Positions 1 through 64,000 of a DNA stretch of 64,000 nt are shown here, one piece after another (the stretch's first letter is position 1; the number at the start of each line of letters is the position of its first letter). The DNA is from an uncultured Rikenella sp. (GTDB lineage Bacteria > Bacteroidota > Bacteroidia > Bacteroidales > VadinHA17). Where the stretch lies: NCBI GenBank assembly GCA_964535795.1, contig CAZHTG010000005.1:13328-77327 (forward strand). The letters run 5' to 3'. Made by a program: the position numbers and the translations under genes. The notes beneath the pieces are model-generated. The model did no database searches, had not been told where the DNA came from, and was given only the letters and a program-made list of their open reading frames with translations.

Positions 1-1
1 G

Positions 2-349
2 GCTTCCGACAGCAAACAGGCTGCACGCGACTTTGCCAAGGCAGCATACTCTCTCGATCCGACCAACGGCACTGCCCTCTACATCATCGCAGAATCCTAC
101 GCCGGCGCCAGAATTGGAGAGAACTTTGAAAATCAGACTGTTTACTGGGTGGTTGTTGACTACCTTGTCCGGGCAAGGAATACTGATCCCACACTTAAAG
201 ACCAGATAGACGAGAGAATAGCAATCTATTCGAGGATGTTCCCCACAAAGGAAGAGGCCTTTTTCAGGAGCCTGGTCGATGAGGGCGCATCCTACCAGGT
301 GGGTGGATGGGTCAATGAATCGACCACGGTGAGATTCAAAAAAGAGTAA
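2..349 (+). CDS. C-terminal fragment of a hypothetical protein, open at the window edge
   Basis: Frame 2 is open from nt 2 to the stop at 347-349. The ORF track shows only the last 66 aa because it starts at an internal GTG. I recognise no family motif. Confidence 0.5.
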   Translation, partial: ASDSKQAARDFAKAAYSLDPTNGTALYIIAESYAGARIGENFENQTVYWVVVDYLVRARNTDPTLKDQIDERIAIYSRMFPTKEEAFFRSLVDEGASYQVGGWVNESTTVRFKKE

Positions 350-354
350 TCGGA

Positions 355-933
355 GTGACTTCCGGCAAAATATATAATTTACTTAAAGCAGTCCTGGTTG
401 CCGGGGCTGTTTTGCTTTCATCATGTGAGAAGAGGGATTTGGTAGTGAAGGATCTCCAGATCAAGGATATGCCCTCGCTTTCGGCACGCGATCTGGAAAC
501 CATGTATACCGACTCCGGGAAGGTCACACTGATGGTGCGCACGCCGCTGATCCAGCAGTTCAGATCGAAGGAGGATCCGTACACCCTGTTCCCTGAGGGC
601 CTCAATGTTCTCTTCTATGAGATGAAGAGCGAGCCTCAGGCGAGCATTACCTCCCGTTATGCACGGTACACTGAGAAGGATGACGTGTGGGAGCTCCGTG
701 ACAGTGTGGTGGCAGTCAACTCCGAGGGCGATATCCTTGAGACCGAACTGCTCTACTGGAGCGAGCCCAGGGAGAGAATCTGGTCTGACAGATTTGTCAG
801 ATTTACTCATAATGATCAGATAATTATGGGCACCGGTTTTGAATCGGATACCCGCTTTACCAACTGGTCAATCAGAAACGTTACCGGAACCATATACATT
901 GAAGATGAACAAAAAGTCGCTCCTCCTGATTGA
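355..933 (+). CDS. LptC-like periplasmic lipoprotein (LPS export component)
   Basis: GTG start and a signal peptide ending in a lipobox (LLSSC). It is about 190 aa and beta-rich, and sits directly upstream of a DUF21-CBS hemolysin-family gene as in many Bacteroidota. The family call comes from overall pattern, not a strict motif. Confidence 0.55.
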   Translation: MTSGKIYNLLKAVLVAGAVLLSSCEKRDLVVKDLQIKDMPSLSARDLETMYTDSGKVTLMVRTPLIQQFRSKEDPYTLFPEGLNVLFYEMKSEPQASITSRYARYTEKDDVWELRDSVVAVNSEGDILETELLYWSEPRERIWSDRFVRFTHNDQIIMGTGFESDTRFTNWSIRNVTGTIYIEDEQKVAPPD

Positions 934-1087
934 AATTATCTGGGTCACCCTGGGTATTGTATGCCTGGGCATCGCAATACGTGAAATATCTGCAAACGGT
1001 ATCAAGAGCGGCCTCCTCTATCTTGTGATGGCGGCAGGGGCATTCGTTCTGGCCTGGATACGTGATTCACAGCGGAAAAAACTGTAA
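905..1087 (+). CDS. small two-TM membrane protein (hypothetical)
   Basis: An ATG at 905 opens MNKKSLLLIEIIWVTLGIVCLGIAI..., which has two hydrophobic helices. It overlaps the lptC-like 3' end by 29 nt. The ORF-track start at 839 would add a non-hydrophobic leader. Confidence 0.4.
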   Translation: MNKKSLLLIEIIWVTLGIVCLGIAIREISANGIKSGLLYLVMAAGAFVLAWIRDSQRKKL

Positions 1088-1096
1088 TTTTGGGTT

Positions 1097-2356
1097 ATGA
1101 ACCCTTTCATGCTCATCCCTTTCGCCATTCTTCTTGCCGCATTCTTTTCGGCGATGGAGCTCTCATTCATCGCCTCAAACAAGCTCCGCATAGAGCTTGA
1201 CCGCAAGCAGGGGCATTTCGGATCAGGGATCATATCCGTCTATACCGGAAATCCCGGCCTCTATATCTCCACAATGCTCATCGGGGTCAACGTCGCCACC
1301 GTAATCTTCAGTATGCTGACCGCTGACCTCCTTGAGAGCTGGCTTACAAATCACATTCCTTCAGAGGTCATCATTTTCATTATCCAGACTGTAATCACAA
1401 CATTGATCATACTGGTCTTTGCCGACTTCCTGCCAAAGTCGTTTGTCAGGATCAGTCCGAACTTCTTTCTCAGGATATTCGCCATTCCTGTTGCCTTCTT
1501 CTACTATCTCTTCTACCCTGTCAGCAAATTCACCCTGTGGCTGGCCAATGCCCTGATGCGGCTCTTCTTCGGCATAAGGATGGAACGAAATGAGCAGGAG
1601 AACAAGATTTTCACGCGCATAGACCTCGATCATTTCGTCAATGACATGGTGGAGACGCAGGAGGAGAAGGAGGAGGAGACCGGCAACCTGAGGATCTTCC
1701 TGAATGCCCTCGATTTCTCATCGGTGAAAGCAAGGGAGTGCATGGTGCCCAGGACAGAGCTCGTGGCACTTCCTATGGAGTCATCACCGGATGAACTGAG
1801 GCAACAGTTCATAGAGTCAGGCCATTCGAAGATTCTTCTCTACAGGGACAACATTGACAACATGGCCGGCTACTATGAGTTGAAGGATATATTGCACGGA
1901 CCTTCTGACATTGCCACCGGCATGAGGAAACTGCCTGTGGTCCCGGAGACAATGACTGCAAACAAGGTTCTAAGGTTGCTCTCCGATGCCAAAAAGAGCA
2001 TAGCGCTCGTTGTTGACGAGTTTGGAGGCACGGCAGGGGTGATAACCATTGAGGATGTCCTCGAGGAGATCGTTGGCGACATAGAGGACGAGCATGATAT
2101 AAGTGACCTGATTGAAAAGAAAATAAGCGATAAGGAATATATCCTCTCAGGCAGGCTTGACATTGACTATCTGAATGAGGAGTATGATCTCGGTCTGCCG
2201 GAAAGCGATGAATACACCACCCTTGCCGGACTCATCCTCTATGCACACGGTAACATCCCGCGCCAGCAGGAGACGATCCGCGTCGGCAGCAACCTCTTCA
2301 CGGTGCTGAGAAGCTCAACGACCAAGGTTGAGCTCCTGAAGCTCAAGATTGATTAA
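1097..2356 (+). CDS. hemolysin-family protein (DUF21 membrane domain, CBS pair, CorC_HlyC domain; GldE/CNNM-like)
   Basis: The N-terminal polytopic region is followed by a CBS-pair region (VKARECMVPRTE..., IALVVDEFGGTAGVITIEDVLEEIVGDIEDEHD) and the C-terminal transporter-associated domain. Confidence 0.85.
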   Translation: MNPFMLIPFAILLAAFFSAMELSFIASNKLRIELDRKQGHFGSGIISVYTGNPGLYISTMLIGVNVATVIFSMLTADLLESWLTNHIPSEVIIFIIQTVITTLIILVFADFLPKSFVRISPNFFLRIFAIPVAFFYYLFYPVSKFTLWLANALMRLFFGIRMERNEQENKIFTRIDLDHFVNDMVETQEEKEEETGNLRIFLNALDFSSVKARECMVPRTELVALPMESSPDELRQQFIESGHSKILLYRDNIDNMAGYYELKDILHGPSDIATGMRKLPVVPETMTANKVLRLLSDAKKSIALVVDEFGGTAGVITIEDVLEEIVGDIEDEHDISDLIEKKISDKEYILSGRLDIDYLNEEYDLGLPESDEYTTLAGLILYAHGNIPRQQETIRVGSNLFTVLRSSTTKVELLKLKID

Positions 2357-2425
2357 ACAGCATTGCTTCACACCGGCCTCAGTCGTGCCGCGAATCAACC
2401 ACTGCCACGGGTTCAGGCTGCAACT

Positions 2426-3805
2426 CTACTTCCGTGTTGCCTTCATCTCCGTGTAAAACTTATAATACAACGGTATTGCGGTCATGCCGGCGAAGAGATT
2501 CTCAAGAGGATAGTTTTCATTGGGGGAGTGAATGGCGTCAGATTCCAGGCCGAAGCCCATCAGTATTGATTTCACCCCGAGGATCTTCTCAAATGTAGAG
2601 ATGATTGGTATGCTGCCACCGCTGCGGACAGGTATAGGTTTTTTCCCAAAGACCTCTTCATAGGCTCTCTCGGCCGCCAGGTACTCAGGTGTGTCCAGCG
2701 GGCTCACATAAGCTTCACCTCCGTGAAGATATTCAGCTTTTATTTTCACTCCTGCCGGGGCAACTGATATGATGTGGCTGATAGCAAGCCCGGCAATCTT
2801 CTCTGCGCTCTGGAAGGGAACCAGTCTCATCGAGATCTTTGCAAAGGCTCTGGATGGGAGGATGGTCTTGGCTCCTTCACCGGTATAACCGCCCCAGATA
2901 CCGTTCACGTCAAGAGTCGGCCGGATGCCTGTACTCTCGAGTGTCGAGAATCCCTTCTCCTCTGCCAGGGCTTCAACGCCAATGGATTTCTTATATTTCT
3001 CCTGATCGAAAGGCCGTTCTGCCATCTTGGTCCTCTCCGCATCCGAGGGTACGGAAACCTCGTCGTAAAAGCCCGGTATGGTGATACGCCCGTCTCCGTC
3101 CTTCAATCCCGAGATGATGTCACACAGGACATTGCACGGGTTGACCACTGCTCCTCCGTAGATCCCGGAATGCAAATCACGATCGGGACCCTCTACCTCT
3201 ACCTGGATATACGACAGCCCCCGGAGTCCTGAAGTGACTGAAGGAATTTCAGAAGAGATCATTGTGGTGTCAGAGACAAGTATCACGTCTGAACGCAGCA
3301 TATCCCTGTACTCTGAGCAGAACCCTGCGATACTGGTCGAGCCGGCCTCTTCCTCTCCCTCGATCATGAACTTGACGTTGCATGGCAAGGTGCCGGTGGC
3401 GACCATCATCTCAAAGGCCTTGAGATGCATGAAGAGCTGTCCCTTGTCGTCATCTGCTCCCCTGGCATAGATCTTTCCGTCACGTATCTCCGGCTCAAAC
3501 GGCGGTGACACCCATTTGTCAAGCGGCTCGGCAGGCATCACGTCATAATGGCCATAGACGAGCACCGTAGGAAGAGACGGGTCAATGGTCTTCTCTCCGT
3601 AAACGATGGGGTTCCCCTCCGTGGGATAGACCTCAGCGCGGTCTGCCCCGTTGCTAGCCAGCAGGTCACGTATGTACGTTGCGGCCCTGACCATATCAGG
3701 CTTGCTGGCTTCAGAAGCACTTACGGAAGGTATTCTAATGAGTCCAAAAAGCTCCTCAAGGAATCTCTCCCTGTTGGTTTCGATGTAATTCTTAATTATT
3801 TCCAT
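2426..3805 (-). CDS. M20-family metallodipeptidase
   Basis: HYDVMPAEP, ARGADDDKGQ and IEGEEEAGS are metal-ligand motifs typical of M20 dipeptidases. Length is 459 aa. Confidence 0.85.
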   Translation of the reverse strand: MEIIKNYIETNRERFLEELFGLIRIPSVSASEASKPDMVRAATYIRDLLASNGADRAEVYPTEGNPIVYGEKTIDPSLPTVLVYGHYDVMPAEPLDKWVSPPFEPEIRDGKIYARGADDDKGQLFMHLKAFEMMVATGTLPCNVKFMIEGEEEAGSTSIAGFCSEYRDMLRSDVILVSDTTMISSEIPSVTSGLRGLSYIQVEVEGPDRDLHSGIYGGAVVNPCNVLCDIISGLKDGDGRITIPGFYDEVSVPSDAERTKMAERPFDQEKYKKSIGVEALAEEKGFSTLESTGIRPTLDVNGIWGGYTGEGAKTILPSRAFAKISMRLVPFQSAEKIAGLAISHIISVAPAGVKIKAEYLHGGEAYVSPLDTPEYLAAERAYEEVFGKKPIPVRSGGSIPIISTFEKILGVKSILMGFGLESDAIHSPNENYPLENLFAGMTAIPLYYKFYTEMKATRK

Positions 3806-3807
3806 GA

Positions 3808-4380
3808 TTATTTGTAATTAACATATTCACCAGCTGCCCACAGCAACTTTTCATACCACTCCTTCCCGAAAGCCCTTACCAGGGGTTCCCGAAGAAAAAT
3901 GCAAAGGTCAATATCCTTTTTCGTGCCGGCGGCCACTCCGGGTTTGCAGATAGGCCACTCCTCGTAATTGACTGCTCTGAAATCACTGTACTGCTTGACC
4001 CTTACAGGGAACAGATGACACGAAAGAGGTTTTCTGAAGTCAACTGCTCCCGCAAGCCAGGCAGTCTCGATGCCGCACCTGTAGACATCGCCATCCATGA
4101 CTGTGTAGGCGCACTCCTCATTGTTTATAAGCGGGGTCACCAGTTCTCCCTCGATATCCCTCATGCTGGTACCCTCTTTATTTATCGTACTGATGCCTTC
4201 AGATCGCAGATAGGGAATAAGCGCCGGCCATATGCGGTCAAGTGCTGCGGCCTCCTCAGCTGTCAGCGGGGCACCCGTATCGCCGTAGCGGCAACAGCTT
4301 CCCTTGCAGGCGCTGAGGTCGCATGAGAACTTCCTTTCGATCAGGGCAAGTGAAACTATGGTGTCATCTATCTGCAGCAT
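3808..4380 (-). CDS. DUF3109-family Cys-rich protein
   Basis: The N-terminal CDLSACKGSCCRYG cluster and further conserved Cys residues match the DUF3109 pattern. It lies 2 nt upstream of the dipeptidase gene. Confidence 0.6.
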   Translation of the reverse strand: MLQIDDTIVSLALIERKFSCDLSACKGSCCRYGDTGAPLTAEEAAALDRIWPALIPYLRSEGISTINKEGTSMRDIEGELVTPLINNEECAYTVMDGDVYRCGIETAWLAGAVDFRKPLSCHLFPVRVKQYSDFRAVNYEEWPICKPGVAAGTKKDIDLCIFLREPLVRAFGKEWYEKLLWAAGEYVNYK

Positions 4381-4386
4381 AGCATT

Positions 4387-5907
4387 TTAAACCAGTGATT
4401 TGCCGGTCATCTCCGGTGGCACCGGCAGACCCATGAGCATAAGTATCGTTGGCGCCACATCGGCAAGAATACCGTTCCTGACACTCTTATAATTGTCACT
4501 GATGAGATAGAGGGGTACAGGATTCAGCGAGTGAGCCGTATTGGCCGAGCCGTCGGGGTTGAGGGCGTAATCAGCATTGCCGTGGTCGGCAATAATCAAA
4601 ACCTCGTAGTCATTGGCACGCGCTGCCTTAACCACATCACCGGCGCATGCGTCAACCGTTCTCACCGCCTTCACTATTGCTTCATAGATTCCCGTATGGC
4701 CAACCATATCACCGTTGGCGAAATTGAGGCATATAAAATCATGCTTCTTCTTCCCCAGCTCTTCAATGATGGCATCTCTGACGCTGAATGCACTCATCTC
4801 AGGCTGAAGGTCATAAGTGGCGACCTTAGGCGAAGGGATGAGGATCCGCTCCTCCCCGGGAAACTCTTTCTCCCTTCCTCCCGAGAAGAAAAAAGTTACG
4901 TGTGCATACTTCTCCGTCTCGGCTATCCGGAGCTGTTTCTTGCCGAGTTCTCCAAGAATCTCTCCCAGTGTCCTGTCGACATTATCCTTTGGGAAGATGA
5001 TCTTAAGTCCCCGGAACTTGTCGTCATAGGGTGTCATGGTAAGGTAATGCAGAGGGATTGTCTTCATGCCCGTCTCCGGCATATCCTGCTGTGTCAGTAC
5101 TATGGTGAGCTCGCGAGCCCTGTCGTTCCTGAAATTGATGAACACCACCACATCACCTTCGGTAATGGTTGCCAAAGGATTCCCGTCGGCACCGGCGACC
5201 ACTATCGGCTTCATGAACTCGTCAGTAACCCCCTCGTCATATGACGACTGCATGGCCTGCAAAATATCGGTTGTCATGGCGCCTTTGCCGTGTACAAGCA
5301 TTTCATAGGCCTCCCTTATCCTCTCCCACCTCTTGTCACGATCCATGGCATAGTACCTGCCGATGAACGATGCCACCGTGCCGTTACTGTTCTTAAGATG
5401 GTTCAGAAGGCTTGCCATATATCCCTTGCCGCTCCTGGGGTCTGTGTCACGTCCGTCACCGAATCCGTGAATATAAACCTTCTTCAGCCCGTATTCCATT
5501 GTCATGTCGCACAACGCGTAGAGGTGAGTGTCGAGCGAATGGACACCTCCGTCAGAGAGGAGTCCCATGAAATGAACCTTCACGCCCTTGTCACGGGCAT
5601 AGGCAAACGCTTCCCTGAGAGTTTCATTTGAACGGATCTCACCTGTGCGACAGGCTTTGTTGATCTTTACAAGATCCTGGTATACAACCCGTCCGGCCCC
5701 TATATTGAGGTGACCGACCTCCGAGTTGCCCATCTGCCCTTCCGGCAGCCCTACGTCCTCACCTGAGGTAAGGAGAAATGAAGATGGATATCTCTTTTTC
5801 AGTGAATCAATATTGGGTGTACCTGTTGAGCTGATGACATCACTCTTTGTTCCGTCACCTATTCCCCAGCCGTCGAGAATCATCAGCAACACTCTTTTTT
5901 CTTTCAT
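4387..5907 (-). CDS. gpmI: 2,3-bisphosphoglycerate-independent phosphoglycerate mutase
   Basis: [20 protein letters not shown] and ADHGNAD motifs, 506 aa. Confidence 0.95.
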
Positions 5908-5939
5908 TCAGTATCTGTATTAAGTAAATGAGCAGGATG

Positions 5940-5947
5940 CAAAAATA
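5940..5947 (-). promoter_or_regulatory. candidate Bacteroidota -7 promoter box (TAnnTTTG) for gpmI
   Basis: The minus strand reads TATTTTTG, 33 nt upstream of the gpmI ATG. Confidence 0.4.
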
Positions 5948-6011
5948 GCCATTTCCTCCGGAAGCAGAACCTCCCCGGGTGTATAACAAGGCAGGGACCG
6001 ATAAGTTTGCC

Positions 6012-9000
6012 TTACCTGGCTCCTCTTATTTCCCTGATCCTGATATTGTACTCTTTGTCAGGGCAGGTGGCCTCATAATCGATATCGGGTCCCACCCAGG
6101 CAGACCACTCCAGCTCCGAAAGATTTCTGGTAACCTTATCGCAAAGTCCCGAGGTCATGCATCTGACGTGCGCGGGGCGCTGAACCACATCCTGGCCAGT
6201 GGCAGCCAGGAAGGCATCGCCGTCCTCACAGAAGGCCAGGCAGATAATATCATTCCGGCTGTCTGCAAAAACTACAGGCGGCTGAGCCAGGTCCTTCAGT
6301 GACCAGAGTTTAATCTCTCCTGATTCATCGGAAGTAAGCATCTGTTCATCAGTACTGTCAAATGCTATCGATGTGACGGGGGATATATGTCCTTCGACCT
6401 TGCCCTCAAGGGTTCCTGCAGAGGTGTTCCAAATGTCTATCATACCAGAATTATCGCCTGTAGCCAGACGGTCTCCCCCGGGGATGAACCTGTGAGTGGT
6501 AATGGCCCTGCCATTTGTCTCAAGGAATGTCCTCTTCTCCGGTGACTTAGTTTGCCAGCAGAGCACTCTGCCGTCATTCGTAAGTGCCGCAACCATATTG
6601 TTTTTCCCGGATATTTCCAATGCGGTTATACCTGCAGCCTCATCGACTATCTTTATGCGTGTTCGTGTCGAAAGATTCCATTCATCTACTCCTCCCCCGG
6701 CGGCTGAAGAGTAGAGATGGTCTCCGGTGGCTGAGAACAGGACTGCGGATATTGCCCCGCAGGTGTCGCTGAGCTGATAACCGACGGAATCGTCAAAGAT
6801 GGGGATCATTATTATTTCTGATGTCTCTGTTCCGCAGGCGAGCCACTCAGCATCGGGGCTGACAGACATGGCACTGATCACCTTATCTCCTGACCATATG
6901 AGCTTATAGCCCTTTGCCGGGTCACTGCCCTGCCAGCGAAGGACCCTCCCCTTAGTGTCAGCTGTAAAGAAGTATTGTCCGGCTGATTCATCAGCCATTG
7001 CCGTGATACCTGCACCGTCAGGAATGAAGCGGGCATAAAACCTGTTTCCATATCTTTTACCAACCTCGTATAATGCTGAGAACACATCCGGGTCTTCTGT
7101 CATCCCCAGGTGCCTCTCATTGAAGAGATAAGCCTGCCAGGCCAGCAGGATCTGCAGGTCCTTTTGTCCGCCATGGTTGAGTGATCTCATTGCCAGCGAT
7201 CGGGCCAGCGACAGCATCCGATACCGGTTCTCTTCGGTTGCTTTTTGTAACGCAGCCTCTTTCCCGGAGGCTATTTCCCCCACTATGCTCTCGGCAGCCG
7301 TAGCCCTGACCTGTGCCTTTTCTGCAATGCCGTTCGCCGAGAGAGCGTTCATCCTCTCAATGCCTGCCTGTTCTGCTGCGCTTCGCAGGGTATCGGCAAG
7401 AAAATCGAGACTGTCACTCAGGCGCTCATTCAGGGCGACGGCCTCATCTTTCATCTGGACAGCAACTGATCTCTGTTTTTCAGCCCTGTTCCTTAGTGAG
7501 TATACCGTTCCGAAGGCCAGCAGTGAGGCCAGGGCCAGAAGTCCGAGAAGGCCTGCGATAAGCCGTGAGCGCTTTATGGTTTCCGTCCCTGTCTTCCTTT
7601 CATATTCCTCCCGGACCATGTATTCCTCCTCTGAGCTTTTCAGGAACAGCATAGCTCTTTCGAAGGCAGGGTCTGTCTTCAGGGCCCAGGCAAGGGTGGG
7701 ATTGTTCTCTTTCCTCCATCTCTGGGCTATTAGAAGATCAGGGGCTGTCCACAGCCTGCCATTGCCCTCCTGATATTGTTCGGCTGCAGCTGCGAGCTGC
7801 CTGTAGAGCTTTACTGATGAGGTCTCCTCATCCATCCAATTGCGCAACATCCCCCAGAGTCTTATTATGCTCTCATGGGTGAGGTCGAGTATGCTATCAC
7901 CGTTCAGCGGCACCTCCCTTGTCGGGGTGATGAATGAGTATTCAGGCGCCCTGAAGACATCTGCCACGGCAATGATCTCCTGTTGACTGCATCCTGTCTG
8001 GGCTGCTATCCCGGATATGCGTTCAGGCTTCCGCAGTTCCCTGCCGTCATCAGTCCTGGTGGTAATGGTCCGGAAGAGGCGGGCACAGACATAGCGGTGT
8101 CTCTCATCCAGAGATTCAAGGGCCTGCCCGGCATGCTGCGAGATTGCACCCTTCAGCCGGCCTACGGCTTCATAGTCTGCTATGCCTATCATCCGGCTCA
8201 GATCTCCCGTTCTGCTCCACTGGTTCCAGAGCCGCATCATGAGGTGCTGCAGCACAGGAAGCTGCCATGGTTTGTCTTCCAGGTCAGCCAGTATCAGTTT
8301 CACAAGTGACCGGTCTATAGATGCTCCTGCTATCTTCACCGGGTCTTCGATCACCGCTGTCAGAAGGTCATTTGAAATCTGAGGCAGCAGGTAACTGCCG
8401 CTGTTCATCAGGTTGGTCAGAGAATGAAAGCGCGCACACTCCGAAACATACTCTGATCGCAGGGTCAGAATAATGTGCAGGCCCTGGTCATGGCTATTTA
8501 ATGCATTTACTATCAGATCTATGAAGTCGGTAGCGTCATCACCCAGAGTGCCCCGGGAGGTTTCAGGACTGAATCTGAAAATCTCTTCAAACTGATCTAT
8601 CACTATTACTATCTGCTGTCTCAGGTTCTTTCTTATCCTGTTAACAACCTCCGTCAGCCCTTCAGTTCTGTTGTGCAGTGACGCCGCCACACTCGCCTCC
8701 GTCAGCTGGGTGAAGCCCGCACCGGCAGAGAGGACTGACAGCTCGCGTGCCAGATGGTCAACAGGGTTGCGGTCAGGTCTGAAGACCAGGTATGACCATG
8801 ACTTCCTTCCTTCGGCATTTTCTTTGAGAAGGGAGGGGATAACTCCTGAGAGCACCAGTGATGACTTACCGCTCCCGGAGGCACCTAAGACAGCAACAAA
8901 CCCATTCTCTTTCAGTCGGTTAGCAACTTTAAGAGTGCTCTCTGTCCGGCCAAAGAAAAGATGCGCCTCATCCGGCCGGAATGCCCTTAAACCCGGAAAC

Positions 9001-9035
9001 GGATTAGGCCGGATAATAATATTCTTGTCAGCCAT
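6012..9035 (-). CDS. nSTAND-type P-loop NTPase with an internal TM helix, a coiled coil and C-terminal WD40 repeats
   Basis: The N-terminus NPFPGLRAFRPDEAHLFFGR precedes Walker A GASGSGKS (nt 8862-8885) and Walker B IVIVIDQFEEIF, followed by helical/wHTH-like modules. One hydrophobic helix LIAGLLGLLALASLLAFGTVY is encoded at nt 7500-7562. An Ala/Glu-rich coiled coil follows, then WD40-like blades (GHISPVTSIAFD...GEIKLWSL; GDNSGMIDIWN). The tail LSELEWSAWVGPDIDYEATCP is typical of STAND-WD40 proteins. Confidence 0.8.
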   Translation of the reverse strand: MADKNIIIRPNPFPGLRAFRPDEAHLFFGRTESTLKVANRLKENGFVAVLGASGSGKSSLVLSGVIPSLLKENAEGRKSWSYLVFRPDRNPVDHLARELSVLSAGAGFTQLTEASVAASLHNRTEGLTEVVNRIRKNLRQQIVIVIDQFEEIFRFSPETSRGTLGDDATDFIDLIVNALNSHDQGLHIILTLRSEYVSECARFHSLTNLMNSGSYLLPQISNDLLTAVIEDPVKIAGASIDRSLVKLILADLEDKPWQLPVLQHLMMRLWNQWSRTGDLSRMIGIADYEAVGRLKGAISQHAGQALESLDERHRYVCARLFRTITTRTDDGRELRKPERISGIAAQTGCSQQEIIAVADVFRAPEYSFITPTREVPLNGDSILDLTHESIIRLWGMLRNWMDEETSSVKLYRQLAAAAEQYQEGNGRLWTAPDLLIAQRWRKENNPTLAWALKTDPAFERAMLFLKSSEEEYMVREEYERKTGTETIKRSRLIAGLLGLLALASLLAFGTVYSLRNRAEKQRSVAVQMKDEAVALNERLSDSLDFLADTLRSAAEQAGIERMNALSANGIAEKAQVRATAAESIVGEIASGKEAALQKATEENRYRMLSLARSLAMRSLNHGGQKDLQILLAWQAYLFNERHLGMTEDPDVFSALYEVGKRYGNRFYARFIPDGAGITAMADESAGQYFFTADTKGRVLRWQGSDPAKGYKLIWSGDKVISAMSVSPDAEWLACGTETSEIIMIPIFDDSVGYQLSDTCGAISAVLFSATGDHLYSSAAGGGVDEWNLSTRTRIKIVDEAAGITALEISGKNNMVAALTNDGRVLCWQTKSPEKRTFLETNGRAITTHRFIPGGDRLATGDNSGMIDIWNTSAGTLEGKVEGHISPVTSIAFDSTDEQMLTSDESGEIKLWSLKDLAQPPVVFADSRNDIICLAFCEDGDAFLAATGQDVVQRPAHVRCMTSGLCDKVTRNLSELEWSAWVGPDIDYEATCPDKEYNIRIREIRGAR

Positions 9036-9046
9036 AAAGAACAGTT

Positions 9047-11374
9047 TTAATAAACAGCTACAATCCCCTGATTGTCCATATAATGTACAAAGATATCAGT
9101 GTATTCGGAATAGTAAAAGACAAAGTCGGCAATATCGCTGACAGGAAGCGAATAAAGGCCGCTCTTGCCATTTTGTGATGGCACGATCCATGAAATAATT
9201 CCAGGCAGTGATTCTGCATCATAGCTCTCTGAGTATCTCACCGCTGATGCCAGTATCACTGTTTTCTCTTCGGGAATCCTCTTAAAGCACAGGCTAAGGA
9301 ACCTGGTCTTTTCAAAGAGCATGGCAGCATCAGGCACAGTGCTGCTGATGATGGCAGATATCCTGTTCCTTGCCGGCTCAGGCAGCCTCGACTCAGCATC
9401 ACGGTACCATTCAGGGTTCAGCGTACGTATTGCTCTTGCACTCTCTTCCTGCAGCAGCTGACTGTTGCTGAAGAGATATGAAACCGCCAGCTCCCTTTCA
9501 ATGCCGCCCCATTCCGATGCAACCTTATGCAATGCGCAGGCCTTTGTCCATATGCCGGTTACATTCTGTTCCGAGGCAAGTATGAAGGAAGCCACTGAAC
9601 GGCCCTTTATCTCTCTGAGAGGATAGCAGAGGGAGAGTTCTGCGAGTCTGCCCCTGTCGGTGTGGTTGCCCAGCAGTGCCTTCAGCGGCTTAATCAGAGT
9701 TCCGGCAGCAACCGTGTCAAGTGCCTCGGCTGCAATCCCGGCACCGCATGCAGTACCATCACCGGAACATGATCCGATCATATCTGCCGCAGACTTGCCG
9801 ACAAGTAGTGTCATGAGCGACTTGATAAAGTCCGCGTTAACTGACCTCTCATGATCAAGGGCTGCTGACAGGATGAAATACCTGTTCCTCCTTGCCTCCA
9901 TCTCCAGCACTGTCAGCCTGGCAATTGTATGCACCGTCCCGTTAAGTATCTCCTCCACCTTCTCTCTCTGCTTACCCTGTGGCACGTATCCTTTACGGCA
10001 CAGGTACCCGGCAGCTTTAAGGCGGACATTCAGATGACCTGAGTCAATGAAACGGGTGAGGTATTGAAGCGCACCTGACAGAGGCATCATTTCAAGGAGC
10101 CTCATAATCATGAGGTTTTCCCTCTCAGTGTTTGTCGTCCTGAGCGCCGAGCCGATGATGTCGGCAAAGATATCAGGCCCGAAGTGCCGGAGCACGGAGA
10201 AGGCCTCCCTGGCCGTTTCATGATGGCTGAGAGCCTGCAACACCTCCCCGCGCAGTTCACTGATACCATATCTTCCTGCGGAGATGATTCCTGTCCGCCT
10301 GATCTCCGGATCTGCATCACCCATGAGTTTGACTATTTCCTGAACCTGTGGCTCCCTTCTGCTCAGCATGATACCCCGGGAAGTTGCGGCTTTCTCGGAA
10401 ATTCCGGGAAGCCGGAGCAGGTCTGTGTTTCTGACAGGATCAGAATAATATTTTTCAACATTGTTTATGACAGCCGCCGCCGCCTGCCTGACGTTTTCGC
10501 CGAAGCGGTTGCCCGAGGCAATGAGTCTGAGTGCAGGTAGGAGCGCCGGATCAAACAATTTGCCGGCGGTAGCCACAACCTCGGCGGCGTAAACTTCATC
10601 TGCATGGTTGCTCAGATAATCAAGCCGGCCGCTTGCCAGATCAAGGTGATGACCGGCAAACAGGAGGACGCTTCTGAACCCCTTTGCCGGAACTATGGAT
10701 TCCTCAGAACTCTCTTCGGCCATGTCTTGATGCGCCCTCGCTGCCAGCTTTACGGAAAGGGCATTCCTGAAGTCAACCGAAAGTATTATGCCGAGGATTA
10801 TCATCACAAGGGCATAGAGGGGAAGAAGCAGAACCAACCCCGGGAGCCGGAACCCGGTCAGCCATTTGAGGAGGATAATAACAAAAAATAATGCAGCGAT
10901 GGCTGTCATTGTTCTGGTTGTCAGACTCCCGGTCTTCTCCCGGAGTCCGCATCGTTCCTCAAGAAGGTGAAGTACGACAGCCATTGAAGGAAGCGTGACG
11001 ATAAGCATGAAGGCGAGGTAGAAAACGGCAGCAAGAGATGTGAACAGGGCGGAGAGCAGGTTCAGCGATTCCTTTCCGCTGATATCATACCAGATATAAA
11101 TGAGTGCGGCCGGAGCAGATAACATAAGGAGGGTAAAGGGTGACAGGAGCAGCTTGCCCTGCAACCTCAGATTCCTTACCAGGGGCAGGTAGTAACGATT
11201 TCTCATTAACAGCCCCAGTCCTGTTCCGGTAACTATCAGGATAAGAGTATAGATCAAGGGTGTGGACCTGAAAAGGGAGTGTTCCGTAATGACCTCCAGG
11301 ATGGTGACTGCCGTTGCCACCATCAGAGCCAGGGCTGACCAGAAGACCCACAAATAACCGGTTTTCACTGCCAT
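9047..11374 (-). CDS. polytopic membrane protein with cytoplasmic HEAT/ARM-like repeats (hypothetical)
   Basis: The first ~215 aa contain about six hydrophobic helices. The middle region has HEAT-like repeats (DADPEIRRTGIISAGRYG..., HLNVRLKAAGYLCRKG). The C-terminal ~110 aa form a soluble domain of unclear type. It ends 11 nt upstream of the STAND gene. Confidence 0.6.
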   Translation of the reverse strand: MAVKTGYLWVFWSALALMVATAVTILEVITEHSLFRSTPLIYTLILIVTGTGLGLLMRNRYYLPLVRNLRLQGKLLLSPFTLLMLSAPAALIYIWYDISGKESLNLLSALFTSLAAVFYLAFMLIVTLPSMAVVLHLLEERCGLREKTGSLTTRTMTAIAALFFVIILLKWLTGFRLPGLVLLLPLYALVMIILGIILSVDFRNALSVKLAARAHQDMAEESSEESIVPAKGFRSVLLFAGHHLDLASGRLDYLSNHADEVYAAEVVATAGKLFDPALLPALRLIASGNRFGENVRQAAAAVINNVEKYYSDPVRNTDLLRLPGISEKAATSRGIMLSRREPQVQEIVKLMGDADPEIRRTGIISAGRYGISELRGEVLQALSHHETAREAFSVLRHFGPDIFADIIGSALRTTNTERENLMIMRLLEMMPLSGALQYLTRFIDSGHLNVRLKAAGYLCRKGYVPQGKQREKVEEILNGTVHTIARLTVLEMEARRNRYFILSAALDHERSVNADFIKSLMTLLVGKSAADMIGSCSGDGTACGAGIAAEALDTVAAGTLIKPLKALLGNHTDRGRLAELSLCYPLREIKGRSVASFILASEQNVTGIWTKACALHKVASEWGGIERELAVSYLFSNSQLLQEESARAIRTLNPEWYRDAESRLPEPARNRISAIISSTVPDAAMLFEKTRFLSLCFKRIPEEKTVILASAVRYSESYDAESLPGIISWIVPSQNGKSGLYSLPVSDIADFVFYYSEYTDIFVHYMDNQGIVAVY

Positions 11375-11441
11375 AAAGGTTTTGACTTATCCCGGAATTG
11401 AAACAGACTCACTTATACAAGATATGATAAATAAATAAACA

Positions 11442-11969
11442 CTACAAATATGCTCCCCTGGATCTTACGAGGCCGGCAATGACTGAGGTCATCTCCTCTA
11501 CCGTATCGTTCATGCCGTCGACTACTGCATCAGCCTGTTCATACCATTCGGTCCTGCGGTCGAGCAGTTCCTGTACCCGTTCAGTCATGCCAGTCTCGCC
11601 GGCTCCCCGCAGCAGCGGTCGTTTCGTTCTTGATTTCAGCAGTCGTGATGCAAGCGCTCCGGCCGGCAGTTTCAGGTACACTATCACGCCTGTTGATTTC
11701 ATGATTTCCATGTTTTCAGCTGAGCAGGGTGTTCCCCCTCCGCAGGCAATGACTGTCCTTGTACGTTCTGATACGGTTCGCAGCGCCCTGATTTCTGCCT
11801 TCCTGAAATAGTCCTCTCCCTTCTGTTCAAACAGCTCCGGCACGGTGGACGCCTCCTGCTCTTCAACAACCCTGTCAGTATCGGCAAAGTGCCACTGGAG
11901 GCAAGAGGCGATCTTCCTTCCGGTGGAGCTCTTGCCACTGCCCATGAAGCCTATCAGGTAGATATTCAC
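11442..11969 (-). CDS. aroK: shikimate kinase
   Basis: Walker A GFMGSGKS, 175 aa, and an overall shikimate-kinase pattern (DTD, GGG). Confidence 0.9.
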   Translation of the reverse strand: MNIYLIGFMGSGKSSTGRKIASCLQWHFADTDRVVEEQEASTVPELFEQKGEDYFRKAEIRALRTVSERTRTVIACGGGTPCSAENMEIMKSTGVIVYLKLPAGALASRLLKSRTKRPLLRGAGETGMTERVQELLDRRTEWYEQADAVVDGMNDTVEEMTSVIAGLVRSRGAYL

Positions 11970-11975
11970 GATGAG

Positions 11976-14621
11976 CTAGAGATCTAATTTCATCTGGGCG
12001 GGGTCATCCGGCAGTGGTCCCTGCGGAGCAGGCCCAGGCTCCCCGGCTTCCTCTTCCAGGGGTGGCGGAGGTGCTGCTTCACTCTTCACCACCGGTTCAA
12101 GCTCCCTTATATCAGTTACACTGTAGTTTGAGAGTCTTTTACCCTTGGCGCGGAAGCTTTTGACTCCGATAAACTGTGCAACCTCAATGATCTCCTGCCT
12201 GCGTCCCTCATTCTTTCCTCCGAAGCTGATCTCGAGGCGCGGGTATTCGACCTCCGTAAGGCTGATGAGTTTTGATCCCTCGCTGTCGGATATAAAGCAC
12301 TGCAGCCTCTCTGACTCTTCAAAGACGAAACGCTTGACGTAATAGAAGCCCTGCTCCTGGTCCCAGTAAACGACAGAAAATATTTTTGCCTCCCTGTATT
12401 TCTCAATAAGGAGGAGGTCATCTTCAAAGTGAAGTGAAAGATCGGTCCCGGAGGTACGAAACCATCCACCCCTGGTGATGACAAGCAGCATATCTTCCGA
12501 AGCGAATTCACCGAGGAATCTGCCCCTGCCGTCGACATTCAGTCTCATCACTGCCTCATCAAACCACAGCTTGCGGCCTCCCAGTGTTGAGAGACCTTTC
12601 TCCTTGAGGGTTATCTTATGTATCGCATTCTTTGTCAGGATATTGCCCATTGATGCCCGGCCCTTGATGGCAAGTTCGCCGAAGTCAAAGTCAAAAGTGA
12701 GTTTCTTAAGTCTGGCGCGGGGCTTATGATATACCCTGATTACCTCAGCCTCACCGTTGGGATTGGCGCTGAGGTACAGGATACGTGTTCCGGCGGTTCC
12801 GCGCCCCAGGCTGTATTCCTTGTCGCGGGTCAGGCCTGTCAGTGCGCACCGTTTGACATAGCATGGCCCCTCGCGTCCATCCTGGTAAACTATATTGTAA
12901 ATGGTTCTGGCGTCATTTCTCAGGAAGACCTGAACGTGGATCACATCCTTTCCCACGAAGAGTTTCTCGGAGACCTTGGTGATGAGATAGGTTCCGTCTT
13001 TTCTTATAACGATGATGTCATCGAGGTCAGAACAATCACAGATGTATTCATCCTTGCGTAGTCCCGTACCGATAAATCCCTCCTGGCGGTTTACATACAG
13101 CTTCGCGTTGACCGCAACAACTTTAGAGGCCTCTATGGTTTCGAAGCTTCTTATCTCAGTGCGCCGCTCAACATTCTTTCCGTATTTTTTCTTTATCTGC
13201 CGGTAATAGTTGATGGTGTAGGGGATTATATTCCCAAGGTGGTTGATAACCTCCTCCAGTTCACCCTCAATGCCTTTGATATGTTCGTCTGCGCGAGAGG
13301 AATCATACTTTGATATGCGTTTGATCTTTATCTCCGTCAGCCTGACAATGTCATCACGGGTTATCTCTCTCTTGAAGAGCTTCTTATAGGGCTTGAGGCC
13401 TTTGTCGATGGCAGTTATCACTGCCTCCCAGGTCTCACTCTCCTCAATGTCACGATAGATTCTCTTTTCGATAAATATCTTCTCGAGTGAGGAGAAGTGC
13501 CACTCCTCTTCAAGTTCCGCCTTGCGTATCTCCAGCTCGCGTGTGAGGAGCTTCACGGTCTGGTCTACGGAGTGCCTGAGAATATCGCTGACACCTACAA
13601 ACGCAGGCTTGTTCTCATCGGTTATGACGCAGGCGTTGGGTGAAATCGAGAGCTCGCAGTCGGTGAATGCATAGAGTGCATCAATGGTCTTGTCGGGAGA
13701 GATGCCTGACTGAAGTTGTATAACTATCTCAACTCCTCCTGCCGTATTGTCATCTATCCTTTTAATCTTGATCTTGCCCCTGTCGCTGGCTTTGACGATT
13801 GACTCGATAAGCGAAGTGGTGGTACGGCCGAATGGCACCTCAGTTATCACCAGTCCCTTTTTGTCGACCTTTTCGATCCTTGCTCTGACCTTCACGGCGC
13901 CGCCCCTGGCTCCGTCATTGTATCTGCTGACATCTATCATCCCTCCTGTCGGGAAATCGGGATAGAGTATGAAAGGCTTGTGCTGGAGGTAGTTTATTGA
14001 GGCATCAATCAGCTCATTGAAGTTATGCGGGAGTATCTTGGATGCCAGTCCCACCGCGATGCCCTCAACCCCCATTGCCAGCAGGAGCGGGAACTTGACC
14101 GGGAGGGTGACAGGCTCTCTGTTGCGCCCGTCGTAGGAGCTCATCCACTCTGTGGTTTTGTTGTTAAAGGCAACCTCAAGAGCAAATTTTGACAGTCGTG
14201 CCTCAATGTAGCGCGGGGCAGCGGCACTGTCACCTGTAAGGATGTTGCCCCAGTTACCCTGTGCTTCCACCAGCAGATCTTTCTGGCCAAGCTGCACCAG
14301 GGCATCTCCTATTGAGGCATCACCGTGCGGGTGGAACTGCATGGTATGCCCGATGATGTTTGCCACCTTGTTGAAGCGGCCGTCATCCATGCGTTTCATC
14401 GAGTAGAGTATCCTGCGCTGAACAGGTTTCAGTCCGTCAGACATATGAGGCACGGCGCGCTCGAGAATAACATACGAAGCATAGTCCAGGAACCAGTCCT
14501 GGTACATGCCTGACAATGCCGTGACGGTATGCAGGGCTTCGGGGATACGACCGTTAGTCTTTTCTTTTGTCTCCCCGCCGTCATCGGCCGGGATTCCTTC
14601 CAAAGGATCACTCTCTTTCAT
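11976..14621 (-). CDS. parC: type IIA topoisomerase subunit A, topoisomerase IV ParC-like
   Basis: DGLKPVQRRILY and the catalytic-Tyr region AAPRYIEARL. It lies directly downstream of the B subunit, which is the ParE-ParC arrangement of Bacteroidota. It has a Pro/Glu-rich tail. Confidence 0.8.
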   Translation of the reverse strand: MKESDPLEGIPADDGGETKEKTNGRIPEALHTVTALSGMYQDWFLDYASYVILERAVPHMSDGLKPVQRRILYSMKRMDDGRFNKVANIIGHTMQFHPHGDASIGDALVQLGQKDLLVEAQGNWGNILTGDSAAAPRYIEARLSKFALEVAFNNKTTEWMSSYDGRNREPVTLPVKFPLLLAMGVEGIAVGLASKILPHNFNELIDASINYLQHKPFILYPDFPTGGMIDVSRYNDGARGGAVKVRARIEKVDKKGLVITEVPFGRTTTSLIESIVKASDRGKIKIKRIDDNTAGGVEIVIQLQSGISPDKTIDALYAFTDCELSISPNACVITDENKPAFVGVSDILRHSVDQTVKLLTRELEIRKAELEEEWHFSSLEKIFIEKRIYRDIEESETWEAVITAIDKGLKPYKKLFKREITRDDIVRLTEIKIKRISKYDSSRADEHIKGIEGELEEVINHLGNIIPYTINYYRQIKKKYGKNVERRTEIRSFETIEASKVVAVNAKLYVNRQEGFIGTGLRKDEYICDCSDLDDIIVIRKDGTYLITKVSEKLFVGKDVIHVQVFLRNDARTIYNIVYQDGREGPCYVKRCALTGLTRDKEYSLGRGTAGTRILYLSANPNGEAEVIRVYHKPRARLKKLTFDFDFGELAIKGRASMGNILTKNAIHKITLKEKGLSTLGGRKLWFDEAVMRLNVDGRGRFLGEFASEDMLLVITRGGWFRTSGTDLSLHFEDDLLLIEKYREAKIFSVVYWDQEQGFYYVKRFVFEESERLQCFISDSEGSKLISLTEVEYPRLEISFGGKNEGRRQEIIEVAQFIGVKSFRAKGKRLSNYSVTDIRELEPVVKSEAAPPPPLEEEAGEPGPAPQGPLPDDPAQMKLDL

Positions 14622-14640
14622 CTTCTGCCAAAATCTCCTC

Positions 14641-16491
14641 TCACACCTGCAGTGCCTCGGGGATCTCCTCCTCGACTCTCAGGTTGTCAATGATAAAATC
14701 CTGCCGCTCAGGGGTGTTCTTACCCATGAAGAACTCGAGGAACTGGATATAGGAATCGGCCTTTTTCATGATCACGGGCTCAAGTCGCATATCCTTGCCT
14801 ATAAAATGGATGAATTCGTCAGGTGAAATCTCTCCGAGGCCCTTGAAGCGGGTTATCTCAGGGTCAGGACCAAGATCCCTGATAGCCTTCTGCCGTTCCT
14901 CGTCAGAGTAGCAGTAACGGGTCGTCTTCTTGTTTCTCACCCTGAAGAGTGGTGTCTGGAGGATGTAGACATGGCCCTTTCTGACCAGGTCAGGAAAGAA
15001 CTGCAGGAAAAAGGTCAGCAGCAGAAGGCGTATATGCATTCCGTCAACATCGGCGTCAGTGGCTATCACCACATTATTGTAACGCAGGTCTTCTATTGAC
15101 TCTTCAATATTGAGTGCAGCCTGGAGAAGGTTGAATTCCTCGTTCTCATAGACTATCTTCTTGGTCAGCCCGTAGCAGTTCAGGGGTTTGCCCCTGAGGC
15201 TGAAGACAGCCTGTGTCTCCACGTTACGCGACTTAGTGATAGAGCCGCTGGCTGAGTCGCCCTCGGTAATGAACAGGGTTGAATCAAGCTTCCGCTCATC
15301 ATTCGAGTTGTAGTGGATGCGGCAGTCGCGCAGCTTGCGGTTATGGAGACTCACCTTCTTTGCCCTTTCACGGGCCAGCTTCTGTATTGAGCTGATGGCC
15401 TTGCGCTCCTTCTCCGAGTCCTGTATCTTCTTCAGCATTATCCGGGCCGTCTCGCCGTTCTTGTGCAGGTAATCGTTGAGGTGCTTGCGGATGAACTCAA
15501 CAATGAAGTTACGAACGGAAGGTCCTTCCGGGCCCATATCCTTCGATCCGAGCTTGGTCTTGGTCTGAGACTCGAAAATGGGCTCTTCGATCTTGACCGA
15601 AATGGCCGCTATGATTGATGACCGTATGTCTGAAGCATCGAAATCCTTTTTATAGAACTCCTTTACCGTCCTGGTAAGAGCTTCGCGGAACGCAATGAGG
15701 TGTGTTCCTCCCTGCGATGTGTGCTGCCCGTTGACGAAGCTGTAATAATCCTCGCCGTACTGCTCTCCGTGGGTGAGTGCAATCTCAATGTCATCGCCCT
15801 TGAGGTGTATTATGGGATATAGCCCCTCCTGGCTCATGTTGTCATTAAGAAGGTCAACCAGTCCGTTGCGCGAGATGATTTTGGTGCCGTTGAAATTTAT
15901 GATCATACCTGCATTGAGATATGAGTAGTTCTTCAACATGCTCTCAACGTACTCGGAGATGTAATGGCAGTTGCCGAACATGGCCTCATCAGGTACGAAT
16001 GTGACCTCGGTGCCGTTATCCTCCTTCGTTGGCCTGAGAGGTTCATCCCTGACAATCTCGCCTGCGCGAAACTCTATCTCCTTAAGCTGTCCTTCCCGGA
16101 CAGACCTGAGAATGAATGACGATGAGAGGGCATTGACCGCCTTGATACCCACACCGTTCAGCCCCACTGACTTCTTAAAGGCCTTCGAGTCATACTTGGC
16201 TCCGGTGTTCATGCGTGACGATACATCAAGCACCTTGCCAAGGGGAATACCGCGGCCAAAATCGCGAACCTTTACCTCCCTGCCGGTGATGTTTACGTCA
16301 ATCTTGCGGCCGTAACCCATCATGTACTCATCAACCGCGTTATCCATCACCTCCTTGAGCATGACGTATATTCCGTCATCGAGAGACGAGCCGTCACCCA
16401 GCTTGCCGATGTACATACCGGGACGCAGCCTGATATGCTCCTTCCACTCAAGGGTTCTGATGTTCTCTTCAGAATAATTACCGTCCATCAT
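14641..16491 (-). CDS. parE: type IIA topoisomerase subunit B, topoisomerase IV ParE-like
   Basis: [10 protein letters not shown], a GHKL ATPase region, the Toprim motif [10 protein letters not shown] and SLRGKPLN. I start it at the [12 protein letters not shown] (16491) rather than the ORF-track start at 16554, because a -7 box lies at 16505-16512. Confidence 0.8.
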
Positions 16492-16504
16492 ACAAAATTT
16501 GGGG

Positions 16505-16512
16505 CAAATATA
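16505..16512 (-). promoter_or_regulatory. candidate -7 box (TAnnTTTG) for parE
   Basis: The minus strand reads TATATTTG, 14 nt upstream of the 16491 ATG. Confidence 0.35.
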
Positions 16513-16601
16513 AAGATTTACGCAAGGCGTTGTCAGCCGATTTATCAACAACACCGGTGAATTATTACCTTAAAATGCAGTATATCGGTCTCCTGCGGCT
16601 G

Positions 16602-17351
16602 TTACCGGGCATACCCGGGTTCGCTTCTCATCTCATCCATGGCGGTAACCATGAGCGAATGTACCCTGGCAGCAAGCTCTTCCGGGTCACCGGTTCCGAA
16701 CTGACCCGGGAAGATGGGATCCAGCACCCTGATCCTTACTATTCTGCGGCTTCCGAATATAAAACCTTTCTTGGGCAGGATCTCTCCTGTTCCGTCAATC
16801 AGCACCGGGAGCAGAGGCTTGTCAGTCTTTACCGCCAGCTGGAAGGCGCCTGTCTTGAACTTGCCTATGGCTCCCGTCAGTGACCTTGTGCCTTCGGGAA
16901 AGATCACCACTGAGATCCCATCCTGAAGAGATTCAACGCACTGCTCCATCATTTTTATGACGCTTGATTTGTTGCCACGGACCAGCTCGATGTATTTTAC
17001 CATCCTCATCTCCCATCCCAGCACGGGCACGCGGAAGACCTCGATCTTGGAAACCCATCTCAGCCTGTGACGGAGCATGTTGAAAAAGACAATGTCAAGC
17101 ATCGACTGGTGTGTCGGGACAATAACATAGGCCTGATCCTGATCAATCTTTTCACGGCCCTCGGTAATCACCTTCCAGAAGGGACTCATCTTTGTCACGA
17201 CTATCCCCTGGATAACCATCCACCTGTTGTTCATCAGCCTGCGGCTGTCAAAGGCCAGTGACAGCAGCCAGAGCATCAGTGCAACGGGAAAACCGAGGAG
17301 GACGAAGAGGATGCTCGAAAACCACACCCAGAGTGACTTTATTATATTCAT
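16602..17351 (-). CDS. plsC: 1-acyl-sn-glycerol-3-phosphate acyltransferase
   Basis: HQSMLD (HX4D) and FPEGTRS acyltransferase motifs, with an N-terminal TM helix. Confidence 0.85.
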   Translation of the reverse strand: MNIIKSLWVWFSSILFVLLGFPVALMLWLLSLAFDSRRLMNNRWMVIQGIVVTKMSPFWKVITEGREKIDQDQAYVIVPTHQSMLDIVFFNMLRHRLRWVSKIEVFRVPVLGWEMRMVKYIELVRGNKSSVIKMMEQCVESLQDGISVVIFPEGTRSLTGAIGKFKTGAFQLAVKTDKPLLPVLIDGTGEILPKKGFIFGSRRIVRIRVLDPIFPGQFGTGDPEELAARVHSLMVTAMDEMRSEPGYAR

Positions 17352-17896
17352 TGCTTAATGCTTTTATTCAGTTTTTCTGCAGCCCATGCAAGGCTTACAC
17401 CTGCGAGCAAGCCCAGCAGGGCGCCTCCGATAATATCGCCGGGATAATGCACTCCAAGGTAAATCCTTGAATAGGATACCAGCGCAGCCCAGACGAATAT
17501 TGACCATGAGTACCACCTCTTCTTCAGCAGTGGTGCGGTGAAGGCTGCCACCCCGAAGCTGTTGGCGGCGTGGCCCGAGACAAACCCGTACATTCCTGCA
17601 CAATAACCGTTGACCGTATGTACCATTCCGGCCAGGGCAGGCTCATGGCAGGGTCTGGGCCGTCCTATCAGGTCTTTGAGCAGGGTGGAACCCCGGTCGT
17701 CTATAAGAACCAGCACCGGCACCAGCATCAGGGGTATCCAAACCCTTTTACCGTACCTGCGGTAAACCATCCAGATAATTGCAAGGTACAGAGGTATCCA
17801 TACCGTCTTAAGGCTCAGGGTCCACATCACGTTATCAAAGAAGGGCGAGTGGAACGAATTCAGGAAGAGGAATATCTTCTGGTCCAGTTCAACCAT
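17348..17896 (-). CDS. PAP2-family phosphatase
   Basis: KDLIGRPRP, SGH and SRIYLGVHYPGD are the three PAP2 motifs. The protein is polytopic. Confidence 0.85.
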   Translation of the reverse strand: MVELDQKIFLFLNSFHSPFFDNVMWTLSLKTVWIPLYLAIIWMVYRRYGKRVWIPLMLVPVLVLIDDRGSTLLKDLIGRPRPCHEPALAGMVHTVNGYCAGMYGFVSGHAANSFGVAAFTAPLLKKRWYSWSIFVWAALVSYSRIYLGVHYPGDIIGGALLGLLAGVSLAWAAEKLNKSIKQ

Positions 17897-17898
17897 TA

Positions 17899-18891
17899 TC
17901 AGGTGTTTAATGCATTCCAGACAAGGTCCTTGAGGGTGGTGATACCTGTTCCGGTTATCGATGAGATGAATACCGCCGGTATCCCGTCCGGTAAAAGGGG
18001 CCGTATGGCATCGCGCAGCTCATCGTCAAGGAGGTCGCTCTTGGAGATTGCCATCACCCTGGGTTTGTCAAGCAGTTCGGGATTGTACTTCCTGAGCTCT
18101 TCAACCAGGATGTGATACTCATTTTTAATGTCATTGCAGTCGGCCGGGATCATGAAGAGCAGCACGGCATTACGCTCAATATGCCTGAGAAACCTGTGCC
18201 CCAGCCCCTTGCCTTCGGCTGCACCCTCAATGATACCCGGTATGTCAGCCATGACAAACGATTTGTCATCGCGGTAGCTTACAATGCCGAGGTTGGGGGT
18301 CAGTGTCGTGAACGGGTAGTTGTCTATCTTTGGCTTTGCGGCGCTGACAACAGAGAGCAGGGTTGACTTTCCCGCATTGGGGAAACCCACCAGTCCCACA
18401 TCAGCCAGCACCTTCAGCTCGAGGATAAACCACCCTTCGATGGAGGGCTCGCCGGGCTGTGCGAATCGAGGTGTCTGGAAGGTTGCCGACTTGAAGTGGG
18501 TATTGCCCAATCCTCCCCGGCCGCCCTTCACCAGTATTTTCTGCTCGCCATGGAGAGTGATCTCGAACAGTAGTTCGTTCGTCTCTGCGTCCCTGGCCAC
18601 CGTGCCGAGAGGTACATCAATGATGACATCCTCGCCGTCGGCACCGGTCTTCTGATTGGATGACCCAGCTCCTCCGTGACCGGCAAAGATATGCTTTCTG
18701 AATTTCAGGTGCAGGAGTGTCCATAGCTGTGAGTCACCCCTGAGGATGACATCTCCGCCCCTTCCTCCGTCGCCCCCGTCGGGTCCTCCCTTGGGTTTGG
18801 ATTTCTCGCGCCGGAGGTGTGCCGAGCCCGGGCCCCCTTTGCCTGAGCGTCCGAATATCTTTACATAGTCAACGAAGTTGGTATCGCTCAT
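17899..18891 (-). CDS. obg: GTPase Obg
   Basis: A Gly-rich Obg fold ([13 protein letters not shown]) and a G domain ([14 protein letters not shown]). Confidence 0.95.
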
Positions 18892-18894
18892 CAG

Positions 18895-19470
18895 CTATAT
18901 CACCGTTTCTATATGAGTGCAGAGCCTGTTGAAGATATCTTCTATCGAGCCCACACCGTCAACAATCCTCGACACTCCGTTCTTCCTCCCGTACTCAATG
19001 ACAGGTTCGGTCTTGGCGCGGTAGACGGCTATACGGTTGTTGATTACTGACTCATCTGCATCATCAGCTCTTCCTGATACCATGGCCCTCTTCTTCATGC
19101 GGTCGGTGAGTTCGGCATCATTGACCTCAAGCACAAGCATGAGGTCTATCCTCATGCCCCTCTCCTCCAGCATCTGCTCCAGCGCCCCGGCCTGTTCAAC
19201 AGTACGCGGGAATCCGTCGAAGACAAAACCTGCTTTACCCGTGGTGGCATCGATCTTCTGTGCTATCATGGATATCACAACATCATCGGGCACGAGTTCG
19301 CCTGCCGCCATGATGGCTTCCATTTTCTTCCCGAGCTCCGTAGCTGCGGCCAGCTCAGCCCTGAGCATATCCCCGGTTGAGAGATGAAGCATGTTATATT
19401 TTTCGGCGAGGGTCACCGACTGCGTTCCCTTACCCGATCCGGGAGGGCCGAACATAAGCACATTTATCAT
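18895..19470 (-). CDS. adk: adenylate kinase
   Basis: GPPGSGKGTQ P-loop, 191 aa. Confidence 0.95.
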   Translation of the reverse strand: MINVLMFGPPGSGKGTQSVTLAEKYNMLHLSTGDMLRAELAAATELGKKMEAIMAAGELVPDDVVISMIAQKIDATTGKAGFVFDGFPRTVEQAGALEQMLEERGMRIDLMLVLEVNDAELTDRMKKRAMVSGRADDADESVINNRIAVYRAKTEPVIEYGRKNGVSRIVDGVGSIEDIFNRLCTHIETVI

Positions 19471-19478
19471 TTAAAAAG

Positions 19479-20015
19479 CTATTTTGTGAGTTTATAAATC
19501 GCCTTCAGGTTACGGCCGTAACCGTCATAGTCAAGGCCATAACCGACAACAAAGCTGTTCGGGATTTCAAATCCGATGTAATCAATGGGAATATCCCTGG
19601 TATAAGCTTCCGGTTTGAAAAGCAGGGTGCATATCCTGACCTCGCTGGCTTTTCTGAGCTTCAGCTCGCCTATGATCCTTTCCATTGTGTGGCCTGTGTC
19701 TATTATATCTTCCAGCACCACCACCGTCTTGCCGGTGATATCTTCATTCCAGCCAATGAGCTCCTTGATCTTTCCGGAGCTGCTTGTACCCTCGTATGAT
19801 GCCAGCTTGATAAATGATATCTGGGCATGCAGGTTTATCTGCCTGAAAAGGTCAGCGGAAAAGAGAAAGGCGCCGTTAAGGATCCCGAAGAAGAGTACAT
19901 CTTTTCCTCTCAGGTCTTCGTTGATCTTTTCCGCCAGGGCGGTGATACGGCTCTGTATCTCATCTTCGGTGATATAGATTGAGAACTCTCGGTCAAGGAC
20001 TGTTATCTCATTCAT
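19479..20015 (-). CDS. hpt: hypoxanthine phosphoribosyltransferase
   Basis: PRPP-binding motif VVVLEDIIDTGHT, 178 aa. Confidence 0.9.
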   Translation of the reverse strand: MNEITVLDREFSIYITEDEIQSRITALAEKINEDLRGKDVLFFGILNGAFLFSADLFRQINLHAQISFIKLASYEGTSSSGKIKELIGWNEDITGKTVVVLEDIIDTGHTMERIIGELKLRKASEVRICTLLFKPEAYTRDIPIDYIGFEIPNSFVVGYGLDYDGYGRNLKAIYKLTK

Positions 20016-20056
20016 GGTGGCGGTGATTGATGCTGCTAAATTATAAATTTATAGCG

Positions 20057-20064
20057 TATTTTTG
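20057..20064 (+). promoter_or_regulatory. candidate -7 box (TAnnTTTG) for purE
   Basis: TATTTTTG, 35 nt upstream of the purE ATG. Confidence 0.4.
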
Positions 20065-20098
20065 CCCCTGACAAGGGTGTAACATTAAAAAAGAGCAT

Positions 20099-20605
20099 AT
20101 GAATCCGTCAGTTAGCATTATCATGGGCAGCACCTCCGACCTGAAGGTGATGGAGAAGGCAGCCGAGTTCCTCGACAGCATGGGGATACCTTTTGAGATC
20201 AATGCCCTCTCGGCGCACCGCACGCCTGACGAGGTTGAGAAGTTTGCGCGTGGCGCTGCCGGCAGGGGGATAAAGGTTATCATTGCCGGTGCAGGCATGG
20301 CAGCTCATCTCCCGGGGGTCATAGCGGCGATGACTCCTGTACCTGTCATTGGTGTGCCGGTAAAAGCCTCACTTGACGGCATGGATTCCCTGCTGGCCAT
20401 CGTGCAGATGCCTCCGGGGATCCCGGTAGCAACGGTGGCTATTGACGGAGCGCTCAATGCCGGCATCCTGGCAGCGCAGATGATCGCCACCGGCGACCCG
20501 GTCATCATGGAGAAGCTGATAGCCTACAAGGAGAGCCTGAAGCAGAAGATCGTGAAAGCCAACGAGGAGCTGGGGGCGGCGAAGTATCGGCACAGGACGA
20601 ATTGA
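20099..20605 (+). CDS. purE: 5-(carboxyamino)imidazole ribonucleotide mutase
   Basis: IMGSTSD, SAHRTP and [10 protein letters not shown] motifs. Confidence 0.95.
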
Positions 20606-20610
20606 GATTC

Positions 20611-20670
20611 AGGCAGTAGGCAATAGGCAGTAGTGGATTGATCCAAGGCAAGAGGCAGTAGGCAGTAGTG
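20611..20670. repeat. phase-locked heptamer array (AGGCAGT/AGGCAAT units)
   Basis: Read in steps of 7 from 20611: aggcagt aggcaat aggcagt agtggat tgatcca aggcaag aggcagt aggcagt agtg. It lies in the intergenic spacer between the convergent purE and HhH-barrel genes. Confidence 0.9.
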
Positions 20671-20677
20671 CTAAAAT

Positions 20678-20749
20678 TGCGCGTAGCGCATACAGTATTT
20701 TAGAATACAGCGAGTTACGAGATTTGCCCGTAGGGCATACAGTATTGTA
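20678..20749 (+). repeat. two copies of a short-hairpin plus conserved-tail motif
   Basis: 20678-20702 reads tgcgc-gta-gcgca tacagtatttta. 20725-20749 reads tgccc-gta-gggca tacagtattgta. The stem differs by a compensatory G:C to C:G swap. Confidence 0.85.
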
Positions 20750-20775
20750 TAAGGTAATAGGCGACTGTCAGATAT

Positions 20776-22743
20776 CTAAAATACCACCCTGACCTGAGCC
20801 TTCAACTCATGTTTCAACCCATAGCCGGAGCCATTGCCGGATTCTGTGAAGGCATATTTTAACCTTGCTTCCATCCTCTCCGCAGGTTTCCACGAGACCA
20901 TGACGAATGAACGGGCCATTTCGCCATAGAGCGCCGGCACACTGAATGACGAGAGCAGGTCATTCTCCCAGGCATACAGGCGACTGTCCCATCCCCCTGA
21001 GGAGCAGATTGCATACCTGAACCAGAGCCGCAGCGGAACACTTCGGAATGAGCAGGAGAAATCCTGGCAGAGCAAATACCCCTTCTCTTCCAACGGGGAG
21101 ATGAAAGAAGCAGATGCCCGTGTGGTAAGACGCAAACCTGCGGCCGGGTTACAGTTGAGGACAAACCCGGCCTGTTGCCTGGTATGTTTCATGGACAATG
21201 CAGTGCCTGTTTCAGAAGCAGCATCATATTCACGCGATGAGGAGGTAAATGACAATCTGATTGAAATATCATCACGGGGCAGGTATTCTCCCTTTATCTC
21301 AATCCTGCTGCCGTATGAGGGTGCAGAGGAGCGGTACCGGGGCCAGGGTATCCGGTAATGATCAGCCGCTGCCGTGACGAACAGATGCCTGGCTGCCTCA
21401 AGGTGTAGTGATGCTGCTATGCCTGTCTCGTTACCCGACCCTGATCCGGCCATGAAGGCTCCCGAATGAAAGGCATGGTAATCAGGAGAGAAATGGCGGG
21501 CAAGGATATTGAATGTAACCCTCCCCGATGGCTTTGCCCTGAGACCTGCCGTTGCTGCCCATGACCCTGGAAGACTCACTCCGGCTTCCCCAAAGAGGAG
21601 AAGCGGTCCGCTACCCGCCCTGAAGTCTGCGGCCAGATTCAGCAGACGGCTGCCGTCAAAGGCATGGATCTCCTCCGGCCTGTTTCTGTCAGGACGGAAA
21701 GGCAGTGAAAACCATGTTGCTGTTCCAGTGACCCCTCCCCTGATCTTTCCGGCCCCCGCGGTAAGATGAATACCGGTAGCGGTTTCGGTCAGGCTGTTGC
21801 GCACCACGAGCTGAGATTCACTGACATGAAGACCGCCCCTGACAAGATTGCTCACCCCGGTGGCACTGCTGTCTTCATCGAAGAGTAACCGTGCATCAAT
21901 TTTGTTTGATGTAGCAAAGAGGACTGCTCCGCCATTTATGTTACCCAGCACCAGGCTTACGCCGCGGAAGAAATTGTTTTCTTCCGTGGATGTATATGGT
22001 GCTGCGGCGCTTCTCCCTGACATGAACGAGGGCGAGCTGAGCCATGAACCCATCCACCGGCTGCTGTTGAAAACCAGTCCCTCCCCCATCCGCACGGCAT
22101 AGTCACCAATTATAACCCTGTCGATCAGCCTCTTACCTTGAAATTCAAGGTATCCCGATAGAAAATCCGGCCCGGGAGCATTTCTGAATGTGAATGGTTC
22201 TCCCGGATCATTTTCCGCAGTCAGACCGAGGTTGATACGGCCCCGCTCATGTTTCATCTTCAATAATGACCGTACACCTTCCGGTTCGCTTTCACCGGAG
22301 ATGAAACGGGTTGAGGCGGTCAGTGTCACCATGGTCCGGCCATAGGTTCTGCCGCCAGCCTCCTGTGCCGGCTGAAGAGATATGAACGGGGCCATCAGCA
22401 TCACCGTGTTACGGTCAAAGGCAGGCAGCAGGGCCAGCTCATACAGTGTCACCACATTCCCGTTCTTTCTGATATGATCGGCCAGCACCATCACCTGGAA
22501 CTCCGTCAGGAAAAAGAGCCTTGATATTTCCTGCACATCACCGCTGTTAATATTAACGGGAGACTCCTTCAGGTCAGTCAGTTCCTCCAGGATTGCGGCC
22601 GGATCAGTGTCATCCGACAGAGCCAGTATCTCCTCAACAGACTCCCTGAAAGCCCCGTTTTCCTCCTGGCATAAAGCGGGATTGAGAAGGAGCACCGTGA
22701 TCATAAGCACAACGGTGGTCCTTTGGATTATCTTATTGTCCAT
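20776..22743 (-). CDS. outer-membrane beta-barrel protein with an N-terminal ComEA-like helix-hairpin-helix domain
   Basis: A signal peptide is followed by VNINSGDVQEISRLFFLTEFQVMVLADHIRKNGNVVTLYELALLPAFDRNTVMLMAPFISL, which follows the ComEA HhH pattern (NIN...R.NG...L...). About 500 aa of alternating beta-strand-like sequence then end in a terminal Phe (VRVVF). Confidence 0.65.
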   Translation of the reverse strand: MDNKIIQRTTVVLMITVLLLNPALCQEENGAFRESVEEILALSDDTDPAAILEELTDLKESPVNINSGDVQEISRLFFLTEFQVMVLADHIRKNGNVVTLYELALLPAFDRNTVMLMAPFISLQPAQEAGGRTYGRTMVTLTASTRFISGESEPEGVRSLLKMKHERGRINLGLTAENDPGEPFTFRNAPGPDFLSGYLEFQGKRLIDRVIIGDYAVRMGEGLVFNSSRWMGSWLSSPSFMSGRSAAAPYTSTEENNFFRGVSLVLGNINGGAVLFATSNKIDARLLFDEDSSATGVSNLVRGGLHVSESQLVVRNSLTETATGIHLTAGAGKIRGGVTGTATWFSLPFRPDRNRPEEIHAFDGSRLLNLAADFRAGSGPLLLFGEAGVSLPGSWAATAGLRAKPSGRVTFNILARHFSPDYHAFHSGAFMAGSGSGNETGIAASLHLEAARHLFVTAAADHYRIPWPRYRSSAPSYGSRIEIKGEYLPRDDISIRLSFTSSSREYDAASETGTALSMKHTRQQAGFVLNCNPAAGLRLTTRASASFISPLEEKGYLLCQDFSCSFRSVPLRLWFRYAICSSGGWDSRLYAWENDLLSSFSVPALYGEMARSFVMVSWKPAERMEARLKYAFTESGNGSGYGLKHELKAQVRVVF

Positions 22744-23534
22744 ATAATTGAGACCGACGATGTCATACCTGTCATGCTGTTCATAAGGAATCCCGCATCC
22801 GCCTGCAGCAAACCTGTACGGAACCCTATGCCGAATGCAAAGGCTGACGGTGAGCTCATGTACCCTGCCCTCAGCATCAGCCTGTCAAAAACATTCCAGC
22901 TCAGGCCGCACTGAACCGAGAGCGGTTCATCACTCACCTTCGAGCTGCCTGCGGCGAGCAGGAGGTCGTCGGTCTGACTCCACTGCAGGGCTGCCTCTAT
23001 GGAGGAAGGCAGTGAGTTGAGCGGTGAAAGGGGATTGAAAAGATGCAGTCCCAGGGTCAGTGATGATGAGAGAAGACAGGTCATCCCCGTTTCGAATGTC
23101 ACATGAGACACGTCACGGTACTCGCCGATTCCATGCTCTGCGATATAATCAACCTGAACACCCAGGGCTATCACGTCAGTGATCTTCACGGCGCTGCCCA
23201 GTCCTGTGAAGATCCGGTAGTAGTCGGTGTTGCCGTAATGAGTGGCGACAACACCAATTGGAGCCGGTTTGATTGCTATTACAGCACTGACTGCCTTTGA
23301 TGACACGGCAGGCATCATGAAGCGGTTTTCAAGGGCAGCGGAGAAGCTCGTTGCCGGGACGGCAGTCAGCAGGGCCTGGTTATTGAAGCAGTTCCAGTGG
23401 CCGGGGGTGGCCGTAACTGCGAAGGCCATTCCCATGGCGTCAGCACCGTGGGGCACAAACAAAGGCTCACCGGCATTCAGACCGGCAGCAGCCATAAATA
23501 ACGACACTAATACCGCATTCCACCGCAGCATCAT
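22728..23534 (-). CDS. outer-membrane beta-barrel protein, PorQ/PorV-like fold (hypothetical)
   Basis: A signal peptide (MMLRWNAVLVSLFMAAAGLNA) is followed by GADAMGMAFAVTA...NNQALL, which resembles the N-terminal signature of the PorV/PorQ/FadL-like families. It overlaps the next gene by 16 nt. The start could be 23534, 23531 or 23546. Confidence 0.45.
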   Translation of the reverse strand: MMLRWNAVLVSLFMAAAGLNAGEPLFVPHGADAMGMAFAVTATPGHWNCFNNQALLTAVPATSFSAALENRFMMPAVSSKAVSAVIAIKPAPIGVVATHYGNTDYYRIFTGLGSAVKITDVIALGVQVDYIAEHGIGEYRDVSHVTFETGMTCLLSSSLTLGLHLFNPLSPLNSLPSSIEAALQWSQTDDLLLAAGSSKVSDEPLSVQCGLSWNVFDRLMLRAGYMSSPSAFAFGIGFRTGLLQADAGFLMNSMTGMTSSVSIIWTIR

Positions 23535-23555
23535 AATGAGACACAATTACTATCT

Positions 23556-23563
23556 CAAATTTA
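23556..23563 (-). promoter_or_regulatory. candidate -7 box (TAnnTTTG) for the two outer-membrane genes
   Basis: The minus strand reads TAAATTTG, about 22 nt upstream of the 23534 ATG and downstream of the repeat hairpin. Confidence 0.4.
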
Positions 23564-23602
23564 TGACAGGAAGTGGAGAAAGTCAAGTTTTTTAAAGAAA
23601 AA

Positions 23603-23695
23603 GGCAATAGGCAGCAGGCAGTAGGCAGTAGTGATTCCAGGAATACAATGATTACCAGACTATTGCCTATTGCCTATTGCCTACTGCCTTACTAC
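23603..23695. repeat. inverted heptamer arrays forming a long hairpin (terminator-like) at the recJ stop
   Basis: The left arm is ggcaata ggcagca ggcagta ggcagta (23603-23630). The right arm is ctattgc ctattgc ctattgc ctactgc (23660-23687). The arms are complementary apart from one A/G position per unit. On the recJ (minus) strand the stem is followed by CCTTTTTCTTT. The right arm abuts the recJ stop codon (23692-23694). Confidence 0.85.
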
Positions 23696-25398
23696 ACCTT
23701 GATATCCTTAATATTGAGCTGCACAGTCTTCTGGCCCCGGAAGTCATTCATTTCCACGGAGTAGGCGATGTCGACCACGCCACCGTTATCCCTGAACAGC
23801 TCAGTCATGTCAGACTGTCCAAAGGCAATGGCACCTATCGGTTCGGCATTATGCCGTGCAAAGCTCAGTTTGAGGTGCATCCCGTTGTTGCCTACGGGCT
23901 GGCAGACGAGTGTCTTGACCTTGCGGGAGACAAACACCGGTGCCATATTTTCCGGGCCGAAGGGCTGGAAACGTTCCAGATTCCTGTAGAGCTCAAGGGT
24001 CACATCCTCAAGAGGTATCTCCTCGTCGATGTTTATTGACGGTACGAGGTGTTCGTCCCTGATGGTCTCGCCTACAAACTTCTCAAACCGTTCACGGAAC
24101 TCCTTCAGGTTTTCCTGCTTCAGTGTCAGCCCGGCGGCGAACATATGGCCTCCGAAGCTCTCAAGGAGGTCGGAGCATGATTCTATTGCCTGGTAAAGAT
24201 CATATCCCGGTACACTGCGGGCCGAGCCTGTGGCAAATCCGTCCTTTGATTCGGTAAGTATTACCGTTGGCCGGTAGTAGGTCTCGATCAGTCGTGATGC
24301 CACAATGCCTATCACACCCTTGTGCCATCCCTGCCGGAAGAGCACCGTAGTCCGGGAGTTACCCATCCTGTTATCCTCGCTCACCATCCGTCGGGCTTCC
24401 GATGTAATCTCGCTGTCCTTCTTCCTGCGGTCGTCGTTGCTGCGGTCAATGGCATCGCAGATGGTCAGTGCCTCATTCGGGTTCTGGGAGACAAGCAGCT
24501 CCACTGCCTTGCTGCCCGACTCCATTCTCCCTGCCGCGTTTATGCGCGGACCTATCCGGAACACGACATCCTCGATGGCAAGAGGCATCCTGATCCTGGC
24601 CTTCTCAATGATCTTCTGAAAGCCCAGCCTGGGCGATTCATTAATCTGCTGCAGGCCAAAATAAGCCAGTATCCTGTTCTCGCCGGTCATCGGTACAATG
24701 TCAGATCCGATGCTGACTGCCACCAGGTCAAGGTAGGGGATAATCTTTTCAAAGGGTATGTTTTGTACCCGGCATATGGCCTGCATCAGTTTGAAGCCCA
24801 CCCCGCATCCGGAGAGCTCCTTGTAAGGGTAGCTGCATCCCGGCTGTTTAGGATCAAGCACTGCCGTGGCATCAGGTATCTCGTCGCCCGGGAGATGGTG
24901 ATCACAGATGATGATGTCAATCCCTTTCGAGCGGGCATACTTCACCCTGTCGACCGCCTTGATGCCACAGTCGAGCGCGATGATCAGGCGGCAGTTCCTG
25001 TCAGCAGCATAGTCGATGCCCTTGAGGGAGAGCCCGTAACCCTCGTGGTATCTGTCGGGGATATAATAATCAAGGCTGGAATGTCTTTCGCGCAGGAAGG
25101 CATACATCAGCGCAACGGATGTCGTTCCGTCAACATCATAGTCGCCGTATACAAGGATCTTCTCGTTGCGTGATATTGCCGTACTGATACGGTCCACCGC
25201 CCGGTTCATGTCCTTCATCAGGAAGGGGTCATGGAGCGAGCTGAGTGAAGGGTTGAAAAATTCCTCAGCCTGTTTTGTTGTTGTGATGCCGCGCTGTACC
25301 ATCAGGTTGGCTACAGCGGCAGGCACCGCCATCTCTGTCGCCAGGGTCGTGGCGACACGCTCGTCGCCCCTCTCTTTCAAGAGCCACCTTTTTTCCAT
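23692..25398 (-). CDS. recJ: single-stranded-DNA-specific exonuclease RecJ
   Basis: DHH-family motifs (VYGDYDVDGTTS, ICDHHLP) and a DHHA1 region (GGHMFAAG), 568 aa. Confidence 0.95.
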   Translation of the reverse strand: MEKRWLLKERGDERVATTLATEMAVPAAVANLMVQRGITTTKQAEEFFNPSLSSLHDPFLMKDMNRAVDRISTAISRNEKILVYGDYDVDGTTSVALMYAFLRERHSSLDYYIPDRYHEGYGLSLKGIDYAADRNCRLIIALDCGIKAVDRVKYARSKGIDIIICDHHLPGDEIPDATAVLDPKQPGCSYPYKELSGCGVGFKLMQAICRVQNIPFEKIIPYLDLVAVSIGSDIVPMTGENRILAYFGLQQINESPRLGFQKIIEKARIRMPLAIEDVVFRIGPRINAAGRMESGSKAVELLVSQNPNEALTICDAIDRSNDDRRKKDSEITSEARRMVSEDNRMGNSRTTVLFRQGWHKGVIGIVASRLIETYYRPTVILTESKDGFATGSARSVPGYDLYQAIESCSDLLESFGGHMFAAGLTLKQENLKEFRERFEKFVGETIRDEHLVPSINIDEEIPLEDVTLELYRNLERFQPFGPENMAPVFVSRKVKTLVCQPVGNNGMHLKLSFARHNAEPIGAIAFGQSDMTELFRDNGGVVDIAYSVEMNDFRGQKTVQLNIKDIKV

Positions 25399-25409
25399 TA
25401 TATGTTATT

Positions 25410-27050
25410 TTAATAATAATCATATCCGAAGACCTCCCTCATTGTGTTACGCAGATCAATCTTCACAACATCCATATCAACCTTTTTTCCCGTCTCCTTC
25501 TCTATGCTTGTCACGCCCTTGTCAGTATAGCCGCAAGGGTTGATATGGTTAAAATATGAGAGGTCAGTGCTGACGTTTAGGGCAAAGCCGTGCATAGTCA
25601 CGTGTCTGGATGCCCTTACCCCTATCGCACAAATTTTTCTTACCCGGGTACTGCTCTCCGGGTCTATCCAGACCCCCGTGGCACCCTTCAGGCGTCCTCC
25701 CTCGATACCGGAACGGGAGATACACCTGATAATTGCTTCTTCAAGCAGATGTATATAATCACGCAGGCCAATCTTCATCCCTTCAAGGTCGAAGATCGGG
25801 TATCCCACCAGCTGGCCCGGGCCGTGGTAGGTTATGTCACCTCCCCGGTCTATCCGGTAGAAAGCGGCATCGCGGGCCTGAAGCTGAATATAGTCGAGCA
25901 GAAGGTTCAGGTCTGATCCGCTCTTTCCCAATGTATAAACATGGTTATGCTCCACAAAGATGAGCCGGTCAGCTGTTTTGTTCCCGACCGGTGAACCGTT
26001 CCCTTTTTCCGCCACCTTGGCATTAAAGAACAGCTCCTGGTAGTCCCATGTCTCCTTATAGTCCTTGCGGCCGAGATCGTCAAATAAGACCCTCCGGGTT
26101 GGCTCGGGGCGCAGAACAGAAGTGATGGTAACTGTGGCAGGTGATGCTGAATTTTTCTCCCCGGCCGGGGCTCCCGGTTCGGCTCTCTCTTCTCCGTTCC
26201 CTGACATGATGTGTTTCTCAGCATGGAATGAGCTCCTCACCAGGGGTGAGCTCTCCACGAACTCAAATCCCATATCCAGTCCTCTCTGACGGTACTCCTC
26301 GAATTTTTCCGGGGTAACATATTCAACAACTGGAATATGTGCCAGTGTTGGAGCCAGATACTGCCCTATCGTCACGATTCTGCAACCGGTTGAATAAAGG
26401 TCGTTCAGTGCCTCCAGGATCTCCTCCTCCCCCTCTCCCAGACCCAGCATCAAGCCTGATTTGGTGCGGCATCCCCTTGAAGCCAGATGTCTGAGCACCG
26501 CAAGGCTCACCTCGTACTTCGCCACTGATCTGATCTGCGGTGTCAGCCTGCGTACTGTCTCGATATTATGTGAGATGACATCGGGGCCGGCGTCAATTAC
26601 CATGTCAATATCAGCCGTATTGCCTCTGAAGTCCGGTATGAGGGTTTCTATTGTCACTCCCGGGTTAACCTCCCTGATTTTTCTTATTGTGTCTGCCCAG
26701 TGGGCTGCGCCGCCGTCAGGCAGGTCATCGCGATCAACCGAGGTGATGACGCAGTGCCGGAGCCGCATCGTCTTTACTGCATCGGCAACGCGTGCAGGTT
26801 CATCGCTGTCGGGCGGCTCAGGCTTGCCGCTGCGCGTTCCGCAGAACTTGCATGAGCGGGTGCAGATGTCTCCGAGGATCATCAGTGTTGCAGTGCCGGC
26901 ATTCCAGCACTCGCCAATGTTCGGACAGTTTCCGGAGGTGCAGATGGTATGCAGCCGGTTATCCTCCACAAGACGCTTGACCATGGTGTAACTCTCCCCG
27001 CTTGCCCTCTCCATCCTGAGCCATGATGGCAGTCTCTTCTTGCCTGACAT
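25410..27050 (-). CDS. lipA-lipB: fused lipoyl synthase (N-terminal) and octanoyltransferase (C-terminal)
   Basis: aa 1-281 carry the LipA motifs CPNIGECW and CTRSCKFC (radical SAM) and end with SSPLVRSSFHAEKH. aa 282-318 form a low-complexity linker (nt 26097-26207). aa 319-546 carry the LipB motifs RIDRGGDITYHGPGQLVGYP and KICAIGVRASRHVTMHGFALNV. No stop codon separates the two halves. Confidence 0.85.
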   Translation of the reverse strand: MSGKKRLPSWLRMERASGESYTMVKRLVEDNRLHTICTSGNCPNIGECWNAGTATLMILGDICTRSCKFCGTRSGKPEPPDSDEPARVADAVKTMRLRHCVITSVDRDDLPDGGAAHWADTIRKIREVNPGVTIETLIPDFRGNTADIDMVIDAGPDVISHNIETVRRLTPQIRSVAKYEVSLAVLRHLASRGCRTKSGLMLGLGEGEEEILEALNDLYSTGCRIVTIGQYLAPTLAHIPVVEYVTPEKFEEYRQRGLDMGFEFVESSPLVRSSFHAEKHIMSGNGEERAEPGAPAGEKNSASPATVTITSVLRPEPTRRVLFDDLGRKDYKETWDYQELFFNAKVAEKGNGSPVGNKTADRLIFVEHNHVYTLGKSGSDLNLLLDYIQLQARDAAFYRIDRGGDITYHGPGQLVGYPIFDLEGMKIGLRDYIHLLEEAIIRCISRSGIEGGRLKGATGVWIDPESSTRVRKICAIGVRASRHVTMHGFALNVSTDLSYFNHINPCGYTDKGVTSIEKETGKKVDMDVVKIDLRNTMREVFGYDYY

Positions 27051-27082
27051 ACCCGTTAATTTCCCTGAATTGGATTAATATG

Positions 27083-27090
27083 CAAAGGTA
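27083..27090 (-). promoter_or_regulatory. candidate -7 box (TAnnTTTG) for lipA-lipB
   Basis: The minus strand reads TACCTTTG, 33 nt upstream of the ATG. Confidence 0.4.
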
Positions 27091-27145
27091 CAAATAAAAG
27101 GTAATGTTCAGGGTAGATATTTACTTCCTCAAATCAATGAAATTG

Positions 27146-27153
27146 TATCTTTG
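27146..27153 (+). promoter_or_regulatory. candidate -7 box (TAnnTTTG) for the aldolase gene
   Basis: TATCTTTG, 25 nt upstream of the ATG at 27178. Confidence 0.4.
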
Positions 27154-27177
27154 AAGAATATATTTTGAAGCCACCGG

Positions 27178-27978
27178 ATGGGAAAAGAGCATGATACATT
27201 CTTAGCGGATGCAACAATAGAAATTGCCTCTGTTGCCGGATGGCTTTGGCAAAGAGGCTGGGCTGAAAGAAACGCAGGGAATATATCAGTGCGATTGGAT
27301 GAGGAAGGCCTGAAGCAAATTGTATTGACAGCTGATTATCAATTACTTCCGTTTCAAAAACCTTTCCCCGCCCTGCGTCGTCAGCTCTTCCTGGTGACAG
27401 GCACCAATACCCGGATGCGTGACGTGGCGGCAGCACCCCTTGATAATATCCTCCTGATACGGGTTAATGACGACGGCACAGGATACCATATAATTTCACC
27501 GTCAGAAGTTTCTCCATTGAGGCCCACAAGTGAGCTTTCGTCTCATCTTTGCATCCACGATATGTTGCTTCGCAAAAGACCTGCCCACAGGGTGGTGATG
27601 CATACCCACGTAACGGAACTGATTGCACTGACACATATAAAGGATCTCTGCGACAGCCTGAAGCTAAACAGGGTACTGCTTGGCATGCATCCCGAAGCCC
27701 GGGTCTTCGTGCCTGCAGGTGCGGGGTTCGTACCATACCTTCTGCCAGGCACAGCCACAATCGGGGAAGCAACCGTAAAGGCACTTGAAGATCACGACGT
27801 GGCCATATGGGAGAAGCATGGAGTCTTTGCCACCGGCAGTACTCCGCAGGAAACCTTTGACATTATTGACCTCCTTGCAAAATCGGCTTCAGTATGGTTT
27901 CTGTGCCGTTCGGCAGGATATGACCCGGAGGGCCTTACAGAGAGCCAGCTGGAAGAACTGGCCAAACTTAAATTCTGA
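27178..27978 (+). CDS. class II aldolase, rhamnulose-1-phosphate aldolase (RhaD) family
   Basis: It is collinear with the RhaD pattern: GWAERNAGNISVRL, LVTGTNTRMRDV, GTGYHI, PTSELSSHL, VVMHTHVTELIAL, WEKHGVF. Confidence 0.75.
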   Translation: MGKEHDTFLADATIEIASVAGWLWQRGWAERNAGNISVRLDEEGLKQIVLTADYQLLPFQKPFPALRRQLFLVTGTNTRMRDVAAAPLDNILLIRVNDDGTGYHIISPSEVSPLRPTSELSSHLCIHDMLLRKRPAHRVVMHTHVTELIALTHIKDLCDSLKLNRVLLGMHPEARVFVPAGAGFVPYLLPGTATIGEATVKALEDHDVAIWEKHGVFATGSTPQETFDIIDLLAKSASVWFLCRSAGYDPEGLTESQLEELAKLKF

Positions 27979-27983
27979 TATAG

Positions 27984-28841
27984 ATGGATACGGTTTATCT
28001 CAACGGACAATTTATTCAAAGTGATCAGGCAGCGATCAGTCCTGACGACAGAGGCTTCCTCTTCGGTGACAGCATTTATGAAGTGACAAGGTGGTACGGT
28101 GGATATTTTCTCGATCTTCCCGGCCATGCCGCACGTCTGCGGCGAAGCCTGAAGGAGACCCGGATAGAATGGGATGAACAAGACAGGATCGAGGAGCTGT
28201 CGAAAGAGCTGATTCATCGAAACGGCCTTGGCGGCGAGTGTGCAATAGTATACTTCCAGGTCACACGCGGAGCGGCCCCGCGAACCCATGCCTTCCCCAA
28301 ACCTCCTGTAAAACCGACGGCCTACGGTTACGCACGACGACACAGCATAGATACGCTGGCATGTGAGCGCGGGGTGGGATTGTGGCTCGTCGCCGACCCG
28401 CGGTGGAACCGTTGCGATATCAAGTCGACTGCCCTGCTGGCCAATATACTGCCTTACCAGGAGGCCCATGACAAAGGCTTTGCCGAGGTGTGCTTTGTCC
28501 GTAACGGGTTCGTCACCGAGGGAGCGCATTCGAATATATTTTTCGTCAGGGATGGCACACTTTATACTCACCCTGAGTCCAACGATATCCTTTCAGGGAT
28601 TACCAGGAAAATATTCATTGCTCTTGCTGCAGAGCACAAAATTCCGCTGGTGGAGGAGGCTGTTGCCTCAGATATGATCCCCTATATGCATGAAGCCTTT
28701 ATCTGCAACACCACGGGAGAGGTTGTACCGGTGCTGAAGATAACAGACCAGGTCATCGGAGATGGAAGTCCCGGACCGGTTACCAGGAAGATCTATGGAC
28801 TGTTCAGGGAGCGGGTTCAGGCAGAGAATCCAGTACGGTAG
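27984..28841 (+). CDS. class IV aminotransferase (D-amino-acid/branched-chain family)
   Basis: DRGFLFGDSIYEV, a catalytic Lys region (RCDIKSTALL) and EGAHSNIFFV. It starts 5 nt after the aldolase gene. Confidence 0.8.
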   Translation: MDTVYLNGQFIQSDQAAISPDDRGFLFGDSIYEVTRWYGGYFLDLPGHAARLRRSLKETRIEWDEQDRIEELSKELIHRNGLGGECAIVYFQVTRGAAPRTHAFPKPPVKPTAYGYARRHSIDTLACERGVGLWLVADPRWNRCDIKSTALLANILPYQEAHDKGFAEVCFVRNGFVTEGAHSNIFFVRDGTLYTHPESNDILSGITRKIFIALAAEHKIPLVEEAVASDMIPYMHEAFICNTTGEVVPVLKITDQVIGDGSPGPVTRKIYGLFRERVQAENPVR

Positions 28842-28944
28842 GGCTGAAGTCAGTCGGCAGTCGGCAATCACAACCAGTCGGCAGTCAACAGTCGGCAGTC
28901 GACAGTCATTAAATAACTGAAGACTGAAGACTATTGCCTAATCC
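28842..28944. repeat. heptamer arrays (CAGTCGG, CTGAAGA, CTATTGC units)
   Basis: It begins directly after the stop codon. From 28875, ten in-phase units read cagtcgg cagtcaa cagtcgg cagtcga cagtcat taaataa ctgaaga ctgaaga ctattgc ctaatcc. An earlier sub-array, cagtcgg cagtcgg caatcac, starts at 28851. Confidence 0.9.
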
Positions 28945-28955
28945 TTCCTAGTTAA

Positions 28956-28963
28956 TACCTTTG
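28956..28963 (+). promoter_or_regulatory. candidate -7 box (TAnnTTTG) for lysS
   Basis: TACCTTTG, 15 nt upstream of the ATG at 28979 and immediately after the repeat element. Confidence 0.4.
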
Positions 28964-28978
28964 CACAAATTCTTAAAC

Positions 28979-30502
28979 ATGACCAATTCCCACCTCAGCG
29001 AACAGGAGCAGGTTCGCAGACAGTCGCTCGAAGAGATCCGCAAGCTTGGCATCGATCCTTACCCGGCAGCAATGTACCCGGTCAATGTATCGGCCGCAGA
29101 GATTCTCGACGGATTTAAGGACGGGGAAGACAAATTCCCGGAGGTATGCCTTGCCGGACGCATAATGAGCCGCCGCATAATGGGCAACGCTTCTTTTGCA
29201 GAGCTCATGGACTCCTCGGGACGCATACAGATATATGTGCGCCGTGATGACCTTTGCCCCGGCGAGGATAAGACCTTATATAATACGCTCTTCAAAAAAC
29301 TGCTTGATATAGGTGACATAATTGGAGTCAAGGGATTTGCCTTCAGGACGCAGATGGGTGAGATAACCGTGCATGTGAAGGAGCTGACACTACTGAGCAA
29401 GTCGTTGCGCCCGCTCCCTGTGGTTAAGGAGAAGGACGGGGTACTGTATGATGCCGTCACCGACCCGGAAATGCGTTACCGTCAGCGTTACGTCGACCTG
29501 ATAATCAATCCCGAAGTAAGGGAGGTATTCCGCAAGCGCACGCAGATAATGAAGTCGATGCGCGAACTCTTTGACTCTTATGGTTACCTTGAGGTGGAGA
29601 CACCGGTGTTGCAGGCTATCCCCGGCGGCGCTGCCGCCAGGCCGTTCATAACCCATCATAACGCACTCGATATACCTCTCTACCTGAGGATTGCGGATGA
29701 ATTATACCTGAAGAAGCTGATTGTGGGAGGGTATGACGGCGTATATGAGTTTGCCAAGGACTTCCGCAACGAAGGGATGGACCGAACTCACAATCCGGAG
29801 TTCACCGTGATGGAGATATATGTAGCATACAAGGACTACAACTGGATGATGAAATTTACCGAGGAAATCATAGAGAAGGTAGCGATGGACCTCCACGGAA
29901 CGACAAAAGTGCCCCTGGGTGATCAGGTTATTGATTACAGGGCACCTTACAGGCGCATATCAATGACTGATGCCATCATGGAATATGCCGGCATTGATAT
30001 CACGGAGATGAGTGAGGATGACCTAAGGAAGGAGTGCGACAGGCTTGGAATAGGCCATTCCCCATCCATGGGCAAAGGGAAACTTATAGACCAGATTTTT
30101 GGTGAAAAGTGCGAACATCACTTCATTCAGCCAACCTTCATAGTAGATTACCCGCAGGAGACCTCGCCGCTGACTAAGAAACACCGTAGCAAAGAGGGAC
30201 TCACCGAGCGTTTTGAACTTATGGTCAACGGCAAGGAGCTGGCCAATGCCTATTCGGAGCTCAATGACCCTATTGATCAGCTTGAGCGTTTCCAGGAGCA
30301 GATGAAGCTCTCGGAGAAGGGAGACGATGAGGCTATGTTCATTGACATGGATTTTGTCAGGGCGCTCGAGTACGGTATGCCCCCTACTTCAGGGATGGGT
30401 CTGGGGATTGACAGGCTGACCATGTTCATGACCAACCAGCCATCGATCCAGGATGTGCTCTTCTTCCCGCAGATGAGACCTGAGGGTCAGAAGAATATCT
30501 GA
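28979..30502 (+). CDS. lysS: lysine--tRNA ligase (class II)
   Basis: An OB-fold N-terminal region, then FRNEG, ELANAYSELNDP and GLGIDRL motifs. I start it at the MTNSHLSEQEQ ATG, because the TTG at 28961 is part of the -7 box. Confidence 0.95.
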   Translation: MTNSHLSEQEQVRRQSLEEIRKLGIDPYPAAMYPVNVSAAEILDGFKDGEDKFPEVCLAGRIMSRRIMGNASFAELMDSSGRIQIYVRRDDLCPGEDKTLYNTLFKKLLDIGDIIGVKGFAFRTQMGEITVHVKELTLLSKSLRPLPVVKEKDGVLYDAVTDPEMRYRQRYVDLIINPEVREVFRKRTQIMKSMRELFDSYGYLEVETPVLQAIPGGAAARPFITHHNALDIPLYLRIADELYLKKLIVGGYDGVYEFAKDFRNEGMDRTHNPEFTVMEIYVAYKDYNWMMKFTEEIIEKVAMDLHGTTKVPLGDQVIDYRAPYRRISMTDAIMEYAGIDITEMSEDDLRKECDRLGIGHSPSMGKGKLIDQIFGEKCEHHFIQPTFIVDYPQETSPLTKKHRSKEGLTERFELMVNGKELANAYSELNDPIDQLERFQEQMKLSEKGDDEAMFIDMDFVRALEYGMPPTSGMGLGIDRLTMFMTNQPSIQDVLFFPQMRPEGQKNI

Positions 30503-30577
30503 TATTCAATTGCTTTTAAATATTATTTCTTGACTCGTGCCTTAAGAAGTTTTACCTTACGGGTATAAACCAACACT

Positions 30578-31918
30578 GTGGCAATGAAGAATAATGGACT
30601 AAATCGACGCAGATTTATCAGAAACGCTTCTGCAGGCCTTATAGGAGCAGGCATTCTCGGGGCAAAGGCCCCCTCATCAGGTACACAGGAAACTGAAGAG
30701 GAATTTCCTAAGATTACTTCATTCCGTACTCTTGGTCGAACCAACTTTAAGGTTTCAGATATCGGAACAGGATATCCCTACAATGAGTCAACTCTCAGGG
30801 CTACATTGGGCTGTGGCGTGAACCTGATTGAAACGTCCGAAATGTATGGCAGAGGAAATAATGAAACCCTCATAGGAAACGTCATCAGGGACCTTGAAAG
30901 AGAAAAGTTATTCATTGTCACCAAACTGGCATATTCCGTAAAGGAATATGAATCTGCAAAGGATATCATTGACAGGGCAAATGCCAGTCTGAAAAGACTT
31001 CAGACTGACTATGTTGATTGCTTCATGCTCCACGGTGCAGAAAACTCTGAAAGAGTAAGGAACAAACATTACCATAAGGCAGTTGATCAATTAAAAAAGG
31101 AGGGGAAAATAAGATTTACCGGCATTTCATGCCACGGACACAGCTGGTGGGATAATCCTGAGGAAACATTTGAACAGGTGCTTATGACTGCTGTTGAAGA
31201 CGGACGGTTTGACGTCATAATGTTGCCCTACAACTTTTTTGAACCTGAAATGGGAGACAGGGTGTTGAAGGCCTGTCATGATAATAACATAGGTACGATG
31301 ATAATGAAATCCGTTCCTATTCTTATATATGAACTCTTCAACGAAGAGAAGCAGAAAAAAGAAAAAGAGGGCGGTGAACTCAGCGAAAGATATAAGATCG
31401 GCTATGAGAAATTTAAGCTGCAGAACGAACAGGCAGAAGCTTTCTTTGCCAGGTATGGGATATCAGGAACTGAAAAGATGAAGGATGGAGCTATTCAGTT
31501 TATCCTGTCAAACAATAATGCAAATACAATCTGTGCATTGTTCCAGAACTTTGATGACATTAAGAAATATATCAGGCTCTCCGGCACTAAACTTGAACCT
31601 CAGACCAGTAAAATGCTTGGTTTCTTCAAGTCAAACTACAACAGGCTGCACTGCAGGATAGGATGCAATATATGCGAAGGCTCATGCCCTCACCATCTGC
31701 CGGTAAACACCATATTGCGATACAATTATTATTTCCAGGCAAAAAAACAGGAAAAGATGGCCATTCAGTTTTATAATGGGTTGCAGGGGAACAAAGCGGA
31801 TATTTGCCTTAATTGCGAAGGTTTCTGTGAGCAAGCCTGTCCTCACGGGGTACTGGCCAGGCCACTGTTGGCTGCAGCCCACAGAAATCTGAGCTTTGAC
31901 ACACCAAATTTTGCCTGA
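30578..31918 (+). CDS. Tat-signal aldo/keto reductase with a C-terminal 2x[4Fe-4S]-like Cys domain
   Basis: Twin-arginine leader NRRRFIRNASAGLIGAGILGA, then an AKR core (IETSEMYGRGNNE, MLHG). The C-terminus has CRIGCNICEGSCP and CLNCEGFCEQACP ferredoxin-type motifs. Confidence 0.7.
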   Translation: MAMKNNGLNRRRFIRNASAGLIGAGILGAKAPSSGTQETEEEFPKITSFRTLGRTNFKVSDIGTGYPYNESTLRATLGCGVNLIETSEMYGRGNNETLIGNVIRDLEREKLFIVTKLAYSVKEYESAKDIIDRANASLKRLQTDYVDCFMLHGAENSERVRNKHYHKAVDQLKKEGKIRFTGISCHGHSWWDNPEETFEQVLMTAVEDGRFDVIMLPYNFFEPEMGDRVLKACHDNNIGTMIMKSVPILIYELFNEEKQKKEKEGGELSERYKIGYEKFKLQNEQAEAFFARYGISGTEKMKDGAIQFILSNNNANTICALFQNFDDIKKYIRLSGTKLEPQTSKMLGFFKSNYNRLHCRIGCNICEGSCPHHLPVNTILRYNYYFQAKKQEKMAIQFYNGLQGNKADICLNCEGFCEQACPHGVLARPLLAAAHRNLSFDTPNFA

Positions 31919-31926
31919 TACTTTTT

Positions 31927-32547
31927 ATGCAAGTGCCTGATAAATCTGAGCTTCTGCACATGCTCAAGCCTCTGGATTCTCCTTATAAAATCCAGGAGTT
32001 CCTTGATTCAATTCCGTATAACACCACCAAACGAACTCTTTCACCTCTGCTGGTAATGAAGGAGCGAATGGCTCACTGCATGGACGGCGGTCTTCTCGCC
32101 GCATCAGCACTGCGACGGCTGGGCTACCCTCCCCTGATTGTTGACCTGTCAGCTGAGAATGACGATGATCACATAATCGCAGTGTTCCGTGAAGGCAACT
32201 GCTGGGGTGCCATTGCCAAATCAAACACCACGGTCCTGCGGTTCCGCGAACCGGTCTACCGGTCGCTTCGTGAGCTGGCAATGTCATATTTCGACCTGTA
32301 CTACAACCTCAACTCACAGAAGTCACTCAGGAGCTATTCAAGAACCATGGACCTGTCGCGTTTTGATGACCGGAACTGGGAGACAACCGACGAGGACCTT
32401 GAGTTCATCGGCGATTATACCTTTACCGTAAGACACTACCCCCTCCTCACGAAAAAGCAAATCCTGTCACTGACCAAAGTCCCGAAATACCTGTATGACG
32501 CCGGCTTCTACGGTGCTGACATTGACGGCCTCTACAAACCTTCATGA
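31927..32547 (+). CDS. hypothetical protein, possibly of the transglutaminase-like (Cys-His) fold
   Basis: AHCMDGGLLAASALRRLGYP and DDHIIAVF resemble the Cys and His segments of transglutaminase-like proteins. It starts 8 nt after the AKR gene. This is a weak call. Confidence 0.35.
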   Translation: MQVPDKSELLHMLKPLDSPYKIQEFLDSIPYNTTKRTLSPLLVMKERMAHCMDGGLLAASALRRLGYPPLIVDLSAENDDDHIIAVFREGNCWGAIAKSNTTVLRFREPVYRSLRELAMSYFDLYYNLNSQKSLRSYSRTMDLSRFDDRNWETTDEDLEFIGDYTFTVRHYPLLTKKQILSLTKVPKYLYDAGFYGADIDGLYKPS

Positions 32548-32560
32548 AAAAGGCCTGAAC

Positions 32561-32665
32561 AGGTAATAGGCAATAGTAGTTAGCAGTCATTAAACATCTG
32601 ATTGACTGAAGACTGAAGACTTGAGGACTATTGCCTACTGCCTATTGCCTTACTGAAGACTGCTC
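32561..32665. repeat. intergenic spacer built almost entirely of in-phase heptamers, with inverted arms
   Basis: Fifteen consecutive 7-mers run from 32561: aggtaat aggcaat agtagtt agcagtc attaaac atctgat tgactga agactga agacttg aggacta ttgccta ctgccta ttgcctt actgaag actgctc. aggcaatag (left) and ctattgcct (right) are complementary. Confidence 0.9.
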
Positions 32666-34005
32666 TATCCCCTGGCATTCAGCATCCGCTCCAGTCTCTC
32701 GCGTTCAGCCTCAAACCCCGGCTTGCCAAGGAGGGCGAACATATTTTTCTTGTATGATTCGACTCCCGGCTGGTCAAAGGGGTTCACCCCGAGGACGTAT
32801 CCGCTGATTGCGCAGGCCAGTTCAAAGAAATACATCAGCTGACCCAGGTTGTACTCATCAATCCGTGGGATGCTGATGGTAAGGACAGGCACCCCGCCCT
32901 CGATGTGGGCTATGCGTGTTCCGGCCTCGGCCTTGTGATTGACCTCCGACAGCGTCTTGCCTGCAATAAAACCGATTCCGTCGGAGTCATCGGATGCACC
33001 CGGCACTATAAGCCTGCGGTGCGGTTCGTCAACGTGTATTACGGTCTCGAACAGCTTGCGCTCGCCCTGCTGAATGTACTGTCCCATTGAGTGGAGGTCA
33101 GTTGTGAAGGTGACTGATGAAGGGAATATCCCCTTGCTCTCCTTGCCCTCACTCTCACCATAAAGTTGCTTCCACCACTCTGCAAGGAAGACAAGTGATG
33201 GTTCATAGCTTATCAGAATCTCGGTTGTATACCCCTTGTGATACAGGGTGTTCCTTGCGGCGGCATAGGCAACGGCAATGTTGGAATCCGTGTCATTCCC
33301 ATCTCTTATTGAGAGCGCCATGTCTCTCATGCCTGAGGCAAATGCATCAATATCAAATCCTGCCAGTGCCAGCGGAAGCAGTCCGACCGGAGTCAGAACA
33401 GAATACCGTCCTCCCACGTCGTCAGGTATGACAAACGTTTCATAGCCTTCGCTTACGGCCAGGTTATGCAACGCACCCCGCCGGGCATCGGTGATGGCTA
33501 CGATATGTGATTTCATCCCCCTGTCTCCGATTTTATTTCTGAGGTGATCACGCAGAACGCGGAAGGCGATGGCAGGCTCGGTTGTGGTGCCGCTCTTGGA
33601 TATGACAACTATGTTATAGAGTGTGGAGTCCAGAAATCTGAGCAGTGCAGCATGATAATCCTCGCTGAGGGTGTGTCCTGCAAAGACAAGCGTGTGCTCC
33701 TGTCTTCCGAATGGATCCTTCAGTGCCTCCGTCAGTGCTTTTGCCCCCAGGTATGAGCCACCTATTCCGACAACCACAGTCACCGGAGCCTGGGCACGGA
33801 GTCGTGTCGCAGACCTCTTTATGCCATCTGTCTCTGTGACTGTTTTGTCAGGCAGGTGCAGCCATCCTGTGAACTCACTGCCCCTGCCCTTGCCCTCCCT
33901 CAATTTGAGGAGGTTGGTCCTTGCACTTTCCATGTAGGTGGTAAGTTCATCTGTATTGACAAATGAACCGATGCTTCTAATGCTGACAGAGATGCTGTTT
34001 TTCAT
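32665..34005 (-). CDS. pgi: glucose-6-phosphate isomerase
   Basis: A short bacterial PGI pattern (GIGGSYLG, SKSGTTTE, GGRYS), 446 aa. Confidence 0.95.
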   Translation of the reverse strand: MKNSISVSIRSIGSFVNTDELTTYMESARTNLLKLREGKGRGSEFTGWLHLPDKTVTETDGIKRSATRLRAQAPVTVVVGIGGSYLGAKALTEALKDPFGRQEHTLVFAGHTLSEDYHAALLRFLDSTLYNIVVISKSGTTTEPAIAFRVLRDHLRNKIGDRGMKSHIVAITDARRGALHNLAVSEGYETFVIPDDVGGRYSVLTPVGLLPLALAGFDIDAFASGMRDMALSIRDGNDTDSNIAVAYAAARNTLYHKGYTTEILISYEPSLVFLAEWWKQLYGESEGKESKGIFPSSVTFTTDLHSMGQYIQQGERKLFETVIHVDEPHRRLIVPGASDDSDGIGFIAGKTLSEVNHKAEAGTRIAHIEGGVPVLTISIPRIDEYNLGQLMYFFELACAISGYVLGVNPFDQPGVESYKKNMFALLGKPGFEAERERLERMLNARG

Positions 34006-34007
34006 TT

Positions 34008-35042
34008 CTATTTTAGTTTTTTTGACAGACTTTTCATTTCGTGGACGGGATTCGCAGTCGTATAAAGGATTCTGTAAACTGTTTCTGCGATTGGTATGTC
34101 CGCTTTAAGTTTTTCATTCACCTCATGAATGCAGGATGATGCAAAGTACCCTTCCGCCACCTGGTTCATCTCCAGGAGTGCATTCCTGACGGTATAACCT
34201 TTGCCGATCATAAATCCCAGGTTCCTGTTTCGGCTGAACTGAGAATACCCTGTTACGAGCAGGTCTCCCAGGTAGGGTGATTCGGTAATTTCACGGTGCA
34301 GGGGTGATATTGCATTTACAAATCGGCTCATCTCGCCTGTTGCATTAGCCAGGAGTACAGCGATAAAATTGTCACCGTATGCCATACCGTTTGCTATACC
34401 TGCAGCGATGGCATAGATATTCTTCATAACAGCCGCGTATTCTGTTCCGATAAAATCCTCAGAGATTAAAGTTCTTATCCACCTGTTGGAGAAGAGTGAA
34501 GCCACCCCTGCGGCCCTCTCGCTGCTGAGGGAAGCAAATGTGAGATAGGTCAGCTTCTCCGTTGATACCTCTTCTGCATGACTGGGGCCTGTAATAATGA
34601 CAATGTTCTCATCAGGGACACGGTACCTGCTGATCAGGTATTCACCTGTTACGCTATTATCGCCGGGGATAATTCCCTTTATGCCTGAACACAGGGTTTT
34701 TCCTGACAGGTCATCATCGGCAAGACCCTCCAGTGCGGCTTTAAGATAAGCCGCAGGTGTAACCAGTATGATGACCTCCGAGGAGTGTACGGATGAACGG
34801 ATATTGTCTGACGGGTTGATCAGTGCAAGGTCAAACTCAATGGTGGGAAGATAGTACGGGTTCCTCCCGTACCGTCTCACATGCCTGTATATTTCAGGCC
34901 TGTCAATATACCATGTTACGCGGCGACCGTTGGAGGTTAGCACCATTGTCATCGCTGTAGCCCAGCTTCCTGAGCCCACTATTGTGACATCGGTACTGCC
35001 TGATGCGTCTTTTTTCAGGTCCGTAAGGGCTGCTCCCGCCAT
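34008..35042 (-). CDS. gpsA: NAD(P)H-dependent glycerol-3-phosphate dehydrogenase
   Basis: A GSGSWATA Rossmann motif and the GPSHAEEV and NRNLG motifs. Confidence 0.9.
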   Translation of the reverse strand: MAGAALTDLKKDASGSTDVTIVGSGSWATAMTMVLTSNGRRVTWYIDRPEIYRHVRRYGRNPYYLPTIEFDLALINPSDNIRSSVHSSEVIILVTPAAYLKAALEGLADDDLSGKTLCSGIKGIIPGDNSVTGEYLISRYRVPDENIVIITGPSHAEEVSTEKLTYLTFASLSSERAAGVASLFSNRWIRTLISEDFIGTEYAAVMKNIYAIAAGIANGMAYGDNFIAVLLANATGEMSRFVNAISPLHREITESPYLGDLLVTGYSQFSRNRNLGFMIGKGYTVRNALLEMNQVAEGYFASSCIHEVNEKLKADIPIAETVYRILYTTANPVHEMKSLSKKLK

Positions 35043-35058
35043 TTCCTGATTTTTGCGT

Positions 35059-35066
35059 CAAAGATA
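35059..35066 (-). promoter_or_regulatory. candidate -7 box (TAnnTTTG) for gpsA
   Basis: The minus strand reads TATCTTTG, 17 nt upstream of the ATG and downstream of the repeat element. Confidence 0.4.
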
Positions 35067-35075
35067 TGCATTGAT

Positions 35076-35152
35076 CAGGCAGCAGGCAATAGGCAACAGC
35101 ACTCGGCCACTACTGCCTAATGCCTATTGCCTATTGCCTGAAGAGACTGAGT
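35076..35152. repeat. inverted heptamer arrays forming a hairpin
   Basis: Eleven in-phase 7-mers: caggcag caggcaa taggcaa cagcact cggccac tactgcc taatgcc tattgcc tattgcc tgaagag actgagt. The outer ~20 nt of each arm are complementary with two mismatches. Confidence 0.9.
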
Positions 35153-35154
35153 AC

Positions 35155-36495
35155 TTAAGCGAGCTTGTGTTTCTTTACGAATTCGTCAATGACCTCCTCC
35201 AGGTTCGGACTGCCGATCTCCTGCAGGTCATACCATACCCTGGTTGAGGGTCTCTTGATATTGATGATACGGTTGAGATCAATGGGAGTGCCTATGACCA
35301 CGGCGTCGCATTCGGTGTTGTTGATCGTCGTCTCAAGGTCCTTGAGCTGCTGATCACCGTAACCCATTGCAGGCAGAAGGGTGCCGATCTCCGGGTACTT
35401 CTCGAAAGTCTCTGTTATACTGCCTACGGTAAAGGGTCTCGGGTCAACAAGCTCTGCAGCACCGAACTTGCGTGCAGCAACCACTCCTGCCCCTATCTTC
35501 ATCTCGCCGTGGGTCAGTGTCGGGCCATCTTCAACAACGAGAACGCGTTTGCCCTTGATTATTGAAGGATCATCAACCCTGATCGGGGAGGCTCCGTCGA
35601 CCACGACAGCCCCGGGAGCCACCAGCTCGATGCTCTCGCGAACCGTCTGTATGTCGTCCGGTGCAGCGCTGTCCATCTTGTTGATGACAACCACGTCAGC
35701 AATACGCAGGGTCACTTCGCCCGGATAATACTTCAGTTCGTGGCCTGCACGGTGCGGGTCGGTGACGGTGATCATCAGGTCAGGGTTAAAGAAGGGGAAG
35801 TCATTGTTTCCACCGTCCCACAGAATTACATCGCAACCATCGGGATCATTCTCGGCAGCGCGGAGAATTGCCTCGTAATCAACACCTGCATAGATAACGT
35901 TTCCGCGCACTACATGAGGTTCGTACTCTTCCATCTCCTCAACAGTGCACTTGTGTTTTTCGAGGTCTGCCACAACAGCAAAACGTTGAACCTTCTGTTC
36001 AACGAGGTTACCGTAGGGCATCGGGTGTCGCACGGCCACAACCTTAAGTCCTTTTCTCATCAGAAGCTCGATGACCCTGCGTGATGTCTGGCTCTTGCCG
36101 CATCCTGTGCGGATGGCCCCTACCGCAACCACAGGCTTGACGCTCCTGACCATGGTCTCCCTCCATCCGAGGAGGATAAAGTTGGCACCTGCTGCATTGA
36201 CGATGGCACTCATTGACATGACTTTCTGATAGGTCACATCACTGTAGGCAAAGACACAGTCAACAACCTTCTGCTCCTGAATCAGCCGGACCAGATCATT
36301 CTCTGAATAGATCGGTATGCCCCCGGGATACAAACTTCCAGCCAGTTCGGCCGGATACTTTCTGCCATCGATATCCGGTATCTGTGCTGCAGTGAAGGCC
36401 ACAACATTATACAGTTCGTTGTCACGGAAATAGGTGTTGAAGTTGTGAAAATCCCTGCCCGCGGCTCCAATAATGATAACATTCCTTTTTAACAT
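35155..36495 (-). CDS. COG2403-type P-loop protein (cyclic 2,3-diphosphoglycerate synthetase-like / predicted GTPase)
   Basis: An N-terminal Rossmann-like IIIGAAGRDFHNFN and a central P-loop GAIRTGCGKSQTS, 446 aa. The pattern matches the family that includes archaeal cDPG synthetase. This is recalled from memory and was not searched. Confidence 0.5.
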   Translation of the reverse strand: MLKRNVIIIGAAGRDFHNFNTYFRDNELYNVVAFTAAQIPDIDGRKYPAELAGSLYPGGIPIYSENDLVRLIQEQKVVDCVFAYSDVTYQKVMSMSAIVNAAGANFILLGWRETMVRSVKPVVAVGAIRTGCGKSQTSRRVIELLMRKGLKVVAVRHPMPYGNLVEQKVQRFAVVADLEKHKCTVEEMEEYEPHVVRGNVIYAGVDYEAILRAAENDPDGCDVILWDGGNNDFPFFNPDLMITVTDPHRAGHELKYYPGEVTLRIADVVVINKMDSAAPDDIQTVRESIELVAPGAVVVDGASPIRVDDPSIIKGKRVLVVEDGPTLTHGEMKIGAGVVAARKFGAAELVDPRPFTVGSITETFEKYPEIGTLLPAMGYGDQQLKDLETTINNTECDAVVIGTPIDLNRIINIKRPSTRVWYDLQEIGSPNLEEVIDEFVKKHKLA

Positions 36496-36562
36496 AAAAC
36501 CTCCTAGTTAAATATTTGTTATTTTTTCAATTATATCTGTTTCTGATGCCAAGAATATCCCG

Positions 36563-36570
36563 CAAATTTA
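36563..36570 (-). promoter_or_regulatory. candidate -7 box (TAnnTTTG) for the COG2403-type gene
   Basis: The minus strand reads TAAATTTG, 68 nt upstream of the ATG, inside a ~250-nt AT-rich divergent intergenic region. Confidence 0.3.
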
Positions 36571-36744
36571 TAATTTGTAACTGAAACTGGAAGTGATTTA
36601 AGTCAGTTTAGGTCAATCTTTGTAAGGCTCATAATATTTTGATAATATGGAAGTTAATAAATCATAGGGTTTTGTTGAATAAATTTGCGCTTAATATTTT
36701 ATACCACAGCTTATTGGCAGAATCTTTGCAGTAACATTTAGCGG

Positions 36745-37356
36745 ATGAATGTCCTGGCACATATATATCTCTCAGGCGACTCTGATAATATCATCATAGG
36801 GAATTACATCGGCGATTATGTAAAGGGGCGCGATTATCTTAAATATCCTGAGGGCATCCGCAAGGGAATCATCATTCACCGTCATATAGATGCCTTCACC
36901 GACAGGCATCCTGTTGTTCACCGCAGCAAGCTTCACTTCACGGGCAGATACAGGAAGTATGCAGGTGTCATTACGGATATTCTCTATGATCACTACCTGA
37001 CCCGGGAGTGGGATCTCTTTTCGAGGCGTCCGCTGGAGAGTGTGACCTATAACTTTTACAGGGCAATGGTAAATAACTTTGAGATACTGCCTGAGAACGT
37101 CCGTGAGAAGATGCCTTTCTTCATTATTGACAACTGGCTGGAGACCTACCAGACCCGGAGCGGCATTAAAAGGGTGCTCAAGACACTCAGTTCTATGACC
37201 TCTCTGCCAAAGGAGACGCGGTGGGCCATGAGGGTCTGGAAGAAGCAGTATTACTCAATAGAAGAGGACTTTATGGAGTTCTTTCCACAGCTTATAAACT
37301 ATGTCGAAACGGAGTTCGGTATAGTCCTCTCTCCCGGCATCCGCATCCCCTTCTGA
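36745..37356 (+). CDS. acpH: acyl carrier protein phosphodiesterase
   Basis: The N-terminus MNVLAHIYLSGD is typical of AcpH. HRHIDAFTD is also present, about 200 aa. Confidence 0.8.
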   Translation: MNVLAHIYLSGDSDNIIIGNYIGDYVKGRDYLKYPEGIRKGIIIHRHIDAFTDRHPVVHRSKLHFTGRYRKYAGVITDILYDHYLTREWDLFSRRPLESVTYNFYRAMVNNFEILPENVREKMPFFIIDNWLETYQTRSGIKRVLKTLSSMTSLPKETRWAMRVWKKQYYSIEEDFMEFFPQLINYVETEFGIVLSPGIRIPF

Positions 37357-38772
37357 TCATCCCAGGTACTCGGACCTGCCTGCATCGAGTCTCAGGAACA
37401 CGAACAGCAGCATGGTGAAGCCCCACAGCGAGCTGCCTCCGTAGCTGAAATATGGCAGAGGTATGCCAATCACAGGCATCACGCCAATGGTCATGCCGAT
37501 ATTTACAAAGAAATGCACAAAAAAGAGTCCGAAGACACCGTATCCGTAGGCCCGTATAAAAGTTGTACGCTGTCGTTCGGCCAGCATCAGGAGCCTCAGG
37601 AGAAGCCAGACAAACAGACCTATAACCACTACCGACCCGATGAATCCCCACTCCTCTCCTACAGTGCAGAAGATGAAGTCAGTGCTCTGCTCCGGAACAA
37701 ATTTGAACTTGGTCTGGGTTCCGTTCAGGTAACCCTTTCCGGAGAACCCTCCTGAGCCTATTGAGATCAGGGACTGGTTAAGGTTATACCCTTCCCCGAA
37801 CGGATCAGACTCCATGCCCAGCATGATGTTTATCCTTGTCTGCTGGTGTGGCTTCAGTATATTGTGAAAAGCATAGTCGACCGTAAACAGGTATAGTATC
37901 CCGGTGATCAGAAATGCATATACGACAGCGGGCATCTTCAGCTTCAGCCTGTAGATAAACCATAGGTAAGCGATGCCCGCCAGTACCACCGCAACCACTA
38001 TGTTGCCGGCTGTGCCAATACCCAGAAGGTAATGCCCTGCCAGGAAAGCCACACCGCCGGTGACAGCCATTATAAGTGCAGCCTTGAGTGTCAGCATCGT
38101 TCCTGATGTAACGGCAAGAGCCATTGCTGCCACTACTATCAGCCCCAGGGCTACCGGCACAGTACCGATCATAAGAGTGAGAAGGAAGAGTAACACTGCA
38201 AGAAAGGCGGAAATAAAAACGTAGAGGCTCATCCCCTCGCGGTATAAAACGATGAAAAAGGCAAAATAGGTGATCACTGATCCCATATCCGGCTGCAGTG
38301 CTATCAGCATCACGGGAGCAATGATTATGGCCGTGGCTGATGCCATCACCCGGAAACCGGATGACTGCCTCTGTATATTCAGGAACGAGGCCAGGGCAAG
38401 GCCCGTAGCAAACTTGGCAAATTCCGAAGGCTGGAGGCTGAATGATCCAAGTTCAAACCATGCCCTTGCCCCGTTTATCTCCTTACCGATGATTAGAACC
38501 AGGAGAAGCAAAAGAAGGAAAAAACCGTATATGAACCATGCAAAGAAGAACCAGAGCTTGTTGTCTGTAACCATGACAAGGACGGCAAGCACCAGCGCCG
38601 CTATGATAAAAACAAGCTGCTTGCCGTACCGCTGTGACAGGTCAAAAATGCTTGTATGCTGCTCATTGTAAACGGCAGCATAGATGTTCAGCCATCCCAT
38701 GACCATCATCGCCAGCCAGAGGATTACCGTGACCCAGTCAAGTCTTCCCAGTATGTTGCTATTCTTTTGCAT
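37357..38772 (-). CDS. rodA: rod shape-determining protein RodA (SEDS family)
   Basis: A polytopic FtsW/RodA/SpoVE pattern (QPSEFAK, FIFCTVGEEWGF, PLPYFSYGGSS), downstream of mrdA. Confidence 0.9.
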   Translation of the reverse strand: MQKNSNILGRLDWVTVILWLAMMVMGWLNIYAAVYNEQHTSIFDLSQRYGKQLVFIIAALVLAVLVMVTDNKLWFFFAWFIYGFFLLLLLLVLIIGKEINGARAWFELGSFSLQPSEFAKFATGLALASFLNIQRQSSGFRVMASATAIIIAPVMLIALQPDMGSVITYFAFFIVLYREGMSLYVFISAFLAVLLFLLTLMIGTVPVALGLIVVAAMALAVTSGTMLTLKAALIMAVTGGVAFLAGHYLLGIGTAGNIVVAVVLAGIAYLWFIYRLKLKMPAVVYAFLITGILYLFTVDYAFHNILKPHQQTRINIMLGMESDPFGEGYNLNQSLISIGSGGFSGKGYLNGTQTKFKFVPEQSTDFIFCTVGEEWGFIGSVVVIGLFVWLLLRLLMLAERQRTTFIRAYGYGVFGLFFVHFFVNIGMTIGVMPVIGIPLPYFSYGGSSLWGFTMLLFVFLRLDAGRSEYLG

Positions 38773-40591
38773 CAGGCTTTATTACCAATTTAAGGACATA
38801 GTCCTCAAGATACCTCCTTTTTATCTTCCCTGTCAGATATTCCTCTATCATAAGGCTGGCAATCGGAGCAGCGAATGTGGATCCGAATCCCGCATTCTCA
38901 ACATAGACAGCTATGGCAATCTGCGGATTATCTTTGGGAGCAAAGGCAACGAAAATCGAATGGTCCTTCCCGTGGGGGTTCTGTGCCGTTCCGGTCTTGC
39001 CGCAGATGATTATGCTGTCGAGGCGGGCACCGCGGGCGGTTGATCCCTCGCCTCCGTTTACAGCCCCCTCCATTCCTTCTATCACCGGTTCAAAGTTCTC
39101 CGATGATATCCCGGTGATGTACTTCTGAATATAAAGCGGTGACGGGGAACCGTCATCACCTATCTTTTTAACAACGTGAGGGATGTAAAACGAACCCCGG
39201 TTGGCAATGACGGCGGCCATATTTGCCATTTGAAGAGGGGTAGCCCCTATCTCTCCCTGCCCGATAGCCAGGGAGATAACGGTGAGAGCCTTCCAGCGGT
39301 CCTTGCCGTAATACCTGTCATAGTATGACCGTGTGGGGACGTTGCCGGCAAGCTCGTTGGGAAGGTCAATGCCCAGTTTGTTGCCAAAACCGAAGGCTAC
39401 GAGGTAATCCCTCCAGTGGTCAAAAGCTTCACCTAACAGGGGATATTCCTTATTTTCAAGGATATTCCTGAATGCGTTACAGAACCAGGCGTTGCATGAC
39501 TGGGCTACCGCTTCCGGCAGGTTTAGCGGTGATCTGTGAGAGTGGCACCCTACGGTCAATGAGCCTGCATGATAACCCATGCTGCAACTGAAGAGTGATG
39601 AGGGACGTATCACATTCTCCTGCAGCCCTATCAGGCCGTTCATTATCTTGAAGGTCGAACCGGGTGGGTAAGAGGCCATCAGCGCCCTGTCAAAGAGAGG
39701 CTTGACAGTGTCAGCCTGCAGCATGGAAAAGTTCTCAGACCTGATCCTTCCCACAAGCAGCTCGGGATCATAGGAGGGAGACGATACCAGTGCCAGGATC
39801 TCGCCCGTTGCAGGCTCTATGGCTACAATTGATCCGGTCTTGTTGCGCATCAGCCTCTCACCGTATTCCTGCAGGTTGAGATCTATGGTTGACCAGAGGT
39901 TTGTACCCGGTACAGCCACGGTGTCATAGCGTCCGTCAGCATAGGAGCCTTTAATGTTGTTATGCACATCAACCAGGAAGATCTCTACTCCCTTCCTGCC
40001 CCTGAGGTGCTCCTCATACGATTTTTCAATCCCGCTGACGCCAATGTAATCACCTGATCTGTAATACCTGTCACGTGCAATCAGCTTATTGTCAACTTCT
40101 CCCACATAGCCAAGCATGTGAGATGCCACCGGGCGGGTATATTTTCTGAGTGTCCTGGCCTGTACGTAGAATCCCGGGAACCTGTACAACTCTTCCTGCA
40201 GCAGGGCATAGGTCTCGGAGGAGATCATCTTCAGGAAGACCGAAGGGGTACGGCGCGAGTAGGAGACGGCTGCCTTCATGCGGCTCCTGAATTCCTCCAT
40301 TGGTATCCCGAGAATCTGGTTGAACCTTGTTGTGTCAAATACACTGGTCTGCACCGGGATCACCAGAAGGTCATATGCTGCCTGGTTATAGACTATCAGC
40401 TCCCCGTTGCGGTCATAGATCAATCCTCTCGCCGGATACTGTGTGACAGGCCTCAGGGCATTGTTGGCGGCTGAGACACGATATGTCTTGTCTACAATCT
40501 GGATATGGAAGAGCCTGGCAATAAGGATAAGAGCAGCAGCCAAAACCAGCGCCATTACCAGGTATTTCCGGTTTGCGTAGCGGTCCTTCAT
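38759..40591 (-). CDS. mrdA: penicillin-binding protein 2 (transpeptidase)
   Basis: An N-terminal TM helix, then the SxxK motif PGSTFK, an SxN motif and KTGTA. Confidence 0.9.
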   Translation of the reverse strand: MKDRYANRKYLVMALVLAAALILIARLFHIQIVDKTYRVSAANNALRPVTQYPARGLIYDRNGELIVYNQAAYDLLVIPVQTSVFDTTRFNQILGIPMEEFRSRMKAAVSYSRRTPSVFLKMISSETYALLQEELYRFPGFYVQARTLRKYTRPVASHMLGYVGEVDNKLIARDRYYRSGDYIGVSGIEKSYEEHLRGRKGVEIFLVDVHNNIKGSYADGRYDTVAVPGTNLWSTIDLNLQEYGERLMRNKTGSIVAIEPATGEILALVSSPSYDPELLVGRIRSENFSMLQADTVKPLFDRALMASYPPGSTFKIMNGLIGLQENVIRPSSLFSCSMGYHAGSLTVGCHSHRSPLNLPEAVAQSCNAWFCNAFRNILENKEYPLLGEAFDHWRDYLVAFGFGNKLGIDLPNELAGNVPTRSYYDRYYGKDRWKALTVISLAIGQGEIGATPLQMANMAAVIANRGSFYIPHVVKKIGDDGSPSPLYIQKYITGISSENFEPVIEGMEGAVNGGEGSTARGARLDSIIICGKTGTAQNPHGKDHSIFVAFAPKDNPQIAIAVYVENAGFGSTFAAPIASLMIEEYLTGKIKRRYLEDYVLKLVIKPDAKE

Positions 40592-40601
40592 GCCTCTTAA
40601 C

Positions 40602-41105
40602 TTATCGGTGGGGTCTGATGAAGTCGAAAAGAACTATAAAGAATGTCGTCGCTGCAGTGCTTAGCAACACTCTCAGCAGGGTGAGGAAAAAGTTTCTGAA
40701 ACTGAAGATCTCGATAAAAAAGAGAGCAAGATGGTGTATCATGACAACTGTCACCACATAGATAAGGAACCATCTCAGGCCGCTTCTGTATGATGAAGGT
40801 GAAGTCTCGGGTTCCGAGGCTTCTGACGTGATATTGAGGGATAGTACCCACGGGCGTGCGTAACCGGCCATAACGGTGGCGAACGCATGCACTCCGATGG
40901 TACCCGAGAAGAGATCGATCAATAAGCCTGTGAGAAAAGCCAGTATCAGAAGTATCCATGACGGTATGGCCACCGGCAGGATCAGGATGAACATCACATA
41001 GATATAAGGGTTTACATATCCGCTGAACTCAATATTATTGAAGATCAGCAGCTGGAGCACGATCAGGATAAGGAAGGTGCCTGTATATCTGAGGACACTG
41101 TTCAT
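40602..41105 (-). CDS. mreD: rod shape-determining protein MreD
   Basis: A 167-aa polytopic membrane protein sitting between mreC and mrdA. Confidence 0.75.
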   Translation of the reverse strand: MNSVLRYTGTFLILIVLQLLIFNNIEFSGYVNPYIYVMFILILPVAIPSWILLILAFLTGLLIDLFSGTIGVHAFATVMAGYARPWVLSLNITSEASEPETSPSSYRSGLRWFLIYVVTVVMIHHLALFFIEIFSFRNFFLTLLRVLLSTAATTFFIVLFDFIRPHR

Positions 41106-41926
41106 CTCACGACCTCCTCCTCCAGGCTATCTCTTTCTTCCCTGGTGAGATTACCTATCACGTAGACATAAGAGAGCCTCTTGAAGTCAGCGGAGAGCTG
41201 CACCTGCATCGAGACAAAGTCGCCTCCCCGGTTCTGCTTGCCCGTGAGTGAACCCACCATCAGTCCTGCCGGAAATATGGCGGAATAACCACTTGTAACT
41301 ATCGTATCGCCCTCATTTACTATAACATGATGAGGAATCTCCGAAAGGGTGGCATACCGGTAGTTGGTGCCGTCCCATGCAAGCGAGCCGAAATAGTCAT
41401 TTCGTTCAATGCTGGCACTGAGTCTGAATTCGGTGTTCAGCAAAGACATCACCTCTGAATAGTTACGTGACACACCGACCACGACCCCTACCACCCCGGT
41501 TGATGAGGCCACACCCATGCCGTTGGTTACTCCATGCGATGATCCCACGTTGAGCGTGATGAAGTTTTTCTGTTTGTTGACAGAGTTGTTTATTACCCTG
41601 GCACTAAGGTAGGTATAATTGATCCCGATGACAGAATCCCTGACTGGCACGAATGCGCCGGGAGTGTCTGAGGTGAGGCTTTCGATACGCCGCCTGAGCA
41701 TCATATTTTCAGTAAGGAGCTCTTCATTTACGCGGCGAAGCCTGAAGTAATAGGCCCCCTTCTCCAAACCACCTGAAATCAACCCTGAAATGTTACGGGC
41801 CACTCCATAGAATACGGTCTGGTGATAATTGTGTGATTTAGATATCATAAACAGAGCGACCGCTTCCAGTATAAGAAACAAGATCAGGGTTTTATACCTG
41901 AGCAGGAAGTTCAGGAGGCCTCTCAT
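41102..41926 (-). CDS. mreC: rod shape-determining protein MreC
   Basis: An N-terminal TM helix, a coiled coil (ENMMLRRRIESL) and beta-rich domains, directly after mreB. Confidence 0.85.
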   Translation of the reverse strand: MRGLLNFLLRYKTLILFLILEAVALFMISKSHNYHQTVFYGVARNISGLISGGLEKGAYYFRLRRVNEELLTENMMLRRRIESLTSDTPGAFVPVRDSVIGINYTYLSARVINNSVNKQKNFITLNVGSSHGVTNGMGVASSTGVVGVVVGVSRNYSEVMSLLNTEFRLSASIERNDYFGSLAWDGTNYRYATLSEIPHHVIVNEGDTIVTSGYSAIFPAGLMVGSLTGKQNRGGDFVSMQVQLSADFKRLSYVYVIGNLTREERDSLEEEVVR

Positions 41927-41938
41927 GCATGCATCCGG

Positions 41939-42961
41939 TTATCTCATCAGGAATGGATACTTCTCAACATTCTTCAGGGCTACACCTGTGCCTCTGACCA
42001 CTGCATGCAGCGGGTCTTCAGAAACCCTGAAGGGGATGTTTATCTTGTCAGTGAGGCGTTTGTCAAGCCCTCTGAGCAGTGCCCCGCCGCCGGCCAGGAA
42101 GACACCCTTGTTGACAATGTCAGCATAAAGTTCGGGTGGTGTCTGTTCAAGAACCTGTAAAATCGAGGCCTCAATTTTGGTGAGCGACTTATCGAGGCAG
42201 TAGGCAATCTCCTGGTATGACACTGGAATCTCTATCGGTAGCGAGGTCATGAGGTTGGGTCCGCGCACCACAAAATCCGCAGGCGGGTTTTCTATGTCAG
42301 GCAGGGCAGCGCCTACTGCTATCTTGATATCTTCTGCCGTCTTCTCTCCTATCTTTATGTTGTGCTGATGCCTCATGTAAGACTGAATGTCGGAGGTAAA
42401 GCCGTCGCCGGCTACACGTATCGACCTGTTGCAGACGATGCCTCCAAGGGCTATGACTGCTATCTCGGTTGTTCCTCCGCCAATATCCACCACCATACAT
42501 CCTTCGGGGGCCTCTACATCGAGTCCTATGCCAATGGCTGCTGCCATGGGCTCATAGATCAGATATACATCCCTTCCTCCGGCATGCTCCGATGAGTCTC
42601 GCACGGCCCTGATCTCCACCTCTGTGCTGCCACAGGGTATTCCAACGACCATTTTCAGGGAAGGAGAGAAGAACTTCGGACCGGTGTTGATCATCTTGAT
42701 CATGCCCCTGATCATCAGCTCTGCAGCGTTGAAGTCCGCAATGACACCATCCCTGAGCGGCCTGATGACACGTATGTTCTCATGTGTCCTGCCATGCATC
42801 TGTCGGGCCCTCTCACCTATGGCTATAAGCTTGCCGGTATTCCTGTCAATCGCCACTATTGACGGCTCATCGACAACCAGCTTGTCGTTGGCAATGATAT
42901 TAGTATTGGCAGTGCCAAGGTCTATCGCAACCTCCTGTGAAAGAAATGAAAATAATCCCAT
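41939..42961 (-). CDS. mreB: rod shape-determining protein MreB
   Basis: Actin-like ATPase motifs (IDLGTANT, VVDIGGGTTE, GGGALLRGLD). Confidence 0.95.
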   Translation of the reverse strand: MGLFSFLSQEVAIDLGTANTNIIANDKLVVDEPSIVAIDRNTGKLIAIGERARQMHGRTHENIRVIRPLRDGVIADFNAAELMIRGMIKMINTGPKFFSPSLKMVVGIPCGSTEVEIRAVRDSSEHAGGRDVYLIYEPMAAAIGIGLDVEAPEGCMVVDIGGGTTEIAVIALGGIVCNRSIRVAGDGFTSDIQSYMRHQHNIKIGEKTAEDIKIAVGAALPDIENPPADFVVRGPNLMTSLPIEIPVSYQEIAYCLDKSLTKIEASILQVLEQTPPELYADIVNKGVFLAGGGALLRGLDKRLTDKINIPFRVSEDPLHAVVRGTGVALKNVEKYPFLMR

Positions 42962-42991
42962 AGGTCCTTAATACTATTTCTTGTTTATATG

Positions 42992-44524
42992 TTAGTGTTT
43001 AAAATGTCTTATACCTGTAAAAACCATTGCAACACTGTTTTTATTGCAGTAGTCTATCGATTCCTGATCACGTACTGAACCCCCTGGCTGAATAACGGCC
43101 GTTATACCTGCCTCATGTGCTGTCTCGACGGAATCAGCAAAGGGGAAGAATGCGTCAGATGCCATCACCGCCCCCTCAAGGGAGAACCCGAATGCGCGGG
43201 CCTTTTCAATAGCCTGCTTAAGTGAATCTATCCTCGAAGTCTGGCCAATGCCGCTGGCGCAAAGCTGCCTGTCTCTGGCCAGCACTATGGCGTTCGACCT
43301 GCTGTGCTTAACTATTTTGTTGGCAAAGACCATGTCTGCGTACTCACCGCCGGAAGGTATTCTTTCAGTTACCGGCTTCATGTCAGCGGCTGATTCGGTT
43401 GCTGTATCACGTTCCTGCCAGAGAACGCCCCCGAGCATCGACCTGAATGATGACTCACCTTTCTCCTTCCCTTTCCGGAGCAAGATAATCCTGTTTTTTT
43501 TCGAGCTGAGAATTTCAACCGCCCTGTCAGTGAATGACGGAGCCATGACGACCTCCAGGAAGATCTTGTCCATCTCCGCGGCAACCTCCTCGTCAACCCC
43601 CCTGTTTGCAATTGCCACGCCGCCGTATGCTGACACCGGGTCACAAGCCAGGGCCGACTCCCATGCTGCCTTCAGGTCATCACGTGATGCAACACCACAG
43701 GCATTGTTATGCTTCATTATCGCAAAGGTGACCTCATCAAACTCATCTATCAGGTTTACAGCGGCATCGATATCAAGGAGGTTGTTATAGGAAATCTCCT
43801 TGCCGTGAAGCTGTTCAAAGACAAGCTCACTGTCACCATAAAATAGACCCTTCTGATGGGGGTTCTCACCGTACCTCAGGACGCGTGATTCCGTTATGCT
43901 CTTCTTGAATGCGGTGACATCACCATGGCGGTTAAACCAGTTGAAGATGGCCGTATCATAATGTGAAGTCAAATTAAATGCCTCAAGGGCAAAACGGTAC
44001 CTCTCACCGGCTGTGACAAGGCCGGCCCCGGAGTCAAGAATCTGAATAAGAGATTGATATTGCGATCTTGATGACACTATCAGCACATCAGCCCAGTTTT
44101 TTGCACCTGCCCTGATGAGCGATATACCACCAATATCTATCTTCTCAATGATCTCCTGGTCCGGCGCTCCGGAAGCAACGGTATCCTCAAAAGGATAAAG
44201 ATCCACAATCACCAGATCGAACAGGGTGATGTTGTATTCTGCCACCTGGTTCATGTCAGTCTCATTGCTCCTTCGTGCAAGGATGCCCCCGAATACACCC
44301 GGGTGAAGTGTCTTGACCCTGCCGCCGAGAATGGACGGATAGGTGGTCAAATCCTCCACCTTCGTGGCCCTGACTCCTGCACCGGTTATATGATCATATG
44401 ACCCGCCCGTTGAAACGATGGTGACACCAAGGCTGCTCAGCTTCTTTACAATAACATCAAGGCCCTCCTTATAATAAACCGAAATAAAGGCGCTCTTTAT
44501 TCTCACATCACTCATCATCAACAA
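42992..44524 (-). CDS. purH: bifunctional AICAR transformylase / IMP cyclohydrolase
   Basis: An MGS-like N-domain (SVYYKEGL, STGGS) and an AICARFT domain (KHNNACG, QPGGS). The start could be any of three clustered Met codons (44524, 44518, 44515). Confidence 0.95.
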   Translation of the reverse strand: MLMMSDVRIKSAFISVYYKEGLDVIVKKLSSLGVTIVSTGGSYDHITGAGVRATKVEDLTTYPSILGGRVKTLHPGVFGGILARRSNETDMNQVAEYNITLFDLVIVDLYPFEDTVASGAPDQEIIEKIDIGGISLIRAGAKNWADVLIVSSRSQYQSLIQILDSGAGLVTAGERYRFALEAFNLTSHYDTAIFNWFNRHGDVTAFKKSITESRVLRYGENPHQKGLFYGDSELVFEQLHGKEISYNNLLDIDAAVNLIDEFDEVTFAIMKHNNACGVASRDDLKAAWESALACDPVSAYGGVAIANRGVDEEVAAEMDKIFLEVVMAPSFTDRAVEILSSKKNRIILLRKGKEKGESSFRSMLGGVLWQERDTATESAADMKPVTERIPSGGEYADMVFANKIVKHSRSNAIVLARDRQLCASGIGQTSRIDSLKQAIEKARAFGFSLEGAVMASDAFFPFADSVETAHEAGITAVIQPGGSVRDQESIDYCNKNSVAMVFTGIRHFKH

Positions 44525-44648
44525 GTTAGATTAACAACATCAAGGCTGGTGCGATCGGATAAAAATAGATATTTTTTTTGATTGGCAATGTCTGCTAATT
44601 ATTTGAATTGATGATTTATTGAGGATATATTGATGTTTTCTATTTGAT

Positions 44649-44656
44649 TATCTTTG
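44649..44656 (+). promoter_or_regulatory. candidate -7 box (TAnnTTTG) for the ABC permease gene
   Basis: TATCTTTG, 23 nt upstream of the ATG at 44679. Confidence 0.4.
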
Positions 44657-44678
44657 GTCAGAAATCAAAGACAGGGTT

Positions 44679-45926
44679 ATGTGGTTAAAAATGTTCAGGG
44701 AGAGTTTTTTGTTTGCTTTCAGCTCTGTGGCTGTCAACAAACTGCGTACTTTCCTCTCTCTTTTCGGTATCACCATAGGAATTGTTTCAATCATTTCCGT
44801 ATTCACGGTGTTCGACTGGATGGAGAGCAGCATAAGAACAAGCATTGAATCGCTGGGAGACAACACCATCTATGTAGAAAAATGGCCATGGACAGCCAAT
44901 CAGGAAATCAAGTGGTGGGATATGCTCAAATGGCCTCCTCCCTCTGAGGATGATTATGAAGCTGTACTGAGGAGGTCATCCTCAGCCCAGGCTGTCTGCT
45001 ATACTGTGGGGTCAGGCGTGAACATCAAATTTCGTGGTAACGCGGTCAGTGACACCTATGTAATGGCTGCGACGCATAATTTTGAGAATGTAAGAACCCT
45101 GGAGATAGAGAGGGGCAGGTATTTCACACAGACGGAATCTGCTTCAGGGAAGGCTGTAACAATAATCGGTGCGGAGCTGGCCGACAAGCTTTTTGATGAA
45201 ATTGACCCGATGGGCAAGGAGATTACGGTGGCCGGTTATAAGACCCAGGTCATTGGTGTATTTAAGAAGGAGGGCAAGGGAGGCCTGAGCGACAGCGGGA
45301 TGGATGAGACCCTGCTCCTGCCGCTTAACTTCAGCAAGCAGTTTGTAAACTTCCGTAACCCGTTCCTGAACTCTGACATAATGATCAGAGGCAAGGAGGG
45401 AGTGCCGGTACAGAAACTAACTGATGAGGTGGTCATGATTCTTCGGGCCGCCAGGAGACTGGGACCGGGTGTTGAGAATAACTTCTCCATTAACCAGGCC
45501 AGCCAGATCACAAGCACCCTGGAGCCTGTCTTCAGGGGGATCAATATTGCCGGTTGGATTATCGGTGGTTTCTCGATACTCGTCGGAGGCTTCGGTATAG
45601 CAAACATAATGTTTGTCTCGGTACGCGAACGGACCAGCCAGATAGGCATACAGATGGCCCTGGGTGCAAAGAGAAGATGGATTCTCCTCCAGTTCCTCAC
45701 GGAGTCAGTCCTTCTTTCAATAACCGGCGGAATAGTCGGGTTGCTGATGGTGTTCATAGGAACCCTTTTTGTCAACTATTTCTTCACCCTTGGAATGTTC
45801 CTAACCGCTGGTAATATATTGCTGGCCATTGCCATCTCAGGAACCATAGGGATAATTGCCGGTTTTGCGCCGGCATCTGCCGCCTCCAGGATGAACCCGG
45901 TGGAAGCAATAGGTTATTCGTTCTGA
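44679..45926 (+). CDS. ABC transporter permease, MacB/FtsX-like
   Basis: An N-terminal TM helix, a large periplasmic domain and a C-terminal FtsX-type three-helix bundle (GIANIMFVSVRERTSQIGI). No partner ATPase lies adjacent. Confidence 0.8.
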   Translation: MWLKMFRESFLFAFSSVAVNKLRTFLSLFGITIGIVSIISVFTVFDWMESSIRTSIESLGDNTIYVEKWPWTANQEIKWWDMLKWPPPSEDDYEAVLRRSSSAQAVCYTVGSGVNIKFRGNAVSDTYVMAATHNFENVRTLEIERGRYFTQTESASGKAVTIIGAELADKLFDEIDPMGKEITVAGYKTQVIGVFKKEGKGGLSDSGMDETLLLPLNFSKQFVNFRNPFLNSDIMIRGKEGVPVQKLTDEVVMILRAARRLGPGVENNFSINQASQITSTLEPVFRGINIAGWIIGGFSILVGGFGIANIMFVSVRERTSQIGIQMALGAKRRWILLQFLTESVLLSITGGIVGLLMVFIGTLFVNYFFTLGMFLTAGNILLAIAISGTIGIIAGFAPASAASRMNPVEAIGYSF

Positions 45927-45951
45927 TACCCTCAACAACTCCGGCAGGAAG

Positions 45952-46725
45952 TCACCTGTTTTCTGCAACCCAATTGGTCAGCTCCACAAACTGCGCCACG
46001 GAGAGTTGTTCCGCCCTCATTGAAAGATAAGGCATCTCGCCGGCATCAGCCCGCACCATCATCTTTAGAGGATTGCGCAGCATCTTCCGGCGTTGGTTGA
46101 AGCAACGCTTTACCACGCTGACAAAAAGCTTCTCATCACAGTCGAGGCTCTCACGTTCATTTCGCTGCAGGCGAATAACTGCTGACTTTACTTTGGGGGG
46201 TGGAGAGAAGACATTTTCACTCACCGTAAAAAGGTATTCAATATCATACCATCCCCTGAGGAGCACACTGAGGATGCCGTAGACACGGCTGCCGGGCGCC
46301 GAGCATATCCGTTCGGCCACCTCTTTCTGCACCATGCAGACCACCTCTTTCACCCTGTCGCGGTTCTCAAGCACCCTGAAAAAGATCTGGCTTGAGATAT
46401 TATAGGGGAAGTTACCTATAACTGCTATCCTGTTTCCCATGGGTCGCAGGTCGAGTTCCAGGAAATCACCTGCAATAATCTCATCGATGCCGCTGATGTT
46501 CCTGCTGAGATATTCGACCGATTCGGCATCTATCTCAACAACCTTAAAGGAGGGGAACTTCCTCTCTGCCAGATACTCAGTCAGGACCCCCATACCGGGC
46601 CCCACCTCGATGACCGTGTCACACCCGTCAGCCCTGAGGGCGCTGACTGTTGAGGCGGCAATCCTCCTGTCCTTCAGGAAATGCTGCCCCAGGTGTTTTT
46701 TGGCTCTTACTTTATCAGCTCCCAT
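45952..46725 (-). CDS. rsmA: 16S rRNA (adenine1518/1519-N6)-dimethyltransferase
   Basis: KKHLGQHFL and a SAM motif (EVGPGMGVLT), 257 aa. Confidence 0.9.
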   Translation of the reverse strand: MGADKVRAKKHLGQHFLKDRRIAASTVSALRADGCDTVIEVGPGMGVLTEYLAERKFPSFKVVEIDAESVEYLSRNISGIDEIIAGDFLELDLRPMGNRIAVIGNFPYNISSQIFFRVLENRDRVKEVVCMVQKEVAERICSAPGSRVYGILSVLLRGWYDIEYLFTVSENVFSPPPKVKSAVIRLQRNERESLDCDEKLFVSVVKRCFNQRRKMLRNPLKMMVRADAGEMPYLSMRAEQLSVAQFVELTNWVAENR

Positions 46726-49700
46726 GGAGGCACCAGTCTGTCAGATCCGAATCCCGGAATATTAATTCTTTCCATGAGGTTGAGGAGCCTCTTCAGTAAA
46801 TTAAAGTATAGTGTCACATACAGGAACAGGTTCATTAGCCATATGATCATCACATTGAACCATATGGTGCTGATTTTCAAATTACCCAGCATCTTGTAAG
46901 GAGCATAGAAATGTGCCCTTCCTGTGCGGGAACCGGGTGGCATGAGCACCGGATCCGACTTCTGTATCAACCGGTCTTCAGTCTCGTAGATCTTCTTCTG
47001 TACGGTGCGGTTCAGTACCTGGTCGGCCAGATCCTTGTTGTAGGTTGCTGCCCGGATCCGCACCAGCTCATCCTGCCCTTTCAGGCGTACCAGGCTGTCA
47101 GTTATCTGGTCCTTGACATCAGTGTAATAGAGAAACTTAGACCTGATGGTTTTCTGGAGCGAGTCAAGGAAATCGTTTACGATATAAGAAGCATCAGCAT
47201 TGAACGGTTCCCTGTCTATAACCCTCATTGCGGGCCACGGATCGAGGGCGGCTTCACGGCTCAGCTCACCTATATGGTAAGAGAGCTTTTCGAGATTGCT
47301 TTTGTATATCTCTTCATACTCCGGCTTTCCGGCCGCGATGGCGCATTCATTGCTTTTCTTTTTCAGTTCAGGAATAAGGAATGACGATTGCCAGTCGTAT
47401 TGGCTGATCATCATCTCTGTTTCGAAGTAGGGTTTCATATACCGGCTCGACCGGTACTGTTCCACGGCCATTGCCTCGTATGCCCATCGCATGGTCATCA
47501 CATCGCCGATTACCGGCACATAGACCTTCCTGGTCAGTGAGTGGTGGAGATCGTCAAACCTTATCATGGCCCCTCCAAGGAGGAGCTGTGGCACAAGTAC
47601 CAGTGGAACAAGGATATAAATGCTGATTACAGTCTTCATGCCCGAGGAGATATTCAGTCCCACCATATTCCCGAAGCAGGAGGTTGTGAACAGTATCAGC
47701 CAGTGTCGCCACATCATCCCTTCAACCTCAAGGATCCAATGAGAGATGAGCACATACATCAGCGACTGAATTGCCGATAGTCCGAAAAGGAAAGTGATTT
47801 TCGACAGCAGGTAGCTTGACTGACTTATATTCAGATACTTTTCCCTCTCTATTATCTTCCTGTCCTTGAATATCTCCTCCGCGCTCACCGTCAGTCCCAG
47901 GAAGAGGGCTACCACCACGCTCATGAACAGGAAGACCGGATAGCTCTTGTTGTCAGAGAAGAGGTACATGCCGTTAGAGATATACTTCGCCACGAAGCCG
48001 AGGATGAAAGCCAGGAGGGGCGGTTCAAGGAGATTGATTACCATGTATTGCCTGTCGGCAAACTTCCTTACCAGGGTTCGCCTGAAAAAGGTGAGGATCT
48101 GTTTCTTTCTCTCCGGTATCTTGAAGTTGCTTGCCGGCAGCGGTTTCATCTCCGGCCTGCCGGTCAGGGAGGGTTCCATCTTCTGACGGTACCTGTGGTA
48201 CCACTCCACGGGTGAGACCTGTCTCTCCTGCCCTTTCCTGCCGTCGGTGTCAACCACTTTGGCTTCCACAATCTGCAGGATCTCATCCGTCTCGACGTTG
48301 CCGCAGGTGGGGCACTCGCTCTCCGCCGCGTTTGCCTGTGAGGTCTCAGTCTTGAAATATACAATGGCATCAACCGGGTCACCGTCATAGATCATATACC
48401 CACCCCTGTCGAGCACCCACAGTCTGTCAAACATCTTCAGGATGTCAGATGAAGGCTGGTGGATGATGACGAAGACAAGCTTGCCGTTTACGGCCTGATC
48501 TTTGAGCAGATCCATTACAAGTTCCGAGTCATGCGATGCCAGTCCTGATATGGGCTCATCGGCGAAGAGCACGGCAGGCTCACGCATAAGCTCGAGGCCT
48601 ATGTTCAGCCTCTTGCGCTGACCGCCGCTGATCTTCTTGTTCAGGGGATCGCCCACGAGCATATCACGGTAGTCAAACAGGTCAAGCTCCCTCAGAACGG
48701 AGACCACTACCTCGTCAAGCTTTTTCTCATCATAGTTGCCAAAAGTGAGCCGCGCATTGTAGTAAAGGTTCTGGTAAACAGTCAGTTCCTCAATGAGGAG
48801 GTCATCCTGTGGTACGTATCCTATCAGGCCGTTGACCTCATCAGGTTCATTGTGAAGGTCATACCCGTTGATATAAACAGCTCCGCTTTCCGGCTTCAGC
48901 TTCCCGTTGAGAATATTCAGCAGGGTGCTCTTGCCGACACCGCTGCCTCCCATGATTCCCACCAGGTTGCCCGACTTGATGCTGAAGCTCATTGGCTGAA
49001 CGCCGTTGTCAGACCCCCTGAAATGATACTCAAGATTCTGGCCTTCAAACAGAATGTCTTCTACAAACGCTGACTTGATGAATTTCCTGAATATGGAGGT
49101 GTAATAGAGCGGTGCCATCCCCTGGCCCCTTATGTTCACACCCGGCTCAAGCAGGAAGGGTCGCATTGGCACCACGTTCCGCCCCTTGAAATGCAACGGT
49201 GCTCTGCCCTCGTACATGAAGAGGATATGTCCGGTACTGCCTACATAAAGCACATAGATGGTGCCTCTGAGACCTCTTGATACCATATGATGCCATTCAT
49301 GGTAGTTGGCGAACCTCGAGGAGGCATCCCCGATATTGCCCTCTCCCTCGATGGCGAGGAAAGAGTCAGGACTGATCTTGTCGAACCTCATGCCGAGCAT
49401 GAAGGCCGAGGCATTGGTCTTCTCCTTGGCTGAAATGTTGAAAGTTCGCGCCACGATATCCACGATCGAGGACTCCTGCTCGGATATGGTGCTGTCTTCA
49501 TAGACAAACTCCAGGAGCTGCAGGAAAACGATCATCCTCTCCTCAATGAAGAGCCCCTTCTTTATCTGCCTGCAGATATTGGTGATCTGAAAGGTGATAA
49601 GGGAGTTTTCGTCCGAGAGCTCCCCCTCCTCCACTGCCCTGAGCTCGCGCTCATAGAAATGAAGGTTGTTTTCATAGAGCTTGAAGTATTCCTCCTCCAG

Positions 49701-49829
49701 CTCCTGGTTGAGATACCTCCTGAGGTAACCGCGAAGGATCTTCTTGCCTCTCGACGTCACCCCTGCAGGGTTTACGGTAGAGATAATGGCAAATATATGT
49801 ATCAGTGCATGTAAAACTGATTCCCTCAT
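46707..49829 (-). CDS. large ABC ATPase-permease fusion (ABC-2/ABCG-like) with N- and C-terminal extensions
   Basis: Walker A GGSGVGKST, signature ISGGQRKR, Walker B VLFADEP, then an ABC-2 type membrane domain. About 270 aa of unknown N-terminal domain and a ~250-aa C-terminal extension ending in a TM helix flank these. I place the start at the MRESVLH ATG (49829), because the ORF-track start at 49850 lies inside the upstream terminator hairpin. Confidence 0.8.
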   Translation of the reverse strand: MRESVLHALIHIFAIISTVNPAGVTSRGKKILRGYLRRYLNQELEEEYFKLYENNLHFYERELRAVEEGELSDENSLITFQITNICRQIKKGLFIEERMIVFLQLLEFVYEDSTISEQESSIVDIVARTFNISAKEKTNASAFMLGMRFDKISPDSFLAIEGEGNIGDASSRFANYHEWHHMVSRGLRGTIYVLYVGSTGHILFMYEGRAPLHFKGRNVVPMRPFLLEPGVNIRGQGMAPLYYTSIFRKFIKSAFVEDILFEGQNLEYHFRGSDNGVQPMSFSIKSGNLVGIMGGSGVGKSTLLNILNGKLKPESGAVYINGYDLHNEPDEVNGLIGYVPQDDLLIEELTVYQNLYYNARLTFGNYDEKKLDEVVVSVLRELDLFDYRDMLVGDPLNKKISGGQRKRLNIGLELMREPAVLFADEPISGLASHDSELVMDLLKDQAVNGKLVFVIIHQPSSDILKMFDRLWVLDRGGYMIYDGDPVDAIVYFKTETSQANAAESECPTCGNVETDEILQIVEAKVVDTDGRKGQERQVSPVEWYHRYRQKMEPSLTGRPEMKPLPASNFKIPERKKQILTFFRRTLVRKFADRQYMVINLLEPPLLAFILGFVAKYISNGMYLFSDNKSYPVFLFMSVVVALFLGLTVSAEEIFKDRKIIEREKYLNISQSSYLLSKITFLFGLSAIQSLMYVLISHWILEVEGMMWRHWLILFTTSCFGNMVGLNISSGMKTVISIYILVPLVLVPQLLLGGAMIRFDDLHHSLTRKVYVPVIGDVMTMRWAYEAMAVEQYRSSRYMKPYFETEMMISQYDWQSSFLIPELKKKSNECAIAAGKPEYEEIYKSNLEKLSYHIGELSREAALDPWPAMRVIDREPFNADASYIVNDFLDSLQKTIRSKFLYYTDVKDQITDSLVRLKGQDELVRIRAATYNKDLADQVLNRTVQKKIYETEDRLIQKSDPVLMPPGSRTGRAHFYAPYKMLGNLKISTIWFNVMIIWLMNLFLYVTLYFNLLKRLLNLMERINIPGFGSDRLVPPWELIK

Positions 49830-49833
49830 AACC

Positions 49834-49867
49834 TCAAAAAAAGACCGCAAGTTTTTTTTGCGGTCTT
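49834..49867 (-). terminator. Rho-independent terminator of the lipoprotein gene
   Basis: The minus strand reads AAGACCGCAA-aaaaaac-TTGCGGTCTT followed by TTTTT. That is a perfect 10-bp stem, 18 nt after the stop codon at 49885. Confidence 0.8.
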
Positions 49868-49884
49868 AATCTATTTTTGATTTT

Positions 49885-50706
49885 TTACTTGATAAGTTCA
49901 GACCTGACCGCAGTCACGGCTTTCTTCATTGTCTCGATTTGTTCCAGTGTAAGGCTGGTGCCGACACCTGCATAGAACTCACGCACAGGCTGCAGTTCGG
50001 CAAGTATTCTGGATACAAGTGGGTCGTCGGCGTGAGGCCTTGCCAGCTCCTCGAATAGTACAAACGACTCCTTCTGTTCGAGAAGAACCGACTCAAAGCC
50101 TGAAAGATGACCGCCTGATTCAGAGACGGCAAGAGTAAGGTACATACCCTCAACCCATGCTCCTCCTACCATCAGCATCGCAAGATTGGCCTGCCCGGCA
50201 TCAACCATGTACGCGTACGTGCGGTCAAAGGCATCTGTGAGAATGTTCACCAGAGTGTCCCTGTTGTCAAAATTGGCTTTGATCCTGTCATACAGGGTTA
50301 CATCATATATCTTTGACAGGTTCTGCTCAATGGCCAGCGTGCTGATGGCCGACAGATAGTCGATTACATCCTGCTGCATGTTGTACAGGGTGGAATAACT
50401 GAGATCGGCACCGTAAACCCCCAGGTTGACTGACCTGTTGTAGCTCTCAACATAGTTGCTTGCATTCCCGGGAGGATTGGTTGAGCCAAGAATGTAACCG
50501 AGATCCATCTCTGTAAGCTGCTTGATCACCTCAGCGGAGGTGGGAAGAGGATAAACATTCTCCTCTATCTTCTGTTCAAGGGCTTCAAGCTCCATCCTGT
50601 TGATCTCTTTCATCTTTTTCGACTCACCCCTGTTTTTGCAGGAGTATGAACCGGCTACTGCAACGATCATTGCAGCAACCAGGACCTTGGTGAAAATTTT
50701 TTTCAT
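49885..50706 (-). CDS. hypothetical lipoprotein
   Basis: A signal peptide with a lipobox (VAGSYSC) and a helical body. I recognise no family. Confidence 0.6.
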   Translation of the reverse strand: MKKIFTKVLVAAMIVAVAGSYSCKNRGESKKMKEINRMELEALEQKIEENVYPLPTSAEVIKQLTEMDLGYILGSTNPPGNASNYVESYNRSVNLGVYGADLSYSTLYNMQQDVIDYLSAISTLAIEQNLSKIYDVTLYDRIKANFDNRDTLVNILTDAFDRTYAYMVDAGQANLAMLMVGGAWVEGMYLTLAVSESGGHLSGFESVLLEQKESFVLFEELARPHADDPLVSRILAELQPVREFYAGVGTSLTLEQIETMKKAVTAVRSELIK

Positions 50707-50865
50707 AAAGCTGTTTTTTGGTACTTGTGTTTGGCTTTGTAAAAATAAGACTTTTAGATATTCTGAAGGAATAATATTTCAACAATAATTTACAGCATGA
50801 CGGAATAGCCCCATTGAGCACATTAAACAGCCGGACCGCTCCGGTTGTTCATTGCCATTTTCTGC

Positions 50866-50873
50866 TATCTTTG
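50866..50873 (+). promoter_or_regulatory. candidate -7 box (TAnnTTTG) for the patB-like/carA operon
   Basis: TATCTTTG, 27 nt upstream of the ATG at 50900. Confidence 0.4.
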
Positions 50874-50899
50874 CATCCCGGAGCATTAATAAACCCCTG

Positions 50900-52066
50900 A
50901 TGTGGAACTTTGATGAGGTGATCAACCGGGAAAACTCCAGTTGCATCAAATACGATCTTAGAGAAGAGCTGTTCGGAAGAGCCGATGTCATACCGATGTG
51001 GGTGGCTGACATGGACTTCAGGACACCGTCATTCATCACTGAAGCTCTTGCCTCCAGGCTGAAGCATGAGATCTTCGGATACTCATACAGGCCCGATACA
51101 TATTTCAGTTCATTCATGGCATGGATGGAAGACCGCCACGGATGGGCCGTCAGGCGCGATTGGATAGAGTTCAGTCCGGGCGTCGTGCCCGCGCTGAACA
51201 TGTGCACTCTCGCATATACTGAGCCGGGTGATGAGATCATCATCCAACCTCCCGTCTATACCCCTTTCCACGGAGCTGTCACTGATCACGGCCGCCGGCT
51301 GGTGTTCAACAAGCTGGTTGAGACATCGGAGGGATGGGTCATGGACATTGAAGGACTGCGCAGGGGGATCACCCCTGGTACCAGGATGCTAATCCTCTCC
51401 AATCCCCATAATCCGGTGGGAAGGGCCTGGCGAACGGAAGAGCTTGAGGAGATCGTTGAGATCTGCCACGACAGGGGGGTGGTTATCCTCTCAGACGAGA
51501 TACACTCTGACCTGTTGCTTCCGGGCTACCGGCACATACCCCTGGCTTCGATCTCTGAAAAAGCCGCCTCGATCACCGTTACCTGCATGGCGCCAAGCAA
51601 GACATTCAACCTGGCAGGTTTCTCAACCTCATCAATGATAATACCTGACCCCGTTCTGATGGAGAAATACCGCCGTACCCTCGTGGGGCTGCACCTGCAC
51701 CTGGGTAACATATTCGGTAATGTAGCCTCGGAGGCAGCTTACACCCACGGTCACGGATGGCTTCAGGAGCTGATGCAGTATGTGCAGGGAAACGTCGACC
51801 TGGTGATGGATTTCTGCCGGGATCATTTGCCACGGATTAAGCCGGTCAGGCCGGAAGCTACCTATATGATATGGCTCGACTGCAGGGGCATGGGACTTGA
51901 CGGTGTCGGGCTTCAGAAGTTTTTCGTCGAAAAGGCCGGGGTGGGTATGAATGAGGGATCACGCTTTGGCCCGGGAGGCGAAGGGTTCATGAGGATGAAC
52001 CTTGCATGCCCGCGGTCAGTGGTGGAGAAGGCCCTGAGACAGATTGAGAGTGCAATAAAAGAATAG
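50900..52066 (+). CDS. PLP-dependent C-S lyase (MalY/PatB-type cystathionine beta-lyase family)
   Basis: MWNFDEVINRENSSCIKYD opens the protein as in PatB/MalY. SNPHNPVGR and the PLP-Lys motif APSKTFNLAG are present. I place the start at 50900, consistent with the -7 box. It ends 1 nt before carA. Confidence 0.8.
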   Translation: MWNFDEVINRENSSCIKYDLREELFGRADVIPMWVADMDFRTPSFITEALASRLKHEIFGYSYRPDTYFSSFMAWMEDRHGWAVRRDWIEFSPGVVPALNMCTLAYTEPGDEIIIQPPVYTPFHGAVTDHGRRLVFNKLVETSEGWVMDIEGLRRGITPGTRMLILSNPHNPVGRAWRTEELEEIVEICHDRGVVILSDEIHSDLLLPGYRHIPLASISEKAASITVTCMAPSKTFNLAGFSTSSMIIPDPVLMEKYRRTLVGLHLHLGNIFGNVASEAAYTHGHGWLQELMQYVQGNVDLVMDFCRDHLPRIKPVRPEATYMIWLDCRGMGLDGVGLQKFFVEKAGVGMNEGSRFGPGGEGFMRMNLACPRSVVEKALRQIESAIKE

Positions 52067-52067
52067 G

Positions 52068-53183
52068 ATGAGAAACAACGACAGACTTAGTGTCAGACTG
52101 ACGCTGGAGGACGGCACCGTCTACCGCGGGTGGTCATTCGGCGCACCCGTTGCCGCTGCGGGCGAGGTGGTCTTCAACACCGCCATGACCGGCTACCCCG
52201 AGAGCCTGACAGACCCATCATACCGGGGACAGATACTTTGTCTGACCTACCCGCTGGTAGGCAACTACGGCGCCCCGGGAAAGAGTGAACAGGATGACCT
52301 CTTCATCTTCTATGAATCATCAGGAGTACATATATCCGCGCTTATCGTCTCAGATTACTCATTTGAATACAGCCACTGGAACGCCATCGAGAGCCTCGAC
52401 GAGTGGCTGAAGAGAAGCAATGTGCCGGGCATCTATGGCATCGACACCCGGGCACTGACAAAACATATCCGTGAGAAGGGAGCGATGCTTGGCAAAGTGG
52501 AGCCTGAAGGGGTCGCAATTGATTTCTATGACCCGAACAAGGTCAACCTCGTCGCCGAGGTGAGCACCGCCTCTCGACAGGTTTACGGCAGCGGCAGGTA
52601 TCGCATCATGCTGGTAGACTGCGGGGTAAAGTATAATATTATAAGGAATCTGCTGAAACGCGACACTACGATAATCAGAGTGCCATGGGACTATGACTAC
52701 AGCGCGGAAGAGTATGACGGGCTGTTCCTTACAAACGGCCCCGGCGACCCTAAGATGTGCAGGGCTGCTATAGATAATATCAGGAAGTCGCTTGACGATG
52801 ACAGGCCCATCTTCGGCATCTGTCTCGGAAACCAGCTTATGGCACTGGCGGCGGGAGCTGACACCTACAAGCTGCGTTACGGGCATCGGAGTCATAACCA
52901 GCCGGTGCAGATGGTTGGAACGGAGAGGGCTTACATCACCTCACAGAATCATGGTTTCGCGGTGAACAACAATACTTTGCCCGCAGGGTGGGTACCGCTC
53001 TTCGTCAATGTCAATGACAACACCAACGAGGGGATGAAACATATATCAAAGCCCTTCTTCTCGACACAGTTCCACCCCGAGGCCTCCGGCGGACCGACGG
53101 ATACTGATTTTCTGTTTGACCTCTTTATTGATAACATTGAGAAGGCAGCAGACCATAGTGAAAAATTAAGAATTAATAATTAA
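52068..53183 (+). CDS. carA: carbamoyl-phosphate synthase small (glutaminase) subunit
   Basis: A CPSase small-chain N-domain and GATase motifs (GICLGNQL, HGF). The last six codons and the stop codon lie inside an ATTAAGA heptamer array. Confidence 0.95.
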   Translation: MRNNDRLSVRLTLEDGTVYRGWSFGAPVAAAGEVVFNTAMTGYPESLTDPSYRGQILCLTYPLVGNYGAPGKSEQDDLFIFYESSGVHISALIVSDYSFEYSHWNAIESLDEWLKRSNVPGIYGIDTRALTKHIREKGAMLGKVEPEGVAIDFYDPNKVNLVAEVSTASRQVYGSGRYRIMLVDCGVKYNIIRNLLKRDTTIIRVPWDYDYSAEEYDGLFLTNGPGDPKMCRAAIDNIRKSLDDDRPIFGICLGNQLMALAAGADTYKLRYGHRSHNQPVQMVGTERAYITSQNHGFAVNNNTLPAGWVPLFVNVNDNTNEGMKHISKPFFSTQFHPEASGGPTDTDFLFDLFIDNIEKAADHSEKLRINN

Positions 53184-53199
53184 GAATTAAGAGTTGATA
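53165..53199. repeat. heptamer array ATTAAGA/ATTAATA spanning the carA stop codon
   Basis: attaaga attaata attaaga attaaga gttgata, read from 53165. The carA stop TAA is at 53181-53183. Confidence 0.9.
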
Positions 53200-53217
53200 A
53201 TCAGCCTGTTAGGTTAC

Positions 53218-53288
53218 GGACTGCAGGACTGCAGGACCTTCAGACTTTTGACTTTACAGACTTTCGACTTTAAGGACTTTTGACTTTA
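53218..53288. repeat. 8-nt and 16-nt tandem arrays (GGACTGCA; CAGACTTTTGACTTTA) spanning the argH stop codon
   Basis: ggactgca ggactgca ggacc is followed by three 16-mers at 53241-53288: cagacttttgacttta, cagactttcgacttta, aggacttttgacttta. The argH stop is at 53254-53256, so its last ~11 codons (SKVLKVESL) are repeat-encoded. Confidence 0.9.
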
Positions 53289-54600
53289 ACTCCTGCGGCG
53301 AATATCCTTGCGCAAATCGCTTCATGATCTTATCAAGCCTCTTTTGTATGAGTTCCTGCCCGGTATTGCCTATGCTGCCGGTGTGCGAGTATTCAGCAAG
53401 GCCGGGAAACCTGAAAGAACCCGACCCTGCCTTTCCTGCAACAATCCGGTAGGCATCCCTGAAGGGAACACCCGAACGGACCATATCATTGGCCTCCTCA
53501 ACGGAGAATATATCATTATACCGGCCGTCGCTCATTATATCCTTCCTGATCACCAATCCTCCCAGCGCCACCTGCACTGCCTGCATCAGATCACCGATGC
53601 CGTCAAAAGCATCGAAGAGCACCGCCTTAAGTTCCTGGAAATCGCGGTTATATCCGGGAGGAAGGCCTGCTGTCATCATAGCCACCTCGCCCGGCACTAC
53701 CTGCATCCTGTTGCACCTCGCCCTGATCAGTTCGAACAGGTCAGGATTTTTCTTTTGGGGCATTATTGACGACCCTGTTGTAAGGTCATCTGACAGTGTG
53801 ACAAACTCATATCCCGGTGACATGAACAGAATCACATCCGATGCGAACCTGCCAATGGTGTTGGCTGCCGAGGCAATTGCGCCGGTTACCTGGCGCTCTG
53901 TTCGTCCGCGGGTCATCTGGGCATATGGTGATGTTATGACCAGCCTCTCAAACCCCAGCAGCCTGGCTGTCAGCTCACGGTCAATGGGCAGCGAGGTGCC
54001 GTACCCGGCTGCTGTTCCCAGCGGGGAAGCGTCAGCCAGGGCCGCCGCACCGGCCAGCACATGCAGGTCATCAGAGAGGCTCTCAGCACAGGATGCAAAC
54101 CATAGCCCGAAGGATGTCACCATCGCCGCCTGCATGTGCGTGAAGCCCGGCATAAGAACCTCCTTATGCTTCTCACTGAGATCCAGAAATGTATCAGCCA
54201 GGGCTTTCAGCTCACGAGCCAGCAGGTACGACCGGTGTCTGATATAAAGGTGAAGATCGGTAAGTACCTGGTCGTTCCGTGAGCGGCCAGTATGCAGCTT
54301 GCCCGCCGCCGCCCCGGCAAGATCATGAAGGCGGTTCTCAACCCATGAGTGGATATCCTCATAATCCTTCCCGATGGAGAAGGCTGACTGCAGCGACTCC
54401 TCAAACAGCCTGACCAGGCCGGCAAGAAGCTGGCTCTTCTCGCCGTCGTTGATCAAACCGCATTGTTCAAGCATGACTGCATGAGCCATGGAACCAACAA
54501 TGTCATACGGCGCCAGCCGGGCATCATAACCCCTGTCACTGTCACAGGTGAAGCTGATGAGCGCCTCCCGGGCATTCACCCCTTTATCCCACAGGTGCAT
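53254..54600 (-). CDS. argH: argininosuccinate lyase
   Basis: The TGRSRNDQ and [12 protein letters not shown] signature motifs. I place the start at MHLWDKG (54600), the usual ArgH N-terminus. The ORF track extends to 54639. Confidence 0.9.
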
Positions 54601-55837
54601 CTTCGGTAACTTTTTTCCTGGTTGCTTCCATAATGGCATGATGAGCCATGAGACGAATGGCGTTTATGCGGATGAACCCAAGGCTGTCAGTCTGGTTAAA
54701 TCCTCCCTCGATGTCCATGCTCGACAACTCCTTATTATATAATGAGGAATGAGACTCACGACCTTCGATGATAATGTTACCCTTGTAAAGGATCATATGC
54801 ACCACCCCGTCAATCACCTCCTGACTCTTGTCCATGGCAGCCTTCAGGAACTCCATTTCGGGTGAGAACCAGAAACCGTTGTAGACCAGTTCGGCAAAGA
54901 CCGGGGCCAGCATGTTGCGCAGGCGCATCACCTCGCGGTCCATGGCAATACCTTCTATGTCCTTATGTGCGGCATAGAGTATGGTTGCGCCGGGTGTTTC
55001 GTATATACCTCTCGACTTAATACCGACGTACCTGTTCTCGACCATGTCAAGCAGGCCGATTCCGTTAGTGCCACCCAGTTTATTGAGATATGTGAAGAGT
55101 TCAAGCGGATCACTGTAGCTGGTGCCGTCATCCTTGTTGGTCACATTGACCGGGATGCCGTCCTTGAAGGTGACAGATATATGTGTCTCGTTATCAGGCG
55201 CATCCATGGGCATGACCATCTTCTGAAGGATCTCCTTCCCGGCGAAGTAGAGGGGATCCTCAAGGATTCCGGCCTCGTGGCTTATATGCATCAGGTTGTC
55301 GTCTTCGCTGTATGGTTTGGAGATGGATGCCTTAACCGGAATGCGGTGACCGGCGGCATACCTGATCATGTCAGAGCGGCCCTGGAACTGAGAAAGGAAC
55401 TCAGTGTCCTTCCATGGAGAGATGACCTTGATGTCAGGCTTAAGTGCATAATATGCCAGCTCGAAACGCACCTGGTCATTGCCCTTGCCGGTGGCGCCGT
55501 GGGAGACATAGTCAGCGCCGTATTCAATGGCAGCCTCGATCTGCTTTTTGGCAATAAGCGGCCTCGCCAGTGCGGTGCCCAGGAGATAGCGGTCTTCATA
55601 CACGGCATTTGCCTTCACGGCCTGAAAGATGTAATCGGTGACGAACTCCCTCTTCAGGTCTTCAATTATTACTGAAGAGGCGCCTATGGCAAGGGCTTTT
55701 TCGCGGACGGCCTCGAAATCGTCGTTCTGGCCAACGTCCGCCACGTAGGCTATAACCTCGTAACCTTTGTTGATTAACCATTTAAGTATCACGGAGGTGT
55801 CAAGTCCCCCGGAGTATGCAAGCATTACTTTTTTCAT
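54584..55837 (-). CDS. argG: argininosuccinate synthase
   Basis: AYSGGLDTS, and [13 protein letters not shown]. Confidence 0.95.
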
Positions 55838-55838
55838 A

Positions 55839-56309
55839 TCAGATTTTAGTTATTGTAATTGAATGGAATATGGTGCTGAGGCACTCTTCAATCGCGTCAT
55901 TGCTTATGTTGTCACGCGGGATCAGCAGTATGGTGTCATCGCCGGCGACAGTGCCGGCTATCTCGTAACGCCGTGCGCGGTCAATCTTTATGGCCACTGC
56001 CGATGCAAATCCCGGAGGTGTATTTATCAGCAGCATGCCCCTTGCCCATGTCATGGCGGTTATCGCCTCCGTTTCAGGTCCGGGTAACGGCTCCGGCGCG
56101 TCGTCTTCCCTGCCCGGCAACATATAGCGGTATCCCCCCCTGCCGTCGAAGCCCCTGCTGATTCCCATCTGCCTTAAGTCGCGGGAGAGTGTCGCCTGCG
56201 TACACTTCATCCCTGCGCCCTCCATCAGCAGTAGAAGATCCTCCTGAGAGGTGATAGCATTCTCCCTCACCAGCTTTTCTATCAGGATCAATCGTGATGC
56301 TCTGTTCAT
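55839..56309 (-). CDS. argR: arginine repressor
   Basis: An N-terminal wHTH ([31 protein letters not shown]) and a C-terminal oligomerisation domain ([12 protein letters not shown]). Confidence 0.9.
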
Positions 56310-56311
56310 TA

Positions 56312-56346
56312 TGTATTTTTATTCATTGTCGCTGCAAATTTATACA
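56312..56346 (-). promoter_or_regulatory. pair of ARG-box-like palindromes (candidate ArgR operator)
   Basis: On the minus strand the boxes read TGTATAAATTTGCA (56333-56346) and TGAATAAAAATACA (56312-56325). Both fit TGnAT-N4-ATnCA loosely. Start-to-start spacing is 21 bp, as for paired E. coli ARG boxes. The proximal box ends 3 nt before the argR ATG. Confidence 0.45.
56335..56342 (-). promoter_or_regulatory. candidate -7 box (TAnnTTTG) for argR-argG-argH
   Basis: The minus strand reads TAAATTTG, 26 nt upstream of the argR ATG and embedded in the distal ARG-box-like site. Confidence 0.4.
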
Positions 56347-56382
56347 TTTTTTTTAATGCAATCACAGGATGTGAAAATTTCC

Positions 56383-56424
56383 AAAAAAAAAAGAGGGCTC
56401 TCATTTCTGTTACGAGAAGCCCTC
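56383..56424 (-). terminator. Rho-independent terminator of the PEGA-protein genes
   Basis: The minus strand reads GAGGGCTTCTC-gtaacagaaat-GAGAGCCCTC followed by ten T. The stem is ~10 bp with one bulge and lies 23 nt after the stop codon at 56447. Confidence 0.8.
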
Positions 56425-56446
56425 CTGTCTTGCCGGCCGGTCAGCC

Positions 56447-57619
56447 TTATTTCACATCATAACTCTCCGGCAGTCCGAGTTTTTCCTTCAGTTTCCTGTT
56501 ATATTCCTGTGAATCCTTTGCCGCCTCATCCACATTATAGTAGTGTTTGGGGTATTTCTTGTCCGCCCCCATTGTAATTACGTATCCAATTGTCCCTATA
56601 ACAATTCCGGCCGTAGCTACTCCTATCTCCCAGTCCGGAGCCGTTGTTCCGTCAGGATGAAGGAAAGGTTTGTCCACCAGTATATCCACCAGTACCGGAC
56701 CGCCAATGAGCAGTGCGCCAAGGAACATGCCAGCGCCTATGCTCGTCTGTCTTGTCACCGACCTTTGTATGGCTGCATGTCTGTTGATCACATTCTGGTT
56801 TTCGGCCAGGTTTGCCAGGCCGAGATCGCCTATCTCCTTCACACCGCCCTGGATAATCTTGAAGTCTGAGATCTGGGTGGTATTTGTCACCGATGAGGAA
56901 TAGCCATAGTAACCATAGAACCCCGGGAAAAGGGTGCTTGCCCCCTGGGTTGTACTAACGGAGTTTGTTGAAAAGATTACATCCACCTTTTTGGCGTGGT
57001 ATTCCTCACGTTCCTTCGATTTGCTCTCCATTATCTTCTCGGCCACCTGGCCGTCATTCTTAATAAGGACTGTGGTGGTCTGGCCCGGATTAATTGCGAT
57101 CAGCTCTCCAAAGATGCTCACACCGTCCTTCATAACCTTCAGGTAGTGGTTGCCTGCAGGAACTGAATTTATTACCTTCAGGTCATCCCCCTGCTTGCTC
57201 TCGTTAAGATATACGGTGATTCCGGTGAATTCAGAAAATATGTTCAGCGTCCCTGTTCCTGTTGCAGATGAAGGAGTTCCCTGTGCCGCCGGCTGAACAC
57301 CGGTTGGTGCGGAAGGCCTTGCATCAGTTCCAGCGACAGGCTGTGTGGCTGTTCCTGAGGCATCAATCAGGACCGAGGTGACTTCGCCGGCCTTTATTGT
57401 AACAATATTGCTGTAGACCCTTGCGCCATCCCGGTTCAGGGCTTTTACGTAGTGCGTCCCGGATGGAAGTGATATGGTTTGATAGTCAGGATGCTGAATT
57501 TCATCGACATACACTACTACCGGTTCCTCGGAGAAGATTTTGAGAGTACCCGAATTCTGTGCAAATGCTGATGAAACGCTTATCAGCAGTAAAACGATAA
57601 AAGTGGTGAGAGTTTTCAT
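56447..57619 (-). CDS. secreted/membrane protein with two PEGA-like beta-sandwich domains and a C-terminal two-TM region
   Basis: A signal peptide is followed by GTLKIFSEEPVVVYVDE...GTHYVKALN...AGEVTSVLID and a second copy, GTLNIFSEFTGITVYLNE...GNHYLKVMK. A Pro/Ala/Thr linker joins them. Two hydrophobic helices lie near the C-terminus. Confidence 0.55.
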   Translation of the reverse strand: MKTLTTFIVLLLISVSSAFAQNSGTLKIFSEEPVVVYVDEIQHPDYQTISLPSGTHYVKALNRDGARVYSNIVTIKAGEVTSVLIDASGTATQPVAGTDARPSAPTGVQPAAQGTPSSATGTGTLNIFSEFTGITVYLNESKQGDDLKVINSVPAGNHYLKVMKDGVSIFGELIAINPGQTTTVLIKNDGQVAEKIMESKSKEREEYHAKKVDVIFSTNSVSTTQGASTLFPGFYGYYGYSSSVTNTTQISDFKIIQGGVKEIGDLGLANLAENQNVINRHAAIQRSVTRQTSIGAGMFLGALLIGGPVLVDILVDKPFLHPDGTTAPDWEIGVATAGIVIGTIGYVITMGADKKYPKHYYNVDEAAKDSQEYNRKLKEKLGLPESYDVK

Positions 57620-57640
57620 ATGCAGTTCTTTAAATTAAGC

Positions 57641-58666
57641 CTAATTTGAGAAATAATTGTCCTTGAATGATTTCTTATAGTCGTACCCGTTGAGTCTGAG
57701 CTTACGTGCCTGCGCCTCAGCCCCGAGCGGGCCGCTTGTATAGATGACTCCGGCAAGGGGAGCAGTTGTATATGCCAGGCCAACCATTATATTATTCCCT
57801 GTGCCTGGATCGATCCAGGTATGGAGTATCAGAGCCTTCTTCCTCCTGAGTGCCTCAAGGATACGCCCGTCATCCTCACTGTACCCGTCCAGGAAAACCT
57901 TATCAGTGGTGGTGGGGTCACCGTAGATGCCAGTTACATCATTTACCATGCGGTTGAACTCCGGGAATGGTACCTCCTTCTTGTCAAGTTTCAGTTTCGA
58001 GTTGGCGTTGTAGACTGAAGGATAACCAACAATAATCTGGAAGAGTTTCTGATCTATGAACCTGAATTCAACCAGGTAAACTGCAGACCCGTACCGAATA
58101 GCATAGGCATTGTAGCCGGTATTCCTCTCCGCCCTGGCTGATTTTGGTGTCATTATCCTGTCCACATCCTTTATATTCATCCCAAAGGATACACCGAAAG
58201 CGCCTCCCATATCAGCCGGAAGAGTACCTCCTGTCTGTCCGATATCGATAGTCTGTTCAGGTTTAGGGGGGGCTGCAGGCAGAGGATCGGACTTTTCTGA
58301 AGGCTTCCCGGTTTGCTGGTTTGATGCAGCCTGGCCATAAGTAATCCCTGTCTGTGCAACAGGAGCCTGGACTTGTGGTGTTTCGATAAGTACCGATGTA
58401 ACTTCATTGGCTCTTACGGAGACTATCTCACTGTAAATCCTCACACCTTCACTGTTTATTGCCTTGACGTAATGCGTCCCTGGAACCAGCTGTATCTCAC
58501 TGTATTGAGGACAATGGACCTCGTCGACATAAACAACAAGGGGCTTATCCGAGAATATTTTAAGTATTCCCTCTGATGACTGACCTGATACGGCATATAC
58601 GGAAAGGATAACCAAAACGAAAAACGCCGACAGGTGTTTGATGGCATAACGGTTGTCACAGTTCAT
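57641..58666 (-). CDS. secreted protein with one PEGA-like domain (paralog of the downstream gene) and an unknown C-terminal domain
   Basis: GILKIFSDKPLVVYVDE...GTHYVKAIN...ANEVTSVLIE aligns with the neighbouring gene. I place the start at MNCDNRY (58666), which gives a signal peptide. The ORF track extends to 58768. Confidence 0.5.
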   Translation of the reverse strand: MNCDNRYAIKHLSAFFVLVILSVYAVSGQSSEGILKIFSDKPLVVYVDEVHCPQYSEIQLVPGTHYVKAINSEGVRIYSEIVSVRANEVTSVLIETPQVQAPVAQTGITYGQAASNQQTGKPSEKSDPLPAAPPKPEQTIDIGQTGGTLPADMGGAFGVSFGMNIKDVDRIMTPKSARAERNTGYNAYAIRYGSAVYLVEFRFIDQKLFQIIVGYPSVYNANSKLKLDKKEVPFPEFNRMVNDVTGIYGDPTTTDKVFLDGYSEDDGRILEALRRKKALILHTWIDPGTGNNIMVGLAYTTAPLAGVIYTSGPLGAEAQARKLRLNGYDYKKSFKDNYFSN

Positions 58667-58940
58667 GAAAGAAGATTTTTGTTGATGGGATTTTCTGAAG
58701 CAATTCAAATAGTAAACATAATCAATGGCGCAATATGTAAACGTAATCAAAGGCTCAATGTTACACAACGTTTGACCAGTGTCTATTTTTTAACAGTGAA
58801 CCCCAAAGATTTGAACACCAGGCAACCTCTTTCAGCATGCAGCATCGGTCACAGGAAGGTCAAAGGTCACCTCTTCTTCTTCGATCCAACCCCGTTCACT
58901 CATGACTTTTTGTTGTATTTTTACAGCCCAAACGGGAACA

Positions 58941-61900
58941 ATGAAGGATGAAATAAAAAAGGTTCTGCTGTTAGGCTCGGGAGCCCTCAAGATAGGTGAA
59001 GCGGGCGAGTTTGACTACTCGGGCTCACAGGCACTGAAGGCCCTGAGGGAAGAGGGCATCTTCACTGTGCTTATCAATCCGAACATCGCGACGGTACAGA
59101 CCTCGGAAAAAATTGCCGACAAGATCTACTTTCTCCCGGTAACGCCGAAATTTGTAGAGCGTGTCATTGAGCGTGAGAAGCCTGACGGTGTTCTGCTCTC
59201 ATTCGGAGGGCAGACGGCGCTCAACTGCGGGACGGCTCTCTTCCGCAGCGGGGTCTTTGAAAAATACGGGGTGAAGGTTCTTGGCACTCCCGTGGAGGCG
59301 ATCATGAACACCGAGGACCGGGAGCTCTTCGTGATTAAGCTCGATGAGATAGGGGTCAGGACGCCGCGTAGCATAGCCGTTACCACTGTTGATGATGCCC
59401 TTGATGCTGCCTCGAAGCTGGGGTTCCCCATAATTATCCGCGCAGCCTATACGCTGGGAGGTCAGGGCAGCGGATTCTGCTCTGATACTGAAGAACTTAA
59501 AGCTCTTGCAGCCCGCGCCTTCTCCTACTCCGGCCAGATACTCGTAGAGGAGTCGCTCAAAGGCTGGAAGGAGGTTGAATATGAGGTGGTGCGCGACCGT
59601 TTCGACAACTGCATCACCGTGTGCAACATGGAGAACTTCGATCCGCTCGGAATACACACAGGCGAGAGCATCGTGGTTGCCCCCTCTCAGACACTCACCA
59701 ACAGTGAATACCATAAGCTGAGGGAGCTGTCGATAAAGATTATCCGCCACATAGGAATAATAGGAGAATGTAACGTTCAGTATGCTCTTGACCCCAACTC
59801 CGAGGATTACCGTGTAATAGAGGTCAATGCACGCCTCTCGCGCTCCAGTGCCCTGGCTTCAAAGGCAACGGGCTACCCGCTGGCGTTCGTGGCTGCCAAG
59901 CTGGCACTGGGATACGGGCTGCACCAGCTGAAGAACTCCGTCACAAAGACAACCACAGCATGTTTTGAACCTGCCCTTGACTATATCGTATGCAAGATAC
60001 CCCGCTGGGACCTGAACAAGTTCCAGGGAGTGGCTCATGAGATTGGCAGCAGCATGAAGAGTGTGGGGGAGATAATGGCCATTGGCCGCACCTTTGAAGA
60101 GGCTATCCAGAAGGGTCTGAGGATGATAGGGCTGGGCATGCACGGCTTCGTCAGCAACCGTAACCTCAGTTTCAGTGACATTGAGAAGGAGCTCTCGGAG
60201 CCCACTGACATGCGCATTTTTTCCATTGCCGAGGCGCTGGAGAAGGGATTTGATGTTGACCGCATCCATGAGCTGACCAGGATAGACCGCTGGTTCCTGT
60301 ATAAGCTCGAGAACATTGACAACATACGTAAGCAGCTTGAAACATATGACTCGATTGAGAGCGTCGGCCCCAGGGAGTTTCTTCATGCCAAGATCAACGG
60401 ATTCAGCGATTTTCAGATAGCGCGGCATGTGATCAAGCCTGACAACAGGGCTATGAATGACGCCATGCTCAGTGTGAGGCGTCACCGCAAGAGCCAGGGA
60501 ATAGTACCCTATGTAAAGCAGATTGACACTCTCGCCGCCGAGTACCCTGCCGTCACAAACTATCTCTACATGACCTACAGCGGGATGGAGCACGACATAT
60601 GGTATGAGAACGACAAGCGTTCTGTGATAGTGCTGGGTTCCGGCGCATACCGGATAGGGTCGAGTGTGGAATTCGACTGGTGCTCTGTAAATGCCATCAA
60701 CACCATAAGGCGTGAAGGATTCAGGGGTGTGATGATAAATTACAATCCGGAGACCGTCAGCACCGATTATGACATGTGCGACAGGCTCTATTTTGACGAG
60801 CTGTCGTTTGAGCGGGTGATGGATATCATTGACCTCGAGACACCCCGTGGTGTCATACTTTCGATGGGCGGCCAGATACCCAATAACCTGGCAATGAGGC
60901 TGCACAGGCAGGGAGTGCCCATACTGGGAACACCGCCGGAGTCGATTGACAGGGCTGAAGACAGGCATAAGTTCTCCTCGATGTGCGACATGCTGGGAGT
61001 TGACCAGCCACGGTGGAGGGAGCTGCTGAGCTTTGAGGAGATTGACAGGTTTATTGCCGACATCGGGTTCCCGGTGCTGATTCGTCCGTCATATGTTCTT
61101 TCGGGGGCCGCGATGAACGTGGTCTCCAACCGCAGCGAGCTGGTTCATTTCCTTGAGCTGGCCGCCAGCGTCTCCAAGGAGCACCCGGTGGTTGTGTCGG
61201 AGTTCATTGAATATGCCAAGGAGATAGAAATTGACGCGGTGGCATCTTCCGGCGAGATAGTGGCTTATGCCATCAGCGAGCATGTGGAGTACGCGGGGGT
61301 GCACTCGGGCGATGCCACGATAGTCTTTCCCCCGCAGAAGATCTATTTTGAGACTGTCAGGCGCATAAAAAGGATCTCCAGGGAGATAGCCCGGGAGCTT
61401 AATATCTCAGGGCCCTTTAACATACAGTTCCTCGCCCGCGAGAACGACATCAAGGTCATTGAGTGCAACCTGCGTGCCAGCCGTAGCATGCCGTTCGTAT
61501 CAAAGGTTCTTAAGACGAACCTGATAGAGCTGGCCACGAAAGTGATGCTGGGCGTACACTGGGAGAAGCCCCACAAGTCGGTCTTTGACCTTGATTATGT
61601 AGGGGTAAAGGCATCACAGTTCAGCTTCTCACGCCTGGCCAAGGCTGATCCGGTGCTGGGTGTGGATATGGCTTCAACGGGTGAGGTGGGATGTATCGGA
61701 GACAGTTTCTTTGAGGCGTTGTTAAAGGCAATGTATTCAGTCGGTTACCGCATGCCGGAGAAGGCGGTGCTTATCTCTTCCGGTCCGGCCAAGGCCAAGG
61801 CCGACCTGCTGGAGGCGACGAGGCTGCTGCGCGACCGGGGTTACAAGCTCTATGCCACACGCGGCACACAGCAGTTCCTGGCCAACGCCGGGGTGGAGGC

Positions 61901-62159
61901 CGAGGTGGCCTTCTGGCCTGACGAGAAAGATTCGCCCAACACCGTAGACCTGATCCGGCAGAGGGTGGTTGACCTGGTGATAAACATCCCCAAGGACCTG
62001 TCGGCCACGGAGCTGAACAACGACTACCAGATCCGGCGCAGCGCGGTTGACTACAACATCCCCCTGATCACCAACGCCCGTCTGGCATCGGCTTTCATCC
62101 ATGCCTTCTGCAGCGTGGCGGAGAGTGAGCTGGAGATAAAGGCGTGGGATGAGTATTAG
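58941..62159 (+). CDS. carB: carbamoyl-phosphate synthase large subunit
   Basis: Duplicated ATP-grasp halves and an MGS-like tail, opening with MKDEIKKVLLLGSGALKIGEAGEFDYSGSQA. I place the start at 58941. Confidence 0.95.
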   Translation: MKDEIKKVLLLGSGALKIGEAGEFDYSGSQALKALREEGIFTVLINPNIATVQTSEKIADKIYFLPVTPKFVERVIEREKPDGVLLSFGGQTALNCGTALFRSGVFEKYGVKVLGTPVEAIMNTEDRELFVIKLDEIGVRTPRSIAVTTVDDALDAASKLGFPIIIRAAYTLGGQGSGFCSDTEELKALAARAFSYSGQILVEESLKGWKEVEYEVVRDRFDNCITVCNMENFDPLGIHTGESIVVAPSQTLTNSEYHKLRELSIKIIRHIGIIGECNVQYALDPNSEDYRVIEVNARLSRSSALASKATGYPLAFVAAKLALGYGLHQLKNSVTKTTTACFEPALDYIVCKIPRWDLNKFQGVAHEIGSSMKSVGEIMAIGRTFEEAIQKGLRMIGLGMHGFVSNRNLSFSDIEKELSEPTDMRIFSIAEALEKGFDVDRIHELTRIDRWFLYKLENIDNIRKQLETYDSIESVGPREFLHAKINGFSDFQIARHVIKPDNRAMNDAMLSVRRHRKSQGIVPYVKQIDTLAAEYPAVTNYLYMTYSGMEHDIWYENDKRSVIVLGSGAYRIGSSVEFDWCSVNAINTIRREGFRGVMINYNPETVSTDYDMCDRLYFDELSFERVMDIIDLETPRGVILSMGGQIPNNLAMRLHRQGVPILGTPPESIDRAEDRHKFSSMCDMLGVDQPRWRELLSFEEIDRFIADIGFPVLIRPSYVLSGAAMNVVSNRSELVHFLELAASVSKEHPVVVSEFIEYAKEIEIDAVASSGEIVAYAISEHVEYAGVHSGDATIVFPPQKIYFETVRRIKRISREIARELNISGPFNIQFLARENDIKVIECNLRASRSMPFVSKVLKTNLIELATKVMLGVHWEKPHKSVFDLDYVGVKASQFSFSRLAKADPVLGVDMASTGEVGCIGDSFFEALLKAMYSVGYRMPEKAVLISSGPAKAKADLLEATRLLRDRGYKLYATRGTQQFLANAGVEAEVAFWPDEKDSPNTVDLIRQRVVDLVINIPKDLSATELNNDYQIRRSAVDYNIPLITNARLASAFIHAFCSVAESELEIKAWDEY

Positions 62160-62168
62160 GCAGGCTTT

Positions 62169-62217
62169 GGCAATAGGCAGTTATTGCGCGTAGCGCATAA
62201 AGTATTGTAGGCAATAG
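62169..62217 (+). repeat. composite element: GGCAATA heptamers flanking a hairpin-tail motif
   Basis: The sequence reads ggcaataggcagttat tgcgc-gta-gcgca taaagtattgta ggcaatag. It starts 10 nt after the carB stop. Confidence 0.9.
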
Positions 62218-62249
62218 AATTTTCGGAAATTTTTAATACCCATAGCCAA

Positions 62250-62744
62250 ATGATAACCATACGAAAAGCCCACTCTCACGATGCAACAACAATCATCGCA
62301 TTTCAGCAGGCCATGGCCAGGGAGACAGAAGGCCTTGAGCTGAAGAGTGAATTGATCACCAACGGCGTCTTGGCTGTCTTCCGCGATGAGAACAAAGGCT
62401 TTTACTATGTGGCCGAAGAGAACGGCACGGTGATGGCGTCACTGATGATCACCTTCGAGTGGAGCGACTGGCGCAACGCAAATATCTGGTGGTTCCAGTC
62501 GGTCTATGTTATTCCTGAATACCGCCGCAGGGGGATCTTCAGGATGATGTATGATCACGTCAGGAAGGAGGGCATGGCGCAGGGCATTGCCGGACTGCGT
62601 CTCTACGTGGAGTCGGAGAACACCCGCGCCCAGAAGACTTACGAAGCGATGGGCATGGACGGGTCGCACTACAAAACGTTTGAGTGGATGGCGGATCAGG
62701 CAATAGAGGGGCGAGCGATTAGTAATGACCCGGTAGGTCATTAG
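62250..62744 (+). CDS. GNAT-family N-acetyltransferase
   Basis: An acetyl-CoA-binding motif (VIPEYRRRGIFRMM), 164 aa. Confidence 0.85.
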   Translation: MITIRKAHSHDATTIIAFQQAMARETEGLELKSELITNGVLAVFRDENKGFYYVAEENGTVMASLMITFEWSDWRNANIWWFQSVYVIPEYRRRGIFRMMYDHVRKEGMAQGIAGLRLYVESENTRAQKTYEAMGMDGSHYKTFEWMADQAIEGRAISNDPVGH

Positions 62745-62771
62745 CATGAGCAGCCAGACTGAAGGGTGGGC

Positions 62772-62889
62772 GGCAATAGGCAGTAGCCGCAAATTGCGCG
62801 TACCGCACCTGTTTTTGCAGACGACTGGTAATAAAACTATAAGTGTGCGTAGCAGCCTGCCCCGATATATCGGGGCATAAAGTATTGTA
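62772..62889 (+). repeat. composite element: heptamers, a degenerate hairpin motif and an intact hairpin-tail motif
   Basis: ggcaataggcagtag (62772-62786) comes first. tgcgcgtaccgca (62795-62807) is a degenerate copy with one stem mismatch. tgccccga-tata-tcggggca taaagtattgta (62858-62889) follows. A tail-only copy, ataaagtattga, lies at 62929-62940. Confidence 0.85.
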
Positions 62890-62958
62890 GAAATGTATGT
62901 TATATATAAGTTCTGTTCCTTGGAGAGGATAAAGTATTGATAATTTTAGAAGTCTTAA

Positions 62959-64000
62959 ATGACCTGGTTCCTGGTTCCGGTTGCTGTTTATTCCATTGGG
63001 ATTTTGATCCTTTGGCTGATTTTGCAGGGAAGGCGTACTGAAATCCCCTCTGCCGCCGGTCCATTGCCACGGATCACTGTTGTGGTTGCGGCAAGGAATG
63101 AAGAAAAGAACATTTCAGCCCTGCTTGAGTCACTTTCGCATCAGGACTACCCCCCGGATCTCCTTGATATTATTATAGTCAATGACAACTCAACTGACAG
63201 GACTCCCATTATTGTCAGTGAATTCATCAGGGAGCACGGGGTGGCGGATCATTTCAGGCTTATATACAATCTCTCGCCCGGCAAAAAGAATGCAATCCGC
63301 CACGGGGTGATTAAGGCAGCCGGGGAATTGATCATCACCACTGATGCCGACTGTCTTGTCGGGCCGGGTTGGGTCAGCGCTCACGCGGCGGCGTATGGGC
63401 TGTTAGAAGAAAGCGCTAACGCGGGGGCGTATGGGCCGTCTGGGGGAAGCGCTCACGCGGCGGCGTATTGTCCAAATGGGGGAAGTACTCACCCGGCTGC
63501 AGGAGCGCCGGGGAACGCTGACATGATTGTGGGAGAGGTTTACCAGGGGCCGCCGGGGGGGGTTGTCTCGCTTTTTGGCATGTTTGAGTTCTCAGCGCTG
63601 CAGGCGATTACCGAGGCTGCCGTCGTCGCGGGCCGGCCTGTGATGTGCAACGCCGCGAACATGTCATTCAGGAAGGATATTTATCTCCGGCACTTCGCCG
63701 AACTGCGGGCTGAACTGCCTTCGGGTGACGATATTTTCCTGTTGCATGCCGTCAGGCGTGCGGGTGGCAGGGTCCGGTATGCGGGCAGCAGTGCGGCGGC
63801 GGTGGAGACCGCGGGTGCGGTCACGGCTGCGGCGCTGCTGCGACAGCGTGCCCGCTGGGCATCAAAAACATTCTGGTACAGTGACACCGCCACTCTCACC
63901 CTCGCCGCAGCCACGGCGGCGTGCAACGCCGCCGTCACCGCCGCCGCAGTAGCCTCTATCATATCCCCGGCACACCTGCCGCTTCTGGCGGCCATGTACG
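62959..64000 (+). CDS. family 2 glycosyltransferase, 3'-truncated by the window edge
   Basis: The ATG at 62959 opens a frame with no stop before the window end, so the ORF track does not list it. It has an N-terminal TM helix, then ITVVVAARNEEKNI...IIIVNDNSTDRT...TTDADC, which are GT2 motifs. The C-terminal part is Ala-rich and hydrophobic. Confidence 0.8.
   Translation, partial: MTWFLVPVAVYSIGILILWLILQGRRTEIPSAAGPLPRITVVVAARNEEKNISALLESLSHQDYPPDLLDIIIVNDNSTDRTPIIVSEFIREHGVADHFRLIYNLSPGKKNAIRHGVIKAAGELIITTDADCLVGPGWVSAHAAAYGLLEESANAGAYGPSGGSAHAAAYCPNGGSTHPAAGAPGNADMIVGEVYQGPPGGVVSLFGMFEFSALQAITEAAVVAGRPVMCNAANMSFRKDIYLRHFAELRAELPSGDDIFLLHAVRRAGGRVRYAGSSAAAVETAGAVTAAALLRQRARWASKTFWYSDTATLTLAAATAACNAAVTAAAVASIISPAHLPLLAAMY
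63376..63519 (+). repeat. four in-frame 36-bp tandem repeats inside the GT2 gene
   Basis: The units start at 63376, 63412, 63448 and 63484 and read agcgctcacgcggcggcgtatgggctgttagaagaa, agcgctaacgcgggggcgtatgggccgtctggggga, agcgctcacgcggcggcgtattgtccaaatggggga and agtactcacccggctgcaggagcgccggggaacgct. They encode SAHAAAYGLLEE, SANAGAYGPSGG, SAHAAAYCPNGG and STHPAAGAPGNA. Confidence 0.85.

Follow-up and report, generated by a model that had tools for sequence, protein, structure and literature searches.

What is the function of two large genes that lie 11 nt apart between the housekeeping genes aroK and gpmI? The window analysed here, a 64,000-nucleotide stretch of DNA from an uncultured Rikenella sp., carries such a pair, which an earlier note made from the sequence alone had described as genes of 775 and 1007 aa forming a membrane module. 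Both open reading frames are exactly as given there, and are called A775 and B1007 below.

11442..11969 and 4387..5907: aroK and gpmI, respectively, the genes bracketing A775 and B1007
11403..11424, minus strand: conserved block TATCTTGTATAAGTGAGTCTGT between aroK and A775 that may serve the pair as promoter or regulatory element
9047..11374, minus strand: gene A775 (775 aa, ATG start), a truncated NTT-HEAT-cNBD family protein, from the ORF and its unnamed full-length homologs
9036..9046, minus strand: A775–B1007 spacer of 11 nt, with no promoter motif
6012..9035, minus strand: gene B1007 (1007 aa, ATG start), comprising an nSTAND1 NTPase, TM helix, helical stalk, seven-bladed WD40 propeller and conserved C-terminal tail

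Full-length homologs of A775 and B1007 number in the hundreds at E=0, and the two are therefore not chance ORFs. B1007 lies downstream of A775; the spacer measures 11–18 nt in orthologs, whereas in a sister lineage the genes overlap by 4 nt. The block upstream of A775 is recognisable in 10 of 11 compared genomes, with substitutions in most and the weakest form in L015. As gpmI has its own conserved promoter motif, TAnnTTTG, the transcription unit ends after B1007. Our preferred reading, with a probability of about one half, is that the two genes, bicistronic and inherited vertically, form a membrane signalling module, a resident receptor-type STAND switch acting via a HEAT adaptor, and not a mobile defence cassette.

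Domain organisation of B1007

Following directly from its N-terminus, B1007 is composed of an NTPase, a membrane helix, a stalk, a propeller and a tail.

7764..9002, minus strand: nSTAND1 NTPase module (residues 12–424), from Pfam and invariant motifs; no effector domain precedes it
8859-8885, minus strand: Walker A GASGSGKSS (residues 51–59), invariant across orthologs
8586-8609, minus strand: Walker B VIVIDQFE (residues 143–150), invariant across orthologs
7494..7562, minus strand: single TM helix (residues 492–514), Kyte-Doolittle 2.24, predicted N-in/C-out
7050..7493, minus strand: helical, coiled-coil-like stalk (residues 515–662) between membrane and propeller, from AlphaFold
6174..7034, minus strand: seven-bladed WD40 propeller of 28 strands (residues 668–954), predicted periplasmic
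6015..6173, minus strand: C-terminal tail RP...C...RNL..EW...Y..TCP (residues 955–1007), with columns invariant across orthologs

The STAND class and WD40 repeat domain proposed in the earlier note are both borne out, with Pfam nSTAND1 (PF20703) matching residues 12–424 at E=1.5e-87 (295 bits, cutoff 27.1), Apaf-1 emerging as the top whole-chain fold match (E~3e-19), and multiple WD40/β-propeller models matching residues ~700–950. Nor was an enzymatic effector domain found in B1007 with Pfam, NCBIfam or PADLOC, as that note had also stated. The NTPase module has a dN/dS of 0.07–0.13 and the propeller one of 0.15–0.38; in the tail, the cysteine pair C965/C991 is near-invariant. Helices of the AlphaFold model span residues 458–518, 544–620 and 625–662, with low pLDDT over 505–569.

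The TM helix is present in 21/21 examined orthologs, and also in the Persicobacter and Runella proteins. Owing to the single helix per ortholog and the more positive N-side flank (131 K+R on the N side versus 89 on the C side over the 21 orthologs, the bias of the window protein itself being weak at +5/+5), the predicted topology is N-in/C-out, and the WD40 sensor probably faces the periplasm. Canonical STAND proteins are autoinhibited in cis by their C-terminal repeats, which fold back onto the NTPase. With a TM helix between NTPase and propeller such folding back is impossible, which leaves two options: B1007 switches in some other way, or its topology has been mispredicted.

The succession of NOD, helical domain and WD40 propeller in B1007 is shared with Apaf-1 and TEP1/NWD1, but these are soluble proteins whose propeller folds back on the NTPase in cis, whereas in B1007 the TM helix separates the two; they also carry an AP-ATPase or NACHT module in place of nSTAND1; the window form also lacks an effector domain. 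PknB-type single-pass receptor kinases are built from a cytoplasmic enzyme, a TM helix and an extracytoplasmic repeat sensor. By analogy, B1007 would couple a nucleotide-dependent signalling domain in the cytoplasm through one TM helix to a repeat sensor on the outside, its propeller, but its enzyme is a STAND NTPase instead of a kinase and there is no sequence relationship. Among its closest described counterparts are members of the nSTAND1 clade (PF20703; Kaur, Iyer, Burroughs, Aravind, eLife 2021, PMC8195603), with which it shares a full-length match to the family model, a C-terminal WD40 and Walker motifs (A and B) that are both intact. Described members of that clade occupy variable, often mobile conflict loci and bear N-terminal effectors or EADs, whereas B1007 has no N-terminal domain and carries the intervening TM helix; its gene belongs to the core genome, passes on vertically and keeps the same NTT-HEAT partner.

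The HEAT-repeat partner A775

A775 is composed of three regions, of which the central solenoid is the largest.

10739..11374, minus strand: six-helix membrane domain (residues 1–212), homologous to the second half (TM7–12) of NTT/TLC transporters
9338..10687, minus strand: cytoplasmic HEAT/ARM-type α-solenoid (residues 230–679), including the invariant 'WTKACALH' region
9050..9337, minus strand: vestigial cyclic-nucleotide-binding-like domain (residues 680–775), aligning with cNBD-bearing relatives and CRP

Hydropathy and the AlphaFold model (pLDDT 84, pTM 0.79) agree on six TM helices within residues 8–211, in keeping with the six-helix HEAT-repeat membrane protein that had been announced. 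The Pfam HEAT_2 match is borderline (28.9 versus 27.7 bits) and is backed by alphaRep/PBS-lyase-type HEAT profiles (E=5.7e-7) and by ARM/HEAT fold matches of the solenoid in Foldseek (karyopherin, CAND1 and designed ARM proteins).

Judged by hhalign against a ~1000-aa NTT-HEAT family (probability 100%, E=2.3e-67 over 750 columns), A775 derives by truncation from the uncharacterised NTT(TLC)-HEAT(-cNBD) fusions (Major, Embley, Williams, GBE 2017, PMC5381601). Full-length members in Bacteroidota carry TLC (32–42 bits, cutoff 21), HEAT_2 and, in some, cNMP_binding, and match the solved NTT1 9j3j at E=2.9e-10. The membrane domain of A775 aligns to columns ~225–440 of these relatives with an 11-residue deletion; unlike them, A775 is missing the first six helices and the NTT motif of the 'SRLFSKSLKDS' type, and it has no TLC or MFS match of its own. 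Its cNBD is only vestigial, with an internal deletion of ~60 residues and no Pfam cNMP_binding match (found in 7/23 distant relatives, best E=3.7e-11). This C-terminal domain is nevertheless the most constrained region of A775 (dN/dS 0–0.1); the membrane domain has a dN/dS of 0.19–0.26.

Members of the A family come in 12-TM, 6-TM and 0-TM forms, always beside B, and in one sister lineage a soluble HEAT protein with no membrane domain adjoins B. As all three forms keep this position and the C-terminal domain is the most constrained, the HEAT part is the core of A. The earlier note had seen the plausible outputs of the system in the TM helix of B1007 and the six-helix protein: these membrane parts are indeed present, but that of A775, being degenerate here and wholly absent in one sister lineage, is probably not the essential output. 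The PP2C, DUF4062 and STAS/RsbW proteins carried by relatives are more plausible in that role.

Linkage of the pair across Bacteroidota

The earlier note had staked its claim on homologs of the two genes being co-located in other genomes. A and B adjoin each other in 54/54 species-level Bacteroidales genomes, this being every such genome found, and a lineage at ~43% identity retains them with a 4-nt overlap. Each of the 54 species has a single copy of the pair, always at the locus parE-parC-aroK-A-B-gpmI, which across the clade forms a collinear block extending to DUF3109 and M20. The neighbours are all housekeeping genes, no mobile or defence genes were seen at the locus, GC of the pair (0.49–0.54) equals that of the flanks, and dN/dS across the pair (0.07–0.38) indicates purifying selection comparable to that on aroK. 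Owing to the fixed synteny, the housekeeping neighbours and this selection, the pair reads as resident and not as an island, as its composition had led the earlier note to suspect.

Of the 70 metagenomic loci of the full-length NTT-HEAT family that include downstream DNA, 69 show linkage to an orthologous nSTAND1-TM-WD40 gene, the next gene being nSTAND1 in 34/70 and HAMP-SpoIIE in 35/70; complete SpoIIE genes are followed by nSTAND1 in 27/27. Linkage recurs among unrelated flanks in Flavobacteriales and Cytophagales, in three further contexts and at least four loci: in Vicingaceae the flanks are gldLMN and an ABC-F gene, in L143 they are exbBD, folC, ADH and a glycosyltransferase, and in L146 the genes form a tightly overlapping operon. 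On Persicobacter pPP2 the pair is spaced by 11 nt and sits inside a contractile-injection-system locus. The three plasmid records that match A best are also the three that match B best; other plasmid nSTAND1 genes are fused to, or lie next to, caspase, trypsin, CHAT, TIR and FGE domains.

Extra genes in relatives' loci encode HAMP-PP2C, DUF4062 (a TIR-like NADase domain), STAS/RsbW and outer-membrane proteins, and accessory genes can be inserted between A and B with the pair still linked. In 5-gene relatives the DUF4062 gene overlaps the nSTAND1 gene, a split version of the DUF4062-NACHT-WD40 protein TEP1/NWD1; in Runella, two STAS genes and an RsbW-type kinase gene (HATPase_c_2) lie directly upstream of B. 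PP2C, DUF4062 and STAS/RsbW genes are all absent from the window. HAMP-SpoIIE, or STAS with the HATPase_c_2 kinase, recalls partner-switching modules (SpoIIE/RsbU PP2C, STAS antagonist, RsbW/SpoIIAB kinase), and this connection, which is by gene neighbourhood only, suggests that the STAND/HEAT pair feeds a partner-switching cascade; no sigma or anti-sigma factor was identified.

PADLOC gave no system-level match, and neither a characterised system of this composition nor an earlier description of the NTT-HEAT/nSTAND1-TM-WD40 linkage was found in the literature, in line with the view that the architecture is not a characterised one; linkage of NTT-HEAT to STAND, PP2C or DUF4062 genes is not reported in PMC5381601. 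EACC1 (Kaur et al., eLife 2020, PMC7159879), sometimes found with nSTAND1, has a comparable two-gene, membrane-associated STAND-type arrangement, but there a single-TM domain accompanies a protein led by a caspase, and the system occurs mainly in actinobacteria; A775, by contrast, is an NTT-derived HEAT protein with six helices, and caspase is absent.

Possible mechanism and alternatives

Two functionally unrelated genes could stay adjacent simply because this part of the chromosome rearranges slowly and its gene order is preserved. With the whole block collinear, aroK upstream of A in 58/58 metagenomic loci and the aroK–A junction conserved as well as the A–B junction, adjacency within Bacteroidales is not special by itself and could be frozen synteny, so the linkage argument rests on the fewer loci with different flanks. 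There, however, the families stay linked in at least four loci with entirely different flanks and other gene orders, and the short spacers or overlap, the linkage surviving insertions and the shared plasmid records make mere neighbourhood very improbable. Regulated transport, in which an A775 dimer rebuilds a 12-helix NTT-like nucleotide or NAD+ transporter gated by the STAND ATPase on a periplasmic cue, fits the genuine NTT/TLC homology of the full-length relatives, the capacity of some NTTs to carry NAD+ (PMC5381601), and the six helices of A775, which equal one MFS-type half and remain under purifying selection (dN/dS ~0.2); the cNBD of the ancestral protein suggests ligand gating. Against this, A775 has lost an NTT signature motif and gives no TLC or MFS match, and the membrane-less HEAT partner beside B means that the pairing cannot have been conserved for transport, leaving this explanation decidedly doubtful.

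Abortive-infection systems commonly use TM-domain and cNMP-binding effectors. The pair could likewise be an anti-phage or conflict system of Avs/NLR type that has become fixed on the chromosome, its STAND protein sensing an invader and the partner's membrane domain (NADase in larger forms) killing or arresting the cell. Such a role would suit the definition of nSTAND1 in predicted counter-invader conflict systems (PMC8195603), the effector-associated plasmid nSTAND1 genes, the TEP1/NWD1-like overlap involving DUF4062, a proven anti-phage NADase domain (preprint 10.64898/2026.05.01.722283), and the Persicobacter injection-system setting. It is nonetheless unlikely for the window pair: the genes are single-copy at one housekeeping locus in the 54 species and related lineages, away from mobile or defence genes and without PADLOC system matches; selection on the sensor is purifying, not diversifying; the propeller is predicted to be periplasmic, out of reach of cytoplasmic phage proteins; and the window form has no DUF4062 and a degenerate or dispensable membrane domain. 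Core-gene linkage across Bacteroidota instead suggests a resident signalling device.

In the signalling module that we favour, B1007 would be a receptor-type, NLR-like STAND ATPase with its nSTAND1 NTPase in the cytoplasm and its propeller held in the periplasm by the TM helix and ~150-residue stalk. The propeller would bind some envelope or extracellular ligand, or an outer-membrane protein, and the signal would pass through the membrane to the NTPase, which would switch by exchanging ADP for ATP and oligomerising. A775 would be the dedicated partner, its HEAT solenoid and vestigial cNBD docking on the NTPase as adaptor or output, and its membrane part, a degenerate half of an NTT nucleotide transporter, now mainly co-localising it with B1007. 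The pair would be the reduced form of a wider Bacteroidota module, NTT-HEAT(-cNBD) plus nSTAND1-TM-WD40, to which a receptor phosphatase of the HAMP-PP2C type, a DUF4062 protein, partner-switching proteins (STAS and RsbW-type) and outer-membrane proteins are variably added. Counting against this reading, DUF4062, as found in the 5-gene relatives, acts as an anti-phage NADase domain, so the ancestral module may have been immune.

The A775–B1007 locus

Between aroK and gpmI lie two large minus-strand genes, the first encoding a six-helix HEAT protein (A775) and the second, downstream of it, an nSTAND1-TM-WD40 protein (B1007). ORF calls bear out the earlier note's description of two reading frames of 775 and 1007 aa, 11 nt apart and with these flanks. 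Its view that their composition is like that of the flanking core genes also holds, the GC content of the pair (0.49–0.54) being the same as that of the flanking DNA.

Features of the locus (window coordinates)
4387..5907, gpmI, downstream flank of the pair
5940-5947, minus strand, TATTTTTG motif, Bacteroidetes-type TAnnTTTG −7 box (presumed consensus), 33 nt upstream of the gpmI ATG
6012..9035, minus strand, B1007, ORF of 1007 aa
9047..11374, minus strand, A775, ORF of 775 aa
11403-11424, minus strand, conserved block TATCTTGTATAAGTGAGTCTGT in the aroK–A775 spacer, kept across diverged orthologous loci
11442..11969, aroK, upstream flank of the pair

A TAnnTTTG motif, which we take to be the Bacteroidetes-type −7 promoter consensus, precedes the gpmI start by ~33 nt; it is kept in 11/11 genomes compared, the background being 0.23 matches per kb per strand. 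The copy in the window, TATTTTTG, is probably the gpmI promoter, splitting gpmI transcriptionally from the pair. No motif of this type occurs in the spacer between the A775 and B1007 positions (A and B) of the orthologous loci compared, and the TATCTTGTATAAGTGAGTCTGT block may be a non-consensus promoter or operator of the pair. The gpmI motif, the motif-free A–B spacer and the separate block upstream of A are together consistent with a two-gene transcription unit. Scanning 5700-12100 for sigma-70 promoters and for terminators gave hits (5 versus 4.1 expected and 10 versus 5.3 expected, respectively) that were within noise and all in coding sequence, and we disregarded them; the window has no match to an Rfam family.

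Among the other large ORFs scanned, the neighbours in the window are mostly housekeeping genes, including CorC, Obg, RecJ, a putative LipA/LipB fusion, CarB, PBP2 and a class II aminoacyl-tRNA synthetase. The 546-aa product at 25410-27050 (minus strand) combines a Radical_SAM (lipoyl-synthase-like) domain with an LplA-B_cat lipoyl/octanoyl transferase domain, and it is this protein that appears to be the LipA-LipB fusion. The 655-aa ORF at 20776-22743 (minus strand) has no Pfam match at E ≤ 1e-5. The listed parE ORF (14641-16554, minus strand) begins at a GTG with an N-terminal extension of ~20 residues; many parE orthologs align only from residue 13–17 onward (tblastn across related loci), and the true start is probably an internal ATG pair.

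Domain organization of B1007 and A775

Opening at residue 12 of B1007 is an nSTAND1 module, matched by PF20703 over residues 12–424 (profile positions 1–374 of 379) at E=1.5e-87 and 295.2 bits, the cutoff being 27.1. The P-loop/Walker residues G51, A52, G54, G56, K57, S59, D147, Q148, F149 and E150 are invariant in 17–18 orthologs down to ~34% identity, as are many further NTPase residues, and many WD40/propeller models of Pfam match residues ~700–950. B1007 conforms to nSTAND1 in all the sequence features tested (profile, Walker motifs and C-terminal repeats). Its AlphaFold model (pLDDT 77.8) is divided as follows.

Regions of B1007
Residues 12-450, NTPase module (model)
Residues 458-518, continuous helix holding the TM segment (model)
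Reaching residue ~662, helical stalk (model)
Residues 668-954, seven blades, 28 strands (model)
Residues 955-1007, window 6015-6173, short C-terminal tail (model and ortholog alignment)

Over the whole chain, the PDB entries that this model matches best are structures of Apaf-1 (E~3e-19); seven-bladed propellers come next. A STAND-class NTPase, a WD40 propeller as the repeat sensor part, a single TM helix and the lack of a recognizable enzymatic effector domain had all been read from the sequence, and each is recovered here: the first by the nSTAND1 match, the second by profiles and model, which resolve the C-terminal repeats as a seven-bladed propeller, and the third by hydropathy, with no effector domain detected by Pfam, NCBIfam or PADLOC. 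In PADLOC and NCBIfam, both proteins have only weak P-loop-level matches, those of PADLOC being mad3 and mad8.

Exactly one TM helix, at ~490–535, is present in 21/21 orthologs examined, which span three orders. In these orthologs the K+R count flanking the helix is 131 on the N side and 89 on the C side, and the N-terminal NTPase of the family carries no signal peptide. Owing to the single helix, the more positive N-side flank and the absence of a signal peptide, an N-in/C-out topology is predicted, with both stalk and propeller periplasmic. The C-terminal tail contains a motif (RP..., C965, RNL..EW, Y..TC991P) that is invariant across orders, and its near-invariant cysteine pair, C965/C991, could form a disulfide if the domain is periplasmic, as predicted. 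Many WD40 STAND proteins of actinobacteria and cyanobacteria end in a similar 'RNLT..EW...Y..TCP' stretch.

Within the first 210 residues of A775 are six TM helices (hydropathy), and its AlphaFold model (pLDDT 84, pTM 0.79) comprises a six-helix bundle, a long α-solenoid and a small C-terminal α/β domain. The HEAT_2 score is borderline (28.9 versus 27.7 bits, Pfam) and is corroborated by matches of the family profile to alphaRep/PBS-lyase-type HEAT proteins (E=5.7e-7) and by the confident model; hydropathy, model and HEAT profiles agree on the six-helix membrane protein with HEAT repeats that had been proposed. A Foldseek search of the model against the PDB returned generic ARM/HEAT solenoids only (best E=3e-3), without a specific relative.

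An exhaustive profile search recovered 1181 relatives of A775, among them proteins of ~1000–1070 aa, to whose residues ~270–950 A775 aligns, and proteins of ~590 aa that match the soluble part only. In profile–profile alignment (hhalign of the A775 family against 23 long proteins: probability 100%, E=2.3e-67, 750 columns), A775 corresponds to the C-terminal three quarters of the long relatives. These carry HEAT_2 (18/23), C-terminal cNMP_binding (7/23, best 3.7e-11) and N-terminal MFS_1 (7/23) domains and are labelled 'ATP:ADP antiporter' by JGI; several pass the Pfam TLC (PF03219) cutoff (32–42 bits versus 21), and their profile matches the solved plastid ADP/ATP carrier NTT1 (9j3j, E=2.9e-10). 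On the basis of the TLC scores, the NTT1 match and the HEAT_2 and cNMP_binding domains, the long relatives belong to the NTT-HEAT(-cNBD) fusion family, in which a nucleotide transporter (TLC) is joined to HEAT and sometimes to a cyclic-nucleotide-binding domain, and which was described as widespread and uncharacterised by Major, Embley and Williams in 2017 (PMC5381601). A PDB search with the A775 family profile did not detect NTT directly, so its membrane half is homologous to NTT transitively, via the full-length relatives.

By these alignments, A775 is a truncated offshoot of the NTT-HEAT(-cNBD) family in which only the second half of the transporter, with its six helices, remains. It shares the HEAT region and C-terminal homology of the family but lacks a complete N-terminal NTT domain. 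Whereas full-length relatives match the NTT/TLC profile, A775 has no TLC or MFS match at E ≤ 1, six helices in place of the 12-helix core, and no NTT motif: within the motif region (FSKSxK...P..K..Y..LD), kept in the relatives, the aligned 'SRLFSKSLKDS' is lost by an 11-residue deletion. The C-terminal domain aligns with the cNBD of the relatives, an internal deletion of ~60 residues removing most of the β-roll, and has no cNMP_binding match in Pfam. Judged from these features, A775 qualifies neither as a functional NTT nor as a functional cNBD. That A775 is a pseudogene, or has been given the wrong start, we considered and rejected: purifying selection acts on the six-helix form, which is stable across 54 species, and further helices, including the absent first transporter half, would not fit into the 67 nt that separate the gene from aroK.

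Conservation of the pair and its wider module

Full-length A775 homologs, all unnamed, are abundant in Bacteroidales MAGs. A scan of one genome per species yielded 54 loci, and tblastn of the neighbourhood proteins revealed a collinear parE-parC-aroK-A-B-gpmI-DUF3109-M20 block. The proposed check of whether the pair is conserved as a pair across the Bacteroidota came out positive, A and B being adjacent in 54/54 species loci and the linkage extending to Flavobacteriales and Cytophagales. B1007 orthologs have the same length and architecture throughout, and a group at ~43% identity keeps the A–B arrangement, with genes overlapping by 4 nt.

Pairwise dN/dS against six orthologous loci is 0.12–0.26 for A775 (0–0.1 in its last 75 residues), 0.07–0.13 for the B1007 NTPase and 0.15–0.38 for the propeller; the comparison genes aroK and parC give 0.11–0.21 and ~0.04. 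Purifying selection acts on all of A775 and B1007, whereas the sensors of conflict systems would be expected to show diversifying selection. The suggestion of a resident signalling system rather than a recent island is upheld by the fixed locus, the housekeeping neighbours and dN/dS values of 0.07–0.38. Outside Bacteroidales the module has other flanks, which led us to reject any functional tie to parE, parC or aroK.

Full-length NTT-HEAT relatives are likewise linked to orthologous nSTAND1-WD40 genes. Two long Bacteroidales contigs carry the order parE-parC-aroK-NTT/HEAT-HAMP/SpoIIE-nSTAND1/WD40-OMP β-barrel, and of 80 metagenomic loci found with the full-length family as seed, 70 include downstream sequence. 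There the gene following NTT-HEAT is nSTAND1 in 34 loci, HAMP-SpoIIE in 35 and another in 1; nSTAND1 follows SpoIIE in 27/27 complete SpoIIE genes, and aroK lies upstream in 58/58 metagenomic loci. At the single exception (L133, 1/70), ~1.3 kb (1044-2328) lies between NTT-HEAT and the nSTAND1 match, SpoIIE being absent and nSTAND1 not starting at once; an insertion, an assembly problem or a divergent N-terminus could account for the gap. A 746-aa variant has the SpoIIE gene after it, and in one Bacteroidales lineage the partner is a soluble, HEAT-only protein of 593 aa with zero TM helices, in the order aroK-HEAT-nSTAND1/WD40-gpmI.

A five-gene form, NTT-HEAT-cNBD, HAMP-SpoIIE, DUF4062, nSTAND1/WD40 and OMP β-barrel, follows gldLMN and ABC-F in a Vicingaceae (Flavobacteriales) MAG. 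The same five genes stand after exbBD, folC, ADH and a glycosyltransferase at L143, and the order recurs, with overlapping genes, at L058 and L146. HAMP-SpoIIE in these relatives has the layout TM – ~275-residue loop – TM – HAMP – PP2C, a receptor-phosphatase topology, and the OMP carries a signal peptide. Inserted between HAMP-SpoIIE and nSTAND1 is the DUF4062 gene.

DUF4062 gene at four relatives' loci
L139 (a five-gene locus), 12402-13829
L058, 5661-7112
L143, 12256-13734
L146, 4557-5975

Its soluble product of ~475–490 aa has a central DUF4062, an N-terminal 'DIYISY' TIR-like start (weak TIR_2 match) and a similar third unit at the C-terminus, and may consist of three tandem TIR-like domains; the stop of the gene overlaps the nSTAND1 start. 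Genes of partner-switching modules (PP2C/STAS/RsbW) occur in relatives, whereas PP2C, STAS, HATPase_c_2 and DUF4062 genes are all absent from the window, tblastn of the module proteins against its 64 kb finding A and B only.

A putative receptor-type STAND pathway

We tentatively place the pair, with a probability of about 0.35, in a phylum-wide Bacteroidota pathway not recognised before, in which an NLR-like STAND transmembrane receptor with an extracytoplasmic WD40 sensor would act through an NTT-derived HEAT adaptor into PP2C/STAS/RsbW or NADase outputs, as a non-immune, housekeeping NLR-type switch. Most likely, B1007 would be a receptor-type STAND whose periplasmic propeller binds a cue and whose cytoplasmic NTPase switches and oligomerises. 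The cytoplasmic HEAT/vestigial-cNBD surface of A775 would couple to B1007, while the degenerate transporter half would chiefly keep A775 membrane-bound. The HEAT part is likely to be the conserved core of the partnership, because it persists in 12-, 6- and 0-TM variants and holds the most constrained residues. The PP2C, STAS plus RsbW-type kinase, or DUF4062 parts of relatives point to phospho-relay or NAD+-based outputs. The main difficulty for the receptor model is that NOD and propeller are separated by a TM helix, which excludes the usual cis autoinhibition, so that the switching logic must differ from that of Apaf-1.

The history of nSTAND1 in conflict systems, and the presence in relatives of DUF4062, an anti-phage TIR-like NADase domain that precedes NACHT-WD40 in TEP1/NWD1, would also accord with a fixed anti-phage or conflict defence system. 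We regard this as unlikely, given the fixed core-genome residence of the pair, the purifying selection, the lack of defence genes among its neighbours and the predicted periplasmic sensor. Avs-like conflict STANDs have a fused or adjacent effector, whereas B1007 in the window has none and only distant relatives have an adjacent DUF4062 gene; they are patchy, reside in defence islands or mobile elements and have fast-evolving sensors, in contrast to the fixed housekeeping locus and WD40 dN/dS of 0.15–0.38 seen here. Other plasmid nSTAND1 genes resemble typical conflict loci, with caspase, trypsin, CHAT or FGE annotations, and on a Caballeronia mobilizable plasmid a TIR protein adjoins nSTAND1-WD40, beside IS3.

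Less probable still is a gated transporter built of A775 dimers, against which stand the lost NTT motif and the existence of a TM-less partner variant. That the linkage is mere synteny of unrelated genes we hold to be very improbable, since it persists in unrelated flanks and the A–B spacers are tiny. EACC1 was rejected as the identity of the partner: in that system a single-TM EACC1 gene precedes a caspase-led protein, whereas A775 is a six-helix HEAT protein and a caspase is absent.

The view that the pair is not one of the characterised Avs/NLR-like architectures fits our searches of PADLOC and the open-access literature, in which no description of the NTT-HEAT and nSTAND1-TM-WD40 linkage or of its accessory genes was found; the linkage is mentioned neither in the 2017 NTT paper (PMC5381601) nor in the 2026 DUF4062 preprint (10.64898/2026.05.01.722283). 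What appears to be new about this STAND signalling switch is its topology, its partner and its evolutionary mode; the two-gene form in the window is a reduced version, with a mechanism that we infer. The prevailing view of prokaryotic STAND/NLR-like ATPases is that of immune sensors in the cytoplasm or of transcription factors, and a STAND that is conserved, apparently non-mobile, built like a transmembrane receptor in its topology and provided with a dedicated partner would widen the roles of bacterial NLR-like switches. The linkage ties the NTT-HEAT(-cNBD) family to specific signalling partners; if true, the pathway reading gives the first functional context for this fusion family, conserved also in cyanobacteria, Chlamydia and oomycetes. 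That the partner occurs with 12, 6 or 0 TM helices amounts to a natural experiment on which of its parts is needed.

Genetics is made possible by two cultured Cytophagales with the linkage, Persicobacter psychrovividus NBRC 101262 and Runella rosea HYN0085, both carrying it on large secondary replicons. On Persicobacter pPP2 the pair is WP_338398658.1 and WP_338398657.1, 11 nt apart. It lies amid contractile-injection-system genes (NZ_AP025294.1, 268-287 kb), with sheath, tail tube and baseplate V upstream and a hypothetical gene and GH18, then DUF4255 and a tape-measure protein, downstream; this setting, a single example, may reflect a regulatory link or coincidence. On the Runella plasmid NZ_CP030852.1 (59-72 kb), two STAS genes, glgX and a HATPase_c_2 RsbW-type kinase are followed by nSTAND1-WD40. 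Between it and the NTT-HEAT 'MFS transporter' are a TonB-dependent receptor and GNAT, with a sensor histidine kinase after NTT-HEAT, a gene order that suggests outer-membrane and partner-switching connections.

Follow-up and report, generated by a model that had tools for sequence, protein, structure and literature searches.

Polar, stop-codon-anchored heptamer arrays in an uncultured Bacteroidales lineage and their association with PF05635 genes

The stretch of DNA analyzed here, hereafter the window, spans 64 kb of an uncultured Bacteroidales lineage (Rikenella sp.). Non-coding DNA makes up 4.2% of the window and holds every site of a dispersed set of tandem arrays built from 7-nt units. The genes next to these arrays have housekeeping functions, and comprise purE, recJ, a class-IV aminotransferase gene, lysS, pgi, gpsA and carA/carB-like genes. 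Arrays were called with Tandem Repeats Finder (TRF) and with a lag-p scan evaluated against block shuffles, and spacers of at least 40 nt were assigned to classes with a hand-curated gene map. Units resembling GGCAGTA or GGCAATA are referred to as G-type and their complements as C-type. The elements are distributed as follows.

20611-20668, + strand: purE-spacer arrays, starting 5 nt past the purE stop codon; AGGCAGT AGGCAAT AGGCAGT AG is followed in phase by AGGCAAG AGGCAGT AGGCAGT AG, the two arrays being parted by the 12-nt palindrome TGGATTGATCCA; the C-rich partner is absent and no hairpin is formed (fold z = 0.0).
20752-20768, + strand: degenerate G-type remnant AGGTAATAGGCGACTGT, adjoining the stop codon of a 655-aa gene.
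23602-23691, - strand: recJ hairpin (G arm 23602-23632, loop 23633-23659, C arm 23660-23691), abutting the recJ stop codon at 23692; MFE -45.5 kcal/mol, z = -6.2. On the recJ transcript (- strand) UUUUUCUUU (23593-23601) comes after the hairpin, and the next gene has its -7 box at 23556-23563.
28851-28944, + strand: lysS-spacer composite, 3' of the class-IV aminotransferase stop codon; units of the GGCAGTC type (CAGTCGG and its variants, broken in phase once at 28872), ACTGAAG twice, then CTATTGC CTAATCC; an imperfect stem of 5-bp helices (MFE -33.4 kcal/mol, z = -3.2); the lysS -7 box lies at 28956-28963.
32561-32665, no strand assigned: pgi-spacer element, between the convergent stop codons of a 206-aa gene and pgi; in the outer stem AGGTAATAGGCAATAG pairs with CTATTGCCTACTGCCTATTGCC, in the inner stem CAGTC pairs with GACTGAAGACTGAAGACT; folds on both strands (MFE -38.3 kcal/mol on +, -37.7 kcal/mol on -, z about -4).
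35076-35141, - strand: gpsA-spacer hairpin past the stop codon of a 446-aa gene (G arm 35076-35099, C arm 35110-35141), with no U-tract; MFE -42 kcal/mol, z = -3.75; the gpsA -7 box lies at 35059-35066.
53161-53289, no strand assigned: composite array of AATTAAG in 4 copies, the 8-mer GGACTGCA in 2.5 copies and GACTTTT-type units in 6 copies, between a convergent gene pair and overlapping the last codons of both; no significant hairpin (fold z about 0).
62169-62217, + strand: short G-type array GGCAATAGGCAGT, 3' of the stop codon of a carB-like gene, interrupted by the 28-nt motif ATTGCGCGTAGCGCATAAAGTATTGTAG and then resuming as GGCAATAG.
62772-62786, + strand: short G-type array GGCAATAGGCAGTAG, 3' of the stop codon of a GNAT gene and a direct repeat of 62169-62181.

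The lag-p scan recovers 10 period-7 arrays in the window versus 0.15 in block shuffles, together with 0-3 arrays at other non-harmonic periods and 5 at period 14, the second harmonic of 7. The same period yields zero arrays in a control stretch of 50 kb from E. coli K-12. TRF places period-7 starts at 20611, 20653, 23602, 23660, 28851, 28916, 32604, 32628, 35076 and 35110, in addition to a set within 53164-53289, and by TRF and the lag-7 scan the 10 arrays carry between 2.3 and 7.7 copies each. Arrays are found at every site named in a preliminary description of this DNA, which covered all elements above apart from the remnant at 20752-20768 and the composite at 53161-53289, and its proposed 7-nt periodicity holds against shuffled sequence. 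Its unit vocabulary is likewise as stated: the family consists of GGCAGTA, GGCAATA and GGCAGTC with their complements, its CAGTCGG is merely GGCAGTC rotated and one base removed from GGCAGTA, and GACTGAA is the complement of GGCAGTC with two mismatches. The composite array at 53161-53289 had been overlooked; its units also occur in Planktothrix (locus L085), in Chitinophagales (L011) and in L217, and a 63-nt stretch of it matches locus L044 at 87%. CRISPR, Rfam families and tRNA-like elements are excluded as explanations by the absence of any Rfam match at gathering score in the window (0 matches) and by the contiguity of the 7-mers. The earlier rejection of CRISPR thus stands, as the units are 7 nt long and contiguous rather than repeats of 23-50 nt with unique spacers, and the rejection of REP/BIME is borne out by the sequence as well.

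A stricter claim, that arrays are phase-locked over whole spacers and keep a 7-nt register where the unit sequence changes, does not hold up. The array at 28875 does not continue the phase of the one at 28851, and of 11 pairs of same-unit arrays with a gap between them, counted over all loci, 4 share a phase (p = 0.06), mostly those whose gap is 28 nt or less. Such in-phase pairs, being mostly short-gapped, look like decayed units of one array and not like a separate constraint. The division of 32561-32665 into 15 consecutive in-phase 7-mers is a legal parse, but autocorrelation there is at background by lag 21-28, and at multiples of 7 it decays to background by this distance in every element except 20611-20668.

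The placement of the arrays follows the ends of genes. All 8 array sites within the 64 kb are non-coding, and among the spacers of the window arrays occupy 3/4 convergent, 4/10 co-directional and 0/6 divergent ones, which agrees with the proposal that copies are intergenic and sit at the 3' ends of transcription units. In 8/8 informative arrays the G-rich strand is the sense strand of the gene that contributes the stop codon. The TAnnTTTG boxes proposed at 23556, 28956 and 35059 are all three present and are conserved in relatives.

That the elements form a dispersed family at 3' ends was therefore recognized correctly, but their inverted pairing, anchored on stop codons, had been missed. In the majority a G-rich arm is joined through a loop to a C-rich one, and RNA from either strand folds into a long stem-loop because the array returns as its C-rich complement. 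Among seven window elements, four yield significant RNA folds (z from -3.2 to -6.2), with imperfect stems of 20-30 bp located 3' of a gene. A simple terminator scan of the window does not pick up the heptamer elements, since their loops exceed 8 nt. An ordinary terminator, a hairpin followed by T10, is present at 56388-56436.

Position directly 3' of a gene is a feature these stem-loops share with intrinsic terminators, and the recJ copy, with its conserved U-tract, has intrinsic-terminator architecture because UUUUUCUUU comes next on the recJ transcript. The stems described here are, however, two to three times longer than those of terminators and are built from repeats, and most copies lack the U-tract, which follows the 3' arm in 1/4 window hairpins (recJ only). 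Nor are U-tracts enriched after the C arm elsewhere: among 148 hairpins from the matches listed in two larger scans described below, they follow in 4% and 3% versus a background of 3.8% and 1.6%. Canonical intrinsic termination is therefore rejected as the general answer, and most of the hairpins are not canonical intrinsic terminators.

To place the arrays in an evolutionary context, we compared the window with four syntenic contigs whose PGI proteins are 93, 90, 87 and 83% identical to that of the window; no identical PGI occurs in the collection, in which 93% is the best match. A further locus, L108 (MAG label Rikenella sp.), shares synteny with the window at about 75% nucleotide identity. 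All four syntenic relatives carry arrays in the corresponding spacers, at 1.4-2.3 arrays per 10 kb, and differ from the window in unit type, copy number and arrangement. The unit-number polymorphism expected by the preliminary description is thus present, and extends over the purE, recJ, pgi, gpsA and lysS spacers in 4-5 relatives. In the purE spacer the left array lies 4-5 nt past the stop codon in five genomes and comprises 3.3-4.3 units, and the right arm in relatives has 4, 7 or 8 units. The gpsA spacer measures 112-281 nt in relatives and contains other arrays, and the orthologous lysS spacers hold other units. In the pgi spacer the inner loop CAGTCATTAAAnATCTGATTGACTG is common to the window and L216, with differing arrays around it; the arrays also differ in L215 and L218, and L217 has none. 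As the pgi-spacer hairpin is weak in relatives and absent from L217, it is dispensable there. The recJ stem-loop, by comparison, abuts the recJ stop codon and is kept together with its U-tract in 4/4 genomes (the window, L216, L217 and L218), followed each time by the promoter box of the next gene. In L217 this stem is built from CAGTCAG/GACTGAA units in place of GGCAGTA/TACTGCC, so arm complementarity at the recJ site is maintained through unit replacement. Since relatives share the array-bearing spacers but not the units or copy numbers, the arrays are positionally stable and compositionally fluid: the arms change rapidly by gain, loss and conversion of whole units, and their position and pairing persist.

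Variation in copy number, together with the location of some arrays 10-20 nt upstream of a TAnnTTTG box, would also be expected of phase-variation (contingency) repeats whose unit number tunes the neighboring promoter. We regard this role as highly improbable, given that the neighbors are housekeeping genes (purE, recJ, lysS, pgi, gpsA, carAB), that the arrays lie upstream of the whole promoter and not between its elements, and that spacers with divergent promoters are free of arrays.

The unit itself reaches well beyond this lineage. A scan of one genome per species (596 Gb) with the query GGCARTAGGCARTAGGCA returned at least 120 matching loci. This query is an 18-mer with two degenerate positions that should match about 70 times by chance alone in a collection of this size, so that the raw number of genome matches is uninformative, and we therefore rely on the extension of matches into arrays, on partner arrays and on permuted-unit controls in IMG/VR. 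The genome matches listed fall in Bacteroidota (34), Acidobacteriota (20), Alphaproteobacteria and other Pseudomonadota (18), Planctomycetota (14), Cyanobacteria (12) and more than 10 other phyla (22). These matches are parts of longer arrays, and partner arrays as well as further heptamer arrays are often close by. A viral scan of IMG/VR provided at least 120 array-bearing loci, and on some viral contigs a heptamer hairpin occupies almost every spacer. In a complete IMG/VR scan, exact (GGCAGTA)x2.6 arrays occur at 82 loci, whereas three permutations of the unit, equal in composition, occur at 8, 15 and 1. Rarer units of the window recur elsewhere as well, with AATTAAG in Planktothrix, GACTTTT in Chitinophagales and AGTCGGA in Mucilaginibacter. 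Overall the GGCAGTA-type unit spans at least 15 phyla and extends to viral contigs, and the identity of the unit over this range argues for a common mechanism over lineage-specific noise.

The rules of placement seen in the window also apply in these loci, where counts of polarity, anchoring and spacer density refer to the matches listed, ascertained on one unit family and with crudely called ORFs. When opposite arrays lie within 150 nt of each other, the G arm precedes the C arm at a ratio of 48:1 in genomes and 101:1 in viral contigs, and this polarity extends to co-directional spacers, where just one flank faces a stop codon. With the G strand as sense, the stop codon of a long ORF falls between -25 and +10 nt of the array 5' end for 134/282 genome and 259/431 viral arrays, versus 8/282 and 35/431 with the C strand as sense. 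Arrays number 3.97 per kb in convergent spacers, as against 2.65 where the genes are co-directional and 0.85 where they diverge.

These counts bear on the proposal that the arrays are functionless, slippage-prone repeats which expand wherever selection allows, as in short spacers past stop codons. Hairpins and positional rules would then be by-products of purifying selection, with TAG-containing units tolerated in the orientation that supplies stops. Units, copy numbers and even presence do vary among close relatives, some arrays have no fold, and GGCAGTA and GGCAATA, as read from their sequence, contain TAG in all three frames of the G strand, whereas their C strand is free of stops. Polymerase slippage was proposed for heptamer LSSRs by Mrazek (2007, as cited in PMC4679880). 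Nonetheless we judge this account unlikely. The 48:1 and 101:1 polarity among the matches listed includes co-directional spacers, exact GGCAGTA arrays far outnumber those of the permuted units in IMG/VR, and the complementarity of the L217 recJ hairpin survives the replacement of its units. The G-first order is seen in addition with the Xanthomonas unit GGGAATC, which is stop-free on both strands (PMC4692102); because this unit has none, the stop codons within GGCAGTA are not the general cause of G-first polarity.

Some of the matching loci and relatives contain a gene within the hairpin. In the purE spacer of L108, a 120-aa gene lies between AGGCAATAGGCAGTAGGCAATAGGCAGTAG and its inverted complement. 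Its product matches PF05635, the '23S rRNA-intervening sequence protein' family (E = 2e-39), and TIGR02436, 'four helix bundle protein', as well as the solved pentameric protein XCC0516 (PDB 2GSC), with a weaker match to Avd, a protein of diversity-generating retroelements (DGRs). A PF05635 gene is located between the G arm and the C arm of this spacer in L108, L132, L218 and L222. The window retains the G arm, with the ORF and the C arm replaced by other sequence, and contains neither a PF05635 gene nor a remnant of one. Short-period arrays also flank PF05635 genes in the gyrB/parC spacer of a Bacteroidales genome, on a Planctomycetes contig (GGGATTA units) and on a Nitrospirae contig (8-mer units), and the Xanthomonas accB-accC spacer contains a PF05635 gene between arms of the GGGAATC type, which is that genome's own unit.

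We extended this comparison to 80 metagenomic PF05635 genes with 160-nt flanks. Period-7 arrays are present in 17/78 upstream and 20/76 downstream flanks, versus 0.024 per 160 bp elsewhere in the loci, and period-8 arrays in 13/78 and 16/76, versus 0.013 per 160 bp. At least one flank carries a period-7 or period-8 array in 43/80 genes, and both flanks do so in 24/80. Upstream arrays are G-type in 22 cases and C-type in 0, and downstream arrays are C-type in 27 and G-type in 3. The two flanks of a gene are inverted-complementary (score of at least 14) for 41/68 PF05635 genes, compared with 7.5% of mismatched flank pairs and 0/90 neighbor genes. PF05635 genes typically sit inside heptamer-type hairpins, an observation that seems to be new. 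The association holds in one direction only: array-bearing loci contain 2 PF05635 genes in 0.85 Mb of genome sequence (120 loci listed) and 0 in 1.03 Mb of viral sequence (120 loci listed). The idea that arrays are in general the flanks of PF05635 genes fails on these numbers, with the gene held by 2/120 genome and 0/120 viral loci among those listed.

A system centered on PF05635 is nevertheless a possible, if doubtful, explanation. The hairpins would be its cis-elements, forming the stems of cassettes similar to rRNA intervening sequences (IVS), and the many hairpins with no gene would represent copies that are empty or have decayed, or else targets on which the protein acts in trans, as REP/REPIN sequences are to RAYT. 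Such an arrangement would fit the gene between the arms in the purE spacer of four relatives (and the solitary G arm of the window), the arrays of fixed polarity around 43/80 genes, the inverted flanks confined to PF05635 genes in the comparison with their neighbors, and the accB-accC gene of Xanthomonas. It would also fit the Coxiella 23S IVS, in which heptameric repeats lie 5' of the S23p ORF and the stem is cut by RNase III (PMC4990558). Against it are the lack of a gene or remnant in the window and the near absence of the gene from the listed array-bearing loci; neither catalysis nor sequence-specific binding is known for the protein, and hairpin loops could simply be safe places for a small selfish ORF. 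A PF05635 partner is compatible with a role of the hairpins at RNA 3' ends, and the two readings are not mutually exclusive.

Contiguous heptad arrays with operator-like or centromere-like character are known for the omega protein of pSM19035, which is of the ribbon-helix-helix type. The heptamer arrays might accordingly be thought to act as DNA, either as operator/centromere-like arrays of this kind for a ribbon-helix-helix-type protein or through G-quadruplex or cruciform DNA, and their contiguous 7-bp units in direct and inverted orientation have that appearance. Repeats of GGGAATC also form G-quadruplexes in vitro (PMC4692102). The units of the present family contain GG only, however, and a stable G-quadruplex is therefore unlikely; none of the arrays is linked to a candidate binding protein; and anchoring on stop codons with the G strand as sense points to transcription or translation. 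A function at the DNA level is on these grounds very unlikely.

The arrays are anchored on stop codons, polar and mostly hairpin-forming, and turn over rapidly at fixed positions. Each starts directly at a stop codon or no more than a few bases away, with the G-rich strand as the sense strand of that gene, and in most cases it returns as the C-rich complement, so that the transcript folds into a long imperfect stem-loop. From these sequence features, we favor the reading, with a probability of roughly 0.55, that the heptamer elements act on RNA as punctuation of 3' ends. The minority that bear U-tracts, including the recJ hairpin of the window, would function as intrinsic terminators, and the other hairpins would most likely block 3' exonucleases or serve as RNase III-type processing sites, a role like those of REP elements, of the intergenic hairpins in phage T7 and of rRNA intervening-sequence stems. 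PF05635 genes would in turn be small ORFs residing in hairpin loops. Evidence against RNA punctuation comes from the lack of general U-tract enrichment, from the presence of the ordinary T10 terminator at 56388-56436, from the elements at 20611-20668 and 53161-53289, which fold no better than shuffles, and from the weakness of the pgi-spacer hairpin in relatives and its loss from L217. The 7-nt length of the unit and the G-first polarity are left unaccounted for by this model.

Heptamer repeats as a class are already known, as STRR, Mrazek LSSRs, GGGAATC and TAACTGA repeats. The STRR (short tandemly repeated repetitive) heptamers of heterocystous cyanobacteria were reportedly described by Mazel and co-workers in 1990, and their classical units are CCCCAGT, TTGGTCA and CAACAGT. 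The preliminary description chose them as an analog, aptly so: both are tandem heptamers with many dispersed intergenic copies and several unit types per genome, and the matches listed include GGCAATA arrays from Nostoc, Planktothrix and further cyanobacterial loci. The families differ in their units, and inverted pairing and stop-codon anchoring lie outside the STRR definition.

The closest described family is that of the GGGAATC and GGGGA(C/T)T (GGGGAYT) repeats of Xanthomonas and Nostoc described by Rehm et al. 2015 (PMC4692102). Those repeats are likewise dispersed intergenic 7-nt arrays whose length and sequence vary between close relatives with the type being kept. Close to a stop codon (within 50 nt), their G-rich strand coincides with the coding strand, as in 8/8 informative arrays of the window, and they are depleted between divergent ORFs, with pairs that are always convergent (G arm first), as is also found here. 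Xanthomonas transcripts often start or end within the heptamer repeats (PMC4692102). The two families differ in lineage (Xanthomonas and Nostoc versus Bacteroidales) and in the units, which in the Rehm family have GGG or GGGG, form G-quadruplexes and show a preference for 4 units; the window units have GG only, and G-tracts of at least 3, as needed for a G-quadruplex, are the sole defining property of that family which the present one lacks. Rehm et al. (PMC4692102) found no link to mobile elements, whereas in Xanthomonas a PF05635 gene is enclosed by GGGAATC-type arms in the accB-accC spacer. TAACTGA repeats, described by MacGregor 2015 (PMC4679880) in Beggiatoaceae, cyanobacteria and five Bacteroidetes (Paludibacter, which belongs to Bacteroidales, Gramella, Aequorivita, Flexibacter and Elizabethkingia), resemble the present arrays in being intergenic heptamers of patchy cross-phylum distribution that share spacers with other heptamers. 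They differ in that they are mostly direct repeats just 5' of start codons, with 1/170 inverted, and they were proposed as sites for a translational regulator (PMC4679880).

A third comparison is with the 23S rRNA IVS that carry an S23p/PF05635 ORF in Leptospira, Coxiella and Xanthomonas (PMC4990558). In Coxiella the number of heptameric repeats upstream of this ORF varies among strains, and the stem is cut by RNase III (PMC4990558). As in the purE spacer of the relatives, a long stem encloses a PF05635 ORF; the IVS lies within rRNA, whereas the hairpins described here lie in mRNA spacers, and the window copies have no ORF. REP/BIME and REPIN-RAYT systems are similar in being abundant intergenic hairpin repeats at 3' ends with an associated gene flanked by inverted copies. 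REP sequences are, however, unique palindromes of about 20-35 nt and not tandem heptamers, and RAYT is a transposase, in contrast to PF05635, for which no enzymatic activity is known. No RAYT (IS200/IS605-like) gene is present among the window ORFs with Pfam hits.

In the searchable literature we found no report of a GGCAGTA-type family in Bacteroidales, the unit strings matching only shRNA and primer sequences, and no description of an association between PF05635 and arrays outside rRNA. The novelty assumed by the preliminary description therefore applies to this unit family in Bacteroidales but not to heptamer arrays in Bacteroidota generally, given the five Bacteroidetes above. Three aspects appear to be new: a Bacteroidales family with a GGCAGTA-type unit, the identity of unit and rules across many phyla and viral contigs, and the association of arrays with PF05635.

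For decades, heptamer repeats have been on record from cyanobacteria, xanthomonads and sulfur bacteria with no agreed function. The link to PF05635, whose genes are those of rRNA intervening sequences and are homologous to Avd of diversity-generating retroelements, offers an experimental handle both on the repeats and on a large protein family of unknown function. We tentatively suggest that heptamer hairpins and PF05635 could belong to one widespread system, manifested as the stem of an rRNA IVS, as a 3'-UTR hairpin and as intergenic punctuation in phages. Within such a system PF05635 could conceivably be a dedicated partner that binds or processes the arrays, or one that rides in their loops and is released by cleavage of the stem, a part of the proposal that we hold just as tentatively. 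If true, this would provide a first function for a very large orphan family and for repeats known since 1990. The arrays are also of practical concern, as heptamer repeats break short-read assemblies and can create or extend spurious ORFs. Many contigs end at heptamer arrays.

In the Xanthomonas genome CP173422.1 (comparison locus L220, 900-1380), accB and accC are separated by an inserted PF05635 gene, with GGGAATC-type arrays upstream of it and the complement of those arrays downstream. Since arms of this type surround the gene, the accB-accC case ties the published Xanthomonas repeat family (Rehm et al. 2015) to PF05635 genes. Telomere-like units, TAGGGTT/AACCCTA and GGGATTA/GGGACTA, are found in some PF05635 flanks in at most 10 copies (metagenome and Planctomycetes loci L209, L133 and L170). 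Many of the public contigs bearing PF05635 genes are just 500-1100 nt long or end about 80 nt beyond the gene, which fits assembly breaks at the arrays that flank these genes.

Within the window, a composite repeat (GGCAATAGGCAGT plus a 28-nt motif) stands in direct orientation on both sides of a GNAT acetyltransferase gene, which appears to be a second type of small cargo gene enclosed by array sequence.

62250-62744, GNAT acetyltransferase gene, within the repeat-bracketed region 62169-62890

The window also holds a second small repeat, ATTGCGCGTAGCGCATAAAGTATTGTAG, composed of a GCGC-GTA-GCGC hairpin plus CATAAAGTATTGTAG and present in 4 copies where 0.25 would be expected. The GGCAATA arrays contain or adjoin its copies, and a further copy in comparison locus L120 ends 6 nt upstream of a response-regulator gene's start codon. 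This repeat may be a very small element that was inserted, or else a promoter/leader module.

Copies of the ATTGCGCGTAGCGCATAAAGTATTGTAG repeat
20677-20705, window
20724-20752, window
62183-62210, window
62793-62807 and 62875-62890, window, one copy in two pieces with a 67-nt insert between them
1892-1920, L120

A composite array lies between two convergent genes, one carA-like and one encoding a lyase, and overlaps the last codons of both; the array may thus encode the C-termini of these two ORFs. Over a stretch of 63 nt it matches L044, from another Bacteroidales MAG, at 87%.

53161-53289, composite array of AATTAAG (4 copies), the 8-mer GGACTGCA (2.5 copies) and GACTTTT-type units (6 copies)

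Three other features of the window were recorded.

30578-31918, aldo/keto-reductase gene, between lysS and a 206-aa gene
56388-56436, minus strand, ordinary intrinsic terminator, GAGGGCT...AGCCCTC then T10
63376-63497, 36-nt tandem repeat, 3.4 copies with 79% matches

In the syntenic relatives L217 and L218 the aldo/keto-reductase gene is missing, and the spacer holds a heptamer array instead. Conventional terminators are also in use by this genome, as the hairpin and T10 tract at 56388-56436 demonstrate. The 36-nt tandem repeat falls within a GT2-like glycosyltransferase gene that is cut off by the window end.

In two IMG/VR viral contigs of 58-67% GC (L313 and L238), nearly all of the intergenic spacers consist of a heptamer hairpin that begins on the stop codon. 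L313 additionally carries arrays whose unit, GGAGGTA, is perfectly Shine-Dalgarno-like.
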